Below, in pieces: positions 1-48,119 of a stretch of 48,119 bases of DNA. Positions within the stretch are counted from its first letter, which is position 1; every line of letters begins with the position of its first letter. Location of the stretch: positions 1-48,119 of the forward strand of contig JBKKAU010000228.1 of assembly GCA_046714475.1 (NCBI GenBank). The letters run 5' to 3'. Origin of the DNA: Thermoanaerobaculia bacterium (GTDB lineage: Bacteria; Acidobacteriota; Thermoanaerobaculia; Multivoradales; UBA5704). The position numbers were made by a program, and so were the translations under genes. The notes below the pieces were generated by a model. That model searched no databases. It was not told the origin of the DNA and saw nothing but the letters and a program-made list of their open reading frames with translations.

Positions 1-156
1 GTACAGCAGCACCGTACAGGCGCCGCACTCGCCCTCGCCACACCCCTCCTTGGTGCCGGTCAGCCCGAGCCCCTCCCGGACTACGTCGAGGAGGCGCTCC
101 ATCGGGTGGCCGTCGTGCTCGACGGCACGGCCGTTGATCGACAAGGGCACCTTCAT
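1..156 (-). CDS. (2Fe-2S)-binding small subunit of a xanthine dehydrogenase/CO dehydrogenase-family molybdoenzyme (first 52 codons only; gene runs off the window start)
   Basis: Hand translation of the minus strand from ATG at 156-154 gives MKVPLSINGRAVEHDGHPMERLLDVVREGLGLTGTKEGCGEGECGACTVLLY. CGEGECGACTV is the classic first 2Fe-2S cysteine cluster of CoxS-type small subunits. ATGA start/stop overlap with the upstream large subunit (153-156). Confidence 0.8.
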   Translation of the reverse strand, partial: MKVPLSINGRAVEHDGHPMERLLDVVREGLGLTGTKEGCGEGECGACTVLLY

Positions 157-2384
157 GTCATCCCTCTCAGCAGCTTCTCCGGAGTCGCCGGGATCTCGTC
201 CACCAGGATTCCCAGGGCGTTTTCGACCGCCTGCACGGCCGCCGGGGCGCCGCCGTCCATGGGCAGCTCGCCGACCCCCTTCGCTCCGAAAGCGCCGAAG
301 GAGCCGCCTTCCCAGGCCCGCTCCAATAGGTGGACGTCCATCCGCGGGCTGTCCTGGATCGTCGGGATGATGTAGGTGGCGAGACGGTCGTTGAGATAGC
401 GGCCGTCCTGGAGCTTGACCTCTTCCATCAGCGCCCAGCCGATCGCCTGGAGGGTGCCGCCCTCGATCTGCCCGGCGCACAGCACCGGATGGATTGCCTT
501 GCCCACCTCGCAGACCGCGGTGACCTGGATCGGATGGACGGACAGCGTGTCGGGGTCGACCTCGACCTCCACCACGTCCGCGCCCCAGGCGTAGGTGGGG
601 TAGGCGGCGCCGCGGTAGGTGGACTCGTCGAACGTCTGCCAATCGGGCGGCTCGTGACGCGTCGTGACCTCCACCGGTCCGGCCGCCTGCCGGAACGCCT
701 GGGCCGCCTCGCGGAAGGGCTCGACCGGACCCTTGGGACCCACGATCCAGCCGTTCTGCACGGAAAAACCTTCTCCCCAGGGCGCGAGGACGCGGTCGCG
801 GAGCTCGATCACGGCGCGAGCGATGGCGCCGCCGACGATCATGGTGGTCCGCGAAGCGACCGTGGGGCCGGAGTCGGGGACCTGGCTCGTATCCGGCTCG
901 GCGAAGACGAGGTCGTCCGGACCGACCCCGGCCGCGGTGGCGGCGATCTGGGGAAAGACCGCGACACATCCCTGGCCCATGTCGGTCATGGCGGTGAGCA
1001 CCTCGATGCGGCCGTCCTCCAGGAGACGGGCCGCGACCGGCGACCGCATCTTGCGCTCGCCGTTGCCGGTAAACCCGGCGCCGTGGAAGTAGAGGGAGAG
1101 GCCGACCCCCCGCCGGGGCTCGCCGTCCTTCGCGCTTTCCCGCGCCTGTTCCAGGGCCTTCCAGCGGGCGCGGAACCCGGTCCGCCTCTCCACCTCCTCC
1201 AGGCAGAGGCGGGCCGAGGTGCTGGGGTCGAGCACCTGACCGGTGGGCAGCCGGTCTCCGGGATCGACCACATTCCGGGCGCGGATTTCAAAAGGATCGA
1301 GCCCGAGCTCGCGGGCGACGCGGTCCATCTGGCGCTCGATCGCGAACTCCACCTGCGGCGCTCCGAACCCCCGGAAGGCGCTGTTCGGCGCGGTGTGGGT
1401 GCGCAGCACGCGGCCGCGGATACGGACCGCGGGCCAGCGGTAGGGACCGAAGGAGTGGAGGAGGGCGCGCGAGAGCACCACCGGCGAAAGGGTCGAGTAG
1501 GCGCCGCCGTCGAAGAGGATGTCGGCGTCCAGGGCGAGCAGCCGGCCGTCGCGGTCGACCCCCGTCCGGTGGCGGATGACCGACGGGTGGCGCTTCGACG
1601 TGCTGACGATGTCCTCGTTGCGGTCGTAGACGATTTTCACCGGCCGGCCGGCGGCGCGGGCGAGCAGGGCGGCGTGGAGGGCGATGGCGCTGGGGAAGTC
1701 CTCCTTGCCGCCGAAGCCGCCGCCCACCACCGAGGCGCGCACCCGCACCCGGTCCTCCGGCAGGCGGAAGGCGTGGACCAGCGCCTTGTGGACGTAGTAC
1801 GGGCACTGCATGGAGCCGAGGACGTTCAGGGTGTCGTCCTCGAACCAGGCGATCATCCCCTGGCATTCGATGTAGATGTGCTCCTGGTGCCCGGTCCGGG
1901 ACTCCCCCTCGACCACCCGGTCGGCGGCGGCCAGGGCGGCCTCGACGTCGCCGTTCTCCAGGCGGAGCTCGTAGAGCGGCGGCAGCGCTTCGGCCTCGGC
2001 CAGCGTCAGGGCCGGAGCGAGCGGCTCGTACTCGACAGAGACGGCGGCGAGCGCCTGCCGGGCCTGGAGCCGCGTGGGCGCCGCCACCAGCGCGACCGGC
2101 TCGCTGACGTGGAGGGTCATCCGGTCGGCCAGGATCGGCCAGCCGTCGTCCAGGAGCTGGACCCCGTTGGGTCCCGGCAGGTCCGCGGCGGTGACGAAGA
2201 CCGTCCCTGGGGGAGCGAGAGCCGGATCAAAGCGGATGGACCGGACGTGGGCGTGAGGATGGGGGCTGCGGACGGTGGCGCCGTGCCACATCCCGGGCAG
2301 CGAGACGTCGTCGACGTAGCGGGCCGCTCCCGAGACCTTGGCGAACCCGTCAGGACGGGGAGGGCTCTCTCCGATGCCGCTCAT
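153..2384 (-). CDS. Molybdopterin-binding large subunit, xanthine dehydrogenase/aldehyde oxidase family
   Basis: 743-aa ORF. The N-terminus PRPDGFAKVSGAARYVDDVSLPGMWHGATVRSPHPHA and the length are typical of the a/b-hammerhead plus Mo-cofactor binding subunit. Translationally coupled to the 2Fe-2S subunit. Confidence 0.85.
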   Translation of the reverse strand: MSGIGESPPRPDGFAKVSGAARYVDDVSLPGMWHGATVRSPHPHAHVRSIRFDPALAPPGTVFVTAADLPGPNGVQLLDDGWPILADRMTLHVSEPVALVAAPTRLQARQALAAVSVEYEPLAPALTLAEAEALPPLYELRLENGDVEAALAAADRVVEGESRTGHQEHIYIECQGMIAWFEDDTLNVLGSMQCPYYVHKALVHAFRLPEDRVRVRASVVGGGFGGKEDFPSAIALHAALLARAAGRPVKIVYDRNEDIVSTSKRHPSVIRHRTGVDRDGRLLALDADILFDGGAYSTLSPVVLSRALLHSFGPYRWPAVRIRGRVLRTHTAPNSAFRGFGAPQVEFAIERQMDRVARELGLDPFEIRARNVVDPGDRLPTGQVLDPSTSARLCLEEVERRTGFRARWKALEQARESAKDGEPRRGVGLSLYFHGAGFTGNGERKMRSPVAARLLEDGRIEVLTAMTDMGQGCVAVFPQIAATAAGVGPDDLVFAEPDTSQVPDSGPTVASRTTMIVGGAIARAVIELRDRVLAPWGEGFSVQNGWIVGPKGPVEPFREAAQAFRQAAGPVEVTTRHEPPDWQTFDESTYRGAAYPTYAWGADVVEVEVDPDTLSVHPIQVTAVCEVGKAIHPVLCAGQIEGGTLQAIGWALMEEVKLQDGRYLNDRLATYIIPTIQDSPRMDVHLLERAWEGGSFGAFGAKGVGELPMDGGAPAAVQAVENALGILVDEIPATPEKLLRGMT

Positions 2385-2449
2385 CCGGCCGAGTCTTTAC
2401 CAAGCACGGGGGGTTGCGCAAGGGTGGGGGGCGAAGAGGTCGAGCGCCA

Positions 2450-2659
2450 TCAAGCGGCAGCGCCGCTGTGTCTCTTGTACAGAAAACTCTCCAGATCTGT
2501 GCGCTCCTGGGCATGCTCGATAGTAAGCGCCACCAGCTGGCCGTCCGCATCCATCTCGATCAAGGTGTTCTCGTCGAGATCGCGGGTATCGGCCACGCTT
2601 TTGTCCTTGAAAGTGATCTGCAGAGTGTCGGTGTCCTCGAAGTACTCAACTCGCATCAT
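2450..2659 (-). CDS. DUF2283-like small protein, third gene of the hicAB transcription unit
   Basis: 69-aa ORF MMRVEYFEDTDTLQITFKDK...LIEMDADGQLVALTIEHA matches my recollection of the DUF2283 family. 4-nt overlap with hicB (2656-2659). Confidence 0.65.
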   Translation of the reverse strand: MMRVEYFEDTDTLQITFKDKSVADTRDLDENTLIEMDADGQLVALTIEHAQERTDLESFLYKRHSGAAA

Positions 2660-2877
2660 GCGACCTCTTGCATTGGCCGGACACGGGGAGCAGGAAGAGG
2701 TCGTCCTTCGACCTCGAAGTGTTGGATGATGTCTTCGATCACCTCGTGGAGCTCCGCATAGAGGCTGACAGGGTCATCTCCATGGATCCCGGTCATCAGA
2801 TCAGGGCACTTCCCGAGGTAGGCAGAGTCTTCCTCGCTCCATTCAACCCACTTATGGTATCGGTCGCTCAGCTTCAT
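2656..2877 (-). CDS. hicB: Type II antitoxin, HicB family
   Basis: 73-aa ORF. The pattern YHKWVEWSEEDSAYLGKCPDLMTGIHGDDPVSLYAEL is characteristic of short HicB antitoxins. 4-nt overlap with hicA. Confidence 0.8.
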   Translation of the reverse strand: MKLSDRYHKWVEWSEEDSAYLGKCPDLMTGIHGDDPVSLYAELHEVIEDIIQHFEVEGRPLPAPRVRPMQEVA

Positions 2878-3077
2878 CCCTGCACCTCCTCGATGGCTCG
2901 CCTGACTTGGCTTTCCTGATAAGGCTTTGCGTCATCGCCAGGGCTCCCGCTGAGGGTGACTGCGCCAGGATACCGGACATGTGTGAACTTACGGTGAGAC
3001 CCCTTTCCGCCTCCTGGAATCTCATAGAAGTCGGCATCGAGCAGGTTCCGCACCAGTTCCCTGACCTTTCTTGGCAT
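2874..3077 (-). CDS. hicA: Type II toxin, HicA family mRNA interferase
   Basis: MPRKVRELVRNLLDADFYEIPGGGKGSHRKFTHVRYPGAVTLSGSPGDDAKPYQESQVRRAIE is a textbook HicA (YcfA-like) pattern. The ORF is open to 3095 (MGDEGG extension), but the ATG at 3077 matches family N-termini. Confidence 0.8.
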   Translation of the reverse strand: MPRKVRELVRNLLDADFYEIPGGGKGSHRKFTHVRYPGAVTLSGSPGDDAKPYQESQVRRAIEEVQG

Positions 3078-3134
3078 GCCCCCCTCGTCCCCCATCAGCG
3101 AATTATAGGCCCCAGCGCGAGGCCTTCCGGGGTT

Positions 3135-3929
3135 TCAGCTGACAGGCGAGAACAGATCGACCGGCACTCCGGTGTCTGACCCGAAGTAGGAGCGGGAGTT
3201 GGCCCCTGGGAGCGCGAAGCCGTTGATGGCGATGCGCCGGGGCTGAGCGCCGCGGTTCTCCTCGCTGCGGTGGACCACGTAGGGGCCGAAGAAGGCGGCG
3301 CTTCCCGCCTTGAGGAGCGCGGGGAGGCCGGGCCGATCCCGGTAGCTGCTTCGCACCGAGGCCGGGTCGAGGTGCCCCTGTTGCCCACTGCCCGGGTAGA
3401 AGATGAGCGGACCGTTGTCGGGGGTCGTGTCGTCGATCGCGACCACGGTTTGGATGTAGCTGCCCCGCCCGTCGACGTCGCGCCACTCGGGGGTGCCGTA
3501 GCGGCGGTGCTCGCTGTCCTGATGAGGCTCGAATTCCAGCCCGTCGTTCGGGTACTTGGCGTGGAGCTGATTGAGAAGGTGAACCGCCGTGGACGAGCCG
3601 AAGAGCTGGCCGACGATCGCGGTGAGCCGCACGTCGCGCCCGCAGGCGAGGAACGCCGGCTCGCAGCCTCCCGCCCAGACGACCCGCAGCAGCCGGCGCG
3701 GTCCGTTCGAGCCGCTGAAGACGAACTGGCTGCCGGCGTGCTCGACCTTGGTTTCCCCCTCCTCGTCACTCTCGGGGAGCGGCGCGGCGAGCTCTCTCCC
3801 CACCGCGCGCAGCCGTTCCGTGGCCTCGGCCATCTCCGAGACCTCCTCGCGCGAGAAAAGCCCTTCGACGATGAGGAAACCGTCATCGTAGAAACGCCGG
3901 ATGGCGGCTGGGGACAGCTCGTGAATCAT
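3135..3929 (-). CDS. Phytanoyl-CoA dioxygenase (PhyH) family Fe(II)/2-oxoglutarate oxygenase
   Basis: 264-aa ORF. It has the N-terminal FYDDGFLIVEGLFSREEV motif, the HQDS facial-triad region, DDTTPDNGPL and a late VVHRSEEN His, as in PhyH-family proteins. Confidence 0.8.
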   Translation of the reverse strand: MIHELSPAAIRRFYDDGFLIVEGLFSREEVSEMAEATERLRAVGRELAAPLPESDEEGETKVEHAGSQFVFSGSNGPRRLLRVVWAGGCEPAFLACGRDVRLTAIVGQLFGSSTAVHLLNQLHAKYPNDGLEFEPHQDSEHRRYGTPEWRDVDGRGSYIQTVVAIDDTTPDNGPLIFYPGSGQQGHLDPASVRSSYRDRPGLPALLKAGSAAFFGPYVVHRSEENRGAQPRRIAINGFALPGANSRSYFGSDTGVPVDLFSPVS

Positions 3930-4025
3930 AGGAGGATTGAATTATAGCAGAACGCGCAAAGGCGCCGGTCTCAGCGCATCGGCCCAGCTGCGGACCACCC
4001 TCTGTGTGCTAACGTCTTGATTCTT

Positions 4026-4358
4026 ATGGATCCCCATCGGCTCGCGGAAGAGAGGAGCGTCGCATACCACGGCGCTATCGCCGAACGCCTGCGGCATCAG
4101 CTGGAGGTTCTAGAGAATGCGCGCCGGCGCGTCCAGACGTGGTTGGCCTCCGACGGCGCACCCTTTTACGCCCGGAAGTGGGCGGAGGTCCTGGCGGGCG
4201 ACCCCTCTTCCATCGCGGCCTTCCTTGTCGACCGGAGCGAGCTTGCGGACGAGCTCCGCCAGTCGAGCCCGTTCGCCGGGGCCTTACAACCCCAGGAGCG
4301 GTGGAAGATCTGGCGTGAGACCCGGGAGCGCTTACTTGGCGCTGCCAGGGATCTATGA
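4026..4358 (+). CDS. Conserved-looking hypothetical protein (110 aa)
   Basis: ORF open from TTG 4017; the ATG at 4026 gives MDPHRLAEERSVAYHGAIAERL...LRQSSPFAGALQPQERWKIW. The composition is helical and protein-like, but I cannot assign a family name. Confidence 0.45.
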   Translation: MDPHRLAEERSVAYHGAIAERLRHQLEVLENARRRVQTWLASDGAPFYARKWAEVLAGDPSSIAAFLVDRSELADELRQSSPFAGALQPQERWKIWRETRERLLGAARDL

Positions 4359-4540
4359 ACCGGATCACGCTCGGCTGAAAAGGCTGTCCCGCGGCGATCC
4401 GCCACGAAGACCTCGTCGGCCCGGCCTTCCGGCGCATGGAAGAGCTCGCCGCCCGCCACGTCGAGCCGCCGCAGACGTTCATTGCGTCCGAAGACGACGA
4501 GTAAGAGCCCCCCGCTCTCCTCCGCATCCCGGCACGTCTT

Positions 4541-4559
4541 GAGAGAACGGCGTTCTCTC
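4541..4559. promoter_or_regulatory. Perfect 8+3+8 palindrome GAGAGAAC-GGC-GTTCTCTC, 36 nt upstream of the TerB-gene start
   Basis: Read directly: 4541-4548 gagagaac, 4549-4551 ggc, 4552-4559 gttctctc. It lies in the 236-nt gap preceding the three-gene module, so it is a candidate operator or 5'-UTR hairpin. Confidence 0.3.
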
Positions 4560-4594
4560 GATAAGCTTGTCGTGTCTCCTGAGGGAATGTCGTC

Positions 4595-6685
4595 ATGAGC
4601 AAACGCAAGCACAAGGGGGCTGGTTGCCCCGGGGACCGGTTCTGGGTGCCGGCGGGCAGAACCGTCGAGGTGGCGGGTTACTGGATCGACGGCATGGTGT
4701 ACGGTGGCGCGGGGCTCGGCCCGGTAGCCCGGGGGCGCCTCCCGGCGGAGCCCGCGCTCCTCAATCCTCTCCTCCCGGTAGCCCGGAGGGGGCGCCCCTC
4801 GGCACAGCCGCTGGAGCCCCGCCCCTCGTACTTCCGGATGCTCCCGTCGCAACGGGCTGCTTATCTACGGTGGCTGGAAGGGGGCCGGAAGGACCCGACG
4901 GTCGACATCGGTTTCGTCTTCCTCTTCTTCTCCGGTATCGAGCGGCGCGTCCTCGTGGATGCCGGGTCCTCGGACCGGGCGCGGGGCGACGTGCCCGGCC
5001 TGATCGCCGAGGCCGAGCGTCTGCTGGACATCTACGGAGGCAACTCCTTCTTCAGCTACTATGCGGAGCCCTTCCTTTTCCTCGCCCGCCTGCTGTCCCG
5101 GTCGGTCGACGTCACGAAGCTCACTCCGCCCCCGAGACCGATCTACAGGAGCCGCTTCCTCCCCCTGACCGTCAGGGTCGCCCTCGGAGCGTTCGCGGCG
5201 CGGGGCCAGCGGATACCGCCGGAGTGGGCCTACGCCTGGGCCAGCCACGCGCCGGACATCCGCCTGGGAGCGCCGGCTGATCGCACTCCGGACGAGTTCG
5301 AGGCGGCTTTCAAGCTCCGTTACACGAAGTCCTTTCCCGGCGGCGGGCTCAGGATCAGCCCTAACCCCAAGCCTTCGTCAGTCCTGTACTTCCCGGTGAG
5401 TCCGTCTTTTTTTGGCCCGGTCTCGGTCCAGGTCAAAAACCTGCCGAGAGAGTTGGACCTGGCGTTCTGCCGGCGCCAGCTCCAAGAGGTCGTGAACCAG
5501 GTCGCCAGCGACCTGCGCGCCTACAGTCTGCGAACGACAATGGCCAGTTGGCGCGGGAGCCCGGCGACGGTCGCTCTCCTCCCGGCGGAGCTGGCGCGGC
5601 TCTGGGACAGTCGGGAGCTCCAGACGTTCTTCGCCTGGCTCGAAAAGGAGCTGGCCGGCGGCGAGCCCGCCCCGTTGCCGGCCGGCGACCTGATCCGGCG
5701 CTGGACCCGGGGCGCGGTGACGCGGCTCGTCCGTGGCGACGCCGAGAGGTTGGCGTCCTTCCTCGGACGCCGCGGGTACGGGATGGAGCCGGACGTCCGC
5801 TTCGGCGGTCCTCTGCCCGACGGCGCGGGCAAGGCGCCGGTGGTCCTGTTCCGGCAGACCGCGGAAGAGGACGGGGAGCGAAAGCCGAGCCTCTCGTACC
5901 AGGCCGCCGCCGTCCTCCTGCAGCTGGCGGTGACGCTCGCGGTGGCCGACGGTCCGGTGAACGATGCCGAGGAGCGCTACCTGCTCGCCTACTTCGACAC
6001 CACCGCTCACCTCCCTCTGGACGAGCGCAAGCGGCTCGCCGCGCACCTGATCCGGATCATGACGGAGCCGCCCGGGCTCGTCGGCCTCAAGCAGCGGATC
6101 GCGACGCTTGCCGAGGAGCAGCGCCGGGCGATCCTCCGCTTCCTGATCGTGTTGGCCGAAGCGGACGGCTCCGTCCAGGCCGAGGAGCTCAAGCTGCTGC
6201 GCCGGATCTACGCCTTGCTCGGGCAGGACCGCCAGTCCCTCTACTCCGACGTCCACGCCGTGGCGAGCGCGCTGGAGCCCGTGACCGTGCGGCCGGCGGG
6301 CGCCGGAGCGGACGGCTTCGCCATCCCCCCCGCCTCCCCGGGAGCCGGCATCGCCCTCGACGAAGCCAGGATCCGGACCCGGCTCGCCGAGACCGAGGAG
6401 ATCGCCGGGATCCTCGACGCGATCTTTCGCGAGGAGGAGGCCCCCGGGCCGCCGCCCGTCGCCGGGCTCGACGGGGCGCACTCGGCGTTCCTGCGGCGGC
6501 TGGCGGAGAAGCCGGCCTGGGAGCGGGCGGAGGTCGAGCGGCTCGCGGCGGGCCTCGCCCTGCTGCCCGACGGCGCGCTCGAAACCCTCAACGAGACGGC
6601 GTTCGAAAGTTGTGGAACCCCCCTCCTGGAGGGGGACGAAATCCTTGTGATCGACAACCAGGTTCTCCAGGAGATGCTGGCATGA
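4595..6685 (+). CDS. sngA: TerB-N / TerB / TerB-C multidomain protein (Shango SngA-type)
   Basis: 696 aa.
- TerB-N-like N-terminus: PSYFRMLPSQRAAYLRWLEGGRKDPTVDIGFVFLFFSGIERR.
- Two TerB-like helical units: LAVADGPVNDAEERYLLAYF and LAEADGSVQAEELKLLRRIY.
- TerB-C-like tail: LDGAHSAFLRRL...LPDGALETLNETAFE.
ATGA overlap with the next gene. Confidence 0.8.
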   Translation: MSKRKHKGAGCPGDRFWVPAGRTVEVAGYWIDGMVYGGAGLGPVARGRLPAEPALLNPLLPVARRGRPSAQPLEPRPSYFRMLPSQRAAYLRWLEGGRKDPTVDIGFVFLFFSGIERRVLVDAGSSDRARGDVPGLIAEAERLLDIYGGNSFFSYYAEPFLFLARLLSRSVDVTKLTPPPRPIYRSRFLPLTVRVALGAFAARGQRIPPEWAYAWASHAPDIRLGAPADRTPDEFEAAFKLRYTKSFPGGGLRISPNPKPSSVLYFPVSPSFFGPVSVQVKNLPRELDLAFCRRQLQEVVNQVASDLRAYSLRTTMASWRGSPATVALLPAELARLWDSRELQTFFAWLEKELAGGEPAPLPAGDLIRRWTRGAVTRLVRGDAERLASFLGRRGYGMEPDVRFGGPLPDGAGKAPVVLFRQTAEEDGERKPSLSYQAAAVLLQLAVTLAVADGPVNDAEERYLLAYFDTTAHLPLDERKRLAAHLIRIMTEPPGLVGLKQRIATLAEEQRRAILRFLIVLAEADGSVQAEELKLLRRIYALLGQDRQSLYSDVHAVASALEPVTVRPAGAGADGFAIPPASPGAGIALDEARIRTRLAETEEIAGILDAIFREEEAPGPPPVAGLDGAHSAFLRRLAEKPAWERAEVERLAAGLALLPDGALETLNETAFESCGTPLLEGDEILVIDNQVLQEMLA

Positions 6686-8031
6686 CGGAACCCCAGAATG
6701 GAACTTCGACGCAACGGCCGATCCGCCCGCGCGACCGTGACGCGATCCTCCAGTCGCTGCGCGCCGGCGTGGTGCCGCGCCGCGGACATCAGTACATCCA
6801 GGTCGGCCGGTCGGACGAGGTGCGGGCGTTGCTCCAGGACCTCGACCGCATCGCCGACGGCGGCTCGGCGATCCGCTTCGTCATCGGCGAATACGGCTCC
6901 GGCAAGACGTTTTTCCTCTTCCTGATCCGCGCGATCGCCCTGGAGAAGGGGCTGGTCACCGCCCACGCCGACTTGAACCCCGACCGGCGCCTGCACGCCA
7001 CCGCCGGCCAGGCCCGTTCGCTCTACGCCGAGCTGATGGCCAACCTCGCGACCCGGACCAGGCCGGACGGCGGCGCCGTGGCCAGCGTCGTCGAGCGCTT
7101 CGTCACCTCCGCTCTGCAGACAGCCCGGGACGAAGGCATTGCCGTCGGCGCCGTTCTCCAGGACCGGCTGGCGAGGTTGTCGGACATGGCCGGGGGGTAC
7201 GACTTCGCCGAGGTGGTCGCCGCCTACTGGCGGGGGCACGACGAGGGGGACGACCGGCTCAAGTCCGACGCCGTCCGCTGGCTGCGCGGCGAGTACTCCA
7301 CCCGCACCGACGCCCGCAAGGCGCTCGGCGTCCGCACCATCATCGACGACGACAACCTCTACGATCAGCTCAAGCTCTTCGCGCGCTTCGTGCGGCTCGC
7401 GGGCTACGGCGGCCTGCTGCTCTGCCTCGACGAGCTGGTGAACCTCTACAAGCTCGCCAACACGCAGGCGCGCAGCAGCAACTACGAGCAGATCCTGCGC
7501 ATCCTGAACGACAGCCTCCAAGGGGCGAGCGTCGGGCTCGGCTTCGTGATGGGCGGCACCCCCGAGTTCCTGCTGGATACCCGCCGCGGGCTCTACAGCT
7601 ACGAGGCGTTGCGGTCCCGTCTCTCCCAGAACCGCTTCGCGGCCGACGGCCGGCGGGACCTCACCGGCCCGGTGCTCTCGCTCGCCAACTTGAGCCCCGA
7701 GGAAATGTACGTGCTGCTCCGCAACCTGCGCCACGTTCACGCCTCCGGCGAGCCCGCGCAGTACCTGCTCCCCGACGAGGCGCTCGTCGCCTTCATGGAG
7801 CACTGCTCGCAACGCCTCGGCGAGGCCTACTTCCGCACCCCGCGCAGCACCACCCGCGCCTTCCTGGAGCTGCTCGCCGTCCTCGAGCAGAACCCGGACG
7901 CCGGCTGGCGCGAGCTGCTCGGCGCCGTCGAGGTGGCGCCGGAATCCAACCCCGACCTCGAGCCGCTGCCGGAGGGCGGCGCGGCGTCCGCTCCCGTGGG
8001 AGACGACGAGCTGGCGTCGTTCAAGCTGTAG
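6682..8031 (+). CDS. sngB: P-loop ATPase of the DUF2791/BrxD-like type (Shango SngB-type)
   Basis: The ATG at 6682 overlaps the sngA stop (6683-6685). 449 aa. It starts MTEPQNGTSTQRPIRPRDRDAILQSLRAGVVPRRGHQYIQVGR, has Walker A GEYGSGKTF and Walker B-like LLLCLDELVNL. The listed 5548..8031 ORF is an upstream read-through of the same frame. Confidence 0.8.
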   Translation: MTEPQNGTSTQRPIRPRDRDAILQSLRAGVVPRRGHQYIQVGRSDEVRALLQDLDRIADGGSAIRFVIGEYGSGKTFFLFLIRAIALEKGLVTAHADLNPDRRLHATAGQARSLYAELMANLATRTRPDGGAVASVVERFVTSALQTARDEGIAVGAVLQDRLARLSDMAGGYDFAEVVAAYWRGHDEGDDRLKSDAVRWLRGEYSTRTDARKALGVRTIIDDDNLYDQLKLFARFVRLAGYGGLLLCLDELVNLYKLANTQARSSNYEQILRILNDSLQGASVGLGFVMGGTPEFLLDTRRGLYSYEALRSRLSQNRFAADGRRDLTGPVLSLANLSPEEMYVLLRNLRHVHASGEPAQYLLPDEALVAFMEHCSQRLGEAYFRTPRSTTRAFLELLAVLEQNPDAGWRELLGAVEVAPESNPDLEPLPEGGAASAPVGDDELASFKL

Positions 8032-8034
8032 GCG

Positions 8035-10278
8035 ATGGCGGCGACCTCGTCGGCCTTCCACCTCCTGCACCCAAAGGTCCGGAAGTGGCTCTGGGATCAA
8101 GGGTGGGATGAGCTGCGAGGCTTTCAGGAGGAGGCGATCCCCGCCGTGCTGGAGGGACAGGGCGACCTCGTGATCGCCGCTTCCACCGCCGCAGGCAAGA
8201 CGGAAGCGGCCTTCCTCCCCATCCTCACGGCCCTCGCCGACGATTTCGGGGGGAGCGTCCGCACCCTGTACGTCAGTCCACTCAAGGCGCTGATCAACGA
8301 TCAGTTCGACCGGCTCGAGCGGCTCTGCGAAGAGCTGGAGGTGCCGGTCGCCCGCTGGCACGGGGACGTCGCCGCCTCCCGGAAGCGGAAGGTGCTCGAC
8401 CATCCCGAGGGGATTCTGATCATCACGCCGGAGTCGCTGGAGGCCCTGTTCGTCCGCCAGGGGCCGAAGGTCCGTCCGCTGTTCGAGCGGCTCGCCTTTG
8501 TCGTCGTCGACGAGTTGCACGCCTTCCTCGGCACCGAGCGCGGCCGGCAGCTCCAGTCGCTGCTCCATCGGGTCGAGCTGGCGGTCCGCCGCCGCGTCCC
8601 CCGCATCGCGCTCTCGGCGACGCTCGGCGACCTGTCGCTCGCCTGCGAGTTCTTGCGCCCCGGAGGAGGGGAGGCGGTGCGGCGCATCGTCTCGGCGGCG
8701 AGCGGGCAGGAGCTCAAGGTCCAGGTGCGCGGCTACCGGGTCGTTCCTCCCCGGCTCTCCGCCGCGCAGGCGGAGGCGATGGAAGCCGCGGGCCAGCCGC
8801 CTTCCCTGGAAGACCTGGTCGAAGGCGACGCCCTGGAGATCAGTCTCCACCTCTTCGACAAGCTGCGCGGCGGCCATCACTTGATCTTCGCCAACTCGCG
8901 CGCCAACGTGGAGCTGTTCGCGGACCTGCTGCGCCGGCACTGCGAGACCCGGGGCATCCCGAACGAGTTCTGGGCGCATCACGGCAGCCTCTCCCGCGAG
9001 CTGCGCGAGGAGGCGGAGGCGGCGATCAAGGACCGGGCGCGGCCGGCGAGCGCGGTCTGCACCACGACCCTTGAGTTGGGCATCGACGTCGGCGCGATCG
9101 AGAGCGTGGCCCAGGTCGGCCCGCCGCCGTCGGTCGCCAGCCTGCGCCAGCGCCTCGGGCGGTCCGGCCGCCAGGGCGGGGCCGCGGTCCTGCGCGCCTA
9201 CGTCCGGGAGCCGGAGATCGGCAAGGACGTGGCGCCGCAGTGGAGCCTGCGCTCTGACCTCGTCCAGACGGTCGCGGCGGTCCAGCTCCTCGTCGCCGGC
9301 TGGTGCGAGCCGCCGGAGCCGGCGGCGCTCCATCTCTCGACGCTGGTCCAGCAGCTCCTGTCGGCGATCGCGCAGCATGGGAGCCTCCGCGCCGACCAGG
9401 CCTGGCGGGCCCTATGCCGCGACGGCGCCTTCCCGGGCGTCGACCAGGCGCTTTTCGCGGAGCTGCTGCGGAGCCTCGGCGGTCGCGAGCTGGTCCGGCA
9501 GGTGCACTCGGGCGAGCTGGTACTGGAGCTCACGGGGGAGCGGATCGTCAACCACCACGAGTTCTACGCCGCCTTCGCGACCTCGGACGAGTTCCGGCTG
9601 ACCAGCGGCGGCCGCACCCTGGGCACGCTGCCGATCTCCTATCCGCTGTTCCCCGGGCTCTGCATCGTCTTCGCGGGCCGCCGCTGGGAGGTGGTGTCCG
9701 TGGACGTGGAGCACAAGGTCGTGGACCTCAAGCCGGCCTTCGGCGCGCGTCTGCCCGGCTTCGAGGGGACGCGGGGAGCGGCGGTTCACGACCGGGTACG
9801 GCGGGAGATGCTCGCGGTCTACCGCTCCGCGTCCATGCCCGCCTTCCTGGACGCCCGGGCGCGCGACCTCCTCGCAGAAGGGCGCGGCCACTTCGCCCGT
9901 CTCGGGCTGGGAGAGCACCGCGTCCTCGGCGACGGCTCGGACACTCTCCTCTTCTGCTGGCGCGGCGACCGGGTGCTCGACACCCTGTCGGTCTGGCTCA
10001 ACGAGCGAGGTTTCAAGGTGGCGCAGGAGGGGGTGGCGCTGGTCCTGGACGGCGCCGATCCCGTGGAGGTCCGCCGCGAGCTGACCCGTCTCGCCGGCCA
10101 GGAACCTCCCGATCCCCTGGACCTCGCGGCCTCGGTCGTCAACAAGAGGACGGAGAAGTTCCACCCCTACCTGACCGACGAGCTCCTCGCCACCGACTGG
10201 GCGAGCAGCCGGATCGACGTGCGCGGGGCCTGGGAAACGATGCGGGAAGTCGCGGGCTCGGGCAGATCGGGAACATAG
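8035..10278 (+). CDS. sngC: SF2 DEAD/DExH-box helicase, Lhr/BrxHI-like (Shango SngC-type)
   Basis: 747 aa. Motif I AASTAAGKTEAAFLP, motif Ib LYVSPLKALINDQ, motif II VVVDELHAF, helicase C motifs (TTTLELGIDVG, QRLGRSGR) and a long Lhr-like C-terminal extension. Starts 3 nt after the sngB stop. Confidence 0.85.
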   Translation: MAATSSAFHLLHPKVRKWLWDQGWDELRGFQEEAIPAVLEGQGDLVIAASTAAGKTEAAFLPILTALADDFGGSVRTLYVSPLKALINDQFDRLERLCEELEVPVARWHGDVAASRKRKVLDHPEGILIITPESLEALFVRQGPKVRPLFERLAFVVVDELHAFLGTERGRQLQSLLHRVELAVRRRVPRIALSATLGDLSLACEFLRPGGGEAVRRIVSAASGQELKVQVRGYRVVPPRLSAAQAEAMEAAGQPPSLEDLVEGDALEISLHLFDKLRGGHHLIFANSRANVELFADLLRRHCETRGIPNEFWAHHGSLSRELREEAEAAIKDRARPASAVCTTTLELGIDVGAIESVAQVGPPPSVASLRQRLGRSGRQGGAAVLRAYVREPEIGKDVAPQWSLRSDLVQTVAAVQLLVAGWCEPPEPAALHLSTLVQQLLSAIAQHGSLRADQAWRALCRDGAFPGVDQALFAELLRSLGGRELVRQVHSGELVLELTGERIVNHHEFYAAFATSDEFRLTSGGRTLGTLPISYPLFPGLCIVFAGRRWEVVSVDVEHKVVDLKPAFGARLPGFEGTRGAAVHDRVRREMLAVYRSASMPAFLDARARDLLAEGRGHFARLGLGEHRVLGDGSDTLLFCWRGDRVLDTLSVWLNERGFKVAQEGVALVLDGADPVEVRRELTRLAGQEPPDPLDLAASVVNKRTEKFHPYLTDELLATDWASSRIDVRGAWETMREVAGSGRSGT

Positions 10279-10337
10279 GTAACGCTCTAGTAGACTCTGT
10301 GGGCTCGAGCCCAAGGATCAGGTTCTTGACTCGGGTA

Positions 10338-10373
10338 GGCCTGACGGAGTGCGTGAGATTATTCCGTCAGGCC
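10338..10373 (+). terminator. Stem-loop downstream of the helicase gene (possible terminator)
   Basis: GGCCTGACGGA (10338-10348) pairs perfectly with TCCGTCAGGCC (10363-10373) around a 14-nt loop. There is no clear U-tract, so function is uncertain. Confidence 0.35.
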
Positions 10374-10437
10374 GCTTCCCCACACACCGAAGACCTTCGA
10401 GGCCACAGAGGACGTCGCCCCGGAGTGCCGGCGGAGG

Positions 10438-10731
10438 CGACGAACGCGCTGCCCCGGGTCACCGACGGTCCGGACCGGGGTGCGGACGGTTGTGAGACGC
10501 AAGCGGGAGGTTCGCACCCGCTTCGCGGCGGTTCGCCCCGGTTTCCGGACGGTTCGGAGCTGGCTCCGGACGGTTGGGATCTCGGGGCGAACCGTCCGCT
10601 CCGAGATGCGAACGGTCGAGATCTTGATGCGAACCGTCCGCCCCGAGCTCCCGAGGGCTGCGAAACGGATCCGAACCGTCCGCCCCGAGTTGCGGACGGT
10701 TGGGAACTCGGTGCGAACCGTCCGCCCCGAG
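10438..10731. repeat. Tandem array of a 42-bp unit: 4 well-conserved copies plus about 3 degenerate ones, each with an internal dyad
   Basis: The core (G/C)CGAACCGTCCGC(C/T)CCGAG occurs at 10587-10605, 10629-10647, 10671-10689 and 10713-10731, exactly 42 bp apart. Units at 10564-10605 and 10690-10731 also carry the inverted partner (C/G)CGGACGGTT, which forms 9-11 bp dyads. Upstream units (10438-10563) are degenerate. Confidence 0.85.
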
Positions 10732-10841
10732 ATTCAAAGGGCGGCGATTCGTCTCGCAACCATCCAGACCTGGCTCCCGGAGGTCCGGATCGCGGGGCCG
10801 GCCGCTAGGCCGTATCCGCGGCTGTCCATATACTCCCGCCG

Positions 10842-11726
10842 ATGTCTGTCACAGTCCTTGTGAACCGGGGCGCCGGCACGGTGAAGCGCCTGGAACTGAC
10901 CGAGGCCGGCGTGCGGGATGCGTTCGTAAAGGCCGGCGTCGAGGCGGACGTACGCTTCCTGGATGGTCCGGAGCTCGGCCCGGCGGCCCGCGCGGCTGTC
11001 AAAGGGGGGGCCGAGGCGGTCGTCGCCGGGGGCGGCGATGGCACGATCCGTTCCGTGGCTGGCGCGCTGGCGGGAACGGAGGTACCGATGGGTGTCCTGC
11101 CGCTCGGTACCTTGAACCACTTCGCGCGCGATCTGGGGATTCCGTTGGACCTCGAAGGGGCTGCGGCGGTTGTGGCGGAGCGCAACTCCCGTCCGCTCGA
11201 CCTGGGCGAGGTCAACGGCGAGGTCTTCGTCAACAACTCGACGCTGGGCTTTTACCCACCGGTCGTGACCGTCCGCGATCAGGAGCGCAGGCGCTTCGGC
11301 CGTGGGAAGGGGTGGGCTACGGTCCTGGCGATCCGCAGGGTGCTGCCGCGTTTAGCGCCGCTGGACGTACAGGTGCAGGTCGAGGGGCGGAAGGTCTATC
11401 GCCGTTCGATGTTCGTGTTCGTCGGCAACAACGAGTACGCGATGAGTGCCTTCTCCTACGGCGCCCGCAAGCGCTTCGACAGCGGTGACCTCTATCTCTA
11501 CATCGCCCGGTGCCACACCCGGCTCGGCGTCGCCTGGCTCGCTTTGCTGTCCCTGGTGCGGGACCTCGTGCGGTCGGACCGCTTCGACTCGTGGTGCGTG
11601 CCCGAGTTCACGATCGAATCGCGCAAGAAGGCGATGCCGGTCTATCTCGACGGCGAGGTGATCGTTCTCGAGCCGCCGCTGACCTACAGGGTGAGGCCTC
11701 ACGATCTGCGGGTGCTGCTGCCGTGA
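10842..11726 (+). CDS. Diacylglycerol kinase catalytic-domain (YegS/LCB5-like) lipid kinase
   Basis: 294 aa. VLVNRGAGT..., AVVAGGGDGTIRSVAGAL and MGVLPLGTLNHFARDLGIP are the DAGK_cat signature blocks. Confidence 0.8.
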   Translation: MSVTVLVNRGAGTVKRLELTEAGVRDAFVKAGVEADVRFLDGPELGPAARAAVKGGAEAVVAGGGDGTIRSVAGALAGTEVPMGVLPLGTLNHFARDLGIPLDLEGAAAVVAERNSRPLDLGEVNGEVFVNNSTLGFYPPVVTVRDQERRRFGRGKGWATVLAIRRVLPRLAPLDVQVQVEGRKVYRRSMFVFVGNNEYAMSAFSYGARKRFDSGDLYLYIARCHTRLGVAWLALLSLVRDLVRSDRFDSWCVPEFTIESRKKAMPVYLDGEVIVLEPPLTYRVRPHDLRVLLP

Positions 11727-11800
11727 GGAGCGTTATCCAGTACGAATGAGACGCGCGGCCCGGCTTGACCGGGCAGGTCCGTTTTTCTAGAATAGGATTT

Positions 11801-12055
11801 ATGGCGAGGCAAGCAGTTCTTTCTCTAGACGACGACGTTGCGGCTCTCCTTGATGTGGAGGCTCAGCGTAAGGGTTGTCCTGTGGATGAGGTTCTGAACA
11901 ACCATCTGCGGCAGAGCCTGGAGACGCCGACTCACCGGAAGATCGAAGGTGGCCATTTCAGGGTGCCGGCCAAACCTCTGCAGGCGCATCCTGGCATCGA
12001 CTTCGACGACGTTGAAGGGCTGCTCGAAAAGCTCGAGACCCGTGATCCTCGTTGA
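11801..12055 (+). CDS. vapB: VapB-like antitoxin
   Basis: 84 aa from ATG 11801 (the ORF is open from TTG 11765). MARQAVLSLDDDVAALLDVEAQRKG is an RHH/antitoxin-like N-terminus. Overlaps the PIN gene by 14 nt. Lower G+C than the flanks by eye. Confidence 0.55.
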   Translation: MARQAVLSLDDDVAALLDVEAQRKGCPVDEVLNNHLRQSLETPTHRKIEGGHFRVPAKPLQAHPGIDFDDVEGLLEKLETRDPR

Positions 12056-12469
12056 CGCCAACCTCTTCATCTACGCCCACGATCTAACGAGCCCATTTCA
12101 CACCCCGGCTCGGCGGTGGATGGAGCAGGTTTTCTCAGGTACCGAGCCTATCCGCCTGTCGTGGACAAGCCTGCTCGCATTTTTGAGAATCACGACTCAC
12201 GCACGCGTATTCGCCAATCCCTTCTCGCTTGAAGAAGCCCTCCAAGCTGTCGAATACTGGCTTTCCCAACCATGTATGGACCTGCTACAGCCAGGGCAGG
12301 CTCATCCCGAGATCCTGTCCTCTCTCCTCCGGAAGACTCAGGTCACTGGCCCTCTCGTTATGGACGCCCATCTGGCTGCCCTGGCTATTGAGCATGAAGC
12401 AGTGCTCTATTCGACCGATAAAGACTTCGATCAATTTCCGGGTCTCCGCCGAGTCAACCCGCTCGCGCT

Positions 12470-12473
<4 letters not shown>
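12042..12473 (+). CDS. vapC: PIN-domain toxin (VapC family)
   Basis: GTG 12042 gives (M)ILVDANLFIYAHD..., followed by a later MDAHLAALAIEHEAVLYSTDKDF. These are the conserved acidic positions and layout of VapC. Confidence 0.8.
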
Positions 12474-14344
<1,871 letters not shown>

Positions 14345-14365
14345 GCGCGGTACGGTGCTCCCCGG

Positions 14366-17224
14366 TCAGCCGCCGGACGCGGCGACGGCCACCGCGGCGG
14401 GTCCATCCACTGTCAGCGGGGTGGGCGGGGCCGACAGCTCGTAGGCGCCCTCCCGCCGCAGGTCGTAGATGACGATCGCCTCGGCGGCGTGGTTTGCCGC
14501 CGGGCTTTTCGTCCGGGCGATGGCGATGGCGCGGTCGCGCGCCTGGTCGTCCGGCCGGTAGACGTTGAAGGCTTTGAGGTGCCGGGCCGCCTGCTCCTTG
14601 TCGCCGAGTTGCCTGTAGACCAGGTGCAGGTTGTAGTGCGCGGTGGCGTTCTCGGGGTCGAGCGTCAGGGTTTTCTCGAAAAGGTCACGGGCTTCGGAGA
14701 GCAGGGCGTCACGGCGCGTCCGGCGGGCGTCGCCACGCTCCTGGCGGGCGCGCTCGATCAGCGTCTGTCCGAGCTCGTTCAACAGGCGGTAGTCCTTGGA
14801 GAAGTCGAAACCCCGCTGGCGCATCTCCTCGGTGTCGGCCTGGATCAGGCTGCGGAAGTTGGTGATCGCCTCGTCGAGGAAGCCGTTCTGCTTGTTGACC
14901 TGGCCGGTGAGCCAGGCGACGGTCCATTGCGGCGCGGGCGGATCGAACGAGGCGGCGCGGCTCAGGGCCTCGACCGCCTTGTCCTGCACCGTGCCCTGCT
15001 CGATGTAGACGCGGGCCCGGTTCAACGGGCCGTCCGGCCGGCCGAGCGCCTCGACCTGGGAGAAAGCCTCCTCGGCCTGGCGCAGCTCGCCCTTGCTCTT
15101 GCCCCCCTTGAGCAGCAGGCCGATGCCGTAGTCGTTCCAGCGCTGCCTGGGCTCGACCGGCAACTCCGCGTTGGTGGGCCTGGCGGAGGAGCCGGCGACG
15201 GGGAAGGTGATCCGATCGGCCGCCAGCGTCATGACCGGCAGGTCGTTCTCGAAATCCTTGCCGAAGACGTGCTTCATGTAGCGGGTGTCGAACTTCCGGT
15301 ACTGGAGCTTGACCTCGACGGTGACCGGCTCGCGCACGTCCTTGGGGAGGTCCAGGCGGTAGTGGATGACGTCGGCCGCCCCCGGCGGGATCTGGTGGTT
15401 GTAGAGCGGGACGAAGATGTCCTCGGGGTTCCGCCGGTCGATGCGGTTGCCGTTCCGGTCGAGCATGTAGACGTTGACGAAGTGCGACCAGGGGTCGACC
15501 TCGCGGTCCGGCCCGAAGCCGCCGCTCCTGCCGATGACCCGGCCGCCGCTGGTCGCGGTCACGTCCACCCAGACCTCGTTGGAGTCGGCGGTCCCCTGGG
15601 TGAAGGGGTGGCCGATCTTGAGCGTGCGGATCACGGCCTCCAGCAGGTAGGGCTTGCCGGGCTCCAGGGCGGGGACCTGGGGACGCAACGGCGCGGTCAG
15701 CTTGCCGTCGATCGTGCCGCCCTCCTTGACCCCGAAGAGGTCGACGCGCAGGACCCCCTCGTTGAACTTCTTGTGCTTCTCGTTGACCCACGCCGGCAGC
15801 TTGAGCAGGTGGGGGATCGCCGTGTTGGCCGACGGGAACATGTGGTCGCGGACCTTGAGCAGGCCGGAGTCGTCGTAGCTCTTGGCCGCGAAGTCCTCCG
15901 ACGCCATCGGCTGCATATGGCAGGAGGCGCAGTTCTCGCTGGCTTTGGCCGGATAGTAGAAGCTGGCGACGCCGTGGCCGGACGCGCCGGAGAGCAGGAA
16001 CGTGTCGTAGTGGTTCTGGCCGCGCAGCCACTTGTAGTGGTTGAGCTCGGGCGGCAGGTGGACCTTGTGGCAACTGCCGCAGAACTCGGCCGTGCGGTGC
16101 AGCGGCTTCAAGAACGTCTTCTTGTGGAACTCGGGCTTGGCCTTGACGAGCTGCCGGTTGACCCACTGCAGGGTCTGGCTCTGGCTGAACGCGAACGGAT
16201 AGTGGATCGGCTCCTCGATCGTGTAGTCGGCGTTGCCGCGCGGGCTGTTGACGTGGGTGATCGAGTGGCAGGCCGAGCAGGTGAGCCCGGCCTGGCCGGC
16301 CGGGTCGTGGACGTCGTCGAACTTCGGGTCGTCGAACTTGCCGCTGAAGAAGACCACCGGGTCGTGGCAGCCGGCGCAGAAGCGGGAGGCCTGGACGTCG
16401 CCGTCGCGCTTCAAGGACTGGGCGCGGGTCTGGCGGACCGAGAAGAGATAGGCCGGGTTGTTGAACGAGCTGAACCGGTGCGCGCTGTTCTGCCAGCCCT
16501 CGTGGACGTCCTGGTGGCACTGGGCGCAGTACTGGTTGTTCATCAGCGTCCGCGCCGGGATGAAGTTGCCGGTCGAGGTGCGGGCGAGCGACGGGAAGAA
16601 GTAGCGCTCGCCGGAGGCCGGGCCGGCGACGTTCCACTGCCGCGGGTCCTGCGCCTGGACGATCAGCAGGACGACGGCGAAGGCCCCGGCGACCGCGGCC
16701 CAGCGCAGGCCGACCTTCCACTTGATGCGTTTGCCGGCGAGGCGGTGGAGGATGAACAGCCAGACCGCCGCGAGGGGGCTCAGGACGTGGAGCCAGTAGG
16801 AGACCGATCGGACGGCCGGGTCCTTGACCACGATCACCCCGTCGATCCGGGTCAGGACGATGCCGCTCGCCAGCAGCACCAGGGCGGTCGCGAACAGCGA
16901 ATAGCCGACGAGGACGGCGCGCCGGTTTGGTCGGTTGTGGGCGTTGCGGATGTGGGCGACGCCGAAGGCGATCACCGGCACGACGATCAGCAGCCCCATC
17001 ACCAGATGGAGCAGGAACATGTACATGTAGAACCAGTTCTGGTACGTCTTGCCGGTGACCCATTCGAGGAACGTCGTGCTCGCCAGGTAGGTCGAATTGA
17101 CCGCCAGCAGCGCGAACAGGCCGAAGACGACGAAGAGCAGCTTCTTCAACCGGGGTCCCACGGCGGGGAGGTACTTCCTCTTGCGCGGCGGCGTGGGTTG
17201 GCTGGGAGTCTCTGGTTCCATCAT
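14366..17224 (-). CDS. Membrane-anchored multihaem (5 x CxxCH) c-type cytochrome with C-terminal TPR domain
   Basis: Start taken at MMEPETPS (17224); the 14366..17554 ORF extension is Arg/Pro-rich. About 4-5 N-terminal TM helices. CAQCH, CAGCH, CSACH, CGSCH and CASCH are present. The C-terminal third has TPR-like repeats (AHYNLHLVYRQLGDKEQAARHLKAF). 21-nt gap to the CRTAC1 gene. Confidence 0.8.
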   Translation of the reverse strand: MMEPETPSQPTPPRKRKYLPAVGPRLKKLLFVVFGLFALLAVNSTYLASTTFLEWVTGKTYQNWFYMYMFLLHLVMGLLIVVPVIAFGVAHIRNAHNRPNRRAVLVGYSLFATALVLLASGIVLTRIDGVIVVKDPAVRSVSYWLHVLSPLAAVWLFILHRLAGKRIKWKVGLRWAAVAGAFAVVLLIVQAQDPRQWNVAGPASGERYFFPSLARTSTGNFIPARTLMNNQYCAQCHQDVHEGWQNSAHRFSSFNNPAYLFSVRQTRAQSLKRDGDVQASRFCAGCHDPVVFFSGKFDDPKFDDVHDPAGQAGLTCSACHSITHVNSPRGNADYTIEEPIHYPFAFSQSQTLQWVNRQLVKAKPEFHKKTFLKPLHRTAEFCGSCHKVHLPPELNHYKWLRGQNHYDTFLLSGASGHGVASFYYPAKASENCASCHMQPMASEDFAAKSYDDSGLLKVRDHMFPSANTAIPHLLKLPAWVNEKHKKFNEGVLRVDLFGVKEGGTIDGKLTAPLRPQVPALEPGKPYLLEAVIRTLKIGHPFTQGTADSNEVWVDVTATSGGRVIGRSGGFGPDREVDPWSHFVNVYMLDRNGNRIDRRNPEDIFVPLYNHQIPPGAADVIHYRLDLPKDVREPVTVEVKLQYRKFDTRYMKHVFGKDFENDLPVMTLAADRITFPVAGSSARPTNAELPVEPRQRWNDYGIGLLLKGGKSKGELRQAEEAFSQVEALGRPDGPLNRARVYIEQGTVQDKAVEALSRAASFDPPAPQWTVAWLTGQVNKQNGFLDEAITNFRSLIQADTEEMRQRGFDFSKDYRLLNELGQTLIERARQERGDARRTRRDALLSEARDLFEKTLTLDPENATAHYNLHLVYRQLGDKEQAARHLKAFNVYRPDDQARDRAIAIARTKSPAANHAAEAIVIYDLRREGAYELSAPPTPLTVDGPAAVAVAASGG

Positions 17225-17344
17225 GTCCTGTTGTCCCGCGTCTCCGGTCCTGGCGGGAGAGTACAGCCGAGCTGTCCGGCAGGTGGCCTGAGGCCGAATT
17301 GTACGCCGGCCGGAGCGTTTCTCGGCTACACTGCCGGCCAACTC

Positions 17345-18250
17345 GTGAGGGACACCCTCTTTCTCGTCAACCCGCGGGCGGGGAGCGGCCGGGCCAGCCG
17401 TGTCTGGGAGGCCGCGCTCGCCGGTTTCCCCTGCACGGCGGAGGCGGCGGTCATCGCCTCGGCCCAGCCGGAGCTGTCGATCCGTGTCCTCGACGAATGG
17501 CTGGAGGCGGGAGGCTCCCGTCTCATCGTGATCGGGGGGGACGGCTCCGTCCACCTCGCGCTCAACCGGCTCTTCCGCTCCGGCCGCCAGGCCGAGGTGT
17601 CGCTCGGTCTCGTCCCGGCCGGCACCGGCTCGGACCTCGCCCGCACGTTGGGGATTCCGCGCGATCCGCGGGCGGCGCTCGCCCGCGCCCTGAACGGCTC
17701 ACGGCGGGCGGTGGACGTCCTCGCCGTCCGAGGGGAGGGCGGCGCCGGCGGTTATTGCCGCTACGTGATGAACGTCGCCTCGGCGGGGATCTCGGGTCTG
17801 GTCGCCGAGAGGGTCAACGCGCGGACGGTGCGGCGGCCGACGACCTACCTGACCTCGACGCTCCGGGCCCTCGGCGCCTATGCCCCCTTCGCCTGCCGTG
17901 TCGAGGCGGACGGCGAGCCCTGGTACGAGGGCGAGGTGTTCCTGCTGGCCTTCGCCAACGGCCGCTCCTTCGGCAAGGGGATGCGGATCGCGCCGCGCGC
18001 CGAGATCGATGACGGGCTCGCCGACGTGGTCCTGATCCGTCCGATGCCGCGCTGGCAGATCCCCCTGCGCATGCCGCGGGTCTTTCTCGGCACCCACCTG
18101 GAGACGCCGCATGTGGTCTGGCGCCGCGCCCGGCAGGTCCGTCTCGAACCCGCCGGGCCGCTGCCGCCTTTCGAGGTCGACGGCGAGCTGATCCCCTCCG
18201 GCCCCGCCGTCTTCGAGGTGCTGCCGGGGGCGTTGTGGTTTCTGGGGTGA
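17345..18250 (+). CDS. Second YegS/DAGK-like lipid kinase
   Basis: GTG 17345 gives (M)RDTLFLVNPRAGSGRA..., then LIVIGGDGSVHLALNRL and LGLVPAGTGSDLARTLGIP. No ATG is available in frame, so the start is uncertain. Confidence 0.7.
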   Translation: MRDTLFLVNPRAGSGRASRVWEAALAGFPCTAEAAVIASAQPELSIRVLDEWLEAGGSRLIVIGGDGSVHLALNRLFRSGRQAEVSLGLVPAGTGSDLARTLGIPRDPRAALARALNGSRRAVDVLAVRGEGGAGGYCRYVMNVASAGISGLVAERVNARTVRRPTTYLTSTLRALGAYAPFACRVEADGEPWYEGEVFLLAFANGRSFGKGMRIAPRAEIDDGLADVVLIRPMPRWQIPLRMPRVFLGTHLETPHVVWRRARQVRLEPAGPLPPFEVDGELIPSGPAVFEVLPGALWFLG

Positions 18251-18254
18251 CGGT

Positions 18255-18545
18255 CTACTTGATCCCCGCCCCGTCCGCCGTCCCCCACAGTTTCCAGGAG
18301 TCGTGGCCGCTGTAGACCGTGAAGCCCTGGACGTGCGCGGTCCAGGTTCCCGGGGTGGGATTGCCGACTGTCACCCGCTCGGGGGTGGAGGAGGTGGCCC
18401 CGTCCCAGATGAAGTTGCCGTTCGGGTCTTCGAGCACCAGGTCGACGTCGTTGACCGGCCAGGAGCCCCAATCGTGCTTGAAGGAGAGTGATGGCGCGGT
18501 CCATGGCCGCGAGCACCCACGCGATACACGGACATCTTCCTCATC
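18255..18545 (-). pseudogene. Possible remnant of a peptidase C-terminal (PPC/P-domain-like) beta-sandwich
   Basis: The frame is open for only 97 codons after a TGA at 18546-18548, and the only start is a GTG at 18437. The translation WPVNDVDLVLEDPNGNFIWDGATSSTPERVTVGNPTPGTWTAHVQGFTVY resembles pre-peptidase C-terminal domains, but no catalytic domain precedes it. Confidence 0.3.
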
Positions 18546-18721
18546 TCATCCTCCATAGAGCACAAGACAGACCCTCTCCGACCCTTTCGGAGGGGCTTTT
18601 CAACAATCTCTTTTCAGCAGAGGCGTGGAGCTTACAGGAACTCTTGGGGAGGGGGAAGGGCCGAACGTAGGGATAGAATGCGGTCCCTTCCCTCTGGGGG
18701 AGGGCTCGACAAGGAGAACCG

Positions 18722-20290
18722 ATGAAGACGTTGCGGAGCTATGTGTGCGGTGGCTGGCATGAGGCGGGCTCGGGGTTCGCGACCCTGGTGGACCCTTCGA
18801 CAGAAGAGGAGATCGCGCGGGCCTCGAGCGCCGGGGTCGACTTCGGCGCCGTCCTCGACTACGCGCGGGAGCGTGGCGGCCCGGCGTTGCGGAGGATGAC
18901 CTTCGCCCAGCGCGGCCAGATCCTCAAGGAGATGTCCCGCCTGCTGCGGGAGCACCGGGACGAGCTGCTCGACCTCTCGGCCCGCAACACCGGCACCACC
19001 AAGCCGGACGGTTCCTTCGATATCGACGGCGGGTCCGGGACCCTCGCCTTCTACTCCGCGCAGGCCAAGCGGCTCGGCGACGTCCGGTTCCTCGTCGAGG
19101 GGGAGGGGGTACAGCTCGCCAAGTCCGAGGCTTTCTGGGCGCAGCACGTCCTGGTGCCCCGGCACGGCGTCGCGGTCCACATCAACGCTTTCAACTTCCC
19201 GGTCTGGGGCTTCGCCGAGAAGGCGGCCTGCGCCCTGTTGGCCGGCATGCCGGTGGTGACCAAGCCGGCGACCGCGACCGCCATGGTCACCGAGCGGGCC
19301 ATCGAGATCATGGTCGAGGCGGGCATCCTTCCCGACGGCGCGCTGCAGCTCATCGTCGGCTCGACCGGCGACCTTCTGGACCGGTTGGGACCACAGGACA
19401 TCCTCGCCTTCACCGGCTCGGCCGACACGGCGCGCAGCCTGCGTACCCGGGACAACCTGCTCGCCGCCTGCACGCGGGTCAACGTCGAGGCCGACAGCCT
19501 GAACGCGGCGGTGCTCGGGCCGGACGTGACCGAGGGGGCGACGCTCGACTTCTTCCTGCGCGACGTCTTCCGCGAGATCACCCAGAAGGCCGGGCAGAAG
19601 TGCACGGCCGTGCGCCGTATCCTGGTACCGGCGGAGCGGGCCGACGAGATCCAGGAGGCGCTGTCGTCGCGGCTCGCGGCGATCGTCACCGGCAACCCCA
19701 CGGACGGCTCGGTGACCATGGGACCGCTCGCCACGGCCCAGCAGCTCGAGGACGCGGTCCGCGGCGTGGCCGAGCTGCGGCGGTCGGCCCGGCTGGTCCA
19801 CGGTACGGGGGAGAAGGCGGATGGCGCCGGTGCTCCGGCGGGGAAGGGCTTCTTCTTCCCGCCGACCCTGCTGCGCGTCGACGACTCCCGGAACGCGGGG
19901 GTGGTCCACGAACGCGAGGTCTTCGGCCCGGTCGCGACGCTCCTTCCCTACGACGGCGGCGCCGCCGCGGCGGCGGAGATCGTGGCCCTGGGCGGCGGCA
20001 TGCTGGTCACCTCGGTCTACAGCGACGACTCCGGCTGGTTGGGTGAGTTCCTGGCGCGGGTCGGCAGCTCGCAGGGCCGGATCTATCTCGGCAATCAAGA
20101 GGCGGCGGTCGAGGGCTTCGGCTCGGGCGCGGCGATCCCGCAGGCGCTGCACGGCGGTCCGGGCCGGGCCGGCGGCGGCGAGGAGCTGGGCGGTCTGAAC
20201 GGCGTCAAGCTCTACATGCAGAGGGTGGCGCTCCAGGGCAGCCGCGCCCTGGTGGACGAGTTGGCCGCGGGGATGGGGACTGCGCCGTGA
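18722..20290 (+). CDS. Aldehyde dehydrogenase, PaaZ N-terminal-domain-like (3,4-dehydroadipyl-CoA semialdehyde dehydrogenase-like)
   Basis: 522 aa. MKTLRSYVCGGWHEAGSG...GPALRRMTFAQRGQILKEM...DIDGGSGTLAFYS parallels the E. coli PaaZ N-terminus as I recall it. Catalytic Cys context GQKCTAVRR. Good SD (aaggagaa) upstream. Confidence 0.75.
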   Translation: MKTLRSYVCGGWHEAGSGFATLVDPSTEEEIARASSAGVDFGAVLDYARERGGPALRRMTFAQRGQILKEMSRLLREHRDELLDLSARNTGTTKPDGSFDIDGGSGTLAFYSAQAKRLGDVRFLVEGEGVQLAKSEAFWAQHVLVPRHGVAVHINAFNFPVWGFAEKAACALLAGMPVVTKPATATAMVTERAIEIMVEAGILPDGALQLIVGSTGDLLDRLGPQDILAFTGSADTARSLRTRDNLLAACTRVNVEADSLNAAVLGPDVTEGATLDFFLRDVFREITQKAGQKCTAVRRILVPAERADEIQEALSSRLAAIVTGNPTDGSVTMGPLATAQQLEDAVRGVAELRRSARLVHGTGEKADGAGAPAGKGFFFPPTLLRVDDSRNAGVVHEREVFGPVATLLPYDGGAAAAAEIVALGGGMLVTSVYSDDSGWLGEFLARVGSSQGRIYLGNQEAAVEGFGSGAAIPQALHGGPGRAGGGEELGGLNGVKLYMQRVALQGSRALVDELAAGMGTAP

Positions 20291-20766
20291 GCCAGGACAG
20301 GGCGCTGCGCGACCATCTCCTCTATCTATTAAGAGGGGGAGGCGCCCACGCGTCCTTCGACCAGGTGATTGCAAACCTGCCGGCCGAGCTGCGGGGCGTC
20401 CGTCCTCCCGGGGCCTCGCACTCCCCCTGGGAAGTTCTGGAGCACCTCCGCATCACCCAGTGGGACATCCTGGAGTTCAGCCGCAACGGCGCCCACGTCT
20501 CGCCGGAGTGGCCGAAGGAGTACGGGCCCCGAGAGCTGGCGCCGCCTGACGCCGGCGCCTGGGACCGCAGCGTCGAGACCTTCCGGCGGGAGCTCAAGGA
20601 GATGGAAGCGTTGGTGGACGACCCGTCGTCCGACCTCTACGCCCAGTGCCCCTGGGGAGACGGTCAGACGCTCCTCCGCGAGGCGTTGCTGGTGGCGGAC
20701 CACAACGCCTACCACTTGGGGGAGCTGGTGCTGCTGCGGCGGCTGTTGGGAGCGTGGCCGTCCTAG
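20287..20766 (+). CDS. DinB-family (DinB_2-like) four-helix-bundle protein
   Basis: 159 aa. HSPWEVLEHLRITQWDILEF and ADHNAYHLGELVLLRR provide the His-triad layout of DinB proteins. The GTG start overlaps the ALDH stop (GTGA). Confidence 0.75.
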   Translation: MSQDRALRDHLLYLLRGGGAHASFDQVIANLPAELRGVRPPGASHSPWEVLEHLRITQWDILEFSRNGAHVSPEWPKEYGPRELAPPDAGAWDRSVETFRRELKEMEALVDDPSSDLYAQCPWGDGQTLLREALLVADHNAYHLGELVLLRRLLGAWPS

Positions 20767-20777
20767 CCTCCTGCCCA

Positions 20778-21260
20778 TCAGAATCCACAAGGTGGATAAG
20801 CGACAGACGAATAGGGAGAACAGGTGTTGTTGGGAAAAGTAACCTGCTTCCAACAACTTCCCGCGGTATTGTAGGAGGAGAGTACCACGGTAGTCTTGGT
20901 CCCGTCGCAGTTGGTGGTCTCGCGGTAATTCGTTACCTTGTACCGCACGTAGTACTCGTCGAACCTGTAACCGCGGCCTGCGTTGGCATACTCCTCAAGG
21001 CACTTGTACGGTTGGGTCAGCTGTTTGCTCAGCATTATCGATGTGCTGTAGTCGCGAGTGGACGGACAGCTTCTGCAGCGATGGATACAGGAATTATAGG
21101 CATCGACGCATTGCTGTTCGCAGAGAGCTCCGCCGAAAGCTCCACAATTGTCTGAACAGGTCCAGTAGTCAAGGCCGCACTGCTCCTCGCAAGCGGCATC
21201 AGCCCAGAGCGGACTGGAGGCCAGAAAAGCGAAAATAGCGACGACAACGTGCTTGCGCAT
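20778..21260 (-). CDS. Secreted Cys-rich protein of unknown function (low-G+C islet)
   Basis: 160 aa. Strong SD (gcaggaggaact-ATG) and signal peptide MRKHVVVAIFAFLASSPLWADA. There are 14 Cys in the mature part, including four Cx3C motifs (CEEQC, CSDNC, CEQQC, CIHRC). G+C is visibly lower than in neighbouring genes. Confidence 0.6.
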   Translation of the reverse strand: MRKHVVVAIFAFLASSPLWADAACEEQCGLDYWTCSDNCGAFGGALCEQQCVDAYNSCIHRCRSCPSTRDYSTSIMLSKQLTQPYKCLEEYANAGRGYRFDEYYVRYKVTNYRETTNCDGTKTTVVLSSYNTAGSCWKQVTFPNNTCSPYSSVAYPPCGF

Positions 21261-21427
21261 AGTTCCTCCTGCAGTGAGTTAACCGCCTGGGAAGCACAAC
21301 GGTATCGGAATCAAGTAGCTAAAGAATCTCCATGCACGCGTCCTTCGAGCGATACGGATTCAGTCCTTCAGTAGTTGAAGGTGCTGGAAGAGCCCAAAGC
21401 GGGACGGCACAGGATTCTCCAACTTGG

Positions 21428-22750
21428 CTAACCTTCCCCTCCAAACCGTATCCCCAGCTTCTTGAGAAGTCCAAACGGCGGCACGCCGCCGGCAAAGACG
21501 AAGACGTAATCGTTTTCCATCTCGACCGTCTCGCTCTCGCCGATCCGGAGCCTTACACTCACCGGTCCGATCTCCAGCGGCTGGGATGAGAAAAGCGGCC
21601 TGAGCCTGCCGCTCGCCAAGGCTTCCGCGAAAGCGGACTCATTTTTCTTCTTGATGCGGACCAGCTTCTCCCGCCGGTAGGAGAAGACGACCTCGTTGCC
21701 GGGCTGGCGGGTTAGGCCGACGGCGGCCTCGACGGCGCTGTCGCCGCCGCCCACGACCAGGATCTTCTGGCCGCGGTAGCCTTCGGCGTCCATCAGGCGG
21801 TACATGACCTTGGGGAGATCCTCCCCCGAGATGCCGAGCTTGCGCGGGCTGCCCCGCCGGCCGAGGGCGAGGACGATATGGCGGGCGCGCCAGGTGCCGC
21901 CTTGCGAGCGCACCAGGAAATGGCACTCCTCGCGCCGCACGTCCTCGACCGCTTCGCCGAAGCGCACGTTGAGCCGGTGGTCCCGCACCATGCCTTCGAA
22001 CATCCCCAGCAGGACCTCCTTGGCGTACTCCTCCTTGCGCAGCTCTCCCCAGGGCGGCAACTCGACCCGCTGCGTGAGGACCATTTTGCGGCGCGGGTAG
22101 TGGAGAAGGCTGCCGCCCAGGTTCTCTTCCTTTTCGAGGACGACGTGGGACAGCCCGGCGCCAGCCGCGGTCAGGGCGGCGCTCAGCCCTGACGGCCCGG
22201 CGCCGACGATCGCCACGTCGAGCACCCCATCCTCCGGCGGATCCTCGCGGCCCCTCTCGGCGACGTGCTCGATCACCTGACGGCCCTGGTGCACGGCGTT
22301 CTTGACCAGGGCGAGCCCGCCGAGCTCGCCGACGACGTAGATCCCCGGCACGCTGGTCTGGAACGATTCGTCGAGCAGGGGGACATCCTCGCGCGACTTC
22401 ATGTCTCCCAGGCCGACCGTGATGGCGCCGACCGGGCAGGCCTCCTCGCAACGGGCGTGCCCTACGCAGCGCAGCCCGTTGACCACGACCGCGGTGCCGC
22501 CGACGATGCCGAGTACGTCCCCTTCCGGGCAGGCGCGGACGCAGGCGCCGCAGCCGATGCAGCGCGCCGGATCGATGTAGGGATACTGGGCTGTGGGACG
22601 GTCGATCCCCAGGGCGGCCGCCTCCTCCTTGCGCTCGCGGTCGCCACGCACGCGGCGGCGGAACTTCCAGAGGTAGGGGAGGACGATCAGCGCCGCGACG
22701 ATCAGGGCGGCGCTCCAGAGCAGGACGGCTTCGGACGGCAGGGCGGTCAC
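21428..22750 (-). CDS. Membrane-anchored 4Fe-4S ferredoxin domain fused to a thioredoxin-reductase-fold FAD/NAD(P)H oxidoreductase (FNR-like)
   Basis: 440 aa.
- N-terminal TM helix, then KFRRRVRGDRERK (positive-inside).
- CIGCGACVRACP plus a degenerate CVGHARCEEACP.
- GxGxxG sites VAIVGAGPSGLSAA and ILVVGGGDSAVEAAVGL.
- No CxxC redox disulfide; only one other Cys. Confidence 0.8.
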   Translation of the reverse strand: MTALPSEAVLLWSAALIVAALIVLPYLWKFRRRVRGDRERKEEAAALGIDRPTAQYPYIDPARCIGCGACVRACPEGDVLGIVGGTAVVVNGLRCVGHARCEEACPVGAITVGLGDMKSREDVPLLDESFQTSVPGIYVVGELGGLALVKNAVHQGRQVIEHVAERGREDPPEDGVLDVAIVGAGPSGLSAALTAAGAGLSHVVLEKEENLGGSLLHYPRRKMVLTQRVELPPWGELRKEEYAKEVLLGMFEGMVRDHRLNVRFGEAVEDVRREECHFLVRSQGGTWRARHIVLALGRRGSPRKLGISGEDLPKVMYRLMDAEGYRGQKILVVGGGDSAVEAAVGLTRQPGNEVVFSYRREKLVRIKKKNESAFAEALASGRLRPLFSSQPLEIGPVSVRLRIGESETVEMENDYVFVFAGGVPPFGLLKKLGIRFGGEG

Positions 22751-22754
22751 TACT

Positions 22755-24383
22755 TCAGAAGCGGTACCCGAGGCCGAGGCTCAGGCGCTGTCCCTCCAGG
22801 TCGTCGCCGGTCGCGACCTCGACCTCGGCGCGGCCGAAGAGGTCGAGCGGCAGCTCCAGCCAGAGGGAGGCGCGGCCCCACTGAGTCGAGCGCTCCTCCT
22901 CGATCTCGCTCTCGCGATAGAGGGTGGTCCCCACGCTCAGGGTGAGGGCGTGGCCGGCCCCGAAGGTGCGGCCGGCCCGGGCGGTGACGAGGAGGCCGTC
23001 GGTCACGGGGTTGGTGAACCCCATGACGTCGGCCCCCAGGGAGAGGCCCAGAACGCCGGAGTGGCCGGCGCCCAAACCCAGAGAGAAGGCCCGGTCCGCG
23101 TCGAGCGCGGCGCTGCCGGTGCTCGCGCCCCCCTCTTCGCCGAGACGGGCGCCGGCGCTCACCGACCACTGAAAGCCCTGGGCCGGGGAACGCTGCCAGC
23201 TCACCCGCAGCCCCTGGCGGATGAAGTCCTCGAAGAGCTCGACCGGGATGAACCGGGTCTCCTCGGTCCAGTAGCGCTCGAAACGGTCGTAGGAGAGGAC
23301 CAGGCGGCCCTCGGCGGAGAGGCGCCCGATCGCCGTCAGCGCCACGGTCGAGAGCTGCGATCCCGAGCCGGCGGCCTGCTCGCGCCAGCCGCGGTTCAGG
23401 TCGAGCTCGGCGTGCTGGAAGAAGGACCAGCGCGAGCCCGCGTCATACCGGCTCTCCAGCGTCACGTACTCGCGGCTGATGTCGACGTCCCCCTCTTCGC
23501 GGATACCCGCGAGCAGCACCTCGAAGCGGTCGCGCGCCTCCTCGCTCGCCGGGCCGAACCGGGTGAAGACGCCGTACTTGCTCCCCGAATTCTCGAAGCC
23601 CAGCTCCTCGATGTCCGGGTTGAGACCGTAGAAGCCGCCGACCTCCACGCCGCGGACGATCCGCGTCTGGGCCAGGGCGCCGTCGAGATAGCCGATGCCG
23701 GCGAAGGGGCTGGTGCCGAGCCGGCCGAGGCGGAAGCCGGCGCGGCCCTCGGGCGGCTCGTAGATCAGGGCCAGCTCGTAGAGGCGGTCGCGGCTCTCGC
23801 GCTCCGGGATGCCGAACAGACGGCGGGTCCGCTGCTCGTCCGAGGTCCGGAGGCGCAGCCGCGCCTGGAGAGGAGTGCCGGCGATGCCGCGCGCCCTGAG
23901 ATTGAGGCGCACGGCCGTGCGCTGGAAGTCGCGGCCGGCCTCCGAACCGTCGGAGAAGCTTTCATGATCGACGCTGACCGTGCCCGCGAGGCCGGTGCGG
24001 GAGAGCCCGTACCCGCGGCTGGAGCTCTGGGGGAGCTGCGCCGGAGGTTGGGGCTCGGGCGCCGGAGCCGGCGGGCTTTGCTCGCTTCGCGGCTCGGGAG
24101 ACGTCTCGCCCAGCCGCCGCGCGCGGTCTCCCGCCTGGACCGTCTGCCGTTCGGAGACGATCCGGCAGGAGGCTGAATGCTCGGCCGCGAAGATCACCTC
24201 GACCTCGGCGATGACCGACCCGCCGCGCAGGACCTGGAGGCGGTCCCCCACGTCGACCCCCGCAGCCTTGCCCGCGTTCAGGTAGACCGTTTCGGCGGAG
24301 CGGTAGCGGACCTGGAGGTCGGTCTGGGCCGAAGCGACAACGGCGACCAGAAGGAGGATGAAAAAAAGGGTTTTCATTTTCAT
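22755..24383 (-). CDS. Outer-membrane beta-barrel protein (porin-like partner of the decahaem cytochrome)
   Basis: 542 aa. Signal peptide MKMKTLFFILLLVAVVASAQT, a small soluble domain, the Pro-rich linker SPPAPAPEPQPPAQLP, then about 400 aa of alternating-hydrophobic strands ending LSLGLGYRF (C-terminal aromatic OMP signature). ATGA overlap with the upstream cytochrome. Confidence 0.7.
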   Translation of the reverse strand: MKMKTLFFILLLVAVVASAQTDLQVRYRSAETVYLNAGKAAGVDVGDRLQVLRGGSVIAEVEVIFAAEHSASCRIVSERQTVQAGDRARRLGETSPEPRSEQSPPAPAPEPQPPAQLPQSSSRGYGLSRTGLAGTVSVDHESFSDGSEAGRDFQRTAVRLNLRARGIAGTPLQARLRLRTSDEQRTRRLFGIPERESRDRLYELALIYEPPEGRAGFRLGRLGTSPFAGIGYLDGALAQTRIVRGVEVGGFYGLNPDIEELGFENSGSKYGVFTRFGPASEEARDRFEVLLAGIREEGDVDISREYVTLESRYDAGSRWSFFQHAELDLNRGWREQAAGSGSQLSTVALTAIGRLSAEGRLVLSYDRFERYWTEETRFIPVELFEDFIRQGLRVSWQRSPAQGFQWSVSAGARLGEEGGASTGSAALDADRAFSLGLGAGHSGVLGLSLGADVMGFTNPVTDGLLVTARAGRTFGAGHALTLSVGTTLYRESEIEEERSTQWGRASLWLELPLDLFGRAEVEVATGDDLEGQRLSLGLGYRF

Positions 24384-25249
24384 TCTCTCCCCCTGGGATG
24401 GCAGTTGAGACAGGCCCTGCTCTCGTAGCGGTAGCCCCCGACCCGGCGGTGCTCGTCATCCATCTCCGAGCGGCGGTGGTCGTGACAGGTCAGGCAGGAG
24501 AAGGTCTGGAGGTTGCCGCTCGTGTGGCAATTCGAGCAGGAGGACCAGGTCCCTTCATGGACGCCGGAAAAGATCGGGAAGAACCGGCTGTCGTGGACGC
24601 GGAAGTCGGCGCCTGCGAAGCTCGACGTGCTGTGGCAGGCCTCGCACTGGGTGGGGAAGCCCAGCTGCACGTGGTTGGGCTGCGCCCGCCGGTAGTCCTC
24701 GGCGTGGCAGGAGAAGCAGTCGTTCGGGGTGCCCGCGAACTCGAACGGCGGCGCCTGCCGGTGACAGGCCCCGCAGTCGAGACGGGTGTGCGCGCCGGTC
24801 AGCGGGAAGAGCGAGGCGTTGTGCAGCTCGAAGATCCGCCGCCGGTTGTCCCAGCCCGCTGGAGTGTGGCAGCTCTCGCACGCCAGCCCCAGGGCCCGGC
24901 GGTGCGGGTCCTCGTGGCAGTCGGCGCAGGCGGTGCTGACATGGGTGAACCGGAGGTCCTGGTGGCAGCCGATGCAGGCGACCTGCTTGTGGCTCTTGAG
25001 GAGCGGGAAACCGGTCTCCTTGCCGTGGTCGAACGGCAGTGACTTCTTGAGCGGCCGCCAGCCCTCGGGGGTATGGCAATGACTGCAGCCCACTTTGAGC
25101 GGACCGTGGGGGTTGCGGCTCGCCTCCTGGGCCCGGTCCGGAGCGGACTGGAGCAGCAGGAGGAGGACGGCGAGGCAAAAAACCCTCGCTCCGAGGTCAG
25201 CGGATCGCGGCGAGACTCGCACCTTGTCTTCCTCCATGACACCCCTCAC
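24380..25249 (-). CDS. Periplasmic decahaem c-type cytochrome
   Basis: 289 aa with 10 CxxCH (CSHCH, CIGCH, CADCH, CESCH, CGACH, CFSCH, CEACH, CSNCH, CLTCH, CLNCH). Signal-like h-region VFCLAVLLLLLQSAP. The exact start is uncertain (ATG 25249 or 25237); either overlaps the end of the 23-haem gene. Confidence 0.85.
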   Translation of the reverse strand: MRGVMEEDKVRVSPRSADLGARVFCLAVLLLLLQSAPDRAQEASRNPHGPLKVGCSHCHTPEGWRPLKKSLPFDHGKETGFPLLKSHKQVACIGCHQDLRFTHVSTACADCHEDPHRRALGLACESCHTPAGWDNRRRIFELHNASLFPLTGAHTRLDCGACHRQAPPFEFAGTPNDCFSCHAEDYRRAQPNHVQLGFPTQCEACHSTSSFAGADFRVHDSRFFPIFSGVHEGTWSSCSNCHTSGNLQTFSCLTCHDHRRSEMDDEHRRVGGYRYESRACLNCHPRGRE

Positions 25250-27053
25250 AGGTCGTAGGCAGCGGCTTGTAGCGGACGATGGTCCGGCCTTCGCGGGTCT
25301 CCGGCTTATGGCAGGCGGCGCACGGCAGGCGGCGGTGCGCCCCTTCGAGCCGGAAGCGCGAGCTGCGGTCGTGATCGAACGTCGCCCGTTTCCATCCGAG
25401 AACGGAATGGCAGGCCTGACACCGGACTCCTCCCGCCGCCTTCTGTCCGGCCGGGACGAGCTGTCCCCCGTGAGGATCGCCGTGGCAGGAGGCGCACTCG
25501 GTGGGCGTCCCCTGGAAGCGGATCCGCTCGCGGGGCGTACCGCGCTCCACCGTTGGATGGCAGCTCCGGCAGGCGACGCGCTGATGCCCCCCTTCGAGGG
25601 GGAATCCCGTCCGGTCGTGGTCGAAGATCACGTTTTTCCAGCTCTCCAGCGAGTGGCAGGTCTCGCATCCCCCCTGGACGACAAAACGCTTCACCTCGCC
25701 CCGATGGGGATCGCCATGACAGGTGAGACAGGCGGTGGAGGTGAAATGGAACTGGATCGTCTTCGACGGGCCCCGCGGGCGGTGGCAACTGATGCAGGGC
25801 ACCGCGAGATGGGAGCCCTGCAACGGGAACGAGGTCTTCTGGTGCTTCTCCAGGGTGAAGGTCGATGGTTTGAAGCCCTCGACCGTGTGACAGCTCGCGC
25901 AAGGCTGACCTTTGAGCTGGCCGAGATGGACGTCCTTGTGGCAGTCGGCGCACTGCTGGAACCGGGCGATGCGGGTGGTGGTCTGCCCAGCGCCGTGGCA
26001 GCTCTGGCAGGGGACCTGGCGGTGCTCGCCGCGCAGCGGGAACCGCGTCTTGTCATGGTTGAAGCTGGATCGCGCCGCCCCCGTCTTCCAGGCGGCGGTG
26101 GTATGGCAGGACTGGCAGGTCGCCCCGAACCGCCCCTGGTGCGGGTCTTTATGGCAGTCAGTGCAGCGCTGGTGGGCCATCTTGGTGAAGGTGGGGCCGC
26201 GATGACAGCTCGCGCAGGGGAGGGAGCGGTGCCGCCCGGTCAGGGGGAAGCCGGTGCGGTCGTGGTTGAAGCTCGAACGGTCGACCGATTTCCAGCCCTC
26301 CGTCGAGTGGCACTGCTGGCAGTTGGCGCCGAACCGCCCCTGGTGGGGGTCGCGGTGGCAGCTCGCGCAGGCTGCATGCTGGATCCCTTTGAGCTGCAGA
26401 AAGGAGCCGGCGGCGTCCGTTTTCGCTGGATGGCAGGAGGCGCAGGCCACGGACGCGTGCTGTCCCGTGAGCGGGAACTTGGTTTGGCCGTGGTCGAATC
26501 CCCGCGCCGGCTTCCAGGCCTTCTGATCGTGGCAGGAGACGCAGCTGGTGGAGAGCTGCCCCCGGTGTTCGTCCTTGTGGCAGGAGAGGCAGGCGGTACC
26601 GAGCCCGAGGAAGGTGCGGGACGGATTGGCGTTCTGGAGCTCGCGTGGGTTGCGGATCAATTTCGGCTGGTGGCAGGCGCGGCAGGTGAGCGCCGCGTGG
26701 GCGCCGGCCAGGGTGAAGCCGGTCTGCCGGTGGTCAAAGCCGGCCGAGCCCTGCTTGCCCCAGTGGATCAGTTGGAAGTCGCGCCCGTGGTGCTCGTTGT
26801 GGCAGGTCTTGCACTGCCGGTATTCGGGTCGGGCATGAAGCCCCTTCCCGGCGGCGATCCGCTTCTGGAGCGGGGTGTGGCAGGAGAGGCAGCGCTCGGG
26901 CGTGGCGCCCTTTCCGGGCTGATGGCATTTGAGGCAGTTGGCGCTCCCTTCGAGCCGCACGTGGGCGCGGCTGAGCGGGCCGGGGGAGAGCTGCGCGCCG
27001 GCGGGGACCTCCCCGAGGAGGATCGCGGCGAGGAGCAGCCCGGCTTGTCTCAT
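25197..27053 (-). CDS. Periplasmic 23-haem c-type cytochrome built from repeated paired-CxxCH modules
   Basis: Start at MRQAGLLLAAILLGEVPAGAQ (27053), a signal peptide. I count 23 CxxCH in 618 aa. The listed ORF extension to 27632 is Arg/Pro-rich and lacks a signal peptide. ATGA overlap with the upstream membrane-protein gene (27050-27053). Confidence 0.85.
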   Translation of the reverse strand: MRQAGLLLAAILLGEVPAGAQLSPGPLSRAHVRLEGSANCLKCHQPGKGATPERCLSCHTPLQKRIAAGKGLHARPEYRQCKTCHNEHHGRDFQLIHWGKQGSAGFDHRQTGFTLAGAHAALTCRACHQPKLIRNPRELQNANPSRTFLGLGTACLSCHKDEHRGQLSTSCVSCHDQKAWKPARGFDHGQTKFPLTGQHASVACASCHPAKTDAAGSFLQLKGIQHAACASCHRDPHQGRFGANCQQCHSTEGWKSVDRSSFNHDRTGFPLTGRHRSLPCASCHRGPTFTKMAHQRCTDCHKDPHQGRFGATCQSCHTTAAWKTGAARSSFNHDKTRFPLRGEHRQVPCQSCHGAGQTTTRIARFQQCADCHKDVHLGQLKGQPCASCHTVEGFKPSTFTLEKHQKTSFPLQGSHLAVPCISCHRPRGPSKTIQFHFTSTACLTCHGDPHRGEVKRFVVQGGCETCHSLESWKNVIFDHDRTGFPLEGGHQRVACRSCHPTVERGTPRERIRFQGTPTECASCHGDPHGGQLVPAGQKAAGGVRCQACHSVLGWKRATFDHDRSSRFRLEGAHRRLPCAACHKPETREGRTIVRYKPLPTTCEGCHGGRQGASLAAIR

Positions 27054-27898
27054 CCAGAGCCCCAGGCATAACCCGTGAGGATCGCCACGGCGACGTGGAC
27101 GATCATGAAAAGGTACATCACCACCGCGAACGGTTTGTGGAACACGTGCCAGTAGTGGAAGACCTGCTGCAGCCGGTCCCAGAGCAGCAGCCGGCGCCGG
27201 AGCACGGCCCTCTGGCGCGCCGTCCGGGCGAGCTCGCGGCCGAAGCCGCGGCGGAAGGCGCGGAGGCGCCAGCGCAGGCGTAGCCCTTCGACTGGAAGGC
27301 GGCAGAGCAGCGCGAGGAGGCCGATGTCCGGCGAGAGACCGCCCTCGGCGACCGCGTCCAGCTCGCGGAGGGTCTCTTCGGAGACCCCGAGCTCCTCGCG
27401 CAGCCGGCGGCCCGTCTCGCGGCTCAGCTCCTCGGCCTCGGCGAGGCTCAACTGGTCGCCGGACCGCGCGCGGGGGATCTGTAGATAGAGGTAGCGGCCG
27501 AGAACCCCGGAGAGGGCGACCGCGATCATCGACCAGAAGCTCAGCGCCACCAGCCCCTGCACCTTGAACGAGCTGTGGAGGATCACGAGCAGTGGGCCGA
27601 TGATGCCGCAGAAGATGTGGAAGTCGAGCCACGAGCGGAGCTTGCCCAGGCGTCGCAGCGGCTTCGCCCGCTTGCGGACCGAGTAGAGGAGCATGAGGAC
27701 CATGAGCGACGCTCCGATCACGCCGAAGGCGTGCCCATACGAGCCGCCCGGCTTGAGTTCCCAGAAATCCTCGTGATGCGGCCGCTCGACCAGCGGCGTC
27801 CCGTAATACGACCGTCCCTCCAGGGCGAAATGGAGGATCGCCGCGAGCGCGGCGGCGTAGAGCAGGCAGAGGACGGTCTTGCGGATGGCGCCATCCAT
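27050..27898 (-). CDS. Polytopic inner-membrane protein with two H-x13-H helices (putative dihaem b-type cytochrome)
   Basis: Start at MDGAIRK (27898), 282 aa, about 5 TM segments. FHIFCGIIGPLLVILH (H94/H108) and FHKPFAVVMYLFMIVH (H254/H268) each space two His 14 residues apart. A long Arg-rich amphipathic insert sits between TM4 and TM5. Confidence 0.6.
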   Translation of the reverse strand: MDGAIRKTVLCLLYAAALAAILHFALEGRSYYGTPLVERPHHEDFWELKPGGSYGHAFGVIGASLMVLMLLYSVRKRAKPLRRLGKLRSWLDFHIFCGIIGPLLVILHSSFKVQGLVALSFWSMIAVALSGVLGRYLYLQIPRARSGDQLSLAEAEELSRETGRRLREELGVSEETLRELDAVAEGGLSPDIGLLALLCRLPVEGLRLRWRLRAFRRGFGRELARTARQRAVLRRRLLLWDRLQQVFHYWHVFHKPFAVVMYLFMIVHVAVAILTGYAWGSG

Positions 27899-27958
27899 AC
27901 AGGTCTTCGACAGCGCGGAGGGTGGCGCCGGAACAGGAGGTCTGATAGGAATGACGGC

Positions 27959-28765
27959 GTGGTTCGTACCGGAATCACTTTGGCCGTAGCGGCCGGGATC
28001 GCCCTCTTCGTGCTCGACAACTTCGCCCGTCAGGCCCTCTATCCCGCTCCGTCGGTGGCGGTCCCTTCGCCGCCGCCTTCCAGCCTGGAGGAGGTCCGGC
28101 TCGACCTGTCCACCGGCGAGAAGGCGGCGGGGTGGGCCCATGCCGGCTCCTCGCTGCCGCCGGAGGCCCCGGTCGTGGTGTTCTTCCACGGTAATGGCGA
28201 GAACCTGCAGACGATGGCCTGGGCGGGGCTCTACGAGGATCTCAACGGCCTGGGGATCGCCTTCCTCGCGGTCGACTATCCTGGCTACGGCCGCAGCTCG
28301 GGCTCACCTTCAGAGGAGGGGCTGATAGCCACCGGCGAGGCCGCCGTCGCCTGGGCGCGCCAGCGGCACCCGGACCGGCCGCTGGTCCTCTGCGGCTGGT
28401 CACTGGGCGCCGCGGTCGCGATCGCCACCGCCGCTCGCCATCCGCAGGAGGTCCGCGGGCTCATCGCCCTCTCCCCCTGGACCACCCTGGAGGAGGTCGC
28501 CCGGCTCATCTTCCCCGGCTTCCTGGTCAAGGCGATGCTGCGGGAGACCTACGACTCCCTCGCGATGGCGAAGCAGGTCCGTGTCCCCTCCCTGGTGATC
28601 CATGGCGAGCTCGACGACCTCATCCCCGCCTCCCAGGGAAAACAGATCGCCGAAGCGCTCGGCGGGCCGACCCGCTGGGTGGCGGTCCCCGGCACCGGTC
28701 ACAACGACCTGTTCGCGCAACGCCAGGTCTGGAAGGAGTTGGCCGAGTTCCTGAAGAGCTTTTGA
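27959..28765 (+). CDS. Alpha/beta hydrolase (serine hydrolase)
   Basis: VVVFFHGNGEN, nucleophile elbow GWSLGAA and a late GTGHND His. GTG 27959 is the first start in frame after the antisense overlap, and TTG 27977 is an alternative. N-terminal hydrophobic anchor ITLAVAAGIALFVL. Confidence 0.75.
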   Translation: MVRTGITLAVAAGIALFVLDNFARQALYPAPSVAVPSPPPSSLEEVRLDLSTGEKAAGWAHAGSSLPPEAPVVVFFHGNGENLQTMAWAGLYEDLNGLGIAFLAVDYPGYGRSSGSPSEEGLIATGEAAVAWARQRHPDRPLVLCGWSLGAAVAIATAARHPQEVRGLIALSPWTTLEEVARLIFPGFLVKAMLRETYDSLAMAKQVRVPSLVIHGELDDLIPASQGKQIAEALGGPTRWVAVPGTGHNDLFAQRQVWKELAEFLKSF

Positions 28766-28776
28766 ATCAGCCGACC

Positions 28777-29574
28777 TCAGCCAGGGCTCTGCTGCCAGAA
28801 GAGGATCGCCGTCACCAGCAGGCCGATCACGATCACCGCGGCCCGGGCCTTCTTCTGGCCGATGCGCCTGGCGAAGCGGGCGCCGCCGTAGCCCCCCGCG
28901 ATCGCGCCCACCGCCAGCACCAGGGCCGCCGGCCAGTCCACCGCCCCGCGGTAGATGAACCAGGCCGCCGCCACGCTGTTGATGCACAGGTTGAAGAAGA
29001 CCTTGAGGCCGTTCATGGCGTGGATGTTCGAGAGCCCGAGGAAGCCGAGCAGGGCGAGCATCAGGATGCCGATCCCCGCCCCGAAGTAGCCGCCGTAGAT
29101 CGCGACGAGGAATTGCAGCAGGGAGGCAGCGATAAGCCGGCCGCGGGAGAGCTGGGAGAGGTCGGGGACGCCGTCTGTTCCCGGATCTTTCCGGGCGGCG
29201 GAGCGGCGGGCGACGGCGCCCTGGAGCATGAAGAGCAAGGTCGCGAACAGGATGAGCTGCGGCGCGAGCCAGGCGAAGACTTTCTCTGGGGTGCGCAGAA
29301 GCAGGACCGAGCCGAGCGCTCCGCCCAGGAGGCTGGGCAGGAACAGGGTCTTGAGCCACCCCCGGTGGGCGGCGACCTCTTTCCGGTAGCCGGCCATGCC
29401 GGCGACCACCCCGGGCAGCAGCGCCACCGTCGAGGTCGCGTTGGCGGTAATGGCCGACTGGCCGAGGAAGAGAAGGGTGGGGAAGGTGAGGATCGTGCCG
29501 CCCCCGGCCATGGAGTTCATGATCCCCGCTCCCAGGGCGGAGGCGGCGAGTGCGAAAATTTCTGTGGGTGTCAT
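28777..29574 (-). CDS. TauE/SafE (TSUP) family anion exporter
   Basis: 265 aa from MTPTEIFALAASALGAGIMNSMAGGGTILTFPTLL. It has the duplicated 4-TM TSUP layout with GGYFGAGIGILML in the second half. Confidence 0.85.
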   Translation of the reverse strand: MTPTEIFALAASALGAGIMNSMAGGGTILTFPTLLFLGQSAITANATSTVALLPGVVAGMAGYRKEVAAHRGWLKTLFLPSLLGGALGSVLLLRTPEKVFAWLAPQLILFATLLFMLQGAVARRSAARKDPGTDGVPDLSQLSRGRLIAASLLQFLVAIYGGYFGAGIGILMLALLGFLGLSNIHAMNGLKVFFNLCINSVAAAWFIYRGAVDWPAALVLAVGAIAGGYGGARFARRIGQKKARAAVIVIGLLVTAILFWQQSPG

Positions 29575-29634
29575 GGCGTAGGGTCCATGGCGAGGGGCGA
29601 TTCTACAGGGTTGATATACTTCGCGCCCGCCTCC

Positions 29635-31881
29635 ATGAACCGCCGTAGCCCCCTCTTGCGCATCCGTCCCTGGCGGCATCTCCTGGCGCTCGCCGGCTGC
29701 GTCTTGATGGCCGCCTGCGAGAAGGACCCCCGGGACTACGAACCGTTCTACGACCTGATCGAGAAGCTTCCGTTGGCCGAGGTCCGGCGCGAGCCGGAGC
29801 TGGTCGACCTGGGCTCCCCGGCCGTCCGGCCCTCGCTGCGCGGCGGCTGGTCCTGGGACGAGACCGGGATGGACGGCAAGACGTTCGTCTGGAGCGACGG
29901 CGCGAAGTCGGCGCTGGACTTCTTCCTCACCGAGCCGCGTGACGTGACGGTCCTGTTCCGGGGAGCCCCGTACTTCTTCCTCGACGAGCCGGCGCAGGAG
30001 GTCACCTTCGTCGTCAACGGCGGCGAGGCGGGCACGGTGGCCATGAAGCGGGGATTCCACGAGTACTCGATCGTCCTGCCGGAACGGGTCCTGAAAGCCG
30101 GGGACAACCGGCTGGTCCTGCGCTACGGCTATACCCGCAGGCCGCGCGACGTATCGGCCGGCATGCACCCGGACACGCGGCGGCTCGGGGTCCACTGGGA
30201 CTGGCTCCGCTTCGGCACCGGCGTCGACCCGGAGTCCGACATCCGCGTGGCGGGCAACCAGCTCTTCATCCCTTACGGTGTACGGATCGACTTCCACACC
30301 CGCTTTCCGGCCGCGGGCGCGCTTACCTTCGAGCGGCTGCTGGACCGGGGGATCGGAGAGGGGAGGCTCCAGGTCGGCCTGCAACCCGAGGGGGAAGAGG
30401 GCGACATCCTGGACCCGATCCCGGAGCGGCAGGCGCCGGCGGCGATCGGTCTGCCGGTCGAGGCGGGGAGGGTGGTGCGCGTCTCGCTCGCCGCGGTCCC
30501 GGGAAAGCGGCCGGTCGGCTCGGCGAGCGGCGTTTTGTTGTCGCGGCCCGCCTTCGCCTCCCAGGGAGTTGCACCGTCCGCTTCTGGAAATGCGGCGGAG
30601 GCCGACGCGCGGAAGCCGGCGCGGCCGTTGAACGTCGTCCTCTATATGGTCGACACCTTGCGGGCCGACCACCTGGGCTGCTATGGGTATGACAGGCCCG
30701 TCTCGCCGCACCTCGACGCCTTTGCCCGCGAGGCGGTGCTGTTCGAGAACGCCATCGCCCAATCCCCCTGGACCCGGCCCTCGGTCGCCTCGATGCTCAC
30801 CGGGCTCTGGCCGAAGACCCACGGGGTCAACGGCCGCAACGACGCCCTCTCGCCCGAGGCGTTGACGCTCCCCGAGATGCTGGCAAGCCGCGGCTACCGC
30901 AGCGCGGGAGTCACCACCAACGGCAACGTCGCCAAGGCGTTCGGCTTCGCGCAGGGGTTCGACGTCTACGAGATGCCGGCCAAGCAGGACTCGGCCCACG
31001 TCAACGACCTGGCCCGCGCCTGGCTGGACGCCAACGCCGGCCATCCGTTCTTCCTTTACCTCCATACGGTCGATCCCCATTCGCCGTACAAGCCGTCGCC
31101 GGAGTACCGGCGGCGCTTCGCCGCTGGAGTCCCCCAGGACGGCACCGGCACGGGGAAGTGGCTGCGGCGCCTGCACGCGAGGAAGACGCCGGTCACGCCC
31201 GAGCTCCTGGAGCACCTGGGCGCCCTCTACGACGCCGAGATCGCCGGCAACGACGCGAGCTTCGGCGCCCTGATCGCGGACTTGAAGCGCCGCGGGTTGT
31301 GGGACGAGACCATCGTGATCTTCGTCTCCGATCACGGCGAGGAGTTTCATGACCATGGCGGTTGGGAACACGGCAAGACGCTGTATGCCGAGATGCTCCA
31401 CGTGCCGTTGCTGATCCGCGTTCCCGGGAGGGGAGGGGGACGGCGCGCGTCGTCCGTCGCGCAGCACATCGATCTGGTCCCTACCCTTCTTTCCACTCTG
31501 GGGCTCCCCCTGCCGGGGTATCTCGAAGGCCGCGATCTGCTGCCGCTTTTCCACGAGGACACGGCGGAGACGGCGGGGACGGAGGAGCGTCCGGTGTACT
31601 CCTACATGGACGTCGACGGTCACCGCGGCGCCTCCGCGGTCACGCTGGACCGGCACCTGATCGACGTACGCGGTCCGGCCCCCTCGACCCACCTCTATGA
31701 CCGAGAGCGCGACCCTAAGCAGCGCGACAACCGGGCGTCGAAGAACCCCGTCGGCTTCGGGTACCTGCGGGCGCTGCTCAAAGCCCGCGAGCTCGAAGAG
31801 AGGCGGACTCTGAAGCCGGGCGAGGGCGTCGTCGACGAGGCCCTGCGCGAGCAGCTCCGCGCGCTGGGTTACATCAACTAG
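29635..31881 (+). CDS. Lipoprotein with an N-terminal unknown domain and a C-terminal sulfatase-like (alkaline-phosphatase superfamily) domain
   Basis: MNRRSPLLRIRPWRHLLALAGCVLMAAC is a lipobox-type signal. The sulfatase-fold blocks are NVVLYMVDTLRADHLGCYGY, SPWTRPSVASMLTG and FVSDHGEEFHDHGGWEHGKT. Confidence 0.8.
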   Translation: MNRRSPLLRIRPWRHLLALAGCVLMAACEKDPRDYEPFYDLIEKLPLAEVRREPELVDLGSPAVRPSLRGGWSWDETGMDGKTFVWSDGAKSALDFFLTEPRDVTVLFRGAPYFFLDEPAQEVTFVVNGGEAGTVAMKRGFHEYSIVLPERVLKAGDNRLVLRYGYTRRPRDVSAGMHPDTRRLGVHWDWLRFGTGVDPESDIRVAGNQLFIPYGVRIDFHTRFPAAGALTFERLLDRGIGEGRLQVGLQPEGEEGDILDPIPERQAPAAIGLPVEAGRVVRVSLAAVPGKRPVGSASGVLLSRPAFASQGVAPSASGNAAEADARKPARPLNVVLYMVDTLRADHLGCYGYDRPVSPHLDAFAREAVLFENAIAQSPWTRPSVASMLTGLWPKTHGVNGRNDALSPEALTLPEMLASRGYRSAGVTTNGNVAKAFGFAQGFDVYEMPAKQDSAHVNDLARAWLDANAGHPFFLYLHTVDPHSPYKPSPEYRRRFAAGVPQDGTGTGKWLRRLHARKTPVTPELLEHLGALYDAEIAGNDASFGALIADLKRRGLWDETIVIFVSDHGEEFHDHGGWEHGKTLYAEMLHVPLLIRVPGRGGGRRASSVAQHIDLVPTLLSTLGLPLPGYLEGRDLLPLFHEDTAETAGTEERPVYSYMDVDGHRGASAVTLDRHLIDVRGPAPSTHLYDRERDPKQRDNRASKNPVGFGYLRALLKARELEERRTLKPGEGVVDEALREQLRALGYIN

Positions 31882-32073
31882 AGCCTTTCAAGTGGCATTC
31901 CCTGTGCATATTGCAGCGTCAGCGAGAGTGGGGAGTCCGGCGGTTTATCTTCCTTGTCGTGCAACGGACCGGGGGAGTGGGTGAGAGCGACAGCTGTGGT
32001 CTGGATAGCCAATGGGAGACCCTCGAGGTGAGGAGAGGAGGGGTGTGGGTCTCCGTGACAAGGAGACAGCTTC

Positions 32074-33741
32074 ATGGCCCTTCTGCTCAAGGCAGAGCAC
32101 CTCAAGCGTTACAAAGACGTCGCCCGTCTGCTGCTCCAGCATGGGCGCGGCGATCTGGTCAAAGCGGCAAACCTCGCCCCGGAGCTGCCGCCTGAAGAGA
32201 CCCCCGAAGCGGGAGGCGACCCGGAGAAGCTCGCGCGGGACCTCGAAGCGTTGGGACCCACCTATATCAAGCTCGGGCAGCTCCTCTCGACCCGTTCGGA
32301 CCTCCTGCCGCCCTCGTACATCGAAGCGCTGGCCCGTCTGCAGGACCGGGTGGAGCCCTTCTCGTTCGCCGAAGTCGAGCAGATCGTGTCGACCGAGCTC
32401 GGCGTACGGCTGTCCAAGGCCTTCCTGGAGTTCGACCACGAGCCGATCGCCGCGGCCTCCCTGGGCCAGGTCCATCGTGCCCTGCTGCGCGACGGGCGTG
32501 CGGTTGCCGTCAAGGTCCAGCGCCCCGGCATCCAGCAGGTGATCCTGCAGGACCTGGAGAGCTTCGAGGAGATGGTGGGGTTCATCGACCGGCACACCGA
32601 GATGGGCCGCAAGTTCGCGATCCGCGACATGCTGGAGGAGTTCCGCAAGACGCTGCTGCGCGAGCTCGACTACCGGCGCGAGGCGCTCAACCTCACCACC
32701 CTGGGAGCCAACCTCCGGGAGTATCGACGGATCGTCGTGCCGCAGCCGGTCGACGACTATACGACCGCGCGGGTGCTCACCATGGACTACGTGCGGGGCA
32801 CCAAGATCACCGACCTGTCGCCGCTCGCGCGCCTTGACCTCGACTCGCGCAACCTGTCCGAGGACCTCTGCCGCGCCTATCTCGATCAGATCCTGGTGGA
32901 CGGCTTCTTCCACGCCGATCCGCACCCCGGCAATCTCCTGGTGACCGACGATGGACGGCTGGCCTTGCTCGACCTGGGGATGGTCGCCCGCATCGATCCG
33001 CGCATGCGGGAGCAGCTTCTGAAGCTGCTGCTCGCGATCACCGATGGCCGCGGCCAGGAGGTCGCCCAGATCACGATGCAGATCGGTACCCGGCTGGAGG
33101 AGCTCGACGAGGACCGCTACCGGCGCGAGGTCGCCGACCTCGTGGGCAGCTACCAGGACGCGACGTCCGAGCAGATCCAGGTCGGCAGGATCCTGCTCGG
33201 GCTGTCCCGGCAGGCGGCCGAGAACGGCGTGCGGCCGGCGTCCGAGCTGACCATGCTCGGCCGGGCGCTGCTCTGCCTCGACGAGACCGCCCGCGCCCTC
33301 GACCCGGAGCTCGACCCGACCGCCACGGTGCGCCGGCACAGCCACTCGATCATGAGCAAGCACATGTTCCAGAAGCTGTCGCCGGGACGCCTGTTCTCCT
33401 CGACGCTGGAGATGTACGACCTGGTGCAGCAGTTCCCGCAACAGGTGAACGCCGTGCTCGAAACGCTCGCCACCAACAAGCTCCAGGTCAAGGTCGACGC
33501 CTTCGACGAGAGCCGCCTGATGGACAACCTGCAGAAGATCGCCAACCGCATCGCGCTCGGGCTGGTGCTGGCGGCGCTGATCGTGGGCGCGGCGCTGATG
33601 ATGCAGGTCCGGACCTCGTTCACCCTGTTCGGCTATCCCGGGTTGGCGATGGTGCTCTTCCTGCTGGCCGCGGCCTGCGGCTTCCTCCTGGTCCTGAGCG
33701 TCTTCTACAACGACGATTGGAGGATCTGGCGGAAGCGGTAA
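32074..33741 (+). CDS. ABC1/UbiB-family atypical kinase
   Basis: 555 aa. LGPTYIKLGQLLSTRSDLLPPSYIEAL..LQD, AAASLGQVHRA, VAVKVQRPG, HADPHPGNLLV and two C-terminal TM helices. Confidence 0.85.
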   Translation: MALLLKAEHLKRYKDVARLLLQHGRGDLVKAANLAPELPPEETPEAGGDPEKLARDLEALGPTYIKLGQLLSTRSDLLPPSYIEALARLQDRVEPFSFAEVEQIVSTELGVRLSKAFLEFDHEPIAAASLGQVHRALLRDGRAVAVKVQRPGIQQVILQDLESFEEMVGFIDRHTEMGRKFAIRDMLEEFRKTLLRELDYRREALNLTTLGANLREYRRIVVPQPVDDYTTARVLTMDYVRGTKITDLSPLARLDLDSRNLSEDLCRAYLDQILVDGFFHADPHPGNLLVTDDGRLALLDLGMVARIDPRMREQLLKLLLAITDGRGQEVAQITMQIGTRLEELDEDRYRREVADLVGSYQDATSEQIQVGRILLGLSRQAAENGVRPASELTMLGRALLCLDETARALDPELDPTATVRRHSHSIMSKHMFQKLSPGRLFSSTLEMYDLVQQFPQQVNAVLETLATNKLQVKVDAFDESRLMDNLQKIANRIALGLVLAALIVGAALMMQVRTSFTLFGYPGLAMVLFLLAAACGFLLVLSVFYNDDWRIWRKR

Positions 33742-33767
33742 GATCCGCGCCCGCCTGAGAAGGGGCC

Positions 33768-34673
33768 TCACTCCACCGCGCGCGGCGGCGACTGGAGCCA
33801 GACGACGCCCACAACGCCGCCCAGGGTGAGAAGGCTGCCGAAGACCTGGAGCGGAGACAGCCGGTCGCCGAGGAAGAGGACGCCGAAGAGCAGGGTGAGG
33901 ACCACCGTGAGCTGGGCGATCACCCCGGCCTGCAGGTTGGTCACCCAGCGGTAGGAGTAGGTCATGAGGAGCTGGGCGATCACCGACATGAGGCCGACCA
34001 CTCCGAGCAGCAGCCATTGGGGGATCGTCGGCGCCCTGAACCCGGAGAGCCCGAAAGGCGCGGCGGCGAGCAGTCCGAAGAGGGTGAAGCTGCCATAGAT
34101 CGCCCACGACCCCTCGGTGCGGCGGGCGGCGCGGATGGCCGCGACCGCGGCCCCCGAAAGCACAGAGGAGGCCAGCCCCACGGCCTCCCAGAGCCCGAAG
34201 CGCAACGGCCCTCCCAGCCCCGCTCCGCCCCCGGCGGCCAGAGCCATACCGGCGAGGGCGGCGGCGAGCGGGACGAGCAGCCTCCGGTCGGCGCGCTCCC
34301 CGAGGAAGAACGAGGCAAAGGTGACGCTGAAGATGGGCGCGGAGTAGTTGAGCAGAGTCGCGATCCCCACCGGGATGTGCGCGAGCGCCAGGAAGTAGAG
34401 GAGCACGGCCGTTCCTCCGAAGACGCCCCGGTAGAACAGCAGGTCCAGCCGCTGGAAGGTTAACGCCTGCCGCGCCACCCCCGGTATGAGTAGGAGCGGC
34501 AGCAGCATGACCGCGAAACGGAGGAAGGCGATCTGGTCTCCGGAGAGCCCTTCCGCGGCGAGCTTCGCCGCCAGCGCCATGACAGCGAAGCAGACGGAGG
34601 AGAGGGCCATGAGGAGGAGCGGATGGCGCGGCACCGCCGGATCATGTCGCAACGGCCGCTCTGAGGGGAACAC
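33768..34673 (-). CDS. DMT superfamily (EamA-like) transporter
   Basis: 301 aa with about 10 hydrophobic segments in two EamA-like halves. The start could be an internal Met. Confidence 0.75.
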   Translation of the reverse strand: MFPSERPLRHDPAVPRHPLLLMALSSVCFAVMALAAKLAAEGLSGDQIAFLRFAVMLLPLLLIPGVARQALTFQRLDLLFYRGVFGGTAVLLYFLALAHIPVGIATLLNYSAPIFSVTFASFFLGERADRRLLVPLAAALAGMALAAGGGAGLGGPLRFGLWEAVGLASSVLSGAAVAAIRAARRTEGSWAIYGSFTLFGLLAAAPFGLSGFRAPTIPQWLLLGVVGLMSVIAQLLMTYSYRWVTNLQAGVIAQLTVVLTLLFGVLFLGDRLSPLQVFGSLLTLGGVVGVVWLQSPPRAVE

Positions 34674-34705
34674 GGCCGGCCCGCAGCGAACGATCCACCA
34701 GATGG

Positions 34706-35191
34706 TTACCGGTCCGTCGCCCGCGTGAGCCTCGCGTCGATCTCCCGGGCCGAGTCCGCGACCGGCACCAGCTCACGGCCGGCGTTGCGGACCTGGACCA
34801 CTACGTTGCCACGGGCGAAGAGCAGCATGTGCTCTCCCTGGCCAAAGCTGACGTCACCTACGCTTCCTGGGCCGGTGACCCTCTCCACCAAGGGAGACTC
34901 GAACTGGTCCAGCAGCGTCAGCAGGAGCTCCCGGGCGGCGGCCGTGGAGGCGCACTCCCAGATCTCCACGGAGAGGGCCTCGTCCTTTCCCCGGGTCCAG
35001 ATCGACTGGGTCATGGGCGGGAGACCCTCCTGCCGTAAGACGTCGGCGTGATCGAGCCGCCATTGCGGCAGCAGATCCTCCGTGACGCGTAGGCTGCCCT
35101 GCGATGTGCCGGCGCCCTGCCCCTCGGCCGCTCCCGACCACTCGTCATAGCGATGCCGCTTCTTCAACCGTTCCAGACGTTCCGCGTTCAT
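34706..35191 (-). CDS. Hypothetical cytoplasmic protein (161 aa), downstream partner of the 414-aa protein
   Basis: 11-nt gap after the 35203 stop. Protein-like composition with no TM or signal. No family recognised. Confidence 0.45.
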   Translation of the reverse strand: MNAERLERLKKRHRYDEWSGAAEGQGAGTSQGSLRVTEDLLPQWRLDHADVLRQEGLPPMTQSIWTRGKDEALSVEIWECASTAAARELLLTLLDQFESPLVERVTGPGSVGDVSFGQGEHMLLFARGNVVVQVRNAGRELVPVADSAREIDARLTRATDR

Positions 35192-35202
35192 GGCAGGCTC
35201 CT

Positions 35203-36447
35203 CTAGATGACGCTCCGCCGTTGGCGGCTCCCGGGGTTGGGCTCGCAGTCCGGACGGCCCGCCGGGGTGGCGAGACGGTCGCGGTAGAGCCCCGCGCCGA
35301 CGGCCCCGAACTGCAGGTCGACGGGCAGCAAAGGCGTGTGGGGCGACGAGGTGGGATCGGCGTCACCATCCACCTGCAGACAGGCGTCGAAGATCGCTTC
35401 CGCCGCGGTGCAGGCCCCCTTCCAGGCGACCTCGTGATAGCTGAAACCTCCCCAGCCGCAGCACGGCTGCCACACCGCGGAACCGATCCCGAGCATCGGG
35501 TTCAGGCCGAAGGACCAGGCAGGGCTGCTCACCGGCGGTTCCATGCGTGACTGCCAGAGGTCGGCGCCGAGCGCGTTGGCAAAGGTCGAGGCGATCGTCG
35601 CGCAGTCGGTGCAGTTGACGTAGACGCCGTTGCCCACTCCTCCCTTGAGACGTTCGAGGAAACGGGTGCAGTTGAAGCTCCCGCTCGAGTAGTGGGTGGA
35701 GCCGCCGCCCGGACAGTCATAGGTGATGGTACCCGGTCCCAGGTCGTAGACGCCGCGAGTCACGCCGGCGGCGGCGTTGTCCACATCCTTGGCCAGGATC
35801 CCCCATCTGCAGGCATAGTCCAGCACTTCGGTCCAGGGGAGCTGGGTGTTGGACGCCTGGTAAGGGGTCTGGGTCCAAGGGGTCTTCGGTATCTCGACCA
35901 CGGTGTAGATGCGGTGCTGCGTGGTCTCGAAATCGGTCCAAGGGCCGAACTTCTTGCGGCTGTACTGCCAGCGCCAGATCGTGGTGCGGACACCGACTCC
36001 GGCCTTGTGGAGGTCCACCTTCTTGAGCTCGAAGGTCTCGAAGCCGGTCAAGCCCCCCGCCGGGAAGGTGATCTTGCGGCGTTTGACCGCGCCGAGCACA
36101 TTGCCGGTGAGAAGGCGCGCCAGGAGCTTGAACAGCCACTTGAGGAACGCCAGGCAGCCGCAGCCTCCAGGCCCGGGGCTGGGCTCATAGGTGGGATCCA
36201 CCGCCCGTATCCAGAAGCTCGTGACCTTCGGGTCCGTGGCGCGGAGCTGGGCTTTGATGGTGATTGTCTGCCCCTCGGTGTCCCGCATCGAGTAGGCTGC
36301 CGGCGCGTCCTCGGGGTTGACGCTCACCCCCCGCCGCCACTCCGGCACAGCGACGAACTCGGTGGCGTTGCGGCGGATGTTGAGCGCATCCGAGGTGGCC
36401 GACGTCGGATCGTGATTGAACTGGATCGCTTCCAGACGCACGCTCAT
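35203..36447 (-). CDS. Hypothetical 414-aa protein with a possible transglutaminase-like Cys-His-Asp core
   Basis: Strong SD (caggaggagac-ATG) and no signal peptide. VNCTDCATIASTFANALGADL resembles the G-x-C-x-x-FA...AL catalytic-Cys helix of transglutaminase-like cysteine peptidases. It is followed by FSYHEVAW and FDACLQVDGD. Confidence 0.5.
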   Translation of the reverse strand: MSVRLEAIQFNHDPTSATSDALNIRRNATEFVAVPEWRRGVSVNPEDAPAAYSMRDTEGQTITIKAQLRATDPKVTSFWIRAVDPTYEPSPGPGGCGCLAFLKWLFKLLARLLTGNVLGAVKRRKITFPAGGLTGFETFELKKVDLHKAGVGVRTTIWRWQYSRKKFGPWTDFETTQHRIYTVVEIPKTPWTQTPYQASNTQLPWTEVLDYACRWGILAKDVDNAAAGVTRGVYDLGPGTITYDCPGGGSTHYSSGSFNCTRFLERLKGGVGNGVYVNCTDCATIASTFANALGADLWQSRMEPPVSSPAWSFGLNPMLGIGSAVWQPCCGWGGFSYHEVAWKGACTAAEAIFDACLQVDGDADPTSSPHTPLLPVDLQFGAVGAGLYRDRLATPAGRPDCEPNPGSRQRRSVI

Positions 36448-36624
36448 GTCTCCTCCTGTCCCTGATCACTCGTCATGGCTTCAGGCGATCCACGCGGCCA
36501 GATGTTACCGATCCGCTGAAAAGACCAAGGAGAACCTGACGGCGAGTCGTAGATCGGGAACTCGGCACGTATAGACAGAACCGCGGCGGCGGTGTATCGT
36601 TGCCGCGTTCTCTCTTCCCGTGCC

Positions 36625-39600
36625 GTGACGTTCTACTCCGACCTCCATATCCACTCCAAGTACTCCCGGGCGACGAGCCGGGACGCGGACTTGGAGCACT
36701 TGGCGCTCTGGGCGCGCCGCAAGGGCATCACGGTCGTCGGCACCGGTGATTTCACGCACCCCGCCTGGTTCGAGGAGATCCGCTCCAAGCTCGTCCCCGC
36801 CGAGCCGGGACTGTTTCGCCTCCGCCCCGAGATCGAGCGCGAGGTCGAGCAGCGGCTCCCCGCCTCCTGCCACGGGCCGACCCGGTTCCTGCTGGAAGTC
36901 GAGATCTCGACGATCTACAAGAAGGGCGACCGCACCCGCAAGGTCCACCACCTGCTCTACGCCGCCAACCTGGACACGGCGGCCCGCATCCGGGAGCGGC
37001 TCGGCGCCATCGGCAACATCTCCGCCGACGGCCGGCCGATCCTGGGGCTCGACTCGCGGCACCTCCTGGAGATCACGTTGGAGAGCGGGCCGGACGCCTA
37101 CCTCATTCCGGCCCATATCTGGACGCCCTGGTTTGCCGTGCTGGGCTCCAAGTCGGGTTTCGACTCAGTCGAGGAGTGCTACGGCGACCTCGCATCGCAC
37201 ATCTTCGCGGTCGAGACCGGCCTCTCCTCCGATCCGCCGATGAACTGGCGCGTTTCGCAGCTCGACCGTTTCACCCTGATCAGCAACTCGGACGCCCACT
37301 CGCCGCCGATGCTGGGGCGTGAGGCCTGCTCCTTCAATACCGATCTGGACTACTTCGCGATCCGTAAGGCGCTGGAGACGGGCGAGGGCTACGGCGGGAC
37401 GGTGGAGTTTTTCCCCGAGGAAGGCAAGTACCACCTCGACGGTCACCGCGCCTGCGGCGTGCGGCTCGAACCCGAGGAGACGCGGCGGGTCCGGGGCCTC
37501 TGCCCGGGGTGCGGCAAGCCGTTGACCGTGGGCGTCATGCACCGGGTGGAGGAGCTCGCCGACCGTCCCGGGGAGACTCGAAGCTCCCGCATGGACCCGT
37601 TCCGCTGCCTCGTGCCTCTGCCGGAGGTCCTGGGGGAGATCCACAATGTCGGTCCCAAGTCCCGCACCGTCGAGAGCTCCGTCTCGCAGCTCGTCGGTCG
37701 GCTGGGTCCGGAGATCGACATCCTCGAACGGCTGCCCTTGGAAGAGGTGGCGCAGGCAGGCGGCTCGCTTCTGCTCGAAGCCATCACCCGTCTGCGCGCC
37801 GGCAAGGTCCGGCGGGAGTCCGGGTACGACGGCGAGTACGGCGTGATCCGCCTGTTCGAGCCGGACGAGATCCGCGCGCGCTCCGTGGTGGCGCCGCTGT
37901 TCAAGGCCCTCACCCCCGTCCCCTCTTCGGCCAAGTCTTTGAATGTAGGGGAGGGGCTTGGCCTCTCCCGGGCGGGGGCAAGCCCCGCCCCTACACAGAA
38001 GCCCGCGTCTTCCCCCCTCTCCCGGGGAGGGAGTGCGGAGGGGCGGGAGAAGGGGGCCAGGGGGGTGAGGGCCCTCGATCCCGAGCAGCAGGCAGCCGCC
38101 GAGATCGTGGACGGTCCTCTCCTCATCCTCGCCGGCCCGGGCACGGGGAAGACCCGCACGCTGACCCACCGCCTCGCCCATCTGATCACCGAGCGCGGGG
38201 TCTCTCCCGGGCAGTGTCTGGCCGTCACATTCAGCCGCCGGGCCGCGGCCGAGATGGAGGAGCGCCTCGCGTCTCTGCTCCCGGGCGCCGCGGACCGGCC
38301 TCTGGTCGCGACCTTCCACGGCCTGGGGCTCACGCTGCTGCGTGAGCAGGCTTCCGAGATCGGGCTCAGGGGCTTCCGCGTCGCGACTCCCGCGGAGCGG
38401 AGCGAGATCGCCCGCGAGCTCTTCGACCTCTCTCCGTCCAGAGCCGACCGGTGCCTGGAAGACATCGGACGCGTCCGCCGCCGGTGGGGGAGCCATTCCT
38501 CCGAATCCGGCCCCTCTCCGCTGGAGATCGAGAAGAGAGTCATCCTCTATGAGGAGGCGCTCGCGACCCGGAACCTCCTCGATTTCGATGACCTGCTCCT
38601 AAGGCCGCTGGCGCTCCTTGGGAGGAGGGCCGACCTGACCGAGCACTACCGGCGGCGCTTCCGCTGGGTCTCGATCGACGAGTACCAGGACATCGACGCC
38701 CTCCAGTACGCCCTGGTCCGTCTGCTCGCGCCGCCCGGAGCCAACCTCTGCGCCATCGGCGACCCGGACCAGTCGATCTACGGCTTCCGAGGGGCAGAGG
38801 TTGGCTTCTTCCTTCGTTTTCAAGAGGACTACCCGGGCGCGCGACTCATCCATCTGACGCGGAACTACCGCTCGACCTGCCCTCTCGTGGAGGCGGCCTG
38901 CCAGGCGATCCGGCCAGCGAGCCTCGTTCCAAACCGGCGTCTCACGGCGGTGCGGGACGGGGCCGCCGAGCGGATCGTCATTCAAGAGGCGGCGAGCGAG
39001 CGGGCGGAGGCGGAGACGGTCGTGCACACCCTGGAAAAGCTCCTGGGCGGCACGTCGTCCTTCTCGTTCGACAGCGGCCGTGTCGATGTCGGGGACTCTC
39101 CGGTCCTGTCGTGCAACGACGTTGCGATCCTCTACCGCACCGAGGCTCAGACCGCGCCCCTGATCGAGGCCTTGGGCCGATCGGGTATCCCTTTCCAGAA
39201 GCGGTCCCATCGTCCGTTGACCGAGCAGTCGGGAGTCCGTGCCCTGCTCCCGGTTCTCCAGCGGATCGATAGGGAGGGAATCCCCCGCAGTGTCGAGGCC
39301 CTGCTGGAGAGCGCAATTCTGGAAGCGTCCGGAGCCGCGGAGGCCTCCGACCGGACCGCGATCCTTGCCGCCGCCGAGCTGCTGCGGCCTCTGGCGCTCC
39401 GTTTCGGGGACAACCTCGACGGCTTCCTTACCGAGGTCGCTCTGGGCGGCGAGGTGGACACCTGGGACCCGCGGGCCGAGCGGGTCTCGCTTCTCACATT
39501 GCATGCGTCCAAGGGGCTGGAGTTCCCGGTAGTGTTCCTGGTCGGATGCGAGGACGGCCTCCTGCCCCTGACCTGGCTTGGTGGGGGGGAGACCGATCTC

Positions 39601-39807
39601 GACGAGGAGCGGCGCCTCTTCTTCGTGGGGATCACCCGCGCCTGCTCGCGGCTCTTCCTCTTCCAGAGCCGGAAGAGAACGCTCAGGGGGCAGACGATCG
39701 AAACCCGTCCATCCCCCTTCCTGGCCGACATCGAGGCAATTCTCCTCGATCAGAGGGTCGCGCCCGCGGCCGGCCCACGGCGTCCCGAGCAACTGCTCTT
39801 AATCTGA
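36625..39807 (+). CDS. Fusion protein: EndoQ-like PHP-domain nuclease (N) plus UvrD/PcrA-type SF1 helicase (C)
   Basis: GTG 36625 gives (M)TFYSDLHIHSKYSRATS (PHP His motif). Further N-domain blocks are IPAHIWTPWF, SNSDAHSP and the Zn-ribbon-like HRACGV...CPGCGKPLTVGVMHRVEELAD. The C-domain blocks are LILAGPGTGKT, IDEYQD, TLHASKGLEFPVVFLVG and RRLFFVGITRA. The ORF is open from GTG 36592. Confidence 0.85.
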   Translation: MTFYSDLHIHSKYSRATSRDADLEHLALWARRKGITVVGTGDFTHPAWFEEIRSKLVPAEPGLFRLRPEIEREVEQRLPASCHGPTRFLLEVEISTIYKKGDRTRKVHHLLYAANLDTAARIRERLGAIGNISADGRPILGLDSRHLLEITLESGPDAYLIPAHIWTPWFAVLGSKSGFDSVEECYGDLASHIFAVETGLSSDPPMNWRVSQLDRFTLISNSDAHSPPMLGREACSFNTDLDYFAIRKALETGEGYGGTVEFFPEEGKYHLDGHRACGVRLEPEETRRVRGLCPGCGKPLTVGVMHRVEELADRPGETRSSRMDPFRCLVPLPEVLGEIHNVGPKSRTVESSVSQLVGRLGPEIDILERLPLEEVAQAGGSLLLEAITRLRAGKVRRESGYDGEYGVIRLFEPDEIRARSVVAPLFKALTPVPSSAKSLNVGEGLGLSRAGASPAPTQKPASSPLSRGGSAEGREKGARGVRALDPEQQAAAEIVDGPLLILAGPGTGKTRTLTHRLAHLITERGVSPGQCLAVTFSRRAAAEMEERLASLLPGAADRPLVATFHGLGLTLLREQASEIGLRGFRVATPAERSEIARELFDLSPSRADRCLEDIGRVRRRWGSHSSESGPSPLEIEKRVILYEEALATRNLLDFDDLLLRPLALLGRRADLTEHYRRRFRWVSIDEYQDIDALQYALVRLLAPPGANLCAIGDPDQSIYGFRGAEVGFFLRFQEDYPGARLIHLTRNYRSTCPLVEAACQAIRPASLVPNRRLTAVRDGAAERIVIQEAASERAEAETVVHTLEKLLGGTSSFSFDSGRVDVGDSPVLSCNDVAILYRTEAQTAPLIEALGRSGIPFQKRSHRPLTEQSGVRALLPVLQRIDREGIPRSVEALLESAILEASGAAEASDRTAILAAAELLRPLALRFGDNLDGFLTEVALGGEVDTWDPRAERVSLLTLHASKGLEFPVVFLVGCEDGLLPLTWLGGGETDLDEERRLFFVGITRACSRLFLFQSRKRTLRGQTIETRPSPFLADIEAILLDQRVAPAAGPRRPEQLLLI
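37944..37995. repeat. G+C-rich hairpin element embedded in-frame in the inter-domain linker of the fusion gene
   Basis: TGTAGGGGAGGGGCTTG (37944-37960) and CAAGCCCCGCCCCTACA (37979-37995) are 16/17 complementary around an 18-nt loop. A purine-rich GGGAG/GGGTGAGGG tract follows, to about 38070. Confidence 0.55.
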
Positions 39808-39814
39808 TCGGCGA

Positions 39815-39831
39815 GCGCCGGGCCAGGGTCC
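39815..39831. repeat. Left copy of a 17-bp perfect direct repeat GCGCCGGGCCAGGGTCC
   Basis: Identical 17-mer at 40377-40393. Together they bracket the small lipoprotein gene. Confidence 0.8.
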
Positions 39832-39924
39832 CATAGAGGTAGCCTCGCTTTGGCCCGCATTTGACGGCCCGGAAGGAGTGCAGTACCTTGGGGACCTTCA
39901 ACGACTGTCATTCGGAGGCTGGCG

Positions 39925-40365
39925 ATGGCACAGCGTGGGACGACCTGGAAGACGACTGCTTCGACGGTGCGGGCGCTCGCGCTCGCGACCCTTCTTCTGG
40001 GCGTGGGTGCCTGCAGCGGCGACGACGACTCGCCGACGGCGCCGTCGACGCTGATCCTGGCGTCGTTCATGGACCCGAGGGGCGGCTTCTCGACCACTGA
40101 CGTGCGCGACTCCGAGGGCGACATCGTGCGCTTCACCGTGGACGGCAGGCTGGTGTGGACCCCGACCATGGCCGCCTTCAGCGGCTTCCCGGTGGCCGGC
40201 AACCTCATCGGCCCTACCCAGGGCTTCGAGGTCCGCTTCGGCACCGAGGGCGGCCAGCGCCGGGCCTACTTCACCGAGCGCGGCCCCGGCACGCTCTGCG
40301 ACATCGACCTCATCAACGGTATGATCAACGTCTCGCCGACGTCGCAGACCGTTCCAAACCCCTGA
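39925..40365 (+). CDS. Small lipoprotein of unknown function
   Basis: 146 aa. Signal plus lipobox ALALATLLLGVGAC. The 3' end overlaps the convergent GNAT gene by 41 nt. Confidence 0.55.
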   Translation: MAQRGTTWKTTASTVRALALATLLLGVGACSGDDDSPTAPSTLILASFMDPRGGFSTTDVRDSEGDIVRFTVDGRLVWTPTMAAFSGFPVAGNLIGPTQGFEVRFGTEGGQRRAYFTERGPGTLCDIDLINGMINVSPTSQTVPNP

Positions 40366-40912
40366 GCTTCGAGCGGGCGCCGGGCCAGGGTCCGGGCGTC
40401 TTCTCAGGGAAGTCCTTGACCTCCGTCTCCTGCCGGTAGAGGCGGAAGCCTCTCGCCTGATAACTCGGCAGCGCGGCCGGAGAGTCGAGAGAGCAGGTGT
40501 GGAGCCAGACCCTGGAGGCTCCCATGCTCCATGCCCGCTCGACCGCTGTGGTCAACAGGGCGCCTCCGAGGCCGCGGCCGACGAACCGGGGGAGCAGCCC
40601 GAAGTACGCCAGCTCGACGCTGCCGTCCTGCTGCTTCTCCAGTTCGAAGTAGCCCGCCGGAGTCCCATCGAGATACGCGATCCAGGTCTCGAGCTCCGGC
40701 CGGTCGACCCAGGCGAGCCATTGGTCATAGCTCCAACTCAGCCGGTCCACCCAGAACCAGTCGCCTCCGACGGCGGTATAGAAGAACCGGTTGAGCTCCG
40801 GAGAGGGGATGCGGGCCTGCTCAACGCGGAAGCCGTCCGCCGCCGTCCGTGATGGACGGAGGTCCGCAGGAGAGGTCATCTCCAGGTAGTAGGTGGTGAT
40901 CTCTCGGTGCAT
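40325..40912 (-). CDS. GNAT-family N-acetyltransferase
   Basis: MHREITTYYLEMTSPADLRP is a typical start for this GNAT subgroup. The acetyl-CoA loop is LLPRFVGRGLGGALL. The frame is stop-free upstream to 41086, and the listed ATG is at 40975. Confidence 0.75.
   Translation of the reverse strand: MHREITTYYLEMTSPADLRPSRTAADGFRVEQARIPSPELNRFFYTAVGGDWFWVDRLSWSYDQWLAWVDRPELETWIAYLDGTPAGYFELEKQQDGSVELAYFGLLPRFVGRGLGGALLTTAVERAWSMGASRVWLHTCSLDSPAALPSYQARGFRLYRQETEVKDFPEKTPGPWPGARSKLRGLERSATSARR
40377..40393. repeat. Right copy of the 17-bp direct repeat GCGCCGGGCCAGGGTCC
   Basis: Lies inside the 3' tail of the GNAT gene (it encodes GPWPGA on the minus strand). Confidence 0.8.
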
Positions 40913-41117
40913 CAGGGAATCAGGATAATACTTCTCGGGAAGGTCCTGCTGAGCACGCGTCTTGGCGAGGCGCATCAGATGCTCGAGTTGGAGATAGCGT
41001 TCAAGATCTGAGCTCTCGGTCGGCGTGAGGGCGGAGGCCTTCTCTTTGGCGAGCAGCGATGCGATTCTGGCTTTGCCGTCTCGAAATTAGATTGGTCACT
41101 CACGGGATCAGCTTACC

Positions 41118-41699
41118 TCACCGATCCGATCGGTCGATCCACTTCTCGACCTGGGGCGGCGTATAGCTCTCCATCCGGTCGAGGAGGCGCTCGGGGTCGT
41201 CGTCCACCAGCACCATGGCGCGGTGGACCTCGCGCAGGAAGCGTTGTTCGACGGAGCGGTCGAGGAAGGCCAGGAGCGGGTCGTAGTAGCCGGCGACGTT
41301 CAGAATCCCGCAGGGCTTCCGGTGGAGCCCGAGCTGCGCCCAGGTCCAGATCTCGAACCACTCGTCGAGCGTGCCGATTCCGCCGGGGAGGGCGATGAAG
41401 CCGTCCGCCAACTCGGCCATCAGCGCCTTACGCTCGTGCATGGTGCCGACCACCCGCAGCTCGTTGAGCCCGGTATGGGCGACCTCACGAGCTTCCAGCG
41501 CATAGGGGATGACGCCGATGACCTCGCCGCCCGCCGCGAGCACGGCGTCGGCGACCGTCCCCATCAGCCCGACGCGCCCACCGCCGTAGACCAGGCCGAG
41601 GCCCCGCTCCACGAGGAGCTGGCCGAGGCCTCGAGCGGCCTCCGCGTAGATGGGAGAAGCCCCGGGGCTCGAGCCGCAGAAAACGCAGACGCGAGTCAG
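41118..41699 (-). CDS. LOG-family (TIGR00730-type) nucleotide 5'-monophosphate nucleosidase
   Basis: [11 protein letters not shown] and [14 protein letters not shown] are the LOG signatures. The conserved N-terminal strand [10 protein letters not shown] lies upstream of the only listed start (GTG 41612). The proposed start is the CTG at 41699, preceded by GAGG, because there is no ATG/GTG/TTG in frame after the TAG. Confidence 0.75.
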
Positions 41700-41829
41700 A
41701 GAGGCCTCACGAGAAAGACCTTGATCATGGGTGGCGCTCCTGCTAGAGGCGATATTCTACATCTGGCGTCGCCGAGGAGCACCGGCGGGAAGAGGGCGGT
41801 TCGCGGTAGCATCGTCGAGGAGGAAGCTT

Positions 41830-42042
41830 ATGGCGCGCGAAGTCAGCATTGAAGCAGTAGATGACGACATGGCCGCTGTGCTGCGGGCCAAGACGGGGGC
41901 CGAGCGTCTGCAGATCGCAAGCGACATGTTCGCAGCAGCCCGCAAGATGATCGCGAGCCACCTCGCCGCGGAGCACCCGGACTGGGATGAGGAGCAGGTC
42001 CAACGGGAGACCTCTAGGAGGATTTCTCATGGAGCAATCTGA
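41830..42042 (+). CDS. Small helical protein (70 aa), putative antitoxin-like partner
   Basis: ATG 41830 follows gaggaggaagctt (SD). Overlaps the next gene by 14 nt. Lower G+C than the flanks. Confidence 0.45.
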   Translation: MAREVSIEAVDDDMAAVLRAKTGAERLQIASDMFAAARKMIASHLAAEHPDWDEEQVQRETSRRISHGAI

Positions 42043-42601
42043 GCTGCTCCGGTACGTGATTGGAACCCTTGAGAAGTTGGGGCTACGGTATTTCGTGACA
42101 GGTTCGGTTGCGACCATCTTCTTTGGAGAACCCCGGTTTACCAACGACATCGACGTCGTGGTCGACCTCCCGGCAGGAAGGATCCCTGATTTCTGCGCCG
42201 CCTTTCAGAGCCCGGATTTTTATCTGGCCGAAGAGAGGGTGCGGCAGGCGGTTGGAAGACGAGGGCAGTTCAATATCATTCATCCGGCTTCGGGCTTGAA
42301 GATTGACGTAATGGTCCCTGCGGAAACCCCCTTCAACCGCAGCCGCTTTTCTCGAGCCAAGCGCTTGAGCCCTTCCCCAGACTACGACGCCGTATTTACA
42401 TCCCCAGAGGATGTGATCCTCAAGAAGATGGAGTACTACCGCGAGGGCAACTCGGATAAGCACCTCCGCGACATCGCCGGTATCCTCAAGATCAGCGGTG
42501 AAAGGCTGGACCTTTCCTATATTGACGAGTGGGCGGAGCGGCTGGGCCTCTCCGATATCTGGATTGATGTCCGTGCCGCGGCGGGTCCAGGAGCGGCATG
42601 A
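42029..42601 (+). CDS. Nucleotidyltransferase-fold protein (putative TA/abortive-infection-type component)
   Basis: 190 aa. FVTGSVATIFFGEPRFTNDIDVVVDL is a GS-x(n)-D-x-D minimal nucleotidyltransferase motif. Confidence 0.55.
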   Translation: MEQSELLRYVIGTLEKLGLRYFVTGSVATIFFGEPRFTNDIDVVVDLPAGRIPDFCAAFQSPDFYLAEERVRQAVGRRGQFNIIHPASGLKIDVMVPAETPFNRSRFSRAKRLSPSPDYDAVFTSPEDVILKKMEYYREGNSDKHLRDIAGILKISGERLDLSYIDEWAERLGLSDIWIDVRAAAGPGAA

Positions 42602-42708
42602 CGGCAGTGTCCGAGGCGACGATCGCCCTGGCGCTCTATCTCGCGCTCAAGTGGTCTGTGGATGAGGACCGTGCCGGGATGGCGTCGGCGCGGTCCTCGT
42701 GGTGATCC

Positions 42709-44613
42709 CTACCACCCGATCCCGTAGTCCTCCCCGTAGTTGCTCGAGCCGCCCCACATCGTGCCGTGCTGGTGGTCGAGCTGGATGGCATTGATGGGAC
42801 CGGACGTCCGCTCCTCCGCCTCCACCTTGTAGCCCATCCGCTGCAGCTCTTCCCGCACCCAGGAGGGCGTGCTCGCGTGCACCGTCAGCCGCCCGGGCTG
42901 GGACTCGTGCTCGCCGAAGGAGCTGCGCATCTGGTAGCTCGTAATGTTCGGCCCCTCGGCCGCTTCCTGCACGTTCATCCCGAACTCGACGACGTTCAGG
43001 AAGAACTGGAGGAGGTTCTGGTCCTGGGTGTCGCCCCCCTGGACCGCGAAGGCCAGAAAGGGCTTGCCGTCCTTGACCGCCAGGCTGGGAGTGAGCGTCA
43101 CCCGCGGCAGCTTGCCGGGGACCAGCACGTTGAACGGGTTCTGCCCCTCGTCGAGGACGAAGCTCTGCATCCGCTGCGAGAGGCCGATGCCGGTACGGCC
43201 GGCGACGTAGGCCGGGATCCAGCCGCCGCTCGGCGTGGCGGAGACCACCCAACCCTCGGCGTCCGCCGCGACGATCGAGGTGGTGCCGGCGCGGAAGCCC
43301 TCGTCGAAGCTCATGCCGTCGGGCCGCTCCAGCCGCGCGTTGACCGGCTGCGTCCACTGCTTGCCCTCGGCCTCCGTCCCCCATCTCTCCAGCAGCGGCA
43401 GGTAGGGGTTCCTCTTCTTGTTGCCTTCGAAACAGTACGGATCGCCCGGCTTGATCGCGGGGTTGTTGCGGTCCGGGTTGATCTCGCGCCGGCGGGCCTC
43501 GGCGTAGGCCTTGGAGAGCAGCCCCTGGACCGGCTCCTCGGGTGGGAAGTACGGGTCGCCGTAGTAGAAGTCGCGGTCGGCGAAGGCCAGGTTCATGGCC
43601 TGGTAGAGGTTGTGGATGTAGCGCGCGCTGTTCAACCCCATGCCGCGCAGGTCCATGGGCTCGAGGATGTTCAGCGCCTGGAGAAGGGCCGGACCCTGGG
43701 TCCAGGTCGTCAGCTTGTAGACGTCGATCCCCTTGTAGGTGGTCTTGACCGGCTCCTCGATGCGCACCCGCCATTTCGCCAGGTCTTCCTTGGTGATGAG
43801 CCCGCCGCCTTCCTGGGTGCCGCGGGCGATCTCCTCGGCGATGTCCCCCTTGTAGAAGCGGTCGTAGGCGGCCTGGATCGCCTGCTTGCGGTCCTTGCCC
43901 TGGGCGAGGGCCTGGCGCTCGGCTTCGATCAGCTTGCGCAAGGTGGCGGCGAGGTCGGGCTGGCGGAAGACCTCGCCGGGCCGCGGCGCCTCGCGCTCCT
44001 CGCCCAGATGGGGGAAGAAGGCGGCGCGCGAGTAGGGCCACTCCTGGAGGCGCTTCTTCTCGCGCTCCAGGTGGTTGGCGAGCTGGGCCTCGATGGGGTA
44101 GCCGCCCTCGGCCATCTGGAGGGCCGGCCCGAGCACGTCGGCGAGGCTGAGCTTGCCGTACTCGGCCTGCATGACCATGAGCCCGCCGGGAGTGCCCGGC
44201 GTCACCGCCGCGAGCGGACCGAACTCGGGCGGATAGGCCATGTTCTTGCCGCGGTAGAGCTCGGGAGTGGCGCCGGTCGGGGCGACGCCCAGCGCGTTGA
44301 TGGCGATGACCTTGCGCGTCTTGGGGTTCCAGATCAGGACCTGGGTCTCGCCGCCCCAACCCAGGGTGTCCCACATGGTGCAGGTGGCGGCCAGCATGGC
44401 ATTGGCTGCGTCCACGGCGTTGCCCCCCTTCTGGAACATCATTGCCCCGGCGGTGGCCGCCAGCGGCTTGCCGGTGATCGCCAGCCAGTGGCGGGCATGG
44501 AGCACGGGCTTGGCGGTGCGCGCCGCACCGGGCCGGACGGCGAGGCCGGTGATCAGGAGCGCGACGGCGACGGTGAGCGGCGCGAGCCGCGGCATGGAGA
44601 AGCGGACCCCCAT
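42709..44613 (-). CDS. ggt: Gamma-glutamyltransferase
   Basis: 634 aa. Signal peptide, then GGNAVDAANAMLAA, the autoprocessing/nucleophile region GTTSIVAADAEGWVVSATPSGG and the late LAFAVQGGDTQDQ block. Confidence 0.9.
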   Translation of the reverse strand: MGVRFSMPRLAPLTVAVALLITGLAVRPGAARTAKPVLHARHWLAITGKPLAATAGAMMFQKGGNAVDAANAMLAATCTMWDTLGWGGETQVLIWNPKTRKVIAINALGVAPTGATPELYRGKNMAYPPEFGPLAAVTPGTPGGLMVMQAEYGKLSLADVLGPALQMAEGGYPIEAQLANHLEREKKRLQEWPYSRAAFFPHLGEEREAPRPGEVFRQPDLAATLRKLIEAERQALAQGKDRKQAIQAAYDRFYKGDIAEEIARGTQEGGGLITKEDLAKWRVRIEEPVKTTYKGIDVYKLTTWTQGPALLQALNILEPMDLRGMGLNSARYIHNLYQAMNLAFADRDFYYGDPYFPPEEPVQGLLSKAYAEARRREINPDRNNPAIKPGDPYCFEGNKKRNPYLPLLERWGTEAEGKQWTQPVNARLERPDGMSFDEGFRAGTTSIVAADAEGWVVSATPSGGWIPAYVAGRTGIGLSQRMQSFVLDEGQNPFNVLVPGKLPRVTLTPSLAVKDGKPFLAFAVQGGDTQDQNLLQFFLNVVEFGMNVQEAAEGPNITSYQMRSSFGEHESQPGRLTVHASTPSWVREELQRMGYKVEAEERTSGPINAIQLDHQHGTMWGGSSNYGEDYGIGW

Positions 44614-44619
44614 CGTTTT

Positions 44620-44638
44620 CTTCCTCCTCGGGAGGAAG
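44620..44638 (-). promoter_or_regulatory. Perfect 8-bp hairpin that includes the ggt Shine-Dalgarno sequence
   Basis: The minus-strand RNA reads CUUCCUCC-CGA-GGAGGAAG-AAAACG-AUG. The 3' arm is the SD. Confidence 0.3.
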
Positions 44639-44687
44639 CATAGCGCCGGATCGGAGCTGACGGACCGGGTTATCCTTCGACGGGGAG

Positions 44688-45296
44688 GTGGACATGGAGC
44701 TGACGCATGTCTTCTGCGACATCGGCGGGGTGCTGGGCACCAACGGCTGGGACCGGGAGCAGCGCGCCCGGGCCGTCGAGCGTTTCGGGTTGGATGGGGA
44801 GTTCGAGCGCCGCCATGGCGAGCTGGTGGGAGAGTGGGAGAGCGGCCGGATCACGCTGGACGAATACCTCGAGAGCGCGGTGTTCTACTGTCCCCGTCCC
44901 TGCACCGAGGGGGCTTTCACCGAGTTCATGCTCAGCCAGAGCGAGCCCTTCCCCGATTCCATCGCGATCGTGCGCCGGCTCGCCGAGCGCGGACGCGTGC
45001 GGCTGATGACGCTCAACAACGAGTCGGCGGAGCTGAACCGTTACCGGATCGAGCGCTTCGGACTGCGGGAGATCTTCGTCGCCTTTCTGTCGTCCTGCTG
45101 GCTCGGCGTGCGCAAGCCCGGCCGCCAGATCTTCGACCGCGCCCTGGGAATCGCCGAGGCCGATCCCCGGAGCGTGCTGTTCATCGACGACCGCGAGCAG
45201 AACCTCGCCCCCGCCCGCAAGCTGGGCTTCCAGACCCTCCTTTTCACAGGGGCGGTGGACCTGGAGCAGAGCCTGAGGGAGCAGGGCCTGCTGTAA
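44688..45296 (+). CDS. HAD-superfamily hydrolase
   Basis: 202 aa. Motif I is VFCDIGGVL (DxG variant) and the late motif is LFIDDREQN. Confidence 0.75.
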   Translation: MDMELTHVFCDIGGVLGTNGWDREQRARAVERFGLDGEFERRHGELVGEWESGRITLDEYLESAVFYCPRPCTEGAFTEFMLSQSEPFPDSIAIVRRLAERGRVRLMTLNNESAELNRYRIERFGLREIFVAFLSSCWLGVRKPGRQIFDRALGIAEADPRSVLFIDDREQNLAPARKLGFQTLLFTGAVDLEQSLREQGLL

Positions 45297-45332
45297 ACCG
45301 TTGCACGGCTTTTGCACGATGTCGGCACTGTC

Positions 45333-45770
45333 ATGCGGATCGCCCTCGGCCTCGCGATCGGGCTCCTGATCGGCATCGGCGCCTATACGTTCCTCTACGC
45401 CAAGGGGGCGTCGTACCTCACCAACGATCCGGCGGCCTGTGCCAACTGCCACATCATGGAGCCGCAGTACGACGGCTGGCTGGCCTCGCCCCACCGCGCC
45501 GTGGCGGGGTGCAACGACTGCCATACGCCGCCGGGGCTGATCCCCAAATACGCCACCAAGGCCTCCAACGGCTTCTGGCACTCCTACGCCTTCACCACCG
45601 GGCGGTTCCATGAGCCGATCCAGATCAAGGAGCGCAACCGCCGGGTCACCGAGAAGGCCTGCCGCAAGTGCCACGAGCCCATGGTGCTGGCGCTCGAAGG
45701 GGCGGACCCGCACCGGTCCGGCCAGGAGATCGCCTGCCTGCGATGCCATTCCGACGTCGGACACCCTTGA
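45333..45770 (+). CDS. nrfH: NrfH, NapC/NirT-family tetrahaem quinol dehydrogenase
   Basis: 145 aa from ATG 45333. TM anchor IALGLAIGLLIGIGAYTFLY. Four CxxCH (CANCH, CNDCH, CRKCH, CLRCH). Immediately upstream of nrfA. Confidence 0.85.
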   Translation: MRIALGLAIGLLIGIGAYTFLYAKGASYLTNDPAACANCHIMEPQYDGWLASPHRAVAGCNDCHTPPGLIPKYATKASNGFWHSYAFTTGRFHEPIQIKERNRRVTEKACRKCHEPMVLALEGADPHRSGQEIACLRCHSDVGHP

Positions 45771-45782
45771 AGAGGACGAGCG

Positions 45783-47192
45783 ATGGATAGGAACGCTGAG
45801 CCCAAACCCCGCCAAGGCTGGAAGCTGGTCGCCGTCACCGCCGTGGTCGCCGCCCTCGCCGCCGCGGGCGTGACCGCCCTGCTGGTCAACATCTTCGAGC
45901 GCAAGCAGGAAGCCCGCTATCCCTTCTACCGCGTCGTGGACCTCGACGATGACACGACCGACCCGGCGGTCTGGGGCAAGAACTTCCCCCTCCAGTACGA
46001 CGGCTACAAGCGCACCGTGGACCAGGTCCGCACCCGCTACGGCGGCAGCGAGGCCGTGCCGCGCACCCCCGACAAGGCCGACCCGCGCTCGGTCGTCGCC
46101 CAGTCGCGCCTGGAGGAGGACCCGCGCCTCAAGACCCTCTGGGCCGGCTACGCCTTCGCCCACGACTTTCGCGAAGAGCGCGGCCACGCCTTCATGCTGG
46201 AGGACCAGACGTTCACCCAGCGCCAGACCGTCAAGGCGCAGCCGGGCGCCTGCCTGCACTGCCACGCCTCCATGTATGTCCCCTACAAGAAGGCGGGCGG
46301 CGGCGACATCATCAAGGGTTTCGAAAAGCTCAACCCCATGCCCTACTTCGAGGCGCGCAAGCTGGTCGACCATCCGGTGGCCTGCATCGACTGCCACGAC
46401 CCCGAGACCATGCAGCTCCGCGTCACCCGCCCGGGGTTCATCGAGGGCATCCGCGCGCTGAAGGCCGGCCAGGGCATCGAAAACTACGACGTCAACACCC
46501 AGGCGACGCGGCAGGAGATGCGCGCCTACGTCTGCGGCCAGTGCCACGTCGAGTACCACTTCAAGGGGGAGGAGAAGCGGCTGACCTACCCCTGGAAGAA
46601 CGGCCTCAAGGTCGAGCAGATCCTGGCCTATTACGACGAGGAAGGGTTCAAGGACTGGCAGCACGCCGAGAGCGGCGCGCCGGTGCTCAAGGCGCAGCAC
46701 CCCGAGTTCGAGATGTGGAACCAGGGCATCCACGCCCGCAGCGGCGTGACCTGCGCCGACTGCCACATGCCCTACCAGCGGGTCGGGGCCTTGAAGATCA
46801 GCGATCACCACGTCCGCAGCCCGGTCCTCAACATCAACAACGCCTGCCAGACCTGTCACAAGTGGTCGGAAGAGGAGCTCAAGGCGCGGATCGAGATCAT
46901 CCAGGAGCGCACCTTCCGCATGCGCGGCCTTGCGATGGATGCGGCGGTCGCCCTGATCCAGGACATCAAGCGGGCGCAGGCCTCGGGCCTGCCGGAGCCG
47001 CAACTCGCCCGGGCCCGCGACTTCCAGCGCAAGGCGCAGTTCTACCTCGACTTCATCGAGGCCGAGAATTCAATGGGCTTCCACGCCGACCAGGAGGCGG
47101 TGCGTATCCTCGGCGAATCGATCGACTTCTCCCGCCGCGGGCAGGCGGTGCTGTCCGGCATGACGCTCGACGCTGGGTCAGCCTTCCGATAG
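45783..47192 (+). CDS. nrfA: NrfA, pentahaem ammonia-forming nitrite reductase (first haem motif CxxCH, not CxxCK)
   Basis: 469 aa. Five haem motifs: CLHCH, CIDCH, CGQCH, CADCH and CQTCH. NrfA blocks WAGYAFAHDFREERGHAFMLEDQ, YVCGQCHVEY and KAQHPEFEMW. Confidence 0.9.
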   Translation: MDRNAEPKPRQGWKLVAVTAVVAALAAAGVTALLVNIFERKQEARYPFYRVVDLDDDTTDPAVWGKNFPLQYDGYKRTVDQVRTRYGGSEAVPRTPDKADPRSVVAQSRLEEDPRLKTLWAGYAFAHDFREERGHAFMLEDQTFTQRQTVKAQPGACLHCHASMYVPYKKAGGGDIIKGFEKLNPMPYFEARKLVDHPVACIDCHDPETMQLRVTRPGFIEGIRALKAGQGIENYDVNTQATRQEMRAYVCGQCHVEYHFKGEEKRLTYPWKNGLKVEQILAYYDEEGFKDWQHAESGAPVLKAQHPEFEMWNQGIHARSGVTCADCHMPYQRVGALKISDHHVRSPVLNINNACQTCHKWSEEELKARIEIIQERTFRMRGLAMDAAVALIQDIKRAQASGLPEPQLARARDFQRKAQFYLDFIEAENSMGFHADQEAVRILGESIDFSRRGQAVLSGMTLDAGSAFR

Positions 47193-47377
47193 GAGCTCCA
47201 CCGACGCCTTATGGTACTCGGTGTGGCGGATGGCCCCGGCGCGCGGCTCGGAGAGCGCCATGGCGACCTCGATGGCGTGGACGTCCTTGGGGTAGGTGGG
47301 GATCAGGACTCGCATGGTCGCCAAGGGTACTGCAAGGTCCGCCCGACGAGGCGGGGGTCTGACATACTCCCTCTCCC

Positions 47378-48119
47378 ATGAGCGACCGCGCTCCCTCCGG
47401 CAAGATCCCTCCCGACCTCCGGCCCTCCTCCGGGCGCAAGCTACCCAAGGAGCTCCGCGCCGTACGGGTCGGAAGGCTCGCGCAGACCCTCTCCCGCGGC
47501 GTCCTGGACCCCGGCTTCGAGCCCCTTCTGCAGCGGATCGACGACGACGCGCCGGTCCTCGGCGGCAACCAGGTCGAGGTCTACTTCCGGGGCGAGGACG
47601 CCTTTCCGGCCATGTACGAGGCGGTCGCCGCCGCCCAGCGGGAGATCCTGCTGGAGTTCTTCGTCTTCCGCGGCGACGTCACCGGACGGCGGTTCCTGAA
47701 CGTCCTGGCGGAGGCCGCCGAGCGGGGCGTCACCGTCCACGTCCTGGCCGACGCCCTCGGCTCGCACAAGACCGAATCGGACTTCTGGCGCGAGATGGAG
47801 GCGCGGGGGATCGAGCTGCGGCTCTACAACCCGACGGTGCGCCGCTCCTGGCTCCTGCCGTTCCGCGACCACCGCAAGATCCTGACGATCGACCGCCGGG
47901 TCGGGTTTACCGGCGGCATGAACATCGGCGACGAATACGCCTCGCCGGACCCGGAGGAGAAAAGCTGGCGGGACACCCACGCCCGGGTCACGGGCCCGGC
48001 CGCCTGGGGCCTGGCGACCGTCTTCTGCGAGGAGTGGGGCCGCGCCGGCGGCTCGCCGGTTCCCATGGAGCCGATCTCGGACGAAGCCGCCGAGGCCCCG
48101 GGAGCGCGCATCCTGGTCC
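47378..48119 (+). CDS. Phospholipase D / cardiolipin synthase family protein (5' part; runs off the window end)
   Basis: Hand translation from ATG 47378: MSDRAPSGK...GGNQVEVYFRGEDAFPAMYEAVAAAQREILLEFFVF...FRDHRKILTIDRRVGFTGGMNIGDEY. It contains the first HKD motif (HRKILTID). Not in the ORF track because no stop is reached. Confidence 0.8.
   Translation, partial: MSDRAPSGKIPPDLRPSSGRKLPKELRAVRVGRLAQTLSRGVLDPGFEPLLQRIDDDAPVLGGNQVEVYFRGEDAFPAMYEAVAAAQREILLEFFVFRGDVTGRRFLNVLAEAAERGVTVHVLADALGSHKTESDFWREMEARGIELRLYNPTVRRSWLLPFRDHRKILTIDRRVGFTGGMNIGDEYASPDPEEKSWRDTHARVTGPAAWGLATVFCEEWGRAGGSPVPMEPISDEAAEAPGARILV

Follow-up and report, generated by a model that had tools for sequence, protein, structure and literature searches.

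A probably complete and functional Shango (SngABC) anti-phage system on the chromosome of a Thermoanaerobaculia (Acidobacteriota) bacterium

A stretch of 48,119 nucleotides from a Thermoanaerobaculia bacterium (Acidobacteriota), hereafter called the window, carries adjacent genes for a TerB-domain protein, a P-loop ATPase and a helicase, which raises the question of whether these genes constitute an anti-phage system, a fragment of a different defence system or a housekeeping module. The original prediction, made from the sequence alone, favoured defence and pointed to two descriptions of such gene sets. One is the TerB-associated ATPase-helicase operon, which Anantharaman, Iyer and Aravind (2012) reportedly predicted by comparative genomics. 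The other is Shango, composed of the TerB protein SngA, the ATPase SngB and the helicase SngC, and this description agrees with both Shango papers, Johnson et al. 2023 (PMC10250203) and Millman et al. 2022 (10.1101/2022.05.11.491447). The anti-phage activity of Shango has been validated in E. coli and P. aeruginosa PA14 (PMC10250203; bioRxiv 10.1101/2022.05.11.491447). Our analysis indicates that the locus is very probably a complete Shango system, chromosomal and predicted to be functional. The operon is another member of the known Shango family, and its host is an uncultured Thermoanaerobaculia bacterium represented by a MAG.

The features of the operon and its flanks are collected in Table 1. 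The three co-directional, coupled genes had been predicted with open reading frame coordinates that proved right to the base: an ATGA at 6682-6685 is common to the sngA stop and the sngB start, and a 3-nt gap at 8032-8034 lies between sngB and sngC, where the sequence reads TAG-GCG-ATG. A longer N-terminus of SngA is impossible because no start codon lies between the preceding in-frame stop and its ATG. The GC3 values of the three frames, 0.89-0.92, are like those of the other genuine genes on the contig, whose G+C is 69%. The coupled A-B-C order is repeated in six further loci (L001, L003, L004, L054, L055 and L056), whose hosts are Acidobacteriota, Azospirillum, Klebsiella and a haloarchaeon, so the arrangement is not a product of chance.

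Table 1. Coordinates of the Shango operon and neighbouring features (nucleotide positions are those of the window).
Feature	Residues (aa)	Positions (nt)	Strand	Details
Conserved operon leader		4528-4594	+	DNA homology with the sister genome (L001)
Promoter-like hexamer TTGAGA		4539-4544	+	
Promoter-like hexamer GATAAG		4560-4565	+	TATAAG in the sister genome
Perfect 8-bp inverted repeat		4541-4559	+	GAGAGAAC-ggc-GTTCTCTC
Shine-Dalgarno-like GAGGGA		4581-4586	+	
sngA		4595-6685	+	696 aa; Pfam domains; PADLOC SngA 3.9e-62; AF2 pLDDT 88.5
TerB_N of SngA	19-227	4649-5275	+	Pfam 1.6e-39
Middle region of SngA	228-441		+	no Pfam family, conserved; invariant GYGxEPDVRFGG at aa 394-405
TerB of SngA	442-547	5918-6235	+	Pfam 1.2e-14
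Two ADGx5-6E motifs in SngA TerB	451-460 and 523-531		+	
Low-confidence linker of SngA			+	AF2 model; between TerB and TerB_C
TerB_C of SngA	623-693	6461-6673	+	Pfam 1.1e-20
sngB		6682-8031	+	449 aa; PF10923 BrxC_BrxD 8.2e-156; PADLOC SngB 6.5e-182
Walker A of SngB, GEYGSGKT	69-76	6886-6909	+	
Walker B of SngB, LLCLDE	246-251	7417-7434	+	
sngC		8035-10278	+	747 aa; Pfam DEAD + Helicase_C; PADLOC SngC 8.7e-264
Motif I of SngC, ASTAAGKT	49-56	8179-8202	+	
DELH of SngC	159-162	8509-8520	+	
SAT of SngC	194-196		+	
QRLGRSGR of SngC	372-379		+	
Stem-loop		10338-10373	+	14-bp stem, 8-nt loop; 60 nt past the sngC stop; no T tract
Repeat array		10451-10750		units of 21 or 42 nt with CGGACGGTT; TRF and repeat finder
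CGGACGGTT sites		10483, 10546, 10567, 10693	+	
CGGACGGTT sites		10590, 10632, 10674, 10716	-	

The Shango identity was examined with the PADLOC profiles that the original prediction had suggested, and these bore it out: SngA, SngB and SngC are the top matches of the three genes, far above BrxD and BrxHI. Gene 2 scores 603.5 bits with the SngB profile vs 154.6 with BrxD (E = 1.1e-45), gene 3 scores 875.6 bits with SngC vs 393.1 with BrxHI (E = 5.6e-118), and SngA is the sole PADLOC match of gene 1. Pfam likewise recovered the proposed content of TerB_N, TerB and TerB_C domains, a DUF2791-like ATPase and an Lhr-like helicase, with all three matches in SngA exceeding the gathering scores, and the Walker A (GSGKT) of SngB and the DELH of SngC are present as quoted. 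The locus thus shows three Shango profile matches, an A-B-C operon and intact ATPase and helicase motifs, and all three genes are under purifying selection, as estimated by dN/dS against a sister genome. It resembles the PA14 and E. coli systems in genes, order, coupling and Pfam architecture (TerB_N, TerB and TerB_C; PF10923; DEAD and Helicase_C). Plasmid copies from Klebsiella, Azospirillum and a haloarchaeon have the identical Pfam architecture and equally good Sng profile scores, those of the Klebsiella plasmid being similar to ours (618 vs 604 bits for SngB, 936 vs 876 bits for SngC).

By its sequence, SngB is an ORC/Cdc6-type AAA+ P-loop ATPase of the BrxC/BrxD family; its Pfam family, PF10923 (BrxC_BrxD), is the former DUF2791. 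An exact-protein search with SngB returned no match, and a PDB sequence search returned none for SngB or SngA. SngC is built from two RecA domains (RecA1 and RecA2), a winged helix, a small beta-barrel whose strands lie at aa 519-567, and a C-terminal alpha+beta domain like that of Lhr. Each of its helicase motifs I, II, III and VI is intact and does not vary among 42 homologues. Its description as Lhr-like holds both by sequence, since the PDB sequence search matches the M. smegmatis Lhr structures 5v9x and 7lhl at ~1e-29 as well as MrfA, and by fold, since the AF2 model (pLDDT 88.4) superposes on Lhr over the whole chain with a TM of 0.70 (Foldseek, 5v9x: E = 4.4e-28, TMq 0.70). With Lhr and with MrfA/YprA (6znp/6znq) the protein shares the four-domain Lhr core and all SF2 motifs; it lacks, however, the long C-terminal extension of Lhr and the DUF1998 zinc module of MrfA, and its operon partners are TerB and ATPase genes, not those for a ligase or exonuclease. 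The model is an Lhr core from end to end in which no additional enzymatic domain was found, and a PHROGs search gave generic helicase matches alone. Across SngA, SngB and SngC, Pfam and Foldseek searches recognised no nuclease or other toxic effector domain.

SngA is the least conserved of the three proteins. It is 26% identical to its enterobacterial counterpart, from which it also differs in lacking an N-terminal extension of ~95 aa; such an extension is present in most family members, and the N-terminal additions of SngA homologues vary, the haloarchaeal copy bearing a membrane TM2 domain. In the protein encoded here we found no lipid anchor and no hydrophobic segment of transmembrane grade, the KD19 maximum of 1.74 falling within a TerB helix. 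Foldseek searches of the SngA model against PDB and BFVD matched the TerB domain alone (2ou3, 2h5n), and for the TerB_N, middle-region and TerB_C folds gave nothing beyond such TerB-domain matches, none at E <= 0.001; the isolated middle region also has no Pfam match, and in the order of helices and strands, aa 340-420 resemble a winged helix. The invariant columns of SngA were taken from 58 homologues. We considered an insertion in SngA, given its 696 aa against the 528 positions of the profile, and rejected it: the Klebsiella SngA, with 769 aa, covers the same profile positions, because the profile skips variable stretches. The TerB domain is shared with Bunzi (BnzA) and Dionysus (DinB), for both of which 'membrane surveillance' has been proposed; there it pairs with transmembrane or pore-forming effectors, whereas here it belongs to a TerB_N/TerB_C protein accompanied by DNA motors. 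It differs likewise from the TerB of the Ter (tellurite resistance) operon, a stand-alone protein of ~150 aa, in being one domain of a larger protein, and membership in a Ter operon was rejected: no TerA, TerC, TerD, TerE or TerZ neighbours occur, the neighbours being PhyH, a lipid kinase, toxin-antitoxin genes and a xanthine dehydrogenase.

Conservation follows the order SngB > SngC >> SngA. Between phyla and domains, SngB retains 58-62% identity (with the Klebsiella, Azospirillum and haloarchaeal copies), SngC 42-49% and SngA 26-35%, and dN/dS against the sister genome is 0.10, 0.17 and 0.39, respectively; SngB is thus nearly frozen across bacteria and archaea. Within SngA the ratio is 0.51 in TerB_N, 0.44 in the middle region, 0.27 in TerB, 0.13 in the linker and 0.19 in TerB_C, the last being the most conserved part among the 58 homologues. 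This concentration of divergence in the N-terminal half fits a protein composed of a putative sensor half and a putative docking half, although a dN/dS of ~0.5 could mean relaxed constraint instead of an arms race. The family is widespread: SngA falls into no fewer than 1670 clusters at 50% identity, and SngB/SngC homologues occur in ~700 plasmid records, of which about three quarters (541-556) are conjugative.

Regarding the genomic setting, the original prediction placed the module in an islet with HicAB, VapBC and patches of lower G+C, consistent with a defence island. The patches are real (0.576 and 0.570 vs ~0.69 for the window), and each of the two cassettes was identified in part: the HicA (Pfam, 3.7e-08) and PIN/VapC (TIGR00028, 2.6e-35) toxins stand, while neither Pfam nor NCBIfam matches their HicB-like and VapB-like partners, which are named by position and motif. 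The low G+C and the differences between the two sister genomes are confined to these adjacent toxin-antitoxin cassettes, so the island framing applies to them and does not extend to Shango. The proposed comparison of neighbourhoods, in which one sister genome (L001) was informative in the collections, showed the operon at the identical chromosomal site with a dS equal to that of flanking housekeeping genes, and close homologues in non-syntenic contexts in other Thermoanaerobaculia. Run SRR31159442, from the source sample, also contains the locus. Since the site is shared, the dS equals that of the flanks and the G+C is native (0.711 vs ~0.69 for the window), the operon is a vertically kept resident and not a fresh island. 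PA14 Shango, by comparison, lies in cDHS1, a hypervariable defence hotspot, adjoining Shedu (PMC10250203), whereas the present copy is solitary, compositionally native and co-diverged with its flanks. Generic UvrD-type matches aside, no other defence-profile match was obtained among the contig ORFs of >= 120 aa, and no DUF6036 partner remnant was found beside the small upstream ORF. A scan of genome contigs for the lipid kinase gave 12 Thermoanaerobaculia loci with kinases 56-64% identical, in none of which (0/12) were the window's neighbours kept.

The non-coding flanks were also analysed. DNA homology with the sister genome starts ~66 nt before the sngA ATG, and the sequence further upstream is unrelated. 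Within this leader, the two hexamers and the inverted repeat might serve as promoter and operator, a reading based on sequence inspection, and a consensus scan called no sigma-70 site there. Downstream, the stem at 10338-10373 is present in the folds of the intergenic region on each strand, minimum-free-energy and centroid alike; the terminator scan missed it because a T run is absent, and it may terminate the operon transcript or stabilise its 3' end. The repeat array that had been noticed downstream of sngC is real: its eight sites fall into a plus-strand and a minus-strand set, each in a single strict 21-bp phase according to phase arithmetic, and 8/9 of the copies of the array 9-mer in the window lie in the array vs 0.56 expected. 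The sister genome carries eight direct 20-nt units after sngC, beginning within the last sngC codons, and the two arrays differ in sequence, orientation pattern and RNA foldability. Several interpretations of the array were tried and rejected. It is not a conserved part of Shango, as no tandem repeats occur 3' of sngC in L003, L004, L054, L055 or L056. It is not a dispersed element of the REP or MITE kind, as the unit GAACCGTCCGCYCCGAG gives single chance-like matches (at least 120 metagenome-contig loci and 17 viral-contig loci), never several copies per locus; none of the retrieved loci shows enrichment of the array 9-mer. Neither the array nor anything else in the window or in L001 matches a known RNA, Rfam giving nothing at gathering score and a meaningless miRNA match at E = 0.38. 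It is very improbable, in our estimation, that the phased arrays 3' of sngC in both sisters are cis-acting Shango partners. If they were, proteins might bind them to regulate the operon, for example, or the SngB-SngC motor might use them for loading or meet them as a decoy, and the clade would have a four-part Shango variant.

Since a stand-alone ORC/Cdc6 AAA+ ATPase beside an SF2 helicase also characterises the BrxD-BrxHI dyad of type 2 (Pgl) BREX, the pair could in principle be a BREX fragment or satellite, of type 2 or type 6. The relation to BrxD and BrxHI asserted in the original prediction is genuine: these profiles both match and score second, PF10923 is itself named BrxC_BrxD, and the BrxHI alignment spans all of SngC, with which BrxHI shares the winged helix, small beta-barrel and Lhr-like C-terminal domain. 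The bit scores of the Sng profiles are nevertheless two to four times those of the Brx profiles, and SngB stays at 152.5 bits on the NCBIfam BrxD equivalog NF033438, below its cut-off of 350. Pfam and PADLOC searches of the ORFs of >= 120 aa in the 48-kb contig found no PglZ, PglX, BrxC or PglW; a methyltransferase is also missing here, which leaves no means of telling self from non-self by methylation, and the partner is instead a TerB protein. Translational coupling of the pair to a TerB_N/TerB/TerB_C gene, which defines Shango, was seen in 7/7 loci examined. Profile scores, missing core genes and TerB coupling together effectively refute the BREX reading, which we consider extremely improbable. 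A housekeeping role in stress or DNA repair, the terms in which the Ter and Lhr/MrfA families were originally described, was considered too: a membrane- or metal-linked TerB protein might direct the Lhr-like helicase and the ATPase to damaged host DNA. The native composition, the shared site with a dS like that of housekeeping flanks, the strong purifying selection on SngB and SngC, the lack of other defence genes within 48 kb and the repair function of Lhr and MrfA, the helicases closest to SngC among solved structures, would all suit such a module. The best profile matches by far, however, are experimentally validated Shango components, and SngC falls short of the Lhr equivalog level (TIGR04121, 223 vs 850 bits; PRK13767, 183 vs 849). 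Close homologues in non-syntenic contexts of other Thermoanaerobaculia and in the plasmid records are typical of accessory immune genes, and the 12 lipid-kinase loci have no operon nearby, although the window's other neighbours are absent there too. Asymmetric fast evolution in one half of SngA would also be unexpected for a repair scaffold, and we regard the housekeeping role as improbable.

A different question is what Shango acts upon, since the system might be aimed mainly at conjugative plasmids and other mobile DNA, or might use a host effector, or one not recognised here, for abortive infection instead of helicase action on invader DNA. The predominance of conjugative plasmids among the records with SngB/SngC homologues, where the genes could serve plasmid competition, the lack of a recognisable effector domain in the three proteins and the modest published protection of 10-100-fold (PMC10250203) agree with this possibility. 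Against it stand the anti-phage activity in published assays and the chromosomal location of the present copy, on no recognisable mobile element; the sequence itself fits each of these modes equally, and we judge this alternative quite improbable.

Identification as Shango does not by itself provide a mechanism. We found no Shango mechanism in the literature searched, so all mechanistic steps that follow are inference; each appears to us possible, at somewhat less than an even chance. SngA would act as sensor and scaffold, its fast-evolving TerB_N and middle region meeting a phage-derived cue. Its TerB domain, with acidic motifs and presumed amphitropic, would probably place the protein at the membrane's inner face, the entry point of phage DNA; both the amphitropism of TerB and its 'membrane surveillance' are themselves proposals of the literature. 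The slowly evolving C-terminal half (TerB, linker and TerB_C) may dock the SngB-SngC pair. SngB, as a stand-alone ORC/Cdc6-type AAA+ ATPase, might spend ATP on loading or licensing SngC on DNA, and a loader role has been proposed for the tightly linked dyad of ORC/Cdc6 AAA+ ATPase and Lhr-CTD helicase in BrxD-BrxHI (PMC12839542). SngC, which an immune SF2 clade groups with BrxHI, DruE and DpdJ (PMC12278908), could then work as an Lhr-type 3'-to-5' translocase or helicase that dismantles phage single-stranded DNA or replication and recombination intermediates. Phage DNA replication would in this way be blocked without a dedicated nuclease, and host nucleases may complete the job. As no nuclease is present in the three proteins, modelled at high confidence, the candidates for the effector step are reduced to the helicase and host factors.

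Shango is widespread and experimentally validated, yet its mechanism is absent from the literature searched, and the present copy does not change that. What the analysis offers is a direction: the rate asymmetry marks the N-terminal half of SngA as the place to seek the trigger surface, and its C-terminal half as the part that likely docks the motors. Besides its known occurrence in hotspots and as plasmid cargo, Shango can persist on the chromosome by stable vertical inheritance, here within an environmental phylum.

The genes sngA, sngB and sngC lie on the forward strand exactly where the original prediction had placed them, and both junctions it described are present: an ATGA overlap between sngA and sngB (6682-6685), and TAG-GCG-ATG, with its 3-nt gap at 8032-8034, between sngB and sngC. 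The sngA ATG at 4595, with GAGGGA ahead of it, is the earliest start codon past an in-frame stop, and the GC3 of the three frames (0.89-0.92) is like that of other real genes of this contig (~69% G+C). Window positions 1781-7358 are 100% identical in an independent assembly of run SRR31159442. The Pfam domains expected of such a module were all found: TerB_N (aa 19-227, 1.6e-39), TerB (aa 442-547, 1.2e-14) and TerB_C (aa 623-693, 1.1e-20) in SngA; BrxC_BrxD (PF10923, 8.2e-156), which we take to be the family formerly named DUF2791, across the full length of SngB; and DEAD and Helicase_C in SngC. The Shango profiles of PADLOC rank first for all three proteins, with 3.9e-62 for SngA, 6.5e-182 (604 bits) for SngB and 8.7e-264 (876 bits) for SngC. 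The motifs quoted earlier for the ATPase and helicase are present and intact (GEYGSGKT and LLCLDE in SngB; ASTAAGKT, DELH, SAT and QRLGRSGR in SngC), the helicase motifs being invariant across 42 homologues. Profiles, motifs and domain content thus uphold the Shango (SngABC) interpretation, and we consider it very probable that this operon is a canonical Shango system from an under-sampled phylum.

Features of the Shango locus and its surroundings (window coordinates unless L001, the sister-genome locus, is named), with amino-acid identity between window and L001
Feature	Coordinates	Strand	Description	Identity
Xanthine dehydrogenase				93%
HicA cassette	2450-3095	-	HicA toxin, HicB-like 73-aa protein, DUF2283; 4-nt overlaps; G+C 0.576	
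PhyH				88%
Small upstream ORF	4026-4358	+	110 aa, just 5' of sngA	
Inverted repeat	4541-4559		GAGAGAAC-ggc-GTTCTCTC, perfect, 8 bp	
sngA	4595-6685	+	ORF, 696 aa	81%
sngB	6682-8031	+	ORF, 449 aa	95%
sngC	8035-10278	+	ORF, 747 aa	93%
Hairpin	10338-10373		14 bp, plausible terminator	
Repeat array	10451-10750	both	eight CGGACGGTT sites, four per strand	
Lipid kinase				90%
VapBC pair	11801-12473	+	VapB-like and VapC (PIN, TIGR00028 2.6e-35); G+C 0.570	
FG-GAP protein				89%
Divergent gene	35203-36447		upstream of PHP-UvrD fusion	
PHP-UvrD fusion	36592-39807	+	1071 aa	
L001 tandem repeats	4972-5490		126/252-nt repeats	
L001 direct-repeat array	15714-15870		eight 20-nt units	

The nearest SngA (81% identity) belongs to a Thermoanaerobaculia MAG, the next best standing at ~52-55%. 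Core synteny in all relatives had been named as an observation that would speak against a defence module; synteny holds in the one informative relative, L001 (GCA_035546255.1), which carries, in this order, xanthine dehydrogenase, small genes, DUF2283, PhyH, sngABC, a lipid kinase of the DAGK/YegS type and an FG-GAP/ASPIC protein. Synonymous divergence between the two genomes is at the same level in the Shango genes (0.23-0.30) and in the flanks (0.25-0.47), so that the operon has occupied its present site since they split, and its G+C of 0.711 is native. Nucleotide homology begins ~66 nt 5' of the sngA ATG and ends just short of the sngC stop. Upstream of this shared block the 110-aa ORF of the window stands against an M20 peptidase gene in L001, and downstream 563 nt with the repeat array stand against another array together with a membrane ORF and a VapBC-like pair. 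As judged from this comparison, the window copy is a stable resident. The tandem repeats of L001, partly within a called 119-aa ORF (5156-5515), lie in a stretch of 3 kb that separates xanthine dehydrogenase from DUF2283 there and is wholly absent from the window.

The three proteins evolve at different rates, with dN/dS values against L001 of 0.10 for SngB and 0.17 for SngC (flank range 0.13-0.24) and of 0.39 for SngA. Inside SngA, the values are 0.51 for TerB_N, 0.44 for the middle region, 0.27 for TerB, 0.13 for the linker and 0.19 for TerB_C, the last being the best-conserved part across 58 homologues too. Identity to the Klebsiella, Azospirillum and haloarchaeal plasmid systems is 58-62% for SngB, 42-49% for SngC and 26-35% for SngA. 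At the sequence level, the system of the window is shown to be complete, with predicted catalytic sites intact, and under purifying selection. The SngA family is large, with 1670 clusters at 50% identity (E <= 1e-30), and many members carry variable N-terminal extensions before TerB_N, the domain at which the window protein directly begins. These extensions include a TM2 membrane domain in a haloarchaeal SngA and HEAT repeats, DUF4236 or HIRAN in others. The fusion homologues observed were L055 2146-4635 (the haloarchaeal protein), P0094, P0102, P0089, P0077 and P0240, a 1113-aa SngC homologue whose fusion partners are an RNase_T-type exonuclease and a BRCT domain; this last fusion could hint at a nuclease activity missing from Shango.

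The AlphaFold2 model of SngC (42 homologues, pLDDT 88.4) superposes over nearly the whole chain on the Mycobacterium smegmatis Lhr core (5v9x; E = 4.4e-28, TMq 0.70), with MrfA/YprA as second-best fold match and a PDB sequence search in agreement. It comprises RecA1, RecA2, a helical/winged-helix part, a small beta-barrel (aa 519-567) and an alpha+beta C-terminal domain, and lacks a nuclease module; the same architecture is described for BrxHI in a 2026 comparative study (PMC12839542). No recognisable nuclease or toxin domain was found in any of the three proteins. For the SngA model (58 homologues, pLDDT 88.5), Foldseek matched the TerB domain alone in the PDB (2ou3, 2h5n) and gave no significant match in BFVD, so that TerB_N, TerB_C and aa 228-441 are without solved structural relatives visible to the tools used. 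This conserved middle region contains the invariant motif GYGxEPDVRFGG. Sequence searches of the PDB returned no relatives of SngA or SngB, and SngA has no transmembrane-grade hydrophobic segment.

The inverted repeat of the conserved sngA leader overlaps promoter-like hexamers, is retained in L001 with one mismatch and may be an operator, but the cassette contains no regulator gene. The downstream repeat array of the original prediction is real: eight of the nine CGGACGGTT copies of the window fall within 10483-10724, against 0.56 expected, with all four forward sites at 4 mod 21 and all four reverse sites at 6 mod 21. This strict 21-bp phase places all sites on the same helix side, as in protein-binding-site arrays, and the array looks like a putative protein-binding platform. 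On either strand, the predicted folding of the intergenic region is much stronger than that of shuffled sequence (z = -5.7 and -5.5), which points to DNA-level symmetry and not to a strand-specific RNA. The array of L001, in the equivalent place, consists of direct units (consensus about CCGCAnnnGAGGACnnnnnn) starting within the last sngC codons; it shares no sequence with that of the window and has neither inverted repeats nor excess RNA folding (z = 0.44). Given that the array of L001 differs, that no array occurs in five other Shango loci, that Rfam gave no match to the window array and that the unit of the latter is not dispersed in metagenome and viral collections, the window array is a clade-specific neighbour and not a defining part of Shango.

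The low-G+C patches noted earlier correspond to the HicA cassette, whose HicB-like protein has no profile match, and to the VapBC pair, inserted between lipid-kinase and FG-GAP genes that directly adjoin in L001, where an unrelated RHH/PIN pair lies on the kinase's other side. DUF2283 is kept in L001, which has no counterpart of HicA, the HicB-like gene or this VapBC pair. The proposed defence island is therefore a fair description of the toxin-antitoxin cassettes and variable junctions, but not of the Shango copy itself, with its native G+C, flank-like dS and stable residence. The small upstream ORF is a real gene of a strongly conserved ~108-aa family (582 homologues, of which the 120 listed show 73-90% identity) for which Pfam, NCBIfam, PADLOC and PHROG have no matching model. 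In two other loci (L195/L196) its homologue and the DUF6036 (nucleotidyltransferase-like) gene downstream overlap by 4 nt, an arrangement suggestive of a toxin-antitoxin-like pair; the family member stands solo in the window and in L197. Beyond Shango, a PADLOC scan of contig ORFs of at least 120 aa gave no match save generic UvrD-type ones (GajB and RTasHel) on the PHP-UvrD fusion and a weak kinase-domain one (PD-T4-6, 1.3e-06) on an ABC1-kinase gene; the remainder of the contig carries metabolic genes. The fusion joins an N-terminal PHP/TIGR00375-like domain to a UvrD/PcrA-type helicase and lacks a GajA partner, and the divergent gene has no family match.

Kinship with BREX proteins raises the reading of the operon as a BREX fragment, which fails the tests of BREX membership: BrxD (155 bits for SngB) and BrxHI (393 bits for SngC) are PADLOC runners-up far behind the Shango profiles, and the NCBIfam BrxD equivalog scores well under cut-off (152 against 350 bits). 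The NCBIfam Lhr equivalog is likewise matched only well under its cut-off (223 against 850 bits). The profile scores, the asymmetric evolution of SngA and the accessory distribution of the family all speak against a housekeeping repair or stress module in place of an immune system. Shango occupies other genomic contexts in more distant Thermoanaerobaculia (L003, L004), and roughly 700 plasmid records, the majority of them conjugative plasmids of Klebsiella and Salmonella, carry SngB and SngC homologues; on these records Shango is clearly accessory and mobile at large scale. The literature on Shango bears out the account given in the original prediction: Millman et al. (bioRxiv 10.1101/2022.05.11.491447) named Shango as TerB-containing and suggested membrane surveillance, and Johnson et al. 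(PMC10250203) found that the PA14 TerB/ATPase/helicase operon protects 10-100-fold. SngC falls with BrxHI, DruE and DpdJ into a separate immune SF2 clade (PMC12278908).

Our literature search found no published Shango mechanism, and a 2025 preprint still regards what TerB domains do in defence as unclear. We propose that the N-terminal half of SngA, which evolves fast and bears variable additions, would act as a sensing surface, probably at or near the membrane through an amphitropic TerB domain with two ADGx5-6E acidic motifs, and that the conserved C-terminal half of SngA would dock the SngB-SngC motor pair. SngB, an ORC/Cdc6-type AAA+ ATPase, would load or license SngC, a role likewise proposed for BrxD and BrxHI (PMC12839542). 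By analogy with Lhr, SngC might then translocate 3'-to-5' on phage ssDNA or replication intermediates and so block replication. Each of these steps is tentative and, in our judgement, somewhat doubtful, and an anti-plasmid or abortive mode is a rival to them. On the evolutionary side, this locus adds to the understanding of Shango its vertical residence and the uneven rates within SngA; on the structural side, it adds the absence of a nuclease and the match of SngC to the Lhr core.

Follow-up and report, generated by a model that had tools for sequence, protein, structure and literature searches.

Gene content and organization of the locus

The window, a stretch of 48,119 nucleotides from a Thermoanaerobaculia bacterium, carries on its minus strand a unit of five genes (21428-27898), here termed g1 to g5 in the order of reading, whose ORFs overlap or nearly touch. 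They lie where a preliminary description of this DNA had placed them, and the junctions listed there are present: the g1 stop and the g2 start have a common ATGA (27050-27053), as do the g3 stop and the g4 start (24380-24383, with GGGGGAGAG directly upstream of the ATGA), and g4 is separated by a gap of 4 nt (22751-22754) from g5, which starts with GTG. An overlap between g2 and g3, given originally as 40-50 nt, does exist, but its extent is 26-53 nt because the g3 start is ambiguous (GTG at 25249, ATG at 25237 or GTG at 25222; g2 ends at 25197). As the divergent intergenic gap between g1 and an alpha/beta-hydrolase gene on the plus strand, 27899-27950 (end approximate) is the sole possible promoter site for the unit, and the promoter is presumably located here; a search of 20600-28800 for a sigma-70-type consensus gave no match.

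The first gene, g1 (27050-27898, minus strand, ATG at 27898), encodes a 282-aa inner-membrane protein with five TM helices and an Arg/Glu-rich helical insert of ~95 aa between TM4 and TM5 (AlphaFold model, pLDDT 87). The two H-x13-H helices noted at the outset correspond to W90-x3-H94-x13-H108 on TM3 and W250-x3-H254-x13-H268 on TM5, TM4 carries S130-G-x-x-G134 (SGVLG), and the four motif His together with H42 are invariant in 38 homologues. Loops 76-87 and 141-240 are cytoplasmic by positive-inside analysis, and the modelled topology would place one His pair near each membrane face; g1 is predicted to bind two b haems. At 50% identity the family comprises 3953 clusters. Neither Foldseek nor a PDB profile search returned a solved relative or a significant match to NOX, MsrQ, STEAP or any cytochrome b, and the Pfam matches, to DUF4405 (27 of 38 members), Ni_hydr_CYTB (17/38) and Ferric_reduct (11/38), all fell under the cut-offs. 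Weak similarity to dihaem cytochrome b families recurs across the g1 family.

The two cytochromes carry 23 and 10 CxxCH motifs, in agreement with the first count. The 618-aa secreted cytochrome c encoded by g2 (25197-27053, minus strand) has an N-terminus that resembles a signal peptide as judged by eye, and is made up of about eight tandem three-haem (c7-like) units, eight stretches of which match Pfam Cytochrome_C7 (E = 1.3e-28). Since it contains 51 His and only 2 Met, bis-His ligation is likely. In residues per haem (26.9) and in His sufficient for bis-His ligation it is similar to wire-like cytochromes (He et al. 2017), and it is predicted to be a periplasm-spanning wire. The other cytochrome c, g3 (24380-25237, minus strand), is also secreted, measures about 280 aa and is the partner of the barrel g4.

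The 542-aa outer-membrane protein encoded by g4 (22755-24383, minus strand) begins with a signal peptide and a periplasmic beta domain (23-90), from which a disordered Pro-rich linker (94-127) leads to a barrel (131-541) ending in GLGYRF, the layout first read from the ORF and now found in both sequence and AlphaFold model (pLDDT 84). The model has 22 strands, so that the barrel is not too small for a cytochrome, a doubt raised earlier. Foldseek returned generic barrels only (PapC/FimD, AlgE and Occ, TM 0.3-0.4), no Pfam family or PDB sequence relative was found, and the named homologues among the 120 matches listed are all from Thermoanaerobaculia.

The last gene, g5 (21428-22750, minus strand), encodes a 440-aa membrane-anchored 2x[4Fe-4S] flavoprotein, in which an N-terminal TM helix is followed by a two-cluster Fer4 domain (Fer4_10, 5e-11) and a Pyr_redox_3/Pyr_redox_2 flavoprotein domain (Pyr_redox_3, 1.1e-39). 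Pfam thus bears out the anchored ferredoxin-flavoprotein fusion of the preliminary description; the thioredoxin-reductase fold assigned there is represented among the nearest solved structures, YpdA/Bdr (7a7b, 1.2e-22) coming first, TrxRs second and TrxR-type FNRs slightly more distant. The two-Rossmann domain contains the FAD/NAD(P)H motifs GAGPSG ... GGGDSA ... SYRRE, the last being Arg-rich and situated after the second Rossmann strand. In the second Fe-S motif, C-x2-H-x2-C-x3-CP, His98 is invariant in 120/120 homologues. No conserved Cys was found outside the Fe-S domain of these 120 proteins, the YpdA Cys being replaced by Ser/Ala, and by its sequence g5 appears to be without a redox-active Cys. 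The hydrophobic segment lacks a preceding twin-arginine motif and is followed by a run of Arg/Lys; the bulk of g5 is therefore probably cytoplasmic.

Co-inheritance and distant relatives

In a synteny set of 40 non-redundant loci flanked by at least 8.5 kb on both sides, all five families occur together in 35, in uncultured bacteria of several phyla, which refutes an initial concern that relatives might lack the synteny; the g5-type flavoprotein is present in all 40. The recurrence of the five families in dozens of independent loci is more than chance and supports a single co-inherited unit. Two pairs remain adjacent in most loci despite rearrangements: the membrane protein with the g2 homologue, which directly follows it and mostly has 20 or 23 haems, and the variable cytochrome with the barrel, the pre-barrel gene in relatives encoding 10 to 58 CxxCH (40 in Emticicia). 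At locus L002 the flavoprotein gene sits in the barrel unit, apart from the membrane-protein gene, and at L092 no g1 homologue was found within 9 kb. Acidobacteriota contribute loci from Thermoanaerobaculia, Holophagales and Vicinamibacteria, and further loci come from MAGs labelled Ignavibacteria, Calditrichaeota, Polyangiaceae, Schekmanbacteria and WOR-3. Cultured Emticicia oligotrophica DSM 17448, an aerobe, carries the cluster on a plasmid, adjoining ccsA.

Distant g1 homologues, matching over nearly their full length (E 1e-11 to 3e-19), were found on plasmids of Legionella, Methylophaga, Variovorax and Bradyrhizobium BTAi1, where the gene lies between those for a cytoplasmic reductase and a 7-haem cytochrome, with starts and stops abutting in two loci and overlapping in the other two. 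The reductase is of the FAD_binding_6 + NAD_binding_1 + Fer2 type in both that were scanned, and the others are annotated as 2Fe-2S proteins. The g1 superfamily therefore pairs with two unrelated cytoplasmic flavin/Fe-S reductases, the NAD-binding FNR kind and the two-Rossmann g5 kind, which is what a supply of electrons from the cytoplasm would lead one to expect. Indirectly, the FNR-type pairing lends support to a split NOX-like, quinone-independent exporter.

Proposed electron path and its direction

We put at roughly one in two the probability that the five genes form one electron conduit spanning the whole cell envelope, from g5 through g1, g2 and g3/g4 to an extracellular acceptor. Electrons from NAD(P)H, the presumed donor, would enter the FAD of membrane-anchored g5 at the cytoplasmic face and pass to its two [4Fe-4S] clusters, of which the His-ligated one is the likely exit. 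Through a putative g5-g1 contact they would then cross the inner membrane by two stacked bis-His b haems in g1 (an inner one ligated by H94/H254 and an outer one by H108/H268); the 23-haem g2 would bridge the periplasm, and the 10-haem g3, in or on the 22-strand barrel g4, would deliver them to the acceptor, candidates being Fe(III)/Mn(IV) minerals, organic matter in humic or particulate form, and partner cells. The overall logic would be that of a split NOX/FRE-like electron exporter joined to a PCC3-like porin-cytochrome module, which would not have to draw on the quinone pool. If true, this would be an NAD(P)H-fed route from cytoplasm to cell surface that bypasses quinones.

On the other hand, the motifs of g1 are also those of the inner-membrane proteins of PCC3 and PCC4, and He et al. 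2017 (PMC5566968) proposed that such proteins are a quinone-active cytochrome b. Following that model, g1 could be a quinol dehydrogenase/quinone reductase connecting the menaquinone pool to g2, with g5 outside the direct line, either supplying that pool as a dedicated NAD(P)H:quinone reductase (cf. Ndh2 in Listeria EET) or serving in maturation or regulation. The weak similarity to Ni_hydr_CYTB, a quinone-reactive family, the published Gallionellaceae PCC3 descriptions of four genes without a flavoprotein, and the occasional separation of the flavoprotein gene from g1 are consistent with this. The flavoprotein nonetheless occurs at all 40 loci, the coupling of distant g1 relatives to FNR-type cytoplasmic reductases is hard to explain under quinol feeding, and the His-ligated cluster and membrane anchor of g5 would suit protein-to-protein transfer; a quinone-linked conduit is thus unlikely, if still worth serious consideration.

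Direction, which the preliminary description held could not be told from sequence, appears less open: if the partner is NAD(P)H, thermodynamics strongly favours outward flow. Inward flow would run from Fe(II), a cathode, Fe(0) or a syntrophic partner via g3/g4, g2, g1 and g5 to NAD(P)+ or ferredoxin. PCC3 is known from Fe(II) oxidisers, where a role as iron oxidase is suspected; iron-oxidising Sideroxydans CL21 up-regulates the inner-membrane gene belonging to one PCC3 copy, and multihaem wires are reversible in principle, as established for Mtr. Yet the potential of Fe(II) at neutral pH is far too high for the reduction of NAD(P)+ (-320 mV), inward electrons oppose the membrane potential, and an energy-coupling subunit does not appear to be encoded. 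The hosts, moreover, mainly bear the labels of heterotrophic Acidobacteriota lineages, and among the other genes of the window are nrfHA and those for aldehyde dehydrogenase, instead of autotrophy genes, all of which makes inward flow highly improbable.

An NAD(P)H-fed path of this kind would pump no protons, so that its benefit would be redox balancing, not energy conservation. The same property would fit outward export for non-respiratory ends, namely reductive detoxification, assimilatory Fe(III) reduction or envelope redox defence. The three-gene plasmid relatives have multicopper oxidase genes, copper-binding genes and CpxP-type or heavy-metal sensor genes as neighbours, and 'iron reductase' is the annotation of some; the plasmid-borne cluster by ccsA in aerobic Emticicia points the same way. 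However, 33 haems in two cytochromes (up to 78 in relatives) and a dedicated barrel would be costly for detoxification, and the great and variable length of the outer cytochromes (up to 58 haems) suggests that the acceptors are solid or distant; we regard such a role as rather improbable.

Comparison with known systems

In NOX/FRE ferric-reductase-domain enzymes, two b haems on H-x13-H helices link a cytoplasmic FAD/NAD(P)H module to the opposite membrane side, and in the two-component MsrQ-Fre of E. coli the flavin reductase is a separate protein. The g5-g1 scheme is similar in its haem helices and FAD/NAD(P)H module, but g1 is below the Pfam Ferric_reduct cut-off, has no Foldseek match and has five TM helices rather than six; the flavoprotein is of TrxR fold with Fe-S clusters, and the acceptor would be the 23-haem wire. 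A similar transmembrane path, without an outer-membrane module, exists in the quinone-independent Tmc/Hmc complexes of sulfate reducers, in which a multihaem cytochrome of the periplasm is combined with a cytochrome b in the membrane and an Fe-S protein in the cytoplasm; their cytoplasmic subunits are HdrD-like CCG proteins without flavin, and electrons move inward to sulfite reduction. The HmcA model scored about 20 bits (cut-off 400).

With MtrCAB/MtoAB/PioAB, g3-g4 share a decahaem cytochrome gene followed by a barrel gene, the cytochrome being expected inside the barrel. The porin-cytochrome logic invoked earlier therefore stands, whereas homology to MtrA/MtrB does not: TIGR03508 (MtrA/DmsE family) scores were 28.6 (g3) and 50.3 bits against a cut-off of 192, MtrB_PioB gave no match, and no solved relative was found by sequence either. 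The MtrB barrel has 26 strands versus 22 in g4, and in place of the quinol dehydrogenase CymA the inner-membrane end here has, as originally read, a dihaem-b-like protein with a cytoplasmic Fe-S flavoprotein.

Clusters of a cytochrome, an HX13H protein and an 'other redox protein' were listed by He et al. 2017 (Suppl. Table 6, PMC5566968). In these and the plasmid modules, whose membrane proteins are true g1 homologues, the HX13H protein is tightly linked, as here, to a periplasmic c3/c7-type cytochrome (7-10 haems) and a cytoplasmic flavin/Fe-S reductase. Because they comprise three genes only, mostly without a porin, their path ends in the periplasm; the plasmid modules further differ in their FNR-type reductase (Fer4 plus TrxR fold in g5) and metal-resistance context.

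The closest likeness in make-up is to PCC3, a predicted system (PMC5566968; Gallionellaceae pangenome, PMC9900912); as described by He et al. 2017 (PMC5566968), both PCC3 and PCC4 have a porin and multihaem cytochromes, and their inner-membrane protein of ~300 aa has five TM helices, carries SGXXG on TM4 and contains WX3HX13H twice. As compared by published description of gene content and motifs, PCC3 shares with the five-gene cluster a porin (predicted 22-strand in Leptothrix, the same count as g4), a long periplasmic cytochrome (21-27 haems in PCC3, 23 here, 20-23 in relatives) at about 26-27 aa per haem as in g2, a second cytochrome of variable haem number (10-35 or more; 10-58 in loci of the present type) and a g1-like protein with WX3HX13H on TM3 and TM5. 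The cluster differs in gene order, in the added flavoprotein gene and in its hosts, which for PCC3 are Alpha-, Beta- and Gammaproteobacteria and here include Acidobacteriota, Bacteroidota and MAGs labelled Ignavibacteria, Calditrichaeota and Polyangiaceae. The initial view that the arrangement was undescribed is thus only partly right, because the PCC3 make-up matches the cluster; a fixed partnership with the Fe-S flavoprotein g5, or a quinone bypass, was not found in the literature searched. The kind of cluster was itself predicted in 2017 as PCC3; the novelty lies in the flavoprotein as an invariable partner and in the range of phyla.

Organization and conservation of the gene cluster

The five minus-strand ORFs of the preliminary description were recovered, with the positions and contents claimed there, in both the ORF list and an independent parse. 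They encode a 282-aa membrane protein (g1, 27050-27898, ATG at 27898), a 618-aa cytochrome with 23 CxxCH motifs (g2, 25197-27053), a cytochrome of ~280 aa with 10 CxxCH motifs (g3, 24380-25237, alternative starts at 25249 and 25222), a 542-aa barrel protein with the C-terminal end GLGYRF (g4, 22755-24383) and a 440-aa Fe-S flavoprotein with a GTG start (g5, 21428-22750). An ATGA is common to g1/g2 at 27050-27053 and to g3/g4 at 24380-24383, and g4 and g5 are spaced by 4 nt (22751-22754); these junctions stand as first described, while the g2/g3 overlap, originally put at 40-50 nt, was corrected by ORF parsing to 26-53 nt, according to the choice of g3 start. It is from the gene overlaps that we infer co-transcription of g1-g5. 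The only promoter space for the five genes is the ~50-nt divergent gap upstream of g1; a pattern scan of the cluster region gave no sigma-70-type promoter site, and the frequency of terminator-like sites did not exceed that in shuffled sequence.

The nearest named relatives are Thermoanaerobaculia MAGs, one of which contains the same five genes in identical order, and in one Acidobacteriota MAG (locus L002) the five genes are divided between two divergent units. A scan limited to one genome per species yielded 80 loci, every one of them from a MAG; they were labelled as Thermoanaerobaculia (including Ca. Multivoradales), Holophagales, Vicinamibacteria and other Acidobacteriota, and beyond this phylum as Polyangiaceae, "Deltaproteobacteria", Ignavibacteria, Calditrichaeota, Schekmanbacteria and WOR-3. 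When g1-g5 were compared by phmmer with all ORFs of these loci, 35 of the 40 non-redundant loci flanked by at least 8.5 kb on both sides contained all five families, and all 40 contained the flavoprotein; conservation of the neighbourhood in relatives, which the preliminary description had left as a check, was thus found. In most loci the membrane protein gene is followed directly by that of a 20- or 23-haem cytochrome, and the second cytochrome gene by that of the barrel. A search seeded with flavoprotein homologues located the membrane protein nearby on 2 of 3 long contigs but not on the third. One related contig (L092) contained a 10-haem cytochrome, a barrel and a flavoprotein, with no g1 homologue within 9 kb, and an Acidobacteriota MAG carried two cluster copies side by side (L034, 6275-20843).

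Comparison of neighbours across the related loci revealed no other window genes conserved together with the cluster. Lineage-specific neighbours elsewhere include a thioredoxin-like gene (5 loci), a 227-aa gene (5 loci) and a gene for a membrane-anchored TPR protein, which adjoins the cluster in 17 loci (e.g. L002, 3847-4527) and does not occur in the window. A weakly conserved sulfatase gene adjoins the cluster in the window (28762-31881, plus strand) and in 9 related loci, L002 (12793-15111) being an example. Cytochrome c maturation genes lie directly beside two clusters: ccmBCEFGHI on a metagenome contig (L090, 11140-17464) and a fused ccsA on an Emticicia plasmid (L084, 5818-8904). Downstream of g5 by 167 nt, the window encodes a 160-aa Cys-rich secreted protein (20778-21260, minus strand) with a strong GGAGG ribosome-binding site; this ORF lies in a stretch of lower G+C, has no family match and was met again only in L089, a contig with an identical flavoprotein. 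Two further gene groups were noted in the window. In one (12470-17698, minus strand), a 1110-aa protein combines 5 CxxCH with a Cytochrome_C554-like region and TPR repeats, and the gene after it encodes a 631-aa FG-GAP/ASPIC-UnbV protein; the other comprises a 700-aa TerB_N/TerB/TerB_C protein near a 748-aa DEAD/Helicase_C protein (4583-10278, plus strand), a pairing that recalls conflict systems.

Predicted components from cytoplasm to outer membrane

In g5, a TM anchor and an Arg/Lys run precede a Fer4 domain with two clusters and a Pyr_redox_3 domain; because the anchor precedes the Arg/Lys run and the N-terminal sequence shows no twin-arginine signal, the bulk of the protein is predicted to be cytoplasmic. 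Among solved structures it is closest to YpdA/Bdr, thioredoxin reductases and TrxR-type FNRs. The first two identities were dropped because the catalytic Cys are absent. On the one hand, the bacillithiol-disulfide reductase model TIGR04018 (YpdA/Bdr) gave 150.5 bits, below 339.9, and the active Cys of GGGPCG is replaced by Ser or Ala (GAGPSG or GAGPAG) in 120/120 homologues. On the other hand, the redox-active CxxC of thioredoxin reductase is lacking, and TIGR01292 gave 76.6 bits vs 343; none of the 120 homologues has a conserved Cys outside the Fe-S domain. TrxR-type FNRs in the PDB match g5 at 2.6e-11 to 1.7e-8, and the fused ferredoxin domain fits the logic of a putative TrxR-type ferredoxin-NADP reductase. 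An SYRR(E/D)K motif is located after the second Rossmann strand in the family. In addition, residues 95-106 (~22433-22468, minus strand) read C-x2-H-x2-C-x3-CP, with His replacing the second Cys, in 120/120 homologues and in Emticicia; a second cluster ligated by His would be well suited to passing electrons on to a partner protein.

Such a partner could be g1, whose sequence features W-x3-H-x13-H twice together with SGVLG. The AlphaFold model (pLDDT 87) shows five TM helices, with TM4 and TM5 separated by a helical insert of ~95 residues, and it places W90..H94..H108 within helix 87-112, S130GVLG within 116-140 and W250..H254..H268 within 240-275. Invariant in the 38 aligned homologues are H42, H94, H108, H254, H268 and S-G-x-x-G. 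Charge counts assign loops 76-87 and 141-240 to the cytoplasm, which would put H94/H254 close to the inner face and H108/H268 close to the outer one. Two invariant H-x13-H pairs on two TM helices are shared with the ferric-reductase-domain superfamily (NOX, FRE, STEAP, MsrQ), and haem b binding is predicted; unlike members of that superfamily, g1 scores only 20.3 bits against Pfam Ferric_reduct (cut-off 28) and has no clear fold similarity. No Pfam or NCBIfam family matched g1 above threshold, although weak matches to Ni_hydr_CYTB, Ferric_reduct and DUF4405 were obtained for g1 itself and for 17, 11 and 27 of the 38 homologues, respectively; Foldseek of the model against the PDB gave nothing significant (best E = 1.2), and a profile of the 38 homologues found no relative among PDB sequences. 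The family is large: a limit of E <= 1e-3 gives 3953 clusters (50% identity), and one of E <= 1e-30 gives 584. Looking up the cluster members of ten distant relatives yielded hardly any names. A 227-aa homologue lacks the cytoplasmic helical insert (L091, 4287-4970), and a 300-aa NAD_binding_1 protein is encoded before the g1 homologue on the metagenome contig L090 (2230-4021). Two apparent fusion proteins among the g1 relatives (P0491, P0492), partial on both sides, were read as frameshift or assembly artefacts and kept out of evidence.

The g2 cytochrome consists of ~8 tandem three-haem c7-like units, with 26.9 residues per haem; its haems are likely bis-His ligated, since it contains 51 His and only 2 Met. 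The g3 protein is a 10-haem c3/c7-type cytochrome with a signal peptide and without a clear lipobox. For g4, the AlphaFold model (pLDDT 84) and the sequence agree with the layout first proposed, a soluble domain and a Pro-rich linker ahead of a barrel ending GLGYRF: a periplasmic beta domain is followed by a disordered Pro-rich linker and a barrel, and the strand count, which had been left to structure prediction, is 22. Foldseek matched g4 to generic barrels only (TM 0.3-0.4), Pfam gave nothing beyond a weak FlgT_C match in the N-terminal domain, and a look-up of the window's barrel protein itself gave no record. No PDB sequence was matched by the barrel profile, by g2 or by g3.

Plasmid-borne relatives and the proposed electron path

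A tblastn search of g1 against plasmids identified the cluster on pEMTOL02 of Emticicia oligotrophica DSM 17448 (Bacteroidota), where six genes follow one another: ccsA, a 281-aa membrane protein with 36% identity to g1 and the same motifs, a 440-aa Fer4 + Pyr_redox_3 protein with 39% identity to g5 and the same His motif, a 23-haem cytochrome with 40% identity to g2, a 40-haem cytochrome, and a 538-aa protein whose similarity to g4 is weak (E = 3e-9). With g2 as query, Emticicia was the sole match among plasmids. More distant, nearly full-length g1 homologues (E 1e-11 to 3e-19) were encoded on plasmids of Legionella, Methylophaga, Variovorax and Bradyrhizobium BTAi1 (L085-L088), each located between the genes for a reductase of 610-690 aa and a 7-haem cytochrome; the genes abut or overlap. 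The reductase comprised FAD_binding_6, NAD_binding_1 and Fer2 domains in the two that were scanned and carried a 2Fe-2S annotation in the others; that of Bradyrhizobium is apparently truncated by an IS3 insertion.

Members of one membrane-protein superfamily are thus found time and again coupled to cytoplasmic flavin/Fe-S reductases of two unrelated kinds, one combining a TrxR fold with Fer4 and the other of FNR type, with Fer2 and an NAD-binding domain. This coupling is the key indirect evidence for what we consider the best reading of the gene content, namely an envelope-spanning conduit whose inner end would be a two-component NOX-like exporter. Electrons would pass from NAD(P)H to FAD and the two [4Fe-4S] clusters of g5, from these to the two b haems of g1, on to the 23-haem wire g2, and from there to the 10-haem g3, in or on the barrel g4, and finally to an external acceptor. 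The preliminary interpretation is supported in part. Flow is probably outward, because NAD(P)H, at -320 mV, is a strong enough donor for Fe(III), Mn(IV) and quinone moieties; inward flow from Fe(II) is disfavoured, as it would be uphill and against the membrane potential.

To our knowledge, all characterised EET routes of Gram-negative bacteria have the quinone pool as their start or end point (CymA, ImcH, CbcL, bc1/ACIII). A serious rival is a quinone-linked conduit, following the model of He et al. 2017 (PMC5566968), who compared the membrane protein of their predicted porin-cytochrome gene clusters PCC3 and PCC4 with the ferric-reductase domain and suggested a cytochrome b active on quinones. 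Set against it is the tie of the g1 family to a cytoplasmic NAD(P)-binding Fe-S flavoprotein in 40/40 loci, and of its distant relatives to FNR-type reductases. A NapC/NirT-type quinol dehydrogenase is also predicted in this organism: an NrfH-like tetrahaem gene (4 CxxCH) precedes an NrfA-like cytochrome c552 gene that has five CxxCH but lacks CxxCK (45297-47192, plus strand), which ties it to putative nitrite reduction and not to the conduit.

The NOX-like path as proposed would pump no protons, and its value would lie in the disposal of reducing equivalents, or else in detoxification or assimilation. The latter use of outward export may have a counterpart in the Legionella and Variovorax plasmid modules, whose neighbours include genes for a multicopper oxidase, a CpxP-type or heavy-metal sensor and copper-binding proteins; this suggests that the three-gene modules may serve as a periplasmic electron supply for metal handling. 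Taken as a whole, a widespread quinone-independent EET route, in which an anchored NAD(P)H-oxidising g5 and a dihaem-b g1 act as a split NOX feeding a 20-23-haem wire and a porin-cytochrome, remains a tentative reading, to which we give roughly two chances in five. If it is true, organotrophs of Acidobacteriota, Bacteroidota and MAG-only lineages could dispose of reducing equivalents on minerals or organic matter, bypassing the respiratory chain. The inner-membrane end of predicted PCC3-type conduits is still listed as a "hypothetical protein"; a direct g5-g1 link would make it a new electron entry point into a cell-surface wire. Such a route would bear on redox balancing, and on the part that abundant uncultured Acidobacteriota of soil, sediment and wastewater play in the cycling of iron, manganese and organic matter. 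Because the same cluster is present on a plasmid of the cultured E. oligotrophica DSM 17448, the question is open to bench testing.

Comparison with Mtr-type and PCC3 conduits

The preliminary description recognised MtrAB/PioAB/MtoAB logic in the decahaem gene followed immediately by a barrel gene (g3/g4, ATGA at 24380-24383). The gene order holds, but membership of these families does not: TIGR03508 (MtrA/DmsE, cut-off 192.2 bits) gave 28.6 bits for g3 and 50.3 for g2, and g4, with its 22 strands, matched no MtrB/PioB family in Pfam and MtrB was absent among its best 50 Foldseek matches. Clusters for EET in Acidobacteriota from a 2026 peat preprint were also considered and set aside; they have other architectures (8-13-haem cytochromes) and no inner-membrane module.

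The window cluster matches the architecture of PCC3 in gene content and motifs; the genome scan, which took one genome per species and returned MAGs of other phyla, contained no Gallionellaceae or Leptothrix loci. In PCC3, as defined by He et al. in 2017 (PMC5566968), a porin and a ~300-aa inner-membrane protein accompany two cytochromes, of which one varies in size and is termed "extracellular" and the other is periplasmic, with a median of 21 haems and ~26 aa for each; g4, g3, g2 and g1 unite a porin, two multihaem cytochromes and an inner-membrane protein in the same manner. The PCC3 and PCC4 membrane proteins have 5 TM helices, of which the fourth carries SGXXG and the third and fifth carry WX3HX13H (PMC5566968), and g1, with 282 aa and 5 TM, has SGVLG on TM4 and both WX3HX13H motifs. 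The 23 CxxCH of g2, at 26.9 aa per haem in ~8 repeats, compare with ~21-27 haems at ~26 aa per haem; Gallionellaceae PCC3 cytochromes have 21-27 and 10-35 haems (PMC9900912), and the haem number of the second cytochrome is likewise strongly variable among the window's relatives (10 to 58 CxxCH). A barrel of 22 strands was predicted for the Leptothrix PCC3 porin as well.

Supplementary Table 6 of He et al. additionally lists clusters of a cytochrome, an HX13H protein and an "other redox protein" of 412-805 aa, whose membrane proteins have no significant similarity to those of PCC3 and PCC4 (PMC5566968). Since g1 is homologous to these proteins, it may represent a sister family of the PCC3/PCC4 membrane proteins. 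The constant flavoprotein partner sets window-type clusters apart from published PCC3 descriptions, which give four genes with a putative function. The five-gene arrangement was not met with in the literature searched, which covered EET in Acidobacteriota, multihaem cytochromes of Thermoanaerobaculia, HX13H, ferric-reductase-like exporters and Emticicia. The initial remark that the arrangement was not known to be described therefore applies to the five genes with the flavoprotein and not to the PCC3-like part, which He et al. predicted in 2017. Conduits of the PCC3-like kind were thus already known, purely by prediction, and what is new here is the constant flavoprotein, the wide range of phyla and a cultured carrier.

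Follow-up and report, generated by a model that had tools for sequence, protein, structure and literature searches.

The window analysed here, a 48,119-nucleotide stretch of DNA from a Thermoanaerobaculia bacterium, encodes a 282-residue membrane protein (hereafter the b-protein) that is a new acidobacterial member of the PCC3/PCC4-type 'conserved inner-membrane protein' (IMP) group, assigned by the published motif description and by the make-up of its gene cluster. The initial annotation had proposed a dihaem b-type transmembrane electron carrier, an idea that is already known since He et al. (2017) published the same signature and predicted the PCC3/PCC4 IMPs to be dihaem b proteins (PMC5566968); what we add to that work is evidence on the cytoplasmic partner of the b-protein. 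Extracellular electron-transfer clusters of the PCC3/PCC4 type are widespread, and of all their steps the passage across the inner membrane is the one least understood. We lean towards a PCC3-type conduit of five proteins in which the dihaem b-protein would help to carry electrons from NAD(P)H to the cell surface, bypassing quinones. Below we describe the protein, its genomic partners and the route that they suggest, and weigh the alternatives.

Paired histidines on two parallel helices

The gene and the elements of its product that matter for the argument are as follows; the coordinates of the two histidine motifs were checked, and the conservation of the three motifs was scored in 118 homologues.

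27050..27898, reverse strand: b-protein gene, 282 residues, predicted five-TM inner-membrane dihaem cytochrome b of the PCC3/PCC4 'conserved IMP' type (translation, hydropathy, topology and AF2 model)
27575..27631, reverse strand: TM3 motif W90-x3-H94-x13-H108 (WLDFHIFCGIIGPLLVILH)
27497..27511, reverse strand: TM4 motif S130-G131-x-x-G134 (SGVLG)
27152..27496, reverse strand: cytoplasmic insert, residues 135-249 (AF2 model and topology)
27095..27151, reverse strand: TM5 motif W250-x3-H254-x13-H268 (WHVFHKPFAVVMYLFMIVH)

The ATG at 27898 that had been proposed as the start codon is borne out by the homologues, whose N-termini align to it; a longer open reading frame beginning with a GTG at 28189 was rejected because it overruns a divergent hydrolase gene. 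Hydropathy analysis yields five hydrophobic segments and the AF2 model five long membrane helices, with the fold predicted with confidence (mean pLDDT 87.9, pTM 0.81). The protein contains histidines at positions 23, 41, 42, 56, 94, 108, 248, 251, 254 and 268. The two pairs on which the dihaem proposal was built, H94/H108 in FHIFCGIIGPLLVILH (codons 27617-27619 and 27575-27577) and H254/H268 in FHKPFAVVMYLFMIVH (codons 27137-27139 and 27095-27097), occur exactly as claimed, and both lie within transmembrane helices, in hydrophobic stretches at approximately 90-110 and 254-277 and in AF2 helices spanning residues 87-108 and 240-275.

With MAFFT we aligned 118 sequences, each representing a cluster at 50% identity and ~30-56% identical to the b-protein query; H94 and H108 occur in all 118, H254 in 109 (with five gaps) and H268 in 108 (with nine gaps). 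Judged from this alignment, the conservation of the pairs is beyond chance. H251 is highly conserved too (101/118); histidines 23, 41, 42 and 56 vary freely. Each pair is preceded by a tryptophan, W90 in 108 and W250 in 109 of the 118 representatives, and TM4 carries S130 in 116 and both G131 and G134 in every sequence, presumably forming a small-residue face for close helix or haem packing. By the positive-inside rule 33 lysines and arginines are allotted to cytoplasmic segments and 4 to periplasmic segments, and TM3 and TM5 therefore both run from the cytoplasm to the periplasm. H94 and H254 are located 4 residues, and H108 and H268 18 residues, past the respective interface tryptophan, so that the depths match; the pairs thus sit at equal depth on two parallel helices, as the dihaem proposal demands. 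All of this agrees with the published IMP signature, which comprises ~300 residues, five TM helices, W-x3-H-x13-H on TM3 and TM5 and SGxxG on TM4 (PMC5566968): the b-protein has 282 residues, five TM helices, the histidine motif at 90-108 and 250-268, and SGVLG at 130-134. Histidine conservation, matched depths and the shared motif set lend the dihaem carrier computational support, and on these sequence-based grounds the b-protein very probably holds two stacked b-haems.

The family is large: there are more than 1348 homologues, its members fall into 2998 clusters at 50% identity, and 63 of 301 sampled Acidobacteriota genomes contain matches. Its members are unnamed or 'hypothetical' wherever a source name was seen, except for one short homologue annotated as 'iron reductase', and neither Pfam nor NCBIfam holds a model for the family. 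The arginine-rich insert between TM4 and TM5 to which the initial annotation drew attention is real, consisting of 115 residues that include 23 arginines and no lysine; it is not without counterpart, as had been supposed, but a family-wide element with four predicted helices (residues 152-169, 174-185, 194-216 and 221-238 in the AF2 model). The aligned long-type homologues have inserts of similar length and variable sequence, and the insert is shorter in 228-residue proteobacterial homologues. It is a candidate docking platform for the FeS flavoprotein encoded in the same operon.

Operon partners and their replacement in relatives

Four further genes of the operon complete the putative conduit.

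25197..27053, reverse strand: secreted multihaem cytochrome c, 618 residues, 23 CxxCH motifs; Pfam Cytochrome_C7 and c3
24380..25249, reverse strand: second cytochrome c, ~289 residues (exact start uncertain), 10 CxxCH motifs; candidate outer or extracellular cytochrome of the conduit
22755..24383, reverse strand: putative outer-membrane beta-barrel (porin) of the conduit, 542 residues, with signal peptide and C-terminal ...LGYRF
21428..22750, reverse strand: membrane-anchored flavoprotein, 440 residues, with N-terminal TM anchor, ferredoxin domain and TrxR/YpdA-type FAD/NAD(P)H domain

The start of the 23-haem cytochrome gene overlaps the stop codon of the b-gene (ATGA) and the two are therefore translationally coupled; a gene of this type lies directly downstream of the b-gene in 61 of 80 loci. 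The 542-residue putative porin has no Pfam family. PCC3/PCC4 clusters combine a periplasmic cytochrome of 21-27 haems with a second multihaem cytochrome and a porin, and the operon likewise encodes cytochromes with 23 and 10 haems together with an outer-membrane-type protein of 542 residues. The remaining partner had been described as an 'FNR-like flavoprotein'; a flavoprotein is indeed encoded, but it is of the TrxR/YpdA type and not a classical FNR, to judge from its Pfam domains (Pyr_redox_3, 1e-39, and Fer4) and its PDB relatives (YpdA/Bdr, TrxR and TrxR-type FNR). Its ferredoxin domain contains the motifs CxxCxxCxxxCP and CxxHxxCxxxCP, and the N-terminal anchor, a basic stretch following the anchor and the cluster motifs are all conserved. 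Since a conserved basic stretch follows the conserved anchor, the FeS and FAD domains are expected at the cytoplasmic face, and we propose that the protein is the cytoplasmic electron-input module.

Gene linkage was assessed in 46 non-redundant long loci with at least 6.5 kb on either side of the b-gene. The flavoprotein is the most constant neighbour across several phyla, being encoded in 45 of these loci, compared to 43 for the long cytochrome and 42 for the porin; all three are present in 41. The genes come in different orders in Acidobacteriota, Myxococcota, Ignavibacteria, Bacteroidota, Fibrobacteria, WOR-3 and Bdellovibrionota, and the b-gene directly adjoins the flavoprotein gene in Bacteroidota, Ignavibacteria, Bdellovibrionota and on one acidobacterial contig of 10 kb, on which no cytochrome gene was detected. 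The whole module is also present on plasmid pEMTOL02 of Emticicia oligotrophica DSM 17448.

Two sets of relatives place a different module in the position of the flavoprotein. Short homologues on plasmids of Legionella, Methylophaga and Variovorax, which are related to the b-protein (hhalign E 5e-18), are encoded between a FAD_binding_6/NAD_binding_1/Fer2 reductase and a small multihaem cytochrome; all that is annotated of the reductase gene on a Bradyrhizobium plasmid is a 2Fe-2S remnant flanked by IS3. By its domain composition, this FNR-type FAD/NAD/2Fe-2S reductase represents a non-homologous displacement of the flavoprotein. Furthermore, in at least 12 of the 301 Acidobacteriota genomes matches to the b-domain fall inside open frames of ~790-880 residues. 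In all four of these fused forms that were fetched the b-domain is C-terminal to Fe-S motifs and a multihaem gene comes next; Pfam assigns cNMP-binding and polyferredoxin domains to one fused protein, and the Fer4_11-fused forms match the b-family profile with E values of 1e-20 to 1e-25. A direct fusion of b-protein and flavoprotein was not found among the long open frames inspected: those in G144 and G168 are upstream read-through, that in G028 is actually a fusion to a Ser/Thr kinase, and P0246 and P0239 appear to be chimeras that arose when genes were called across adjacent ones.

The arrangement both resembles and departs from what has been published. The IMPs listed in Supplementary Table 6 of He et al. 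are shorter, as are the homologues found here in triads of reductase, IMP and small cytochrome, and the Fer4_11-fused forms resemble PCC4 subgroup II. The published PCC3/PCC4 IMPs stem from Proteobacteria, Zetaproteobacteria and Planctomycetes, whereas the family described here extends to Acidobacteriota and FCB-group phyla; the TrxR-type flavoprotein with its ferredoxin domain, nearly always present here, is unreported by He et al.

These neighbourhoods bear directly on the role that He et al. (2017) proposed for the PCC3/PCC4 IMPs, namely a quinone-linked one (PMC5566968). The b-protein would then oxidise menaquinol or reduce quinone, exchanging electrons in one direction or the other with the multihaem cytochrome of the periplasm, and the flavoprotein would be auxiliary or unrelated; Gallionellaceae do have four-gene PCC3 clusters that are reported without a flavoprotein. 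A quinol donor is nevertheless hard to reconcile with the constancy of the flavoprotein gene, its direct adjacency to the b-gene in several phyla, and the sister subfamilies in which another NAD(P)H/FAD/FeS reductase or a fused polyferredoxin occupies the same position. To our knowledge, all characterised Gram-negative routes of extracellular electron transfer begin at the quinone pool (CymA, ImcH, CbcL), which speaks for a quinone link; a quinone-site motif is neither known nor seen in the b-protein. On balance we regard a quinone-linked role as unlikely.

A proposed route from NAD(P)H to the cell surface

The constancy of the flavoprotein, its replacement by an FNR-type reductase and the polyferredoxin fusions favour a route from NAD(P)H via FAD and FeS to b-haem. 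We infer haem binding, the pairing of the histidines, the donor and acceptor of the electrons and the direction in which they flow as follows. H94 and H254 would ligate a haem on the cytoplasmic side and H108 and H268 one on the periplasmic side, each in bis-His fashion. The membrane-anchored flavoprotein would oxidise cytoplasmic NAD(P)H and pass the electrons from FAD through its two Fe-S clusters to the inner b-haem, from where they would cross the membrane to the outer b-haem and proceed to the translationally coupled 23-haem periplasmic cytochrome. The porin and the 10-haem cytochrome would then deliver them to an acceptor outside the cell, such as Fe(III)/Mn(IV) minerals or humics, with a total of 33 c-haems on the way to the cell surface. 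The conduit would work like a split NADPH oxidase and bypass the quinone pool, and the initial annotation's likening of the operon to a split NOX-type NAD(P)H-to-outside exporter gains support, as an analogy, from the near-constancy of the flavoprotein and from its displacement or fusion in relatives.

It is possible, and we would go this far only tentatively, that the system amounts to a quinone-independent 'NAD(P)H-to-mineral wire' in which the FAD/Fe-S enzyme docks on the arginine-rich insert and which is spread horizontally with interchangeable inputs. Such a wire would be a bacterial equivalent of NADPH oxidase built from modules, with 2 b-haems and 33 c-haems, transferred horizontally over at least seven phyla (plasmid-borne in Emticicia) and fed by a TrxR-type module with Fer4, an FNR-type module with Fer2 or a fused polyferredoxin. 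Quinone-free export of electrons from NAD(P)H conserves no energy itself, and the benefit to the cell must therefore be redox balancing or a coupling that we do not see. If the flavoprotein is the donor, the cells could discharge NAD(P)H electrons to minerals or humics with no involvement of the quinone pool, and their energy and redox balance, as well as their part in the iron and carbon cycles of soils and sediments, would have to be modelled differently. The comparative pattern makes this a concrete, testable hypothesis, for which Emticicia oligotrophica offers a cultured and non-pathogenic carrier of the whole module.

The same components could in principle be run in reverse, with Fe(II), a cathode or a partner cell as the extracellular source of electrons that would pass through the cytochromes and the dihaem b-protein to the FeS flavoprotein and reduce NAD(P)+ or another cytoplasmic acceptor. 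Porin-cytochrome conduits are able to work both ways, PCC3 was first found in Fe(II) oxidisers, and a PCC3 IMP gene is up-regulated in the iron-oxidising Sideroxydans CL21. However, electron transfer from Fe(II) to NAD(P)+ would be strongly uphill, going by standard potentials, and inward electrons would oppose the membrane potential with no energy-coupling module in the operon. The class Thermoanaerobaculia moreover includes an Fe(III)/Mn(IV) reducer, and we consider inward flow quite improbable.

Comparison with other cytochrome b families

The proposed outward route resembles that of the ferric-reductase-domain (FRD) superfamily (PF01794: NOX/DUOX, Fre, STEAP, MsrQ), split MsrQ-Fre and bacterial NOX in particular. 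Its members bind two bis-His b-haems on their third and fifth TM helices, positions that are matched here, and pass electrons from cytoplasmic NAD(P)H via flavin to the outer face, the same path as proposed for the b-protein; a cytoplasmic NAD(P)H/FAD partner is represented by the separate TrxR-type flavoprotein and, for the short homologues, by the FNR-type enzyme. FRD proteins possess six TM helices whereas the b-protein has five, with its histidine pairs on TM3 and TM5 and no TM6. Further departures from FRD systems are that a distinct TrxR-type protein would serve as the reductase, that Fe-S clusters would intervene between its flavin and the haem, and that the acceptor would be a multihaem cytochrome instead of O2, an Fe-chelate or MsrP.

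Homology to NOX, MsrQ or FRD was not demonstrable by Pfam, hhalign or Foldseek. The sub-threshold Pfam matches of the b-protein are solely to b-cytochrome families (single-sequence E values 4e-4 to 5e-3): Ferric_reduct (PF01794) at residues 58-114, i.e. TM2-TM3 (20.3 bits versus a threshold of 28, E 6e-4), DUF4405 (PF14358) on TM5 (17.8 versus 26.7 bits) and Ni_hydr_CYTB (PF01292) over TM5, on residues 232-277 only (20.7 versus 30.1 bits). Among 34 family members, Ferric_reduct matches at E <= 0.01 in six and DUF4405 on TM5 in ten (best 4.4e-5); the family consensus scores more weakly than single members (Ferric_reduct E 0.017). Comparison by hhalign with E. coli MsrQ (E 0.15) and with a 10-sequence MsrQ alignment (E 0.21), a shallow profile of close enterobacterial sequences with 82-100% identity, was not significant and covered TM5 only; in the local alignment the histidines of MsrQ W147...H151...H164 are in register with TM5 of the b-protein, with a one-residue gap. 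Foldseek searches of the PDB with the AF2 model returned no match at E <= 0.001 and none to FRD; Dcytb and cytochrome b561, at ranks 2 and 15, reach only E ~2-4 and a TM-score of ~0.2, a comparison probably spoiled by the helical insert. Sequence searches of the PDB (phmmer and the family profile) gave only spurious coiled-coil matches to the insert.

That the b-protein matches no solved cytochrome b significantly would also fit a protein that carries no electrons, whose conserved histidines bind another metal or a transient haem, for instance as a delivery or maturation factor for the 23-haem cytochrome. CcsA and similar haem-handling proteins likewise use conserved TM histidines, and the cytochrome whose translation is coupled to that of the b-gene is very rich in haem. 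On the other hand, the b-protein lacks a WWD or other haem-lyase motif, the Emticicia cluster already has a separate full ccsA adjoining the module, and the cytoplasmic NAD(P)H/FeS linkage would serve no purpose in exporting haem. A parallel pair of H-x13-H helices is, moreover, classic bis-haem geometry, and we judge a haem-handling or metal-binding role very improbable.

The histidine spacing of the predicted dihaem b-protein recalls cytochrome b of the bc1 and b6f complexes, where two helices with H-x13-H provide the ligands for a pair of b-haems stacked across the membrane. Cytochrome b, however, has eight helices (or 4+3) and Qo and Qi sites, and its histidines reside on helices B and D, as opposed to TM3 and TM5 here; the b-protein has no Pfam Cytochrome_B match and the operon no Rieske or c1 gene. 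Prokaryotic cytochrome b561 (PF01292) is built on a four-helix dihaem core, compared to five helices in the b-protein. DUF4405 proteins, FoxB (PepSY_TM, PDB 7ABW) and FezC are small polytopic proteins with four central histidines as their most conserved residues and b-haem transmembrane electron transfer, and haem b binding has been shown experimentally for a DUF4405 protein (PMC11334425). They differ in having six TM helices, in lacking the 115-residue insert and in serving flavinylated extracytosolic partners and not multihaem c cytochromes.

At the level of the operon the same module logic is found in the Hmc, Tmc and DsrMKJOP complexes of sulfate reducers. In each of these operons a multihaem cytochrome c of the periplasm is combined with a cytochrome b in the membrane and an Fe-S protein on the cytoplasmic side. 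The complexes have neither an NAD(P)H flavoprotein nor a porin, their subunits are unrelated (NarI/HdrE-type b and HdrD-type CCG FeS proteins), and their electrons normally flow inward to sulfate reduction.

Membrane topology and conservation of the b-protein

The reading frame at 27050-27898 encodes 282 amino acids, and the start proposed for it in the initial annotation (ATG at 27898) finds support in homologues, whose N-termini align to it. It lies in an operon of five genes:

27050-27898 (-), predicted dihaem-b inner-membrane protein (b-protein)
25197-27053 (-), 23-haem cytochrome
24380-25249 (-), 10-haem cytochrome
22755-24383 (-), porin-like protein
21428-22750 (-), flavoprotein

Hydropathy delineates five membrane segments (residues about 8-26, 56-74, 90-110, 116-134 and 250-277), and there are ten histidines, at positions 23, 41, 42, 56, 94, 108, 248, 251, 254 and 268. 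Two histidine pairs had been reported in predicted transmembrane stretches; both stretches are present, each pair is headed by a tryptophan in a W-x3-H-x13-H motif (residues 90-108 and 250-268), and the four codons could be located:

Codons of the four motif histidines (reverse strand)
H94, 27617-27619
H108, 27575-27577
H254, 27137-27139
H268, 27095-27097

Of the lysines and arginines outside the membrane, 33 lie in the N-terminal stretch, loop 2 and the long insert between TM4 and TM5 and 4 in loops 1 and 3 plus the C-terminal end, an asymmetry that argues for an N-in/C-out topology with TM3 and TM5 both running from cytoplasm to periplasm. As the distance beyond the interface tryptophan is 4 residues for both H94 and H254 and 18 residues for both H108 and H268, the two pairs are placed at matching depths on parallel helices. 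An AlphaFold2 model built on a 121-sequence alignment is confident (mean pLDDT 87.9, pTM 0.81) and contains five long membrane helices. The Arg-rich insert spans 115 residues and is modelled as helices 152-169, 174-185, 194-216 and 221-238 with pLDDT of 80-94, and it is thus predicted to be a folded cytoplasmic domain rather than a disordered linker. Contrary to the earlier view that it has no known counterpart, an insert of similar length and variable sequence occurs in the aligned long-type homologues; it is shorter in homologues of 228 residues.

Conservation was read in three sets (18 close homologues, 34 diverse ones and 118 representatives at about 30-56% identity) with the same pattern throughout. 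H94 and H108 are invariant, and H254 (109 of the 118 representatives) and H268 (108) are retained in every ungapped sequence. W90 (108/118) and W250 (109/118) are highly conserved, S130-G131-x-x-G134 in TM4 is nearly invariant across the aligned homologues and H251 is retained in 101 of the 118, whereas the remaining histidines vary. The family is large: a 90%-clustered collection contains more than 1348 relatives, many from Thermoanaerobaculia or other Acidobacteriota, and 'hypothetical protein' is the label of those that have one. Run exhaustively over 1.84 billion representatives, HMMER matched 2998 clusters at E <= 0.001, 1649 of them at E <= 1e-10, and at the latter threshold the family profile finds matches in 63 of 301 sampled Acidobacteriota genomes. 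Neither NCBIfam nor Pfam holds a family model for the protein.

Relation to described haem-b proteins

The dihaem reading is backed by this comparative evidence, but its core is an independent rediscovery of a published prediction. He et al. (2017; PMC5566968) reported a conserved protein of the inner membrane (IMP) of the PCC3 and PCC4 porin-cytochrome clusters, in PCC3 of about 300 residues with five transmembrane helices, which carries W-x3-H-x13-H on TM3 and TM5 and SGxxG on TM4; they compared it with the ferric-reductase domain (FRD), predicted two b-haems and proposed a link to the quinone pool. In PCC3 a porin goes with two cytochromes, one periplasmic with 21-27 haems and one extracellular and multihaem, and the operon matches that description. 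The b-gene overlaps (ATGA) the gene of a secreted 618-residue cytochrome with 23 CxxCH motifs, followed in order by the 10-CxxCH cytochrome, the 542-residue porin-like protein (signal peptide, C-terminal ...GYRF) and the 440-residue flavoprotein. The b-gene would be an Acidobacteriota addition to a predicted kind of IMP already described. What we add is a consistent tie to NAD(P)H/Fe-S input modules on the cytoplasmic side, along with a cultured host that carries the module.

No Pfam match in single-sequence scans reaches its threshold, and those below it are all to b-cytochrome families and fall on the histidine-bearing helices:

Sub-threshold Pfam matches of the b-protein
Ferric_reduct, residues 58-114, E 6e-4, 20.3 bits (threshold 28)
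Ni_hydr_CYTB, residues 232-277, E 3.8e-4, 20.7 bits (threshold 30.1)
DUF4405, residues 248-270, E 4.8e-3, 17.8 bits (threshold 26.7)

Among the 34 diverse family members, DUF4405 is matched by 10, Ferric_reduct by 6 and Ni_hydr_CYTB by 3, and the family consensus scores below, not above, single sequences. Haem b binding has been demonstrated for a DUF4405 protein with four central conserved histidines (PMC11334425). A non-cytochrome or haem-handling role for the b-protein appears very improbable. With E. coli MsrQ, hhalign aligned TM5 alone, to the H151/H164 helix (E 0.15-0.21); PDB sequence searches were empty and Foldseek of the model against the PDB gave no significant match. Given the sub-threshold Pfam scores, the weak hhalign result and the empty PDB searches, homology to FRD, NOX or MsrQ is not established, and the likeness is one of geometry. 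The proposed analogy to a NOX-type exporter draws comparative support from the linked cytoplasmic NAD(P)H/Fe-S modules.

Cytoplasmic partners and the predicted electron route

The flavoprotein assigned to the far end of the operon is present, but is of the TrxR/YpdA rather than the classical FNR type (Pfam Pyr_redox_3, 1e-39; best PDB relatives YpdA/Bdr, TrxR and TrxR-type FNR). It has three parts: a conserved N-terminal transmembrane anchor with a basic stretch behind it, a ferredoxin domain bearing the motifs CxxCxxCxxxCP and CxxHxxCxxxCP, and the FAD/NAD(P)H domain. In the second motif (C-x2-H-x2-C-x3-C-P, residues about 94-105) histidine replaces the second cysteine in 9 of 11 aligned orthologues, and isoleucine in two, which points to either a [4Fe-4S] cluster with a histidine ligand or a [3Fe-4S] cluster; it may be the cluster that faces the haem.

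The five proteins were mapped onto 80 b-gene loci from one-per-species genomes, and neighbours were counted in those non-redundant loci, 46 in number, that extend 6.5 kb or more to either side of the b-gene:

Module genes near the b-gene
Flavoprotein, 45/46 loci
Long cytochrome, 43/46 loci
Porin-like protein, 42/46 loci
All three, 41/46 loci

The order of the genes varies from lineage to lineage; in Bacteroidota and Ignavibacteria the b-protein is followed by the flavoprotein, a 20-haem cytochrome and a cytochrome of 24 to 58 haems, the latter with 58 CxxCH in 1409 residues in Stygiobacter (Ignavibacteria; locus L081, 11682-15911 (+)). On one acidobacterial contig of 10 kb the b-gene adjoins the flavoprotein gene and no cytochrome gene was detected. 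The cultured Emticicia oligotrophica DSM 17448 (Bacteroidota) carries the full module, preceded by ccsA, on plasmid pEMTOL02, a location consistent with horizontal spread. There (L087; 78197-89995 of the 100-kb plasmid) ccsA, b-protein and flavoprotein are accompanied by cytochromes of 635 and 1001 residues and a 538-residue protein; the b-protein is WP_015031196.1, annotated as hypothetical, and the flavoprotein WP_015031197.1.

Short homologues (228-252 residues) occur on Legionella, Methylophaga, Variovorax and Bradyrhizobium plasmids, that of Legionella matching the family with an hhalign probability of 99% (E 5e-18). In the first three, overlapping genes encode a 612-691-residue reductase, the b-protein and a 240-285-residue multihaem cytochrome, triads corresponding to what He et al. 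listed as 'MHC + IMP + other redox protein' clusters (Supplementary Table 6, PMC5566968). The Legionella reductase contains FAD_binding_6, NAD_binding_1 and Fer2 domains; this makes it an FNR-type enzyme with no relation to the TrxR-type partner in the window. On the Bradyrhizobium plasmid the sole annotated trace of a reductase is an IS3-flanked 2Fe-2S remnant of 211 residues. The triads of Legionella fallonii (L086), Methylophaga pinxianii (L089) and Variovorax sp. WDL1 (L090) adjoin copper- or metal-related genes (multicopper oxidase, DUF411, periplasmic heavy-metal sensor, four-helix-bundle copper-binding protein), and the b-protein of Legionella is annotated by NCBI as 'iron reductase'; periplasmic metal reduction by these triads is possible.

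Of the profile matches in Acidobacteriota genomes, at least a dozen (E 1e-20 to 1e-25) lie within open frames of about 790-880 codons. In each of the four loci fetched, Fe-S motifs precede a b-domain that forms the C-terminus and has both W-x3-H-x13-H motifs, and the gene of a multihaem cytochrome comes next. The fusion proteins measure 815-847 residues (L091-L094). The one in L091 combines two cNMP-binding domains with a polyferredoxin (Fer4_11 and relatives) according to Pfam, run on this one of the four, and the gene after it encodes an FHA-domain protein with a multihaem cytochrome c domain (genes at 3211-5685 (-) and 1703-3127 (-)), an architecture that may point to electron export under nucleotide or phospho-control. 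Another fusion, of 689 residues (L095, 2495-4564 (-)), consists of a Ser/Thr protein-kinase domain and a full-length b-domain, with the gene of a 33-haem cytochrome immediately downstream.

In three subfamilies the cytoplasmic face of the b-domain is thus tied to a different Fe-S module each, and the periplasmic face always to a multihaem cytochrome, the pattern expected if the donor is a cytoplasmic Fe-S centre and not quinol. The quinol-linked cytochrome b envisaged by He et al. is for this reason unlikely here. With an Fe-S donor, electrons would pass at the cytoplasmic face from NAD(P)H via FAD to the two Fe-S clusters of the flavoprotein, which may dock on insert 135-249, then to an inner haem b (putative ligands H94/H254) and an outer haem b (H108/H268), and onward through the 23-haem periplasmic cytochrome and the porin with its 10-haem cytochrome to an external acceptor. 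The same chain run inwards would serve electron uptake, which we consider improbable, since transfer from Fe(II) to NAD(P)+ is uphill in redox potential and also has the membrane potential against it; outward flow is accordingly favoured. A route that bypasses the quinone pool conserves no energy by itself, and its role is therefore most likely redox balancing.

Other genes of the window

A large protein encoded at 14366-17554 (-) starts with a polytopic domain in which an H-x13-H helix (HVLSPLAAVWLFILH) is joined by other His-rich helices, followed by five CxxCH motifs and a long C-terminal region; the protein is possibly a membrane cytochrome in which b- and c-type parts are fused, and it does not belong to the b-gene operon. 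Divergent from the b-gene lies an alpha/beta-hydrolase-like gene with an N-terminal transmembrane segment (27575-28765 (+)). As listed, this frame begins inside the b-gene; its real start must therefore be further downstream, at about 27975, and roughly 80 bp are then left to accommodate two divergent promoters.
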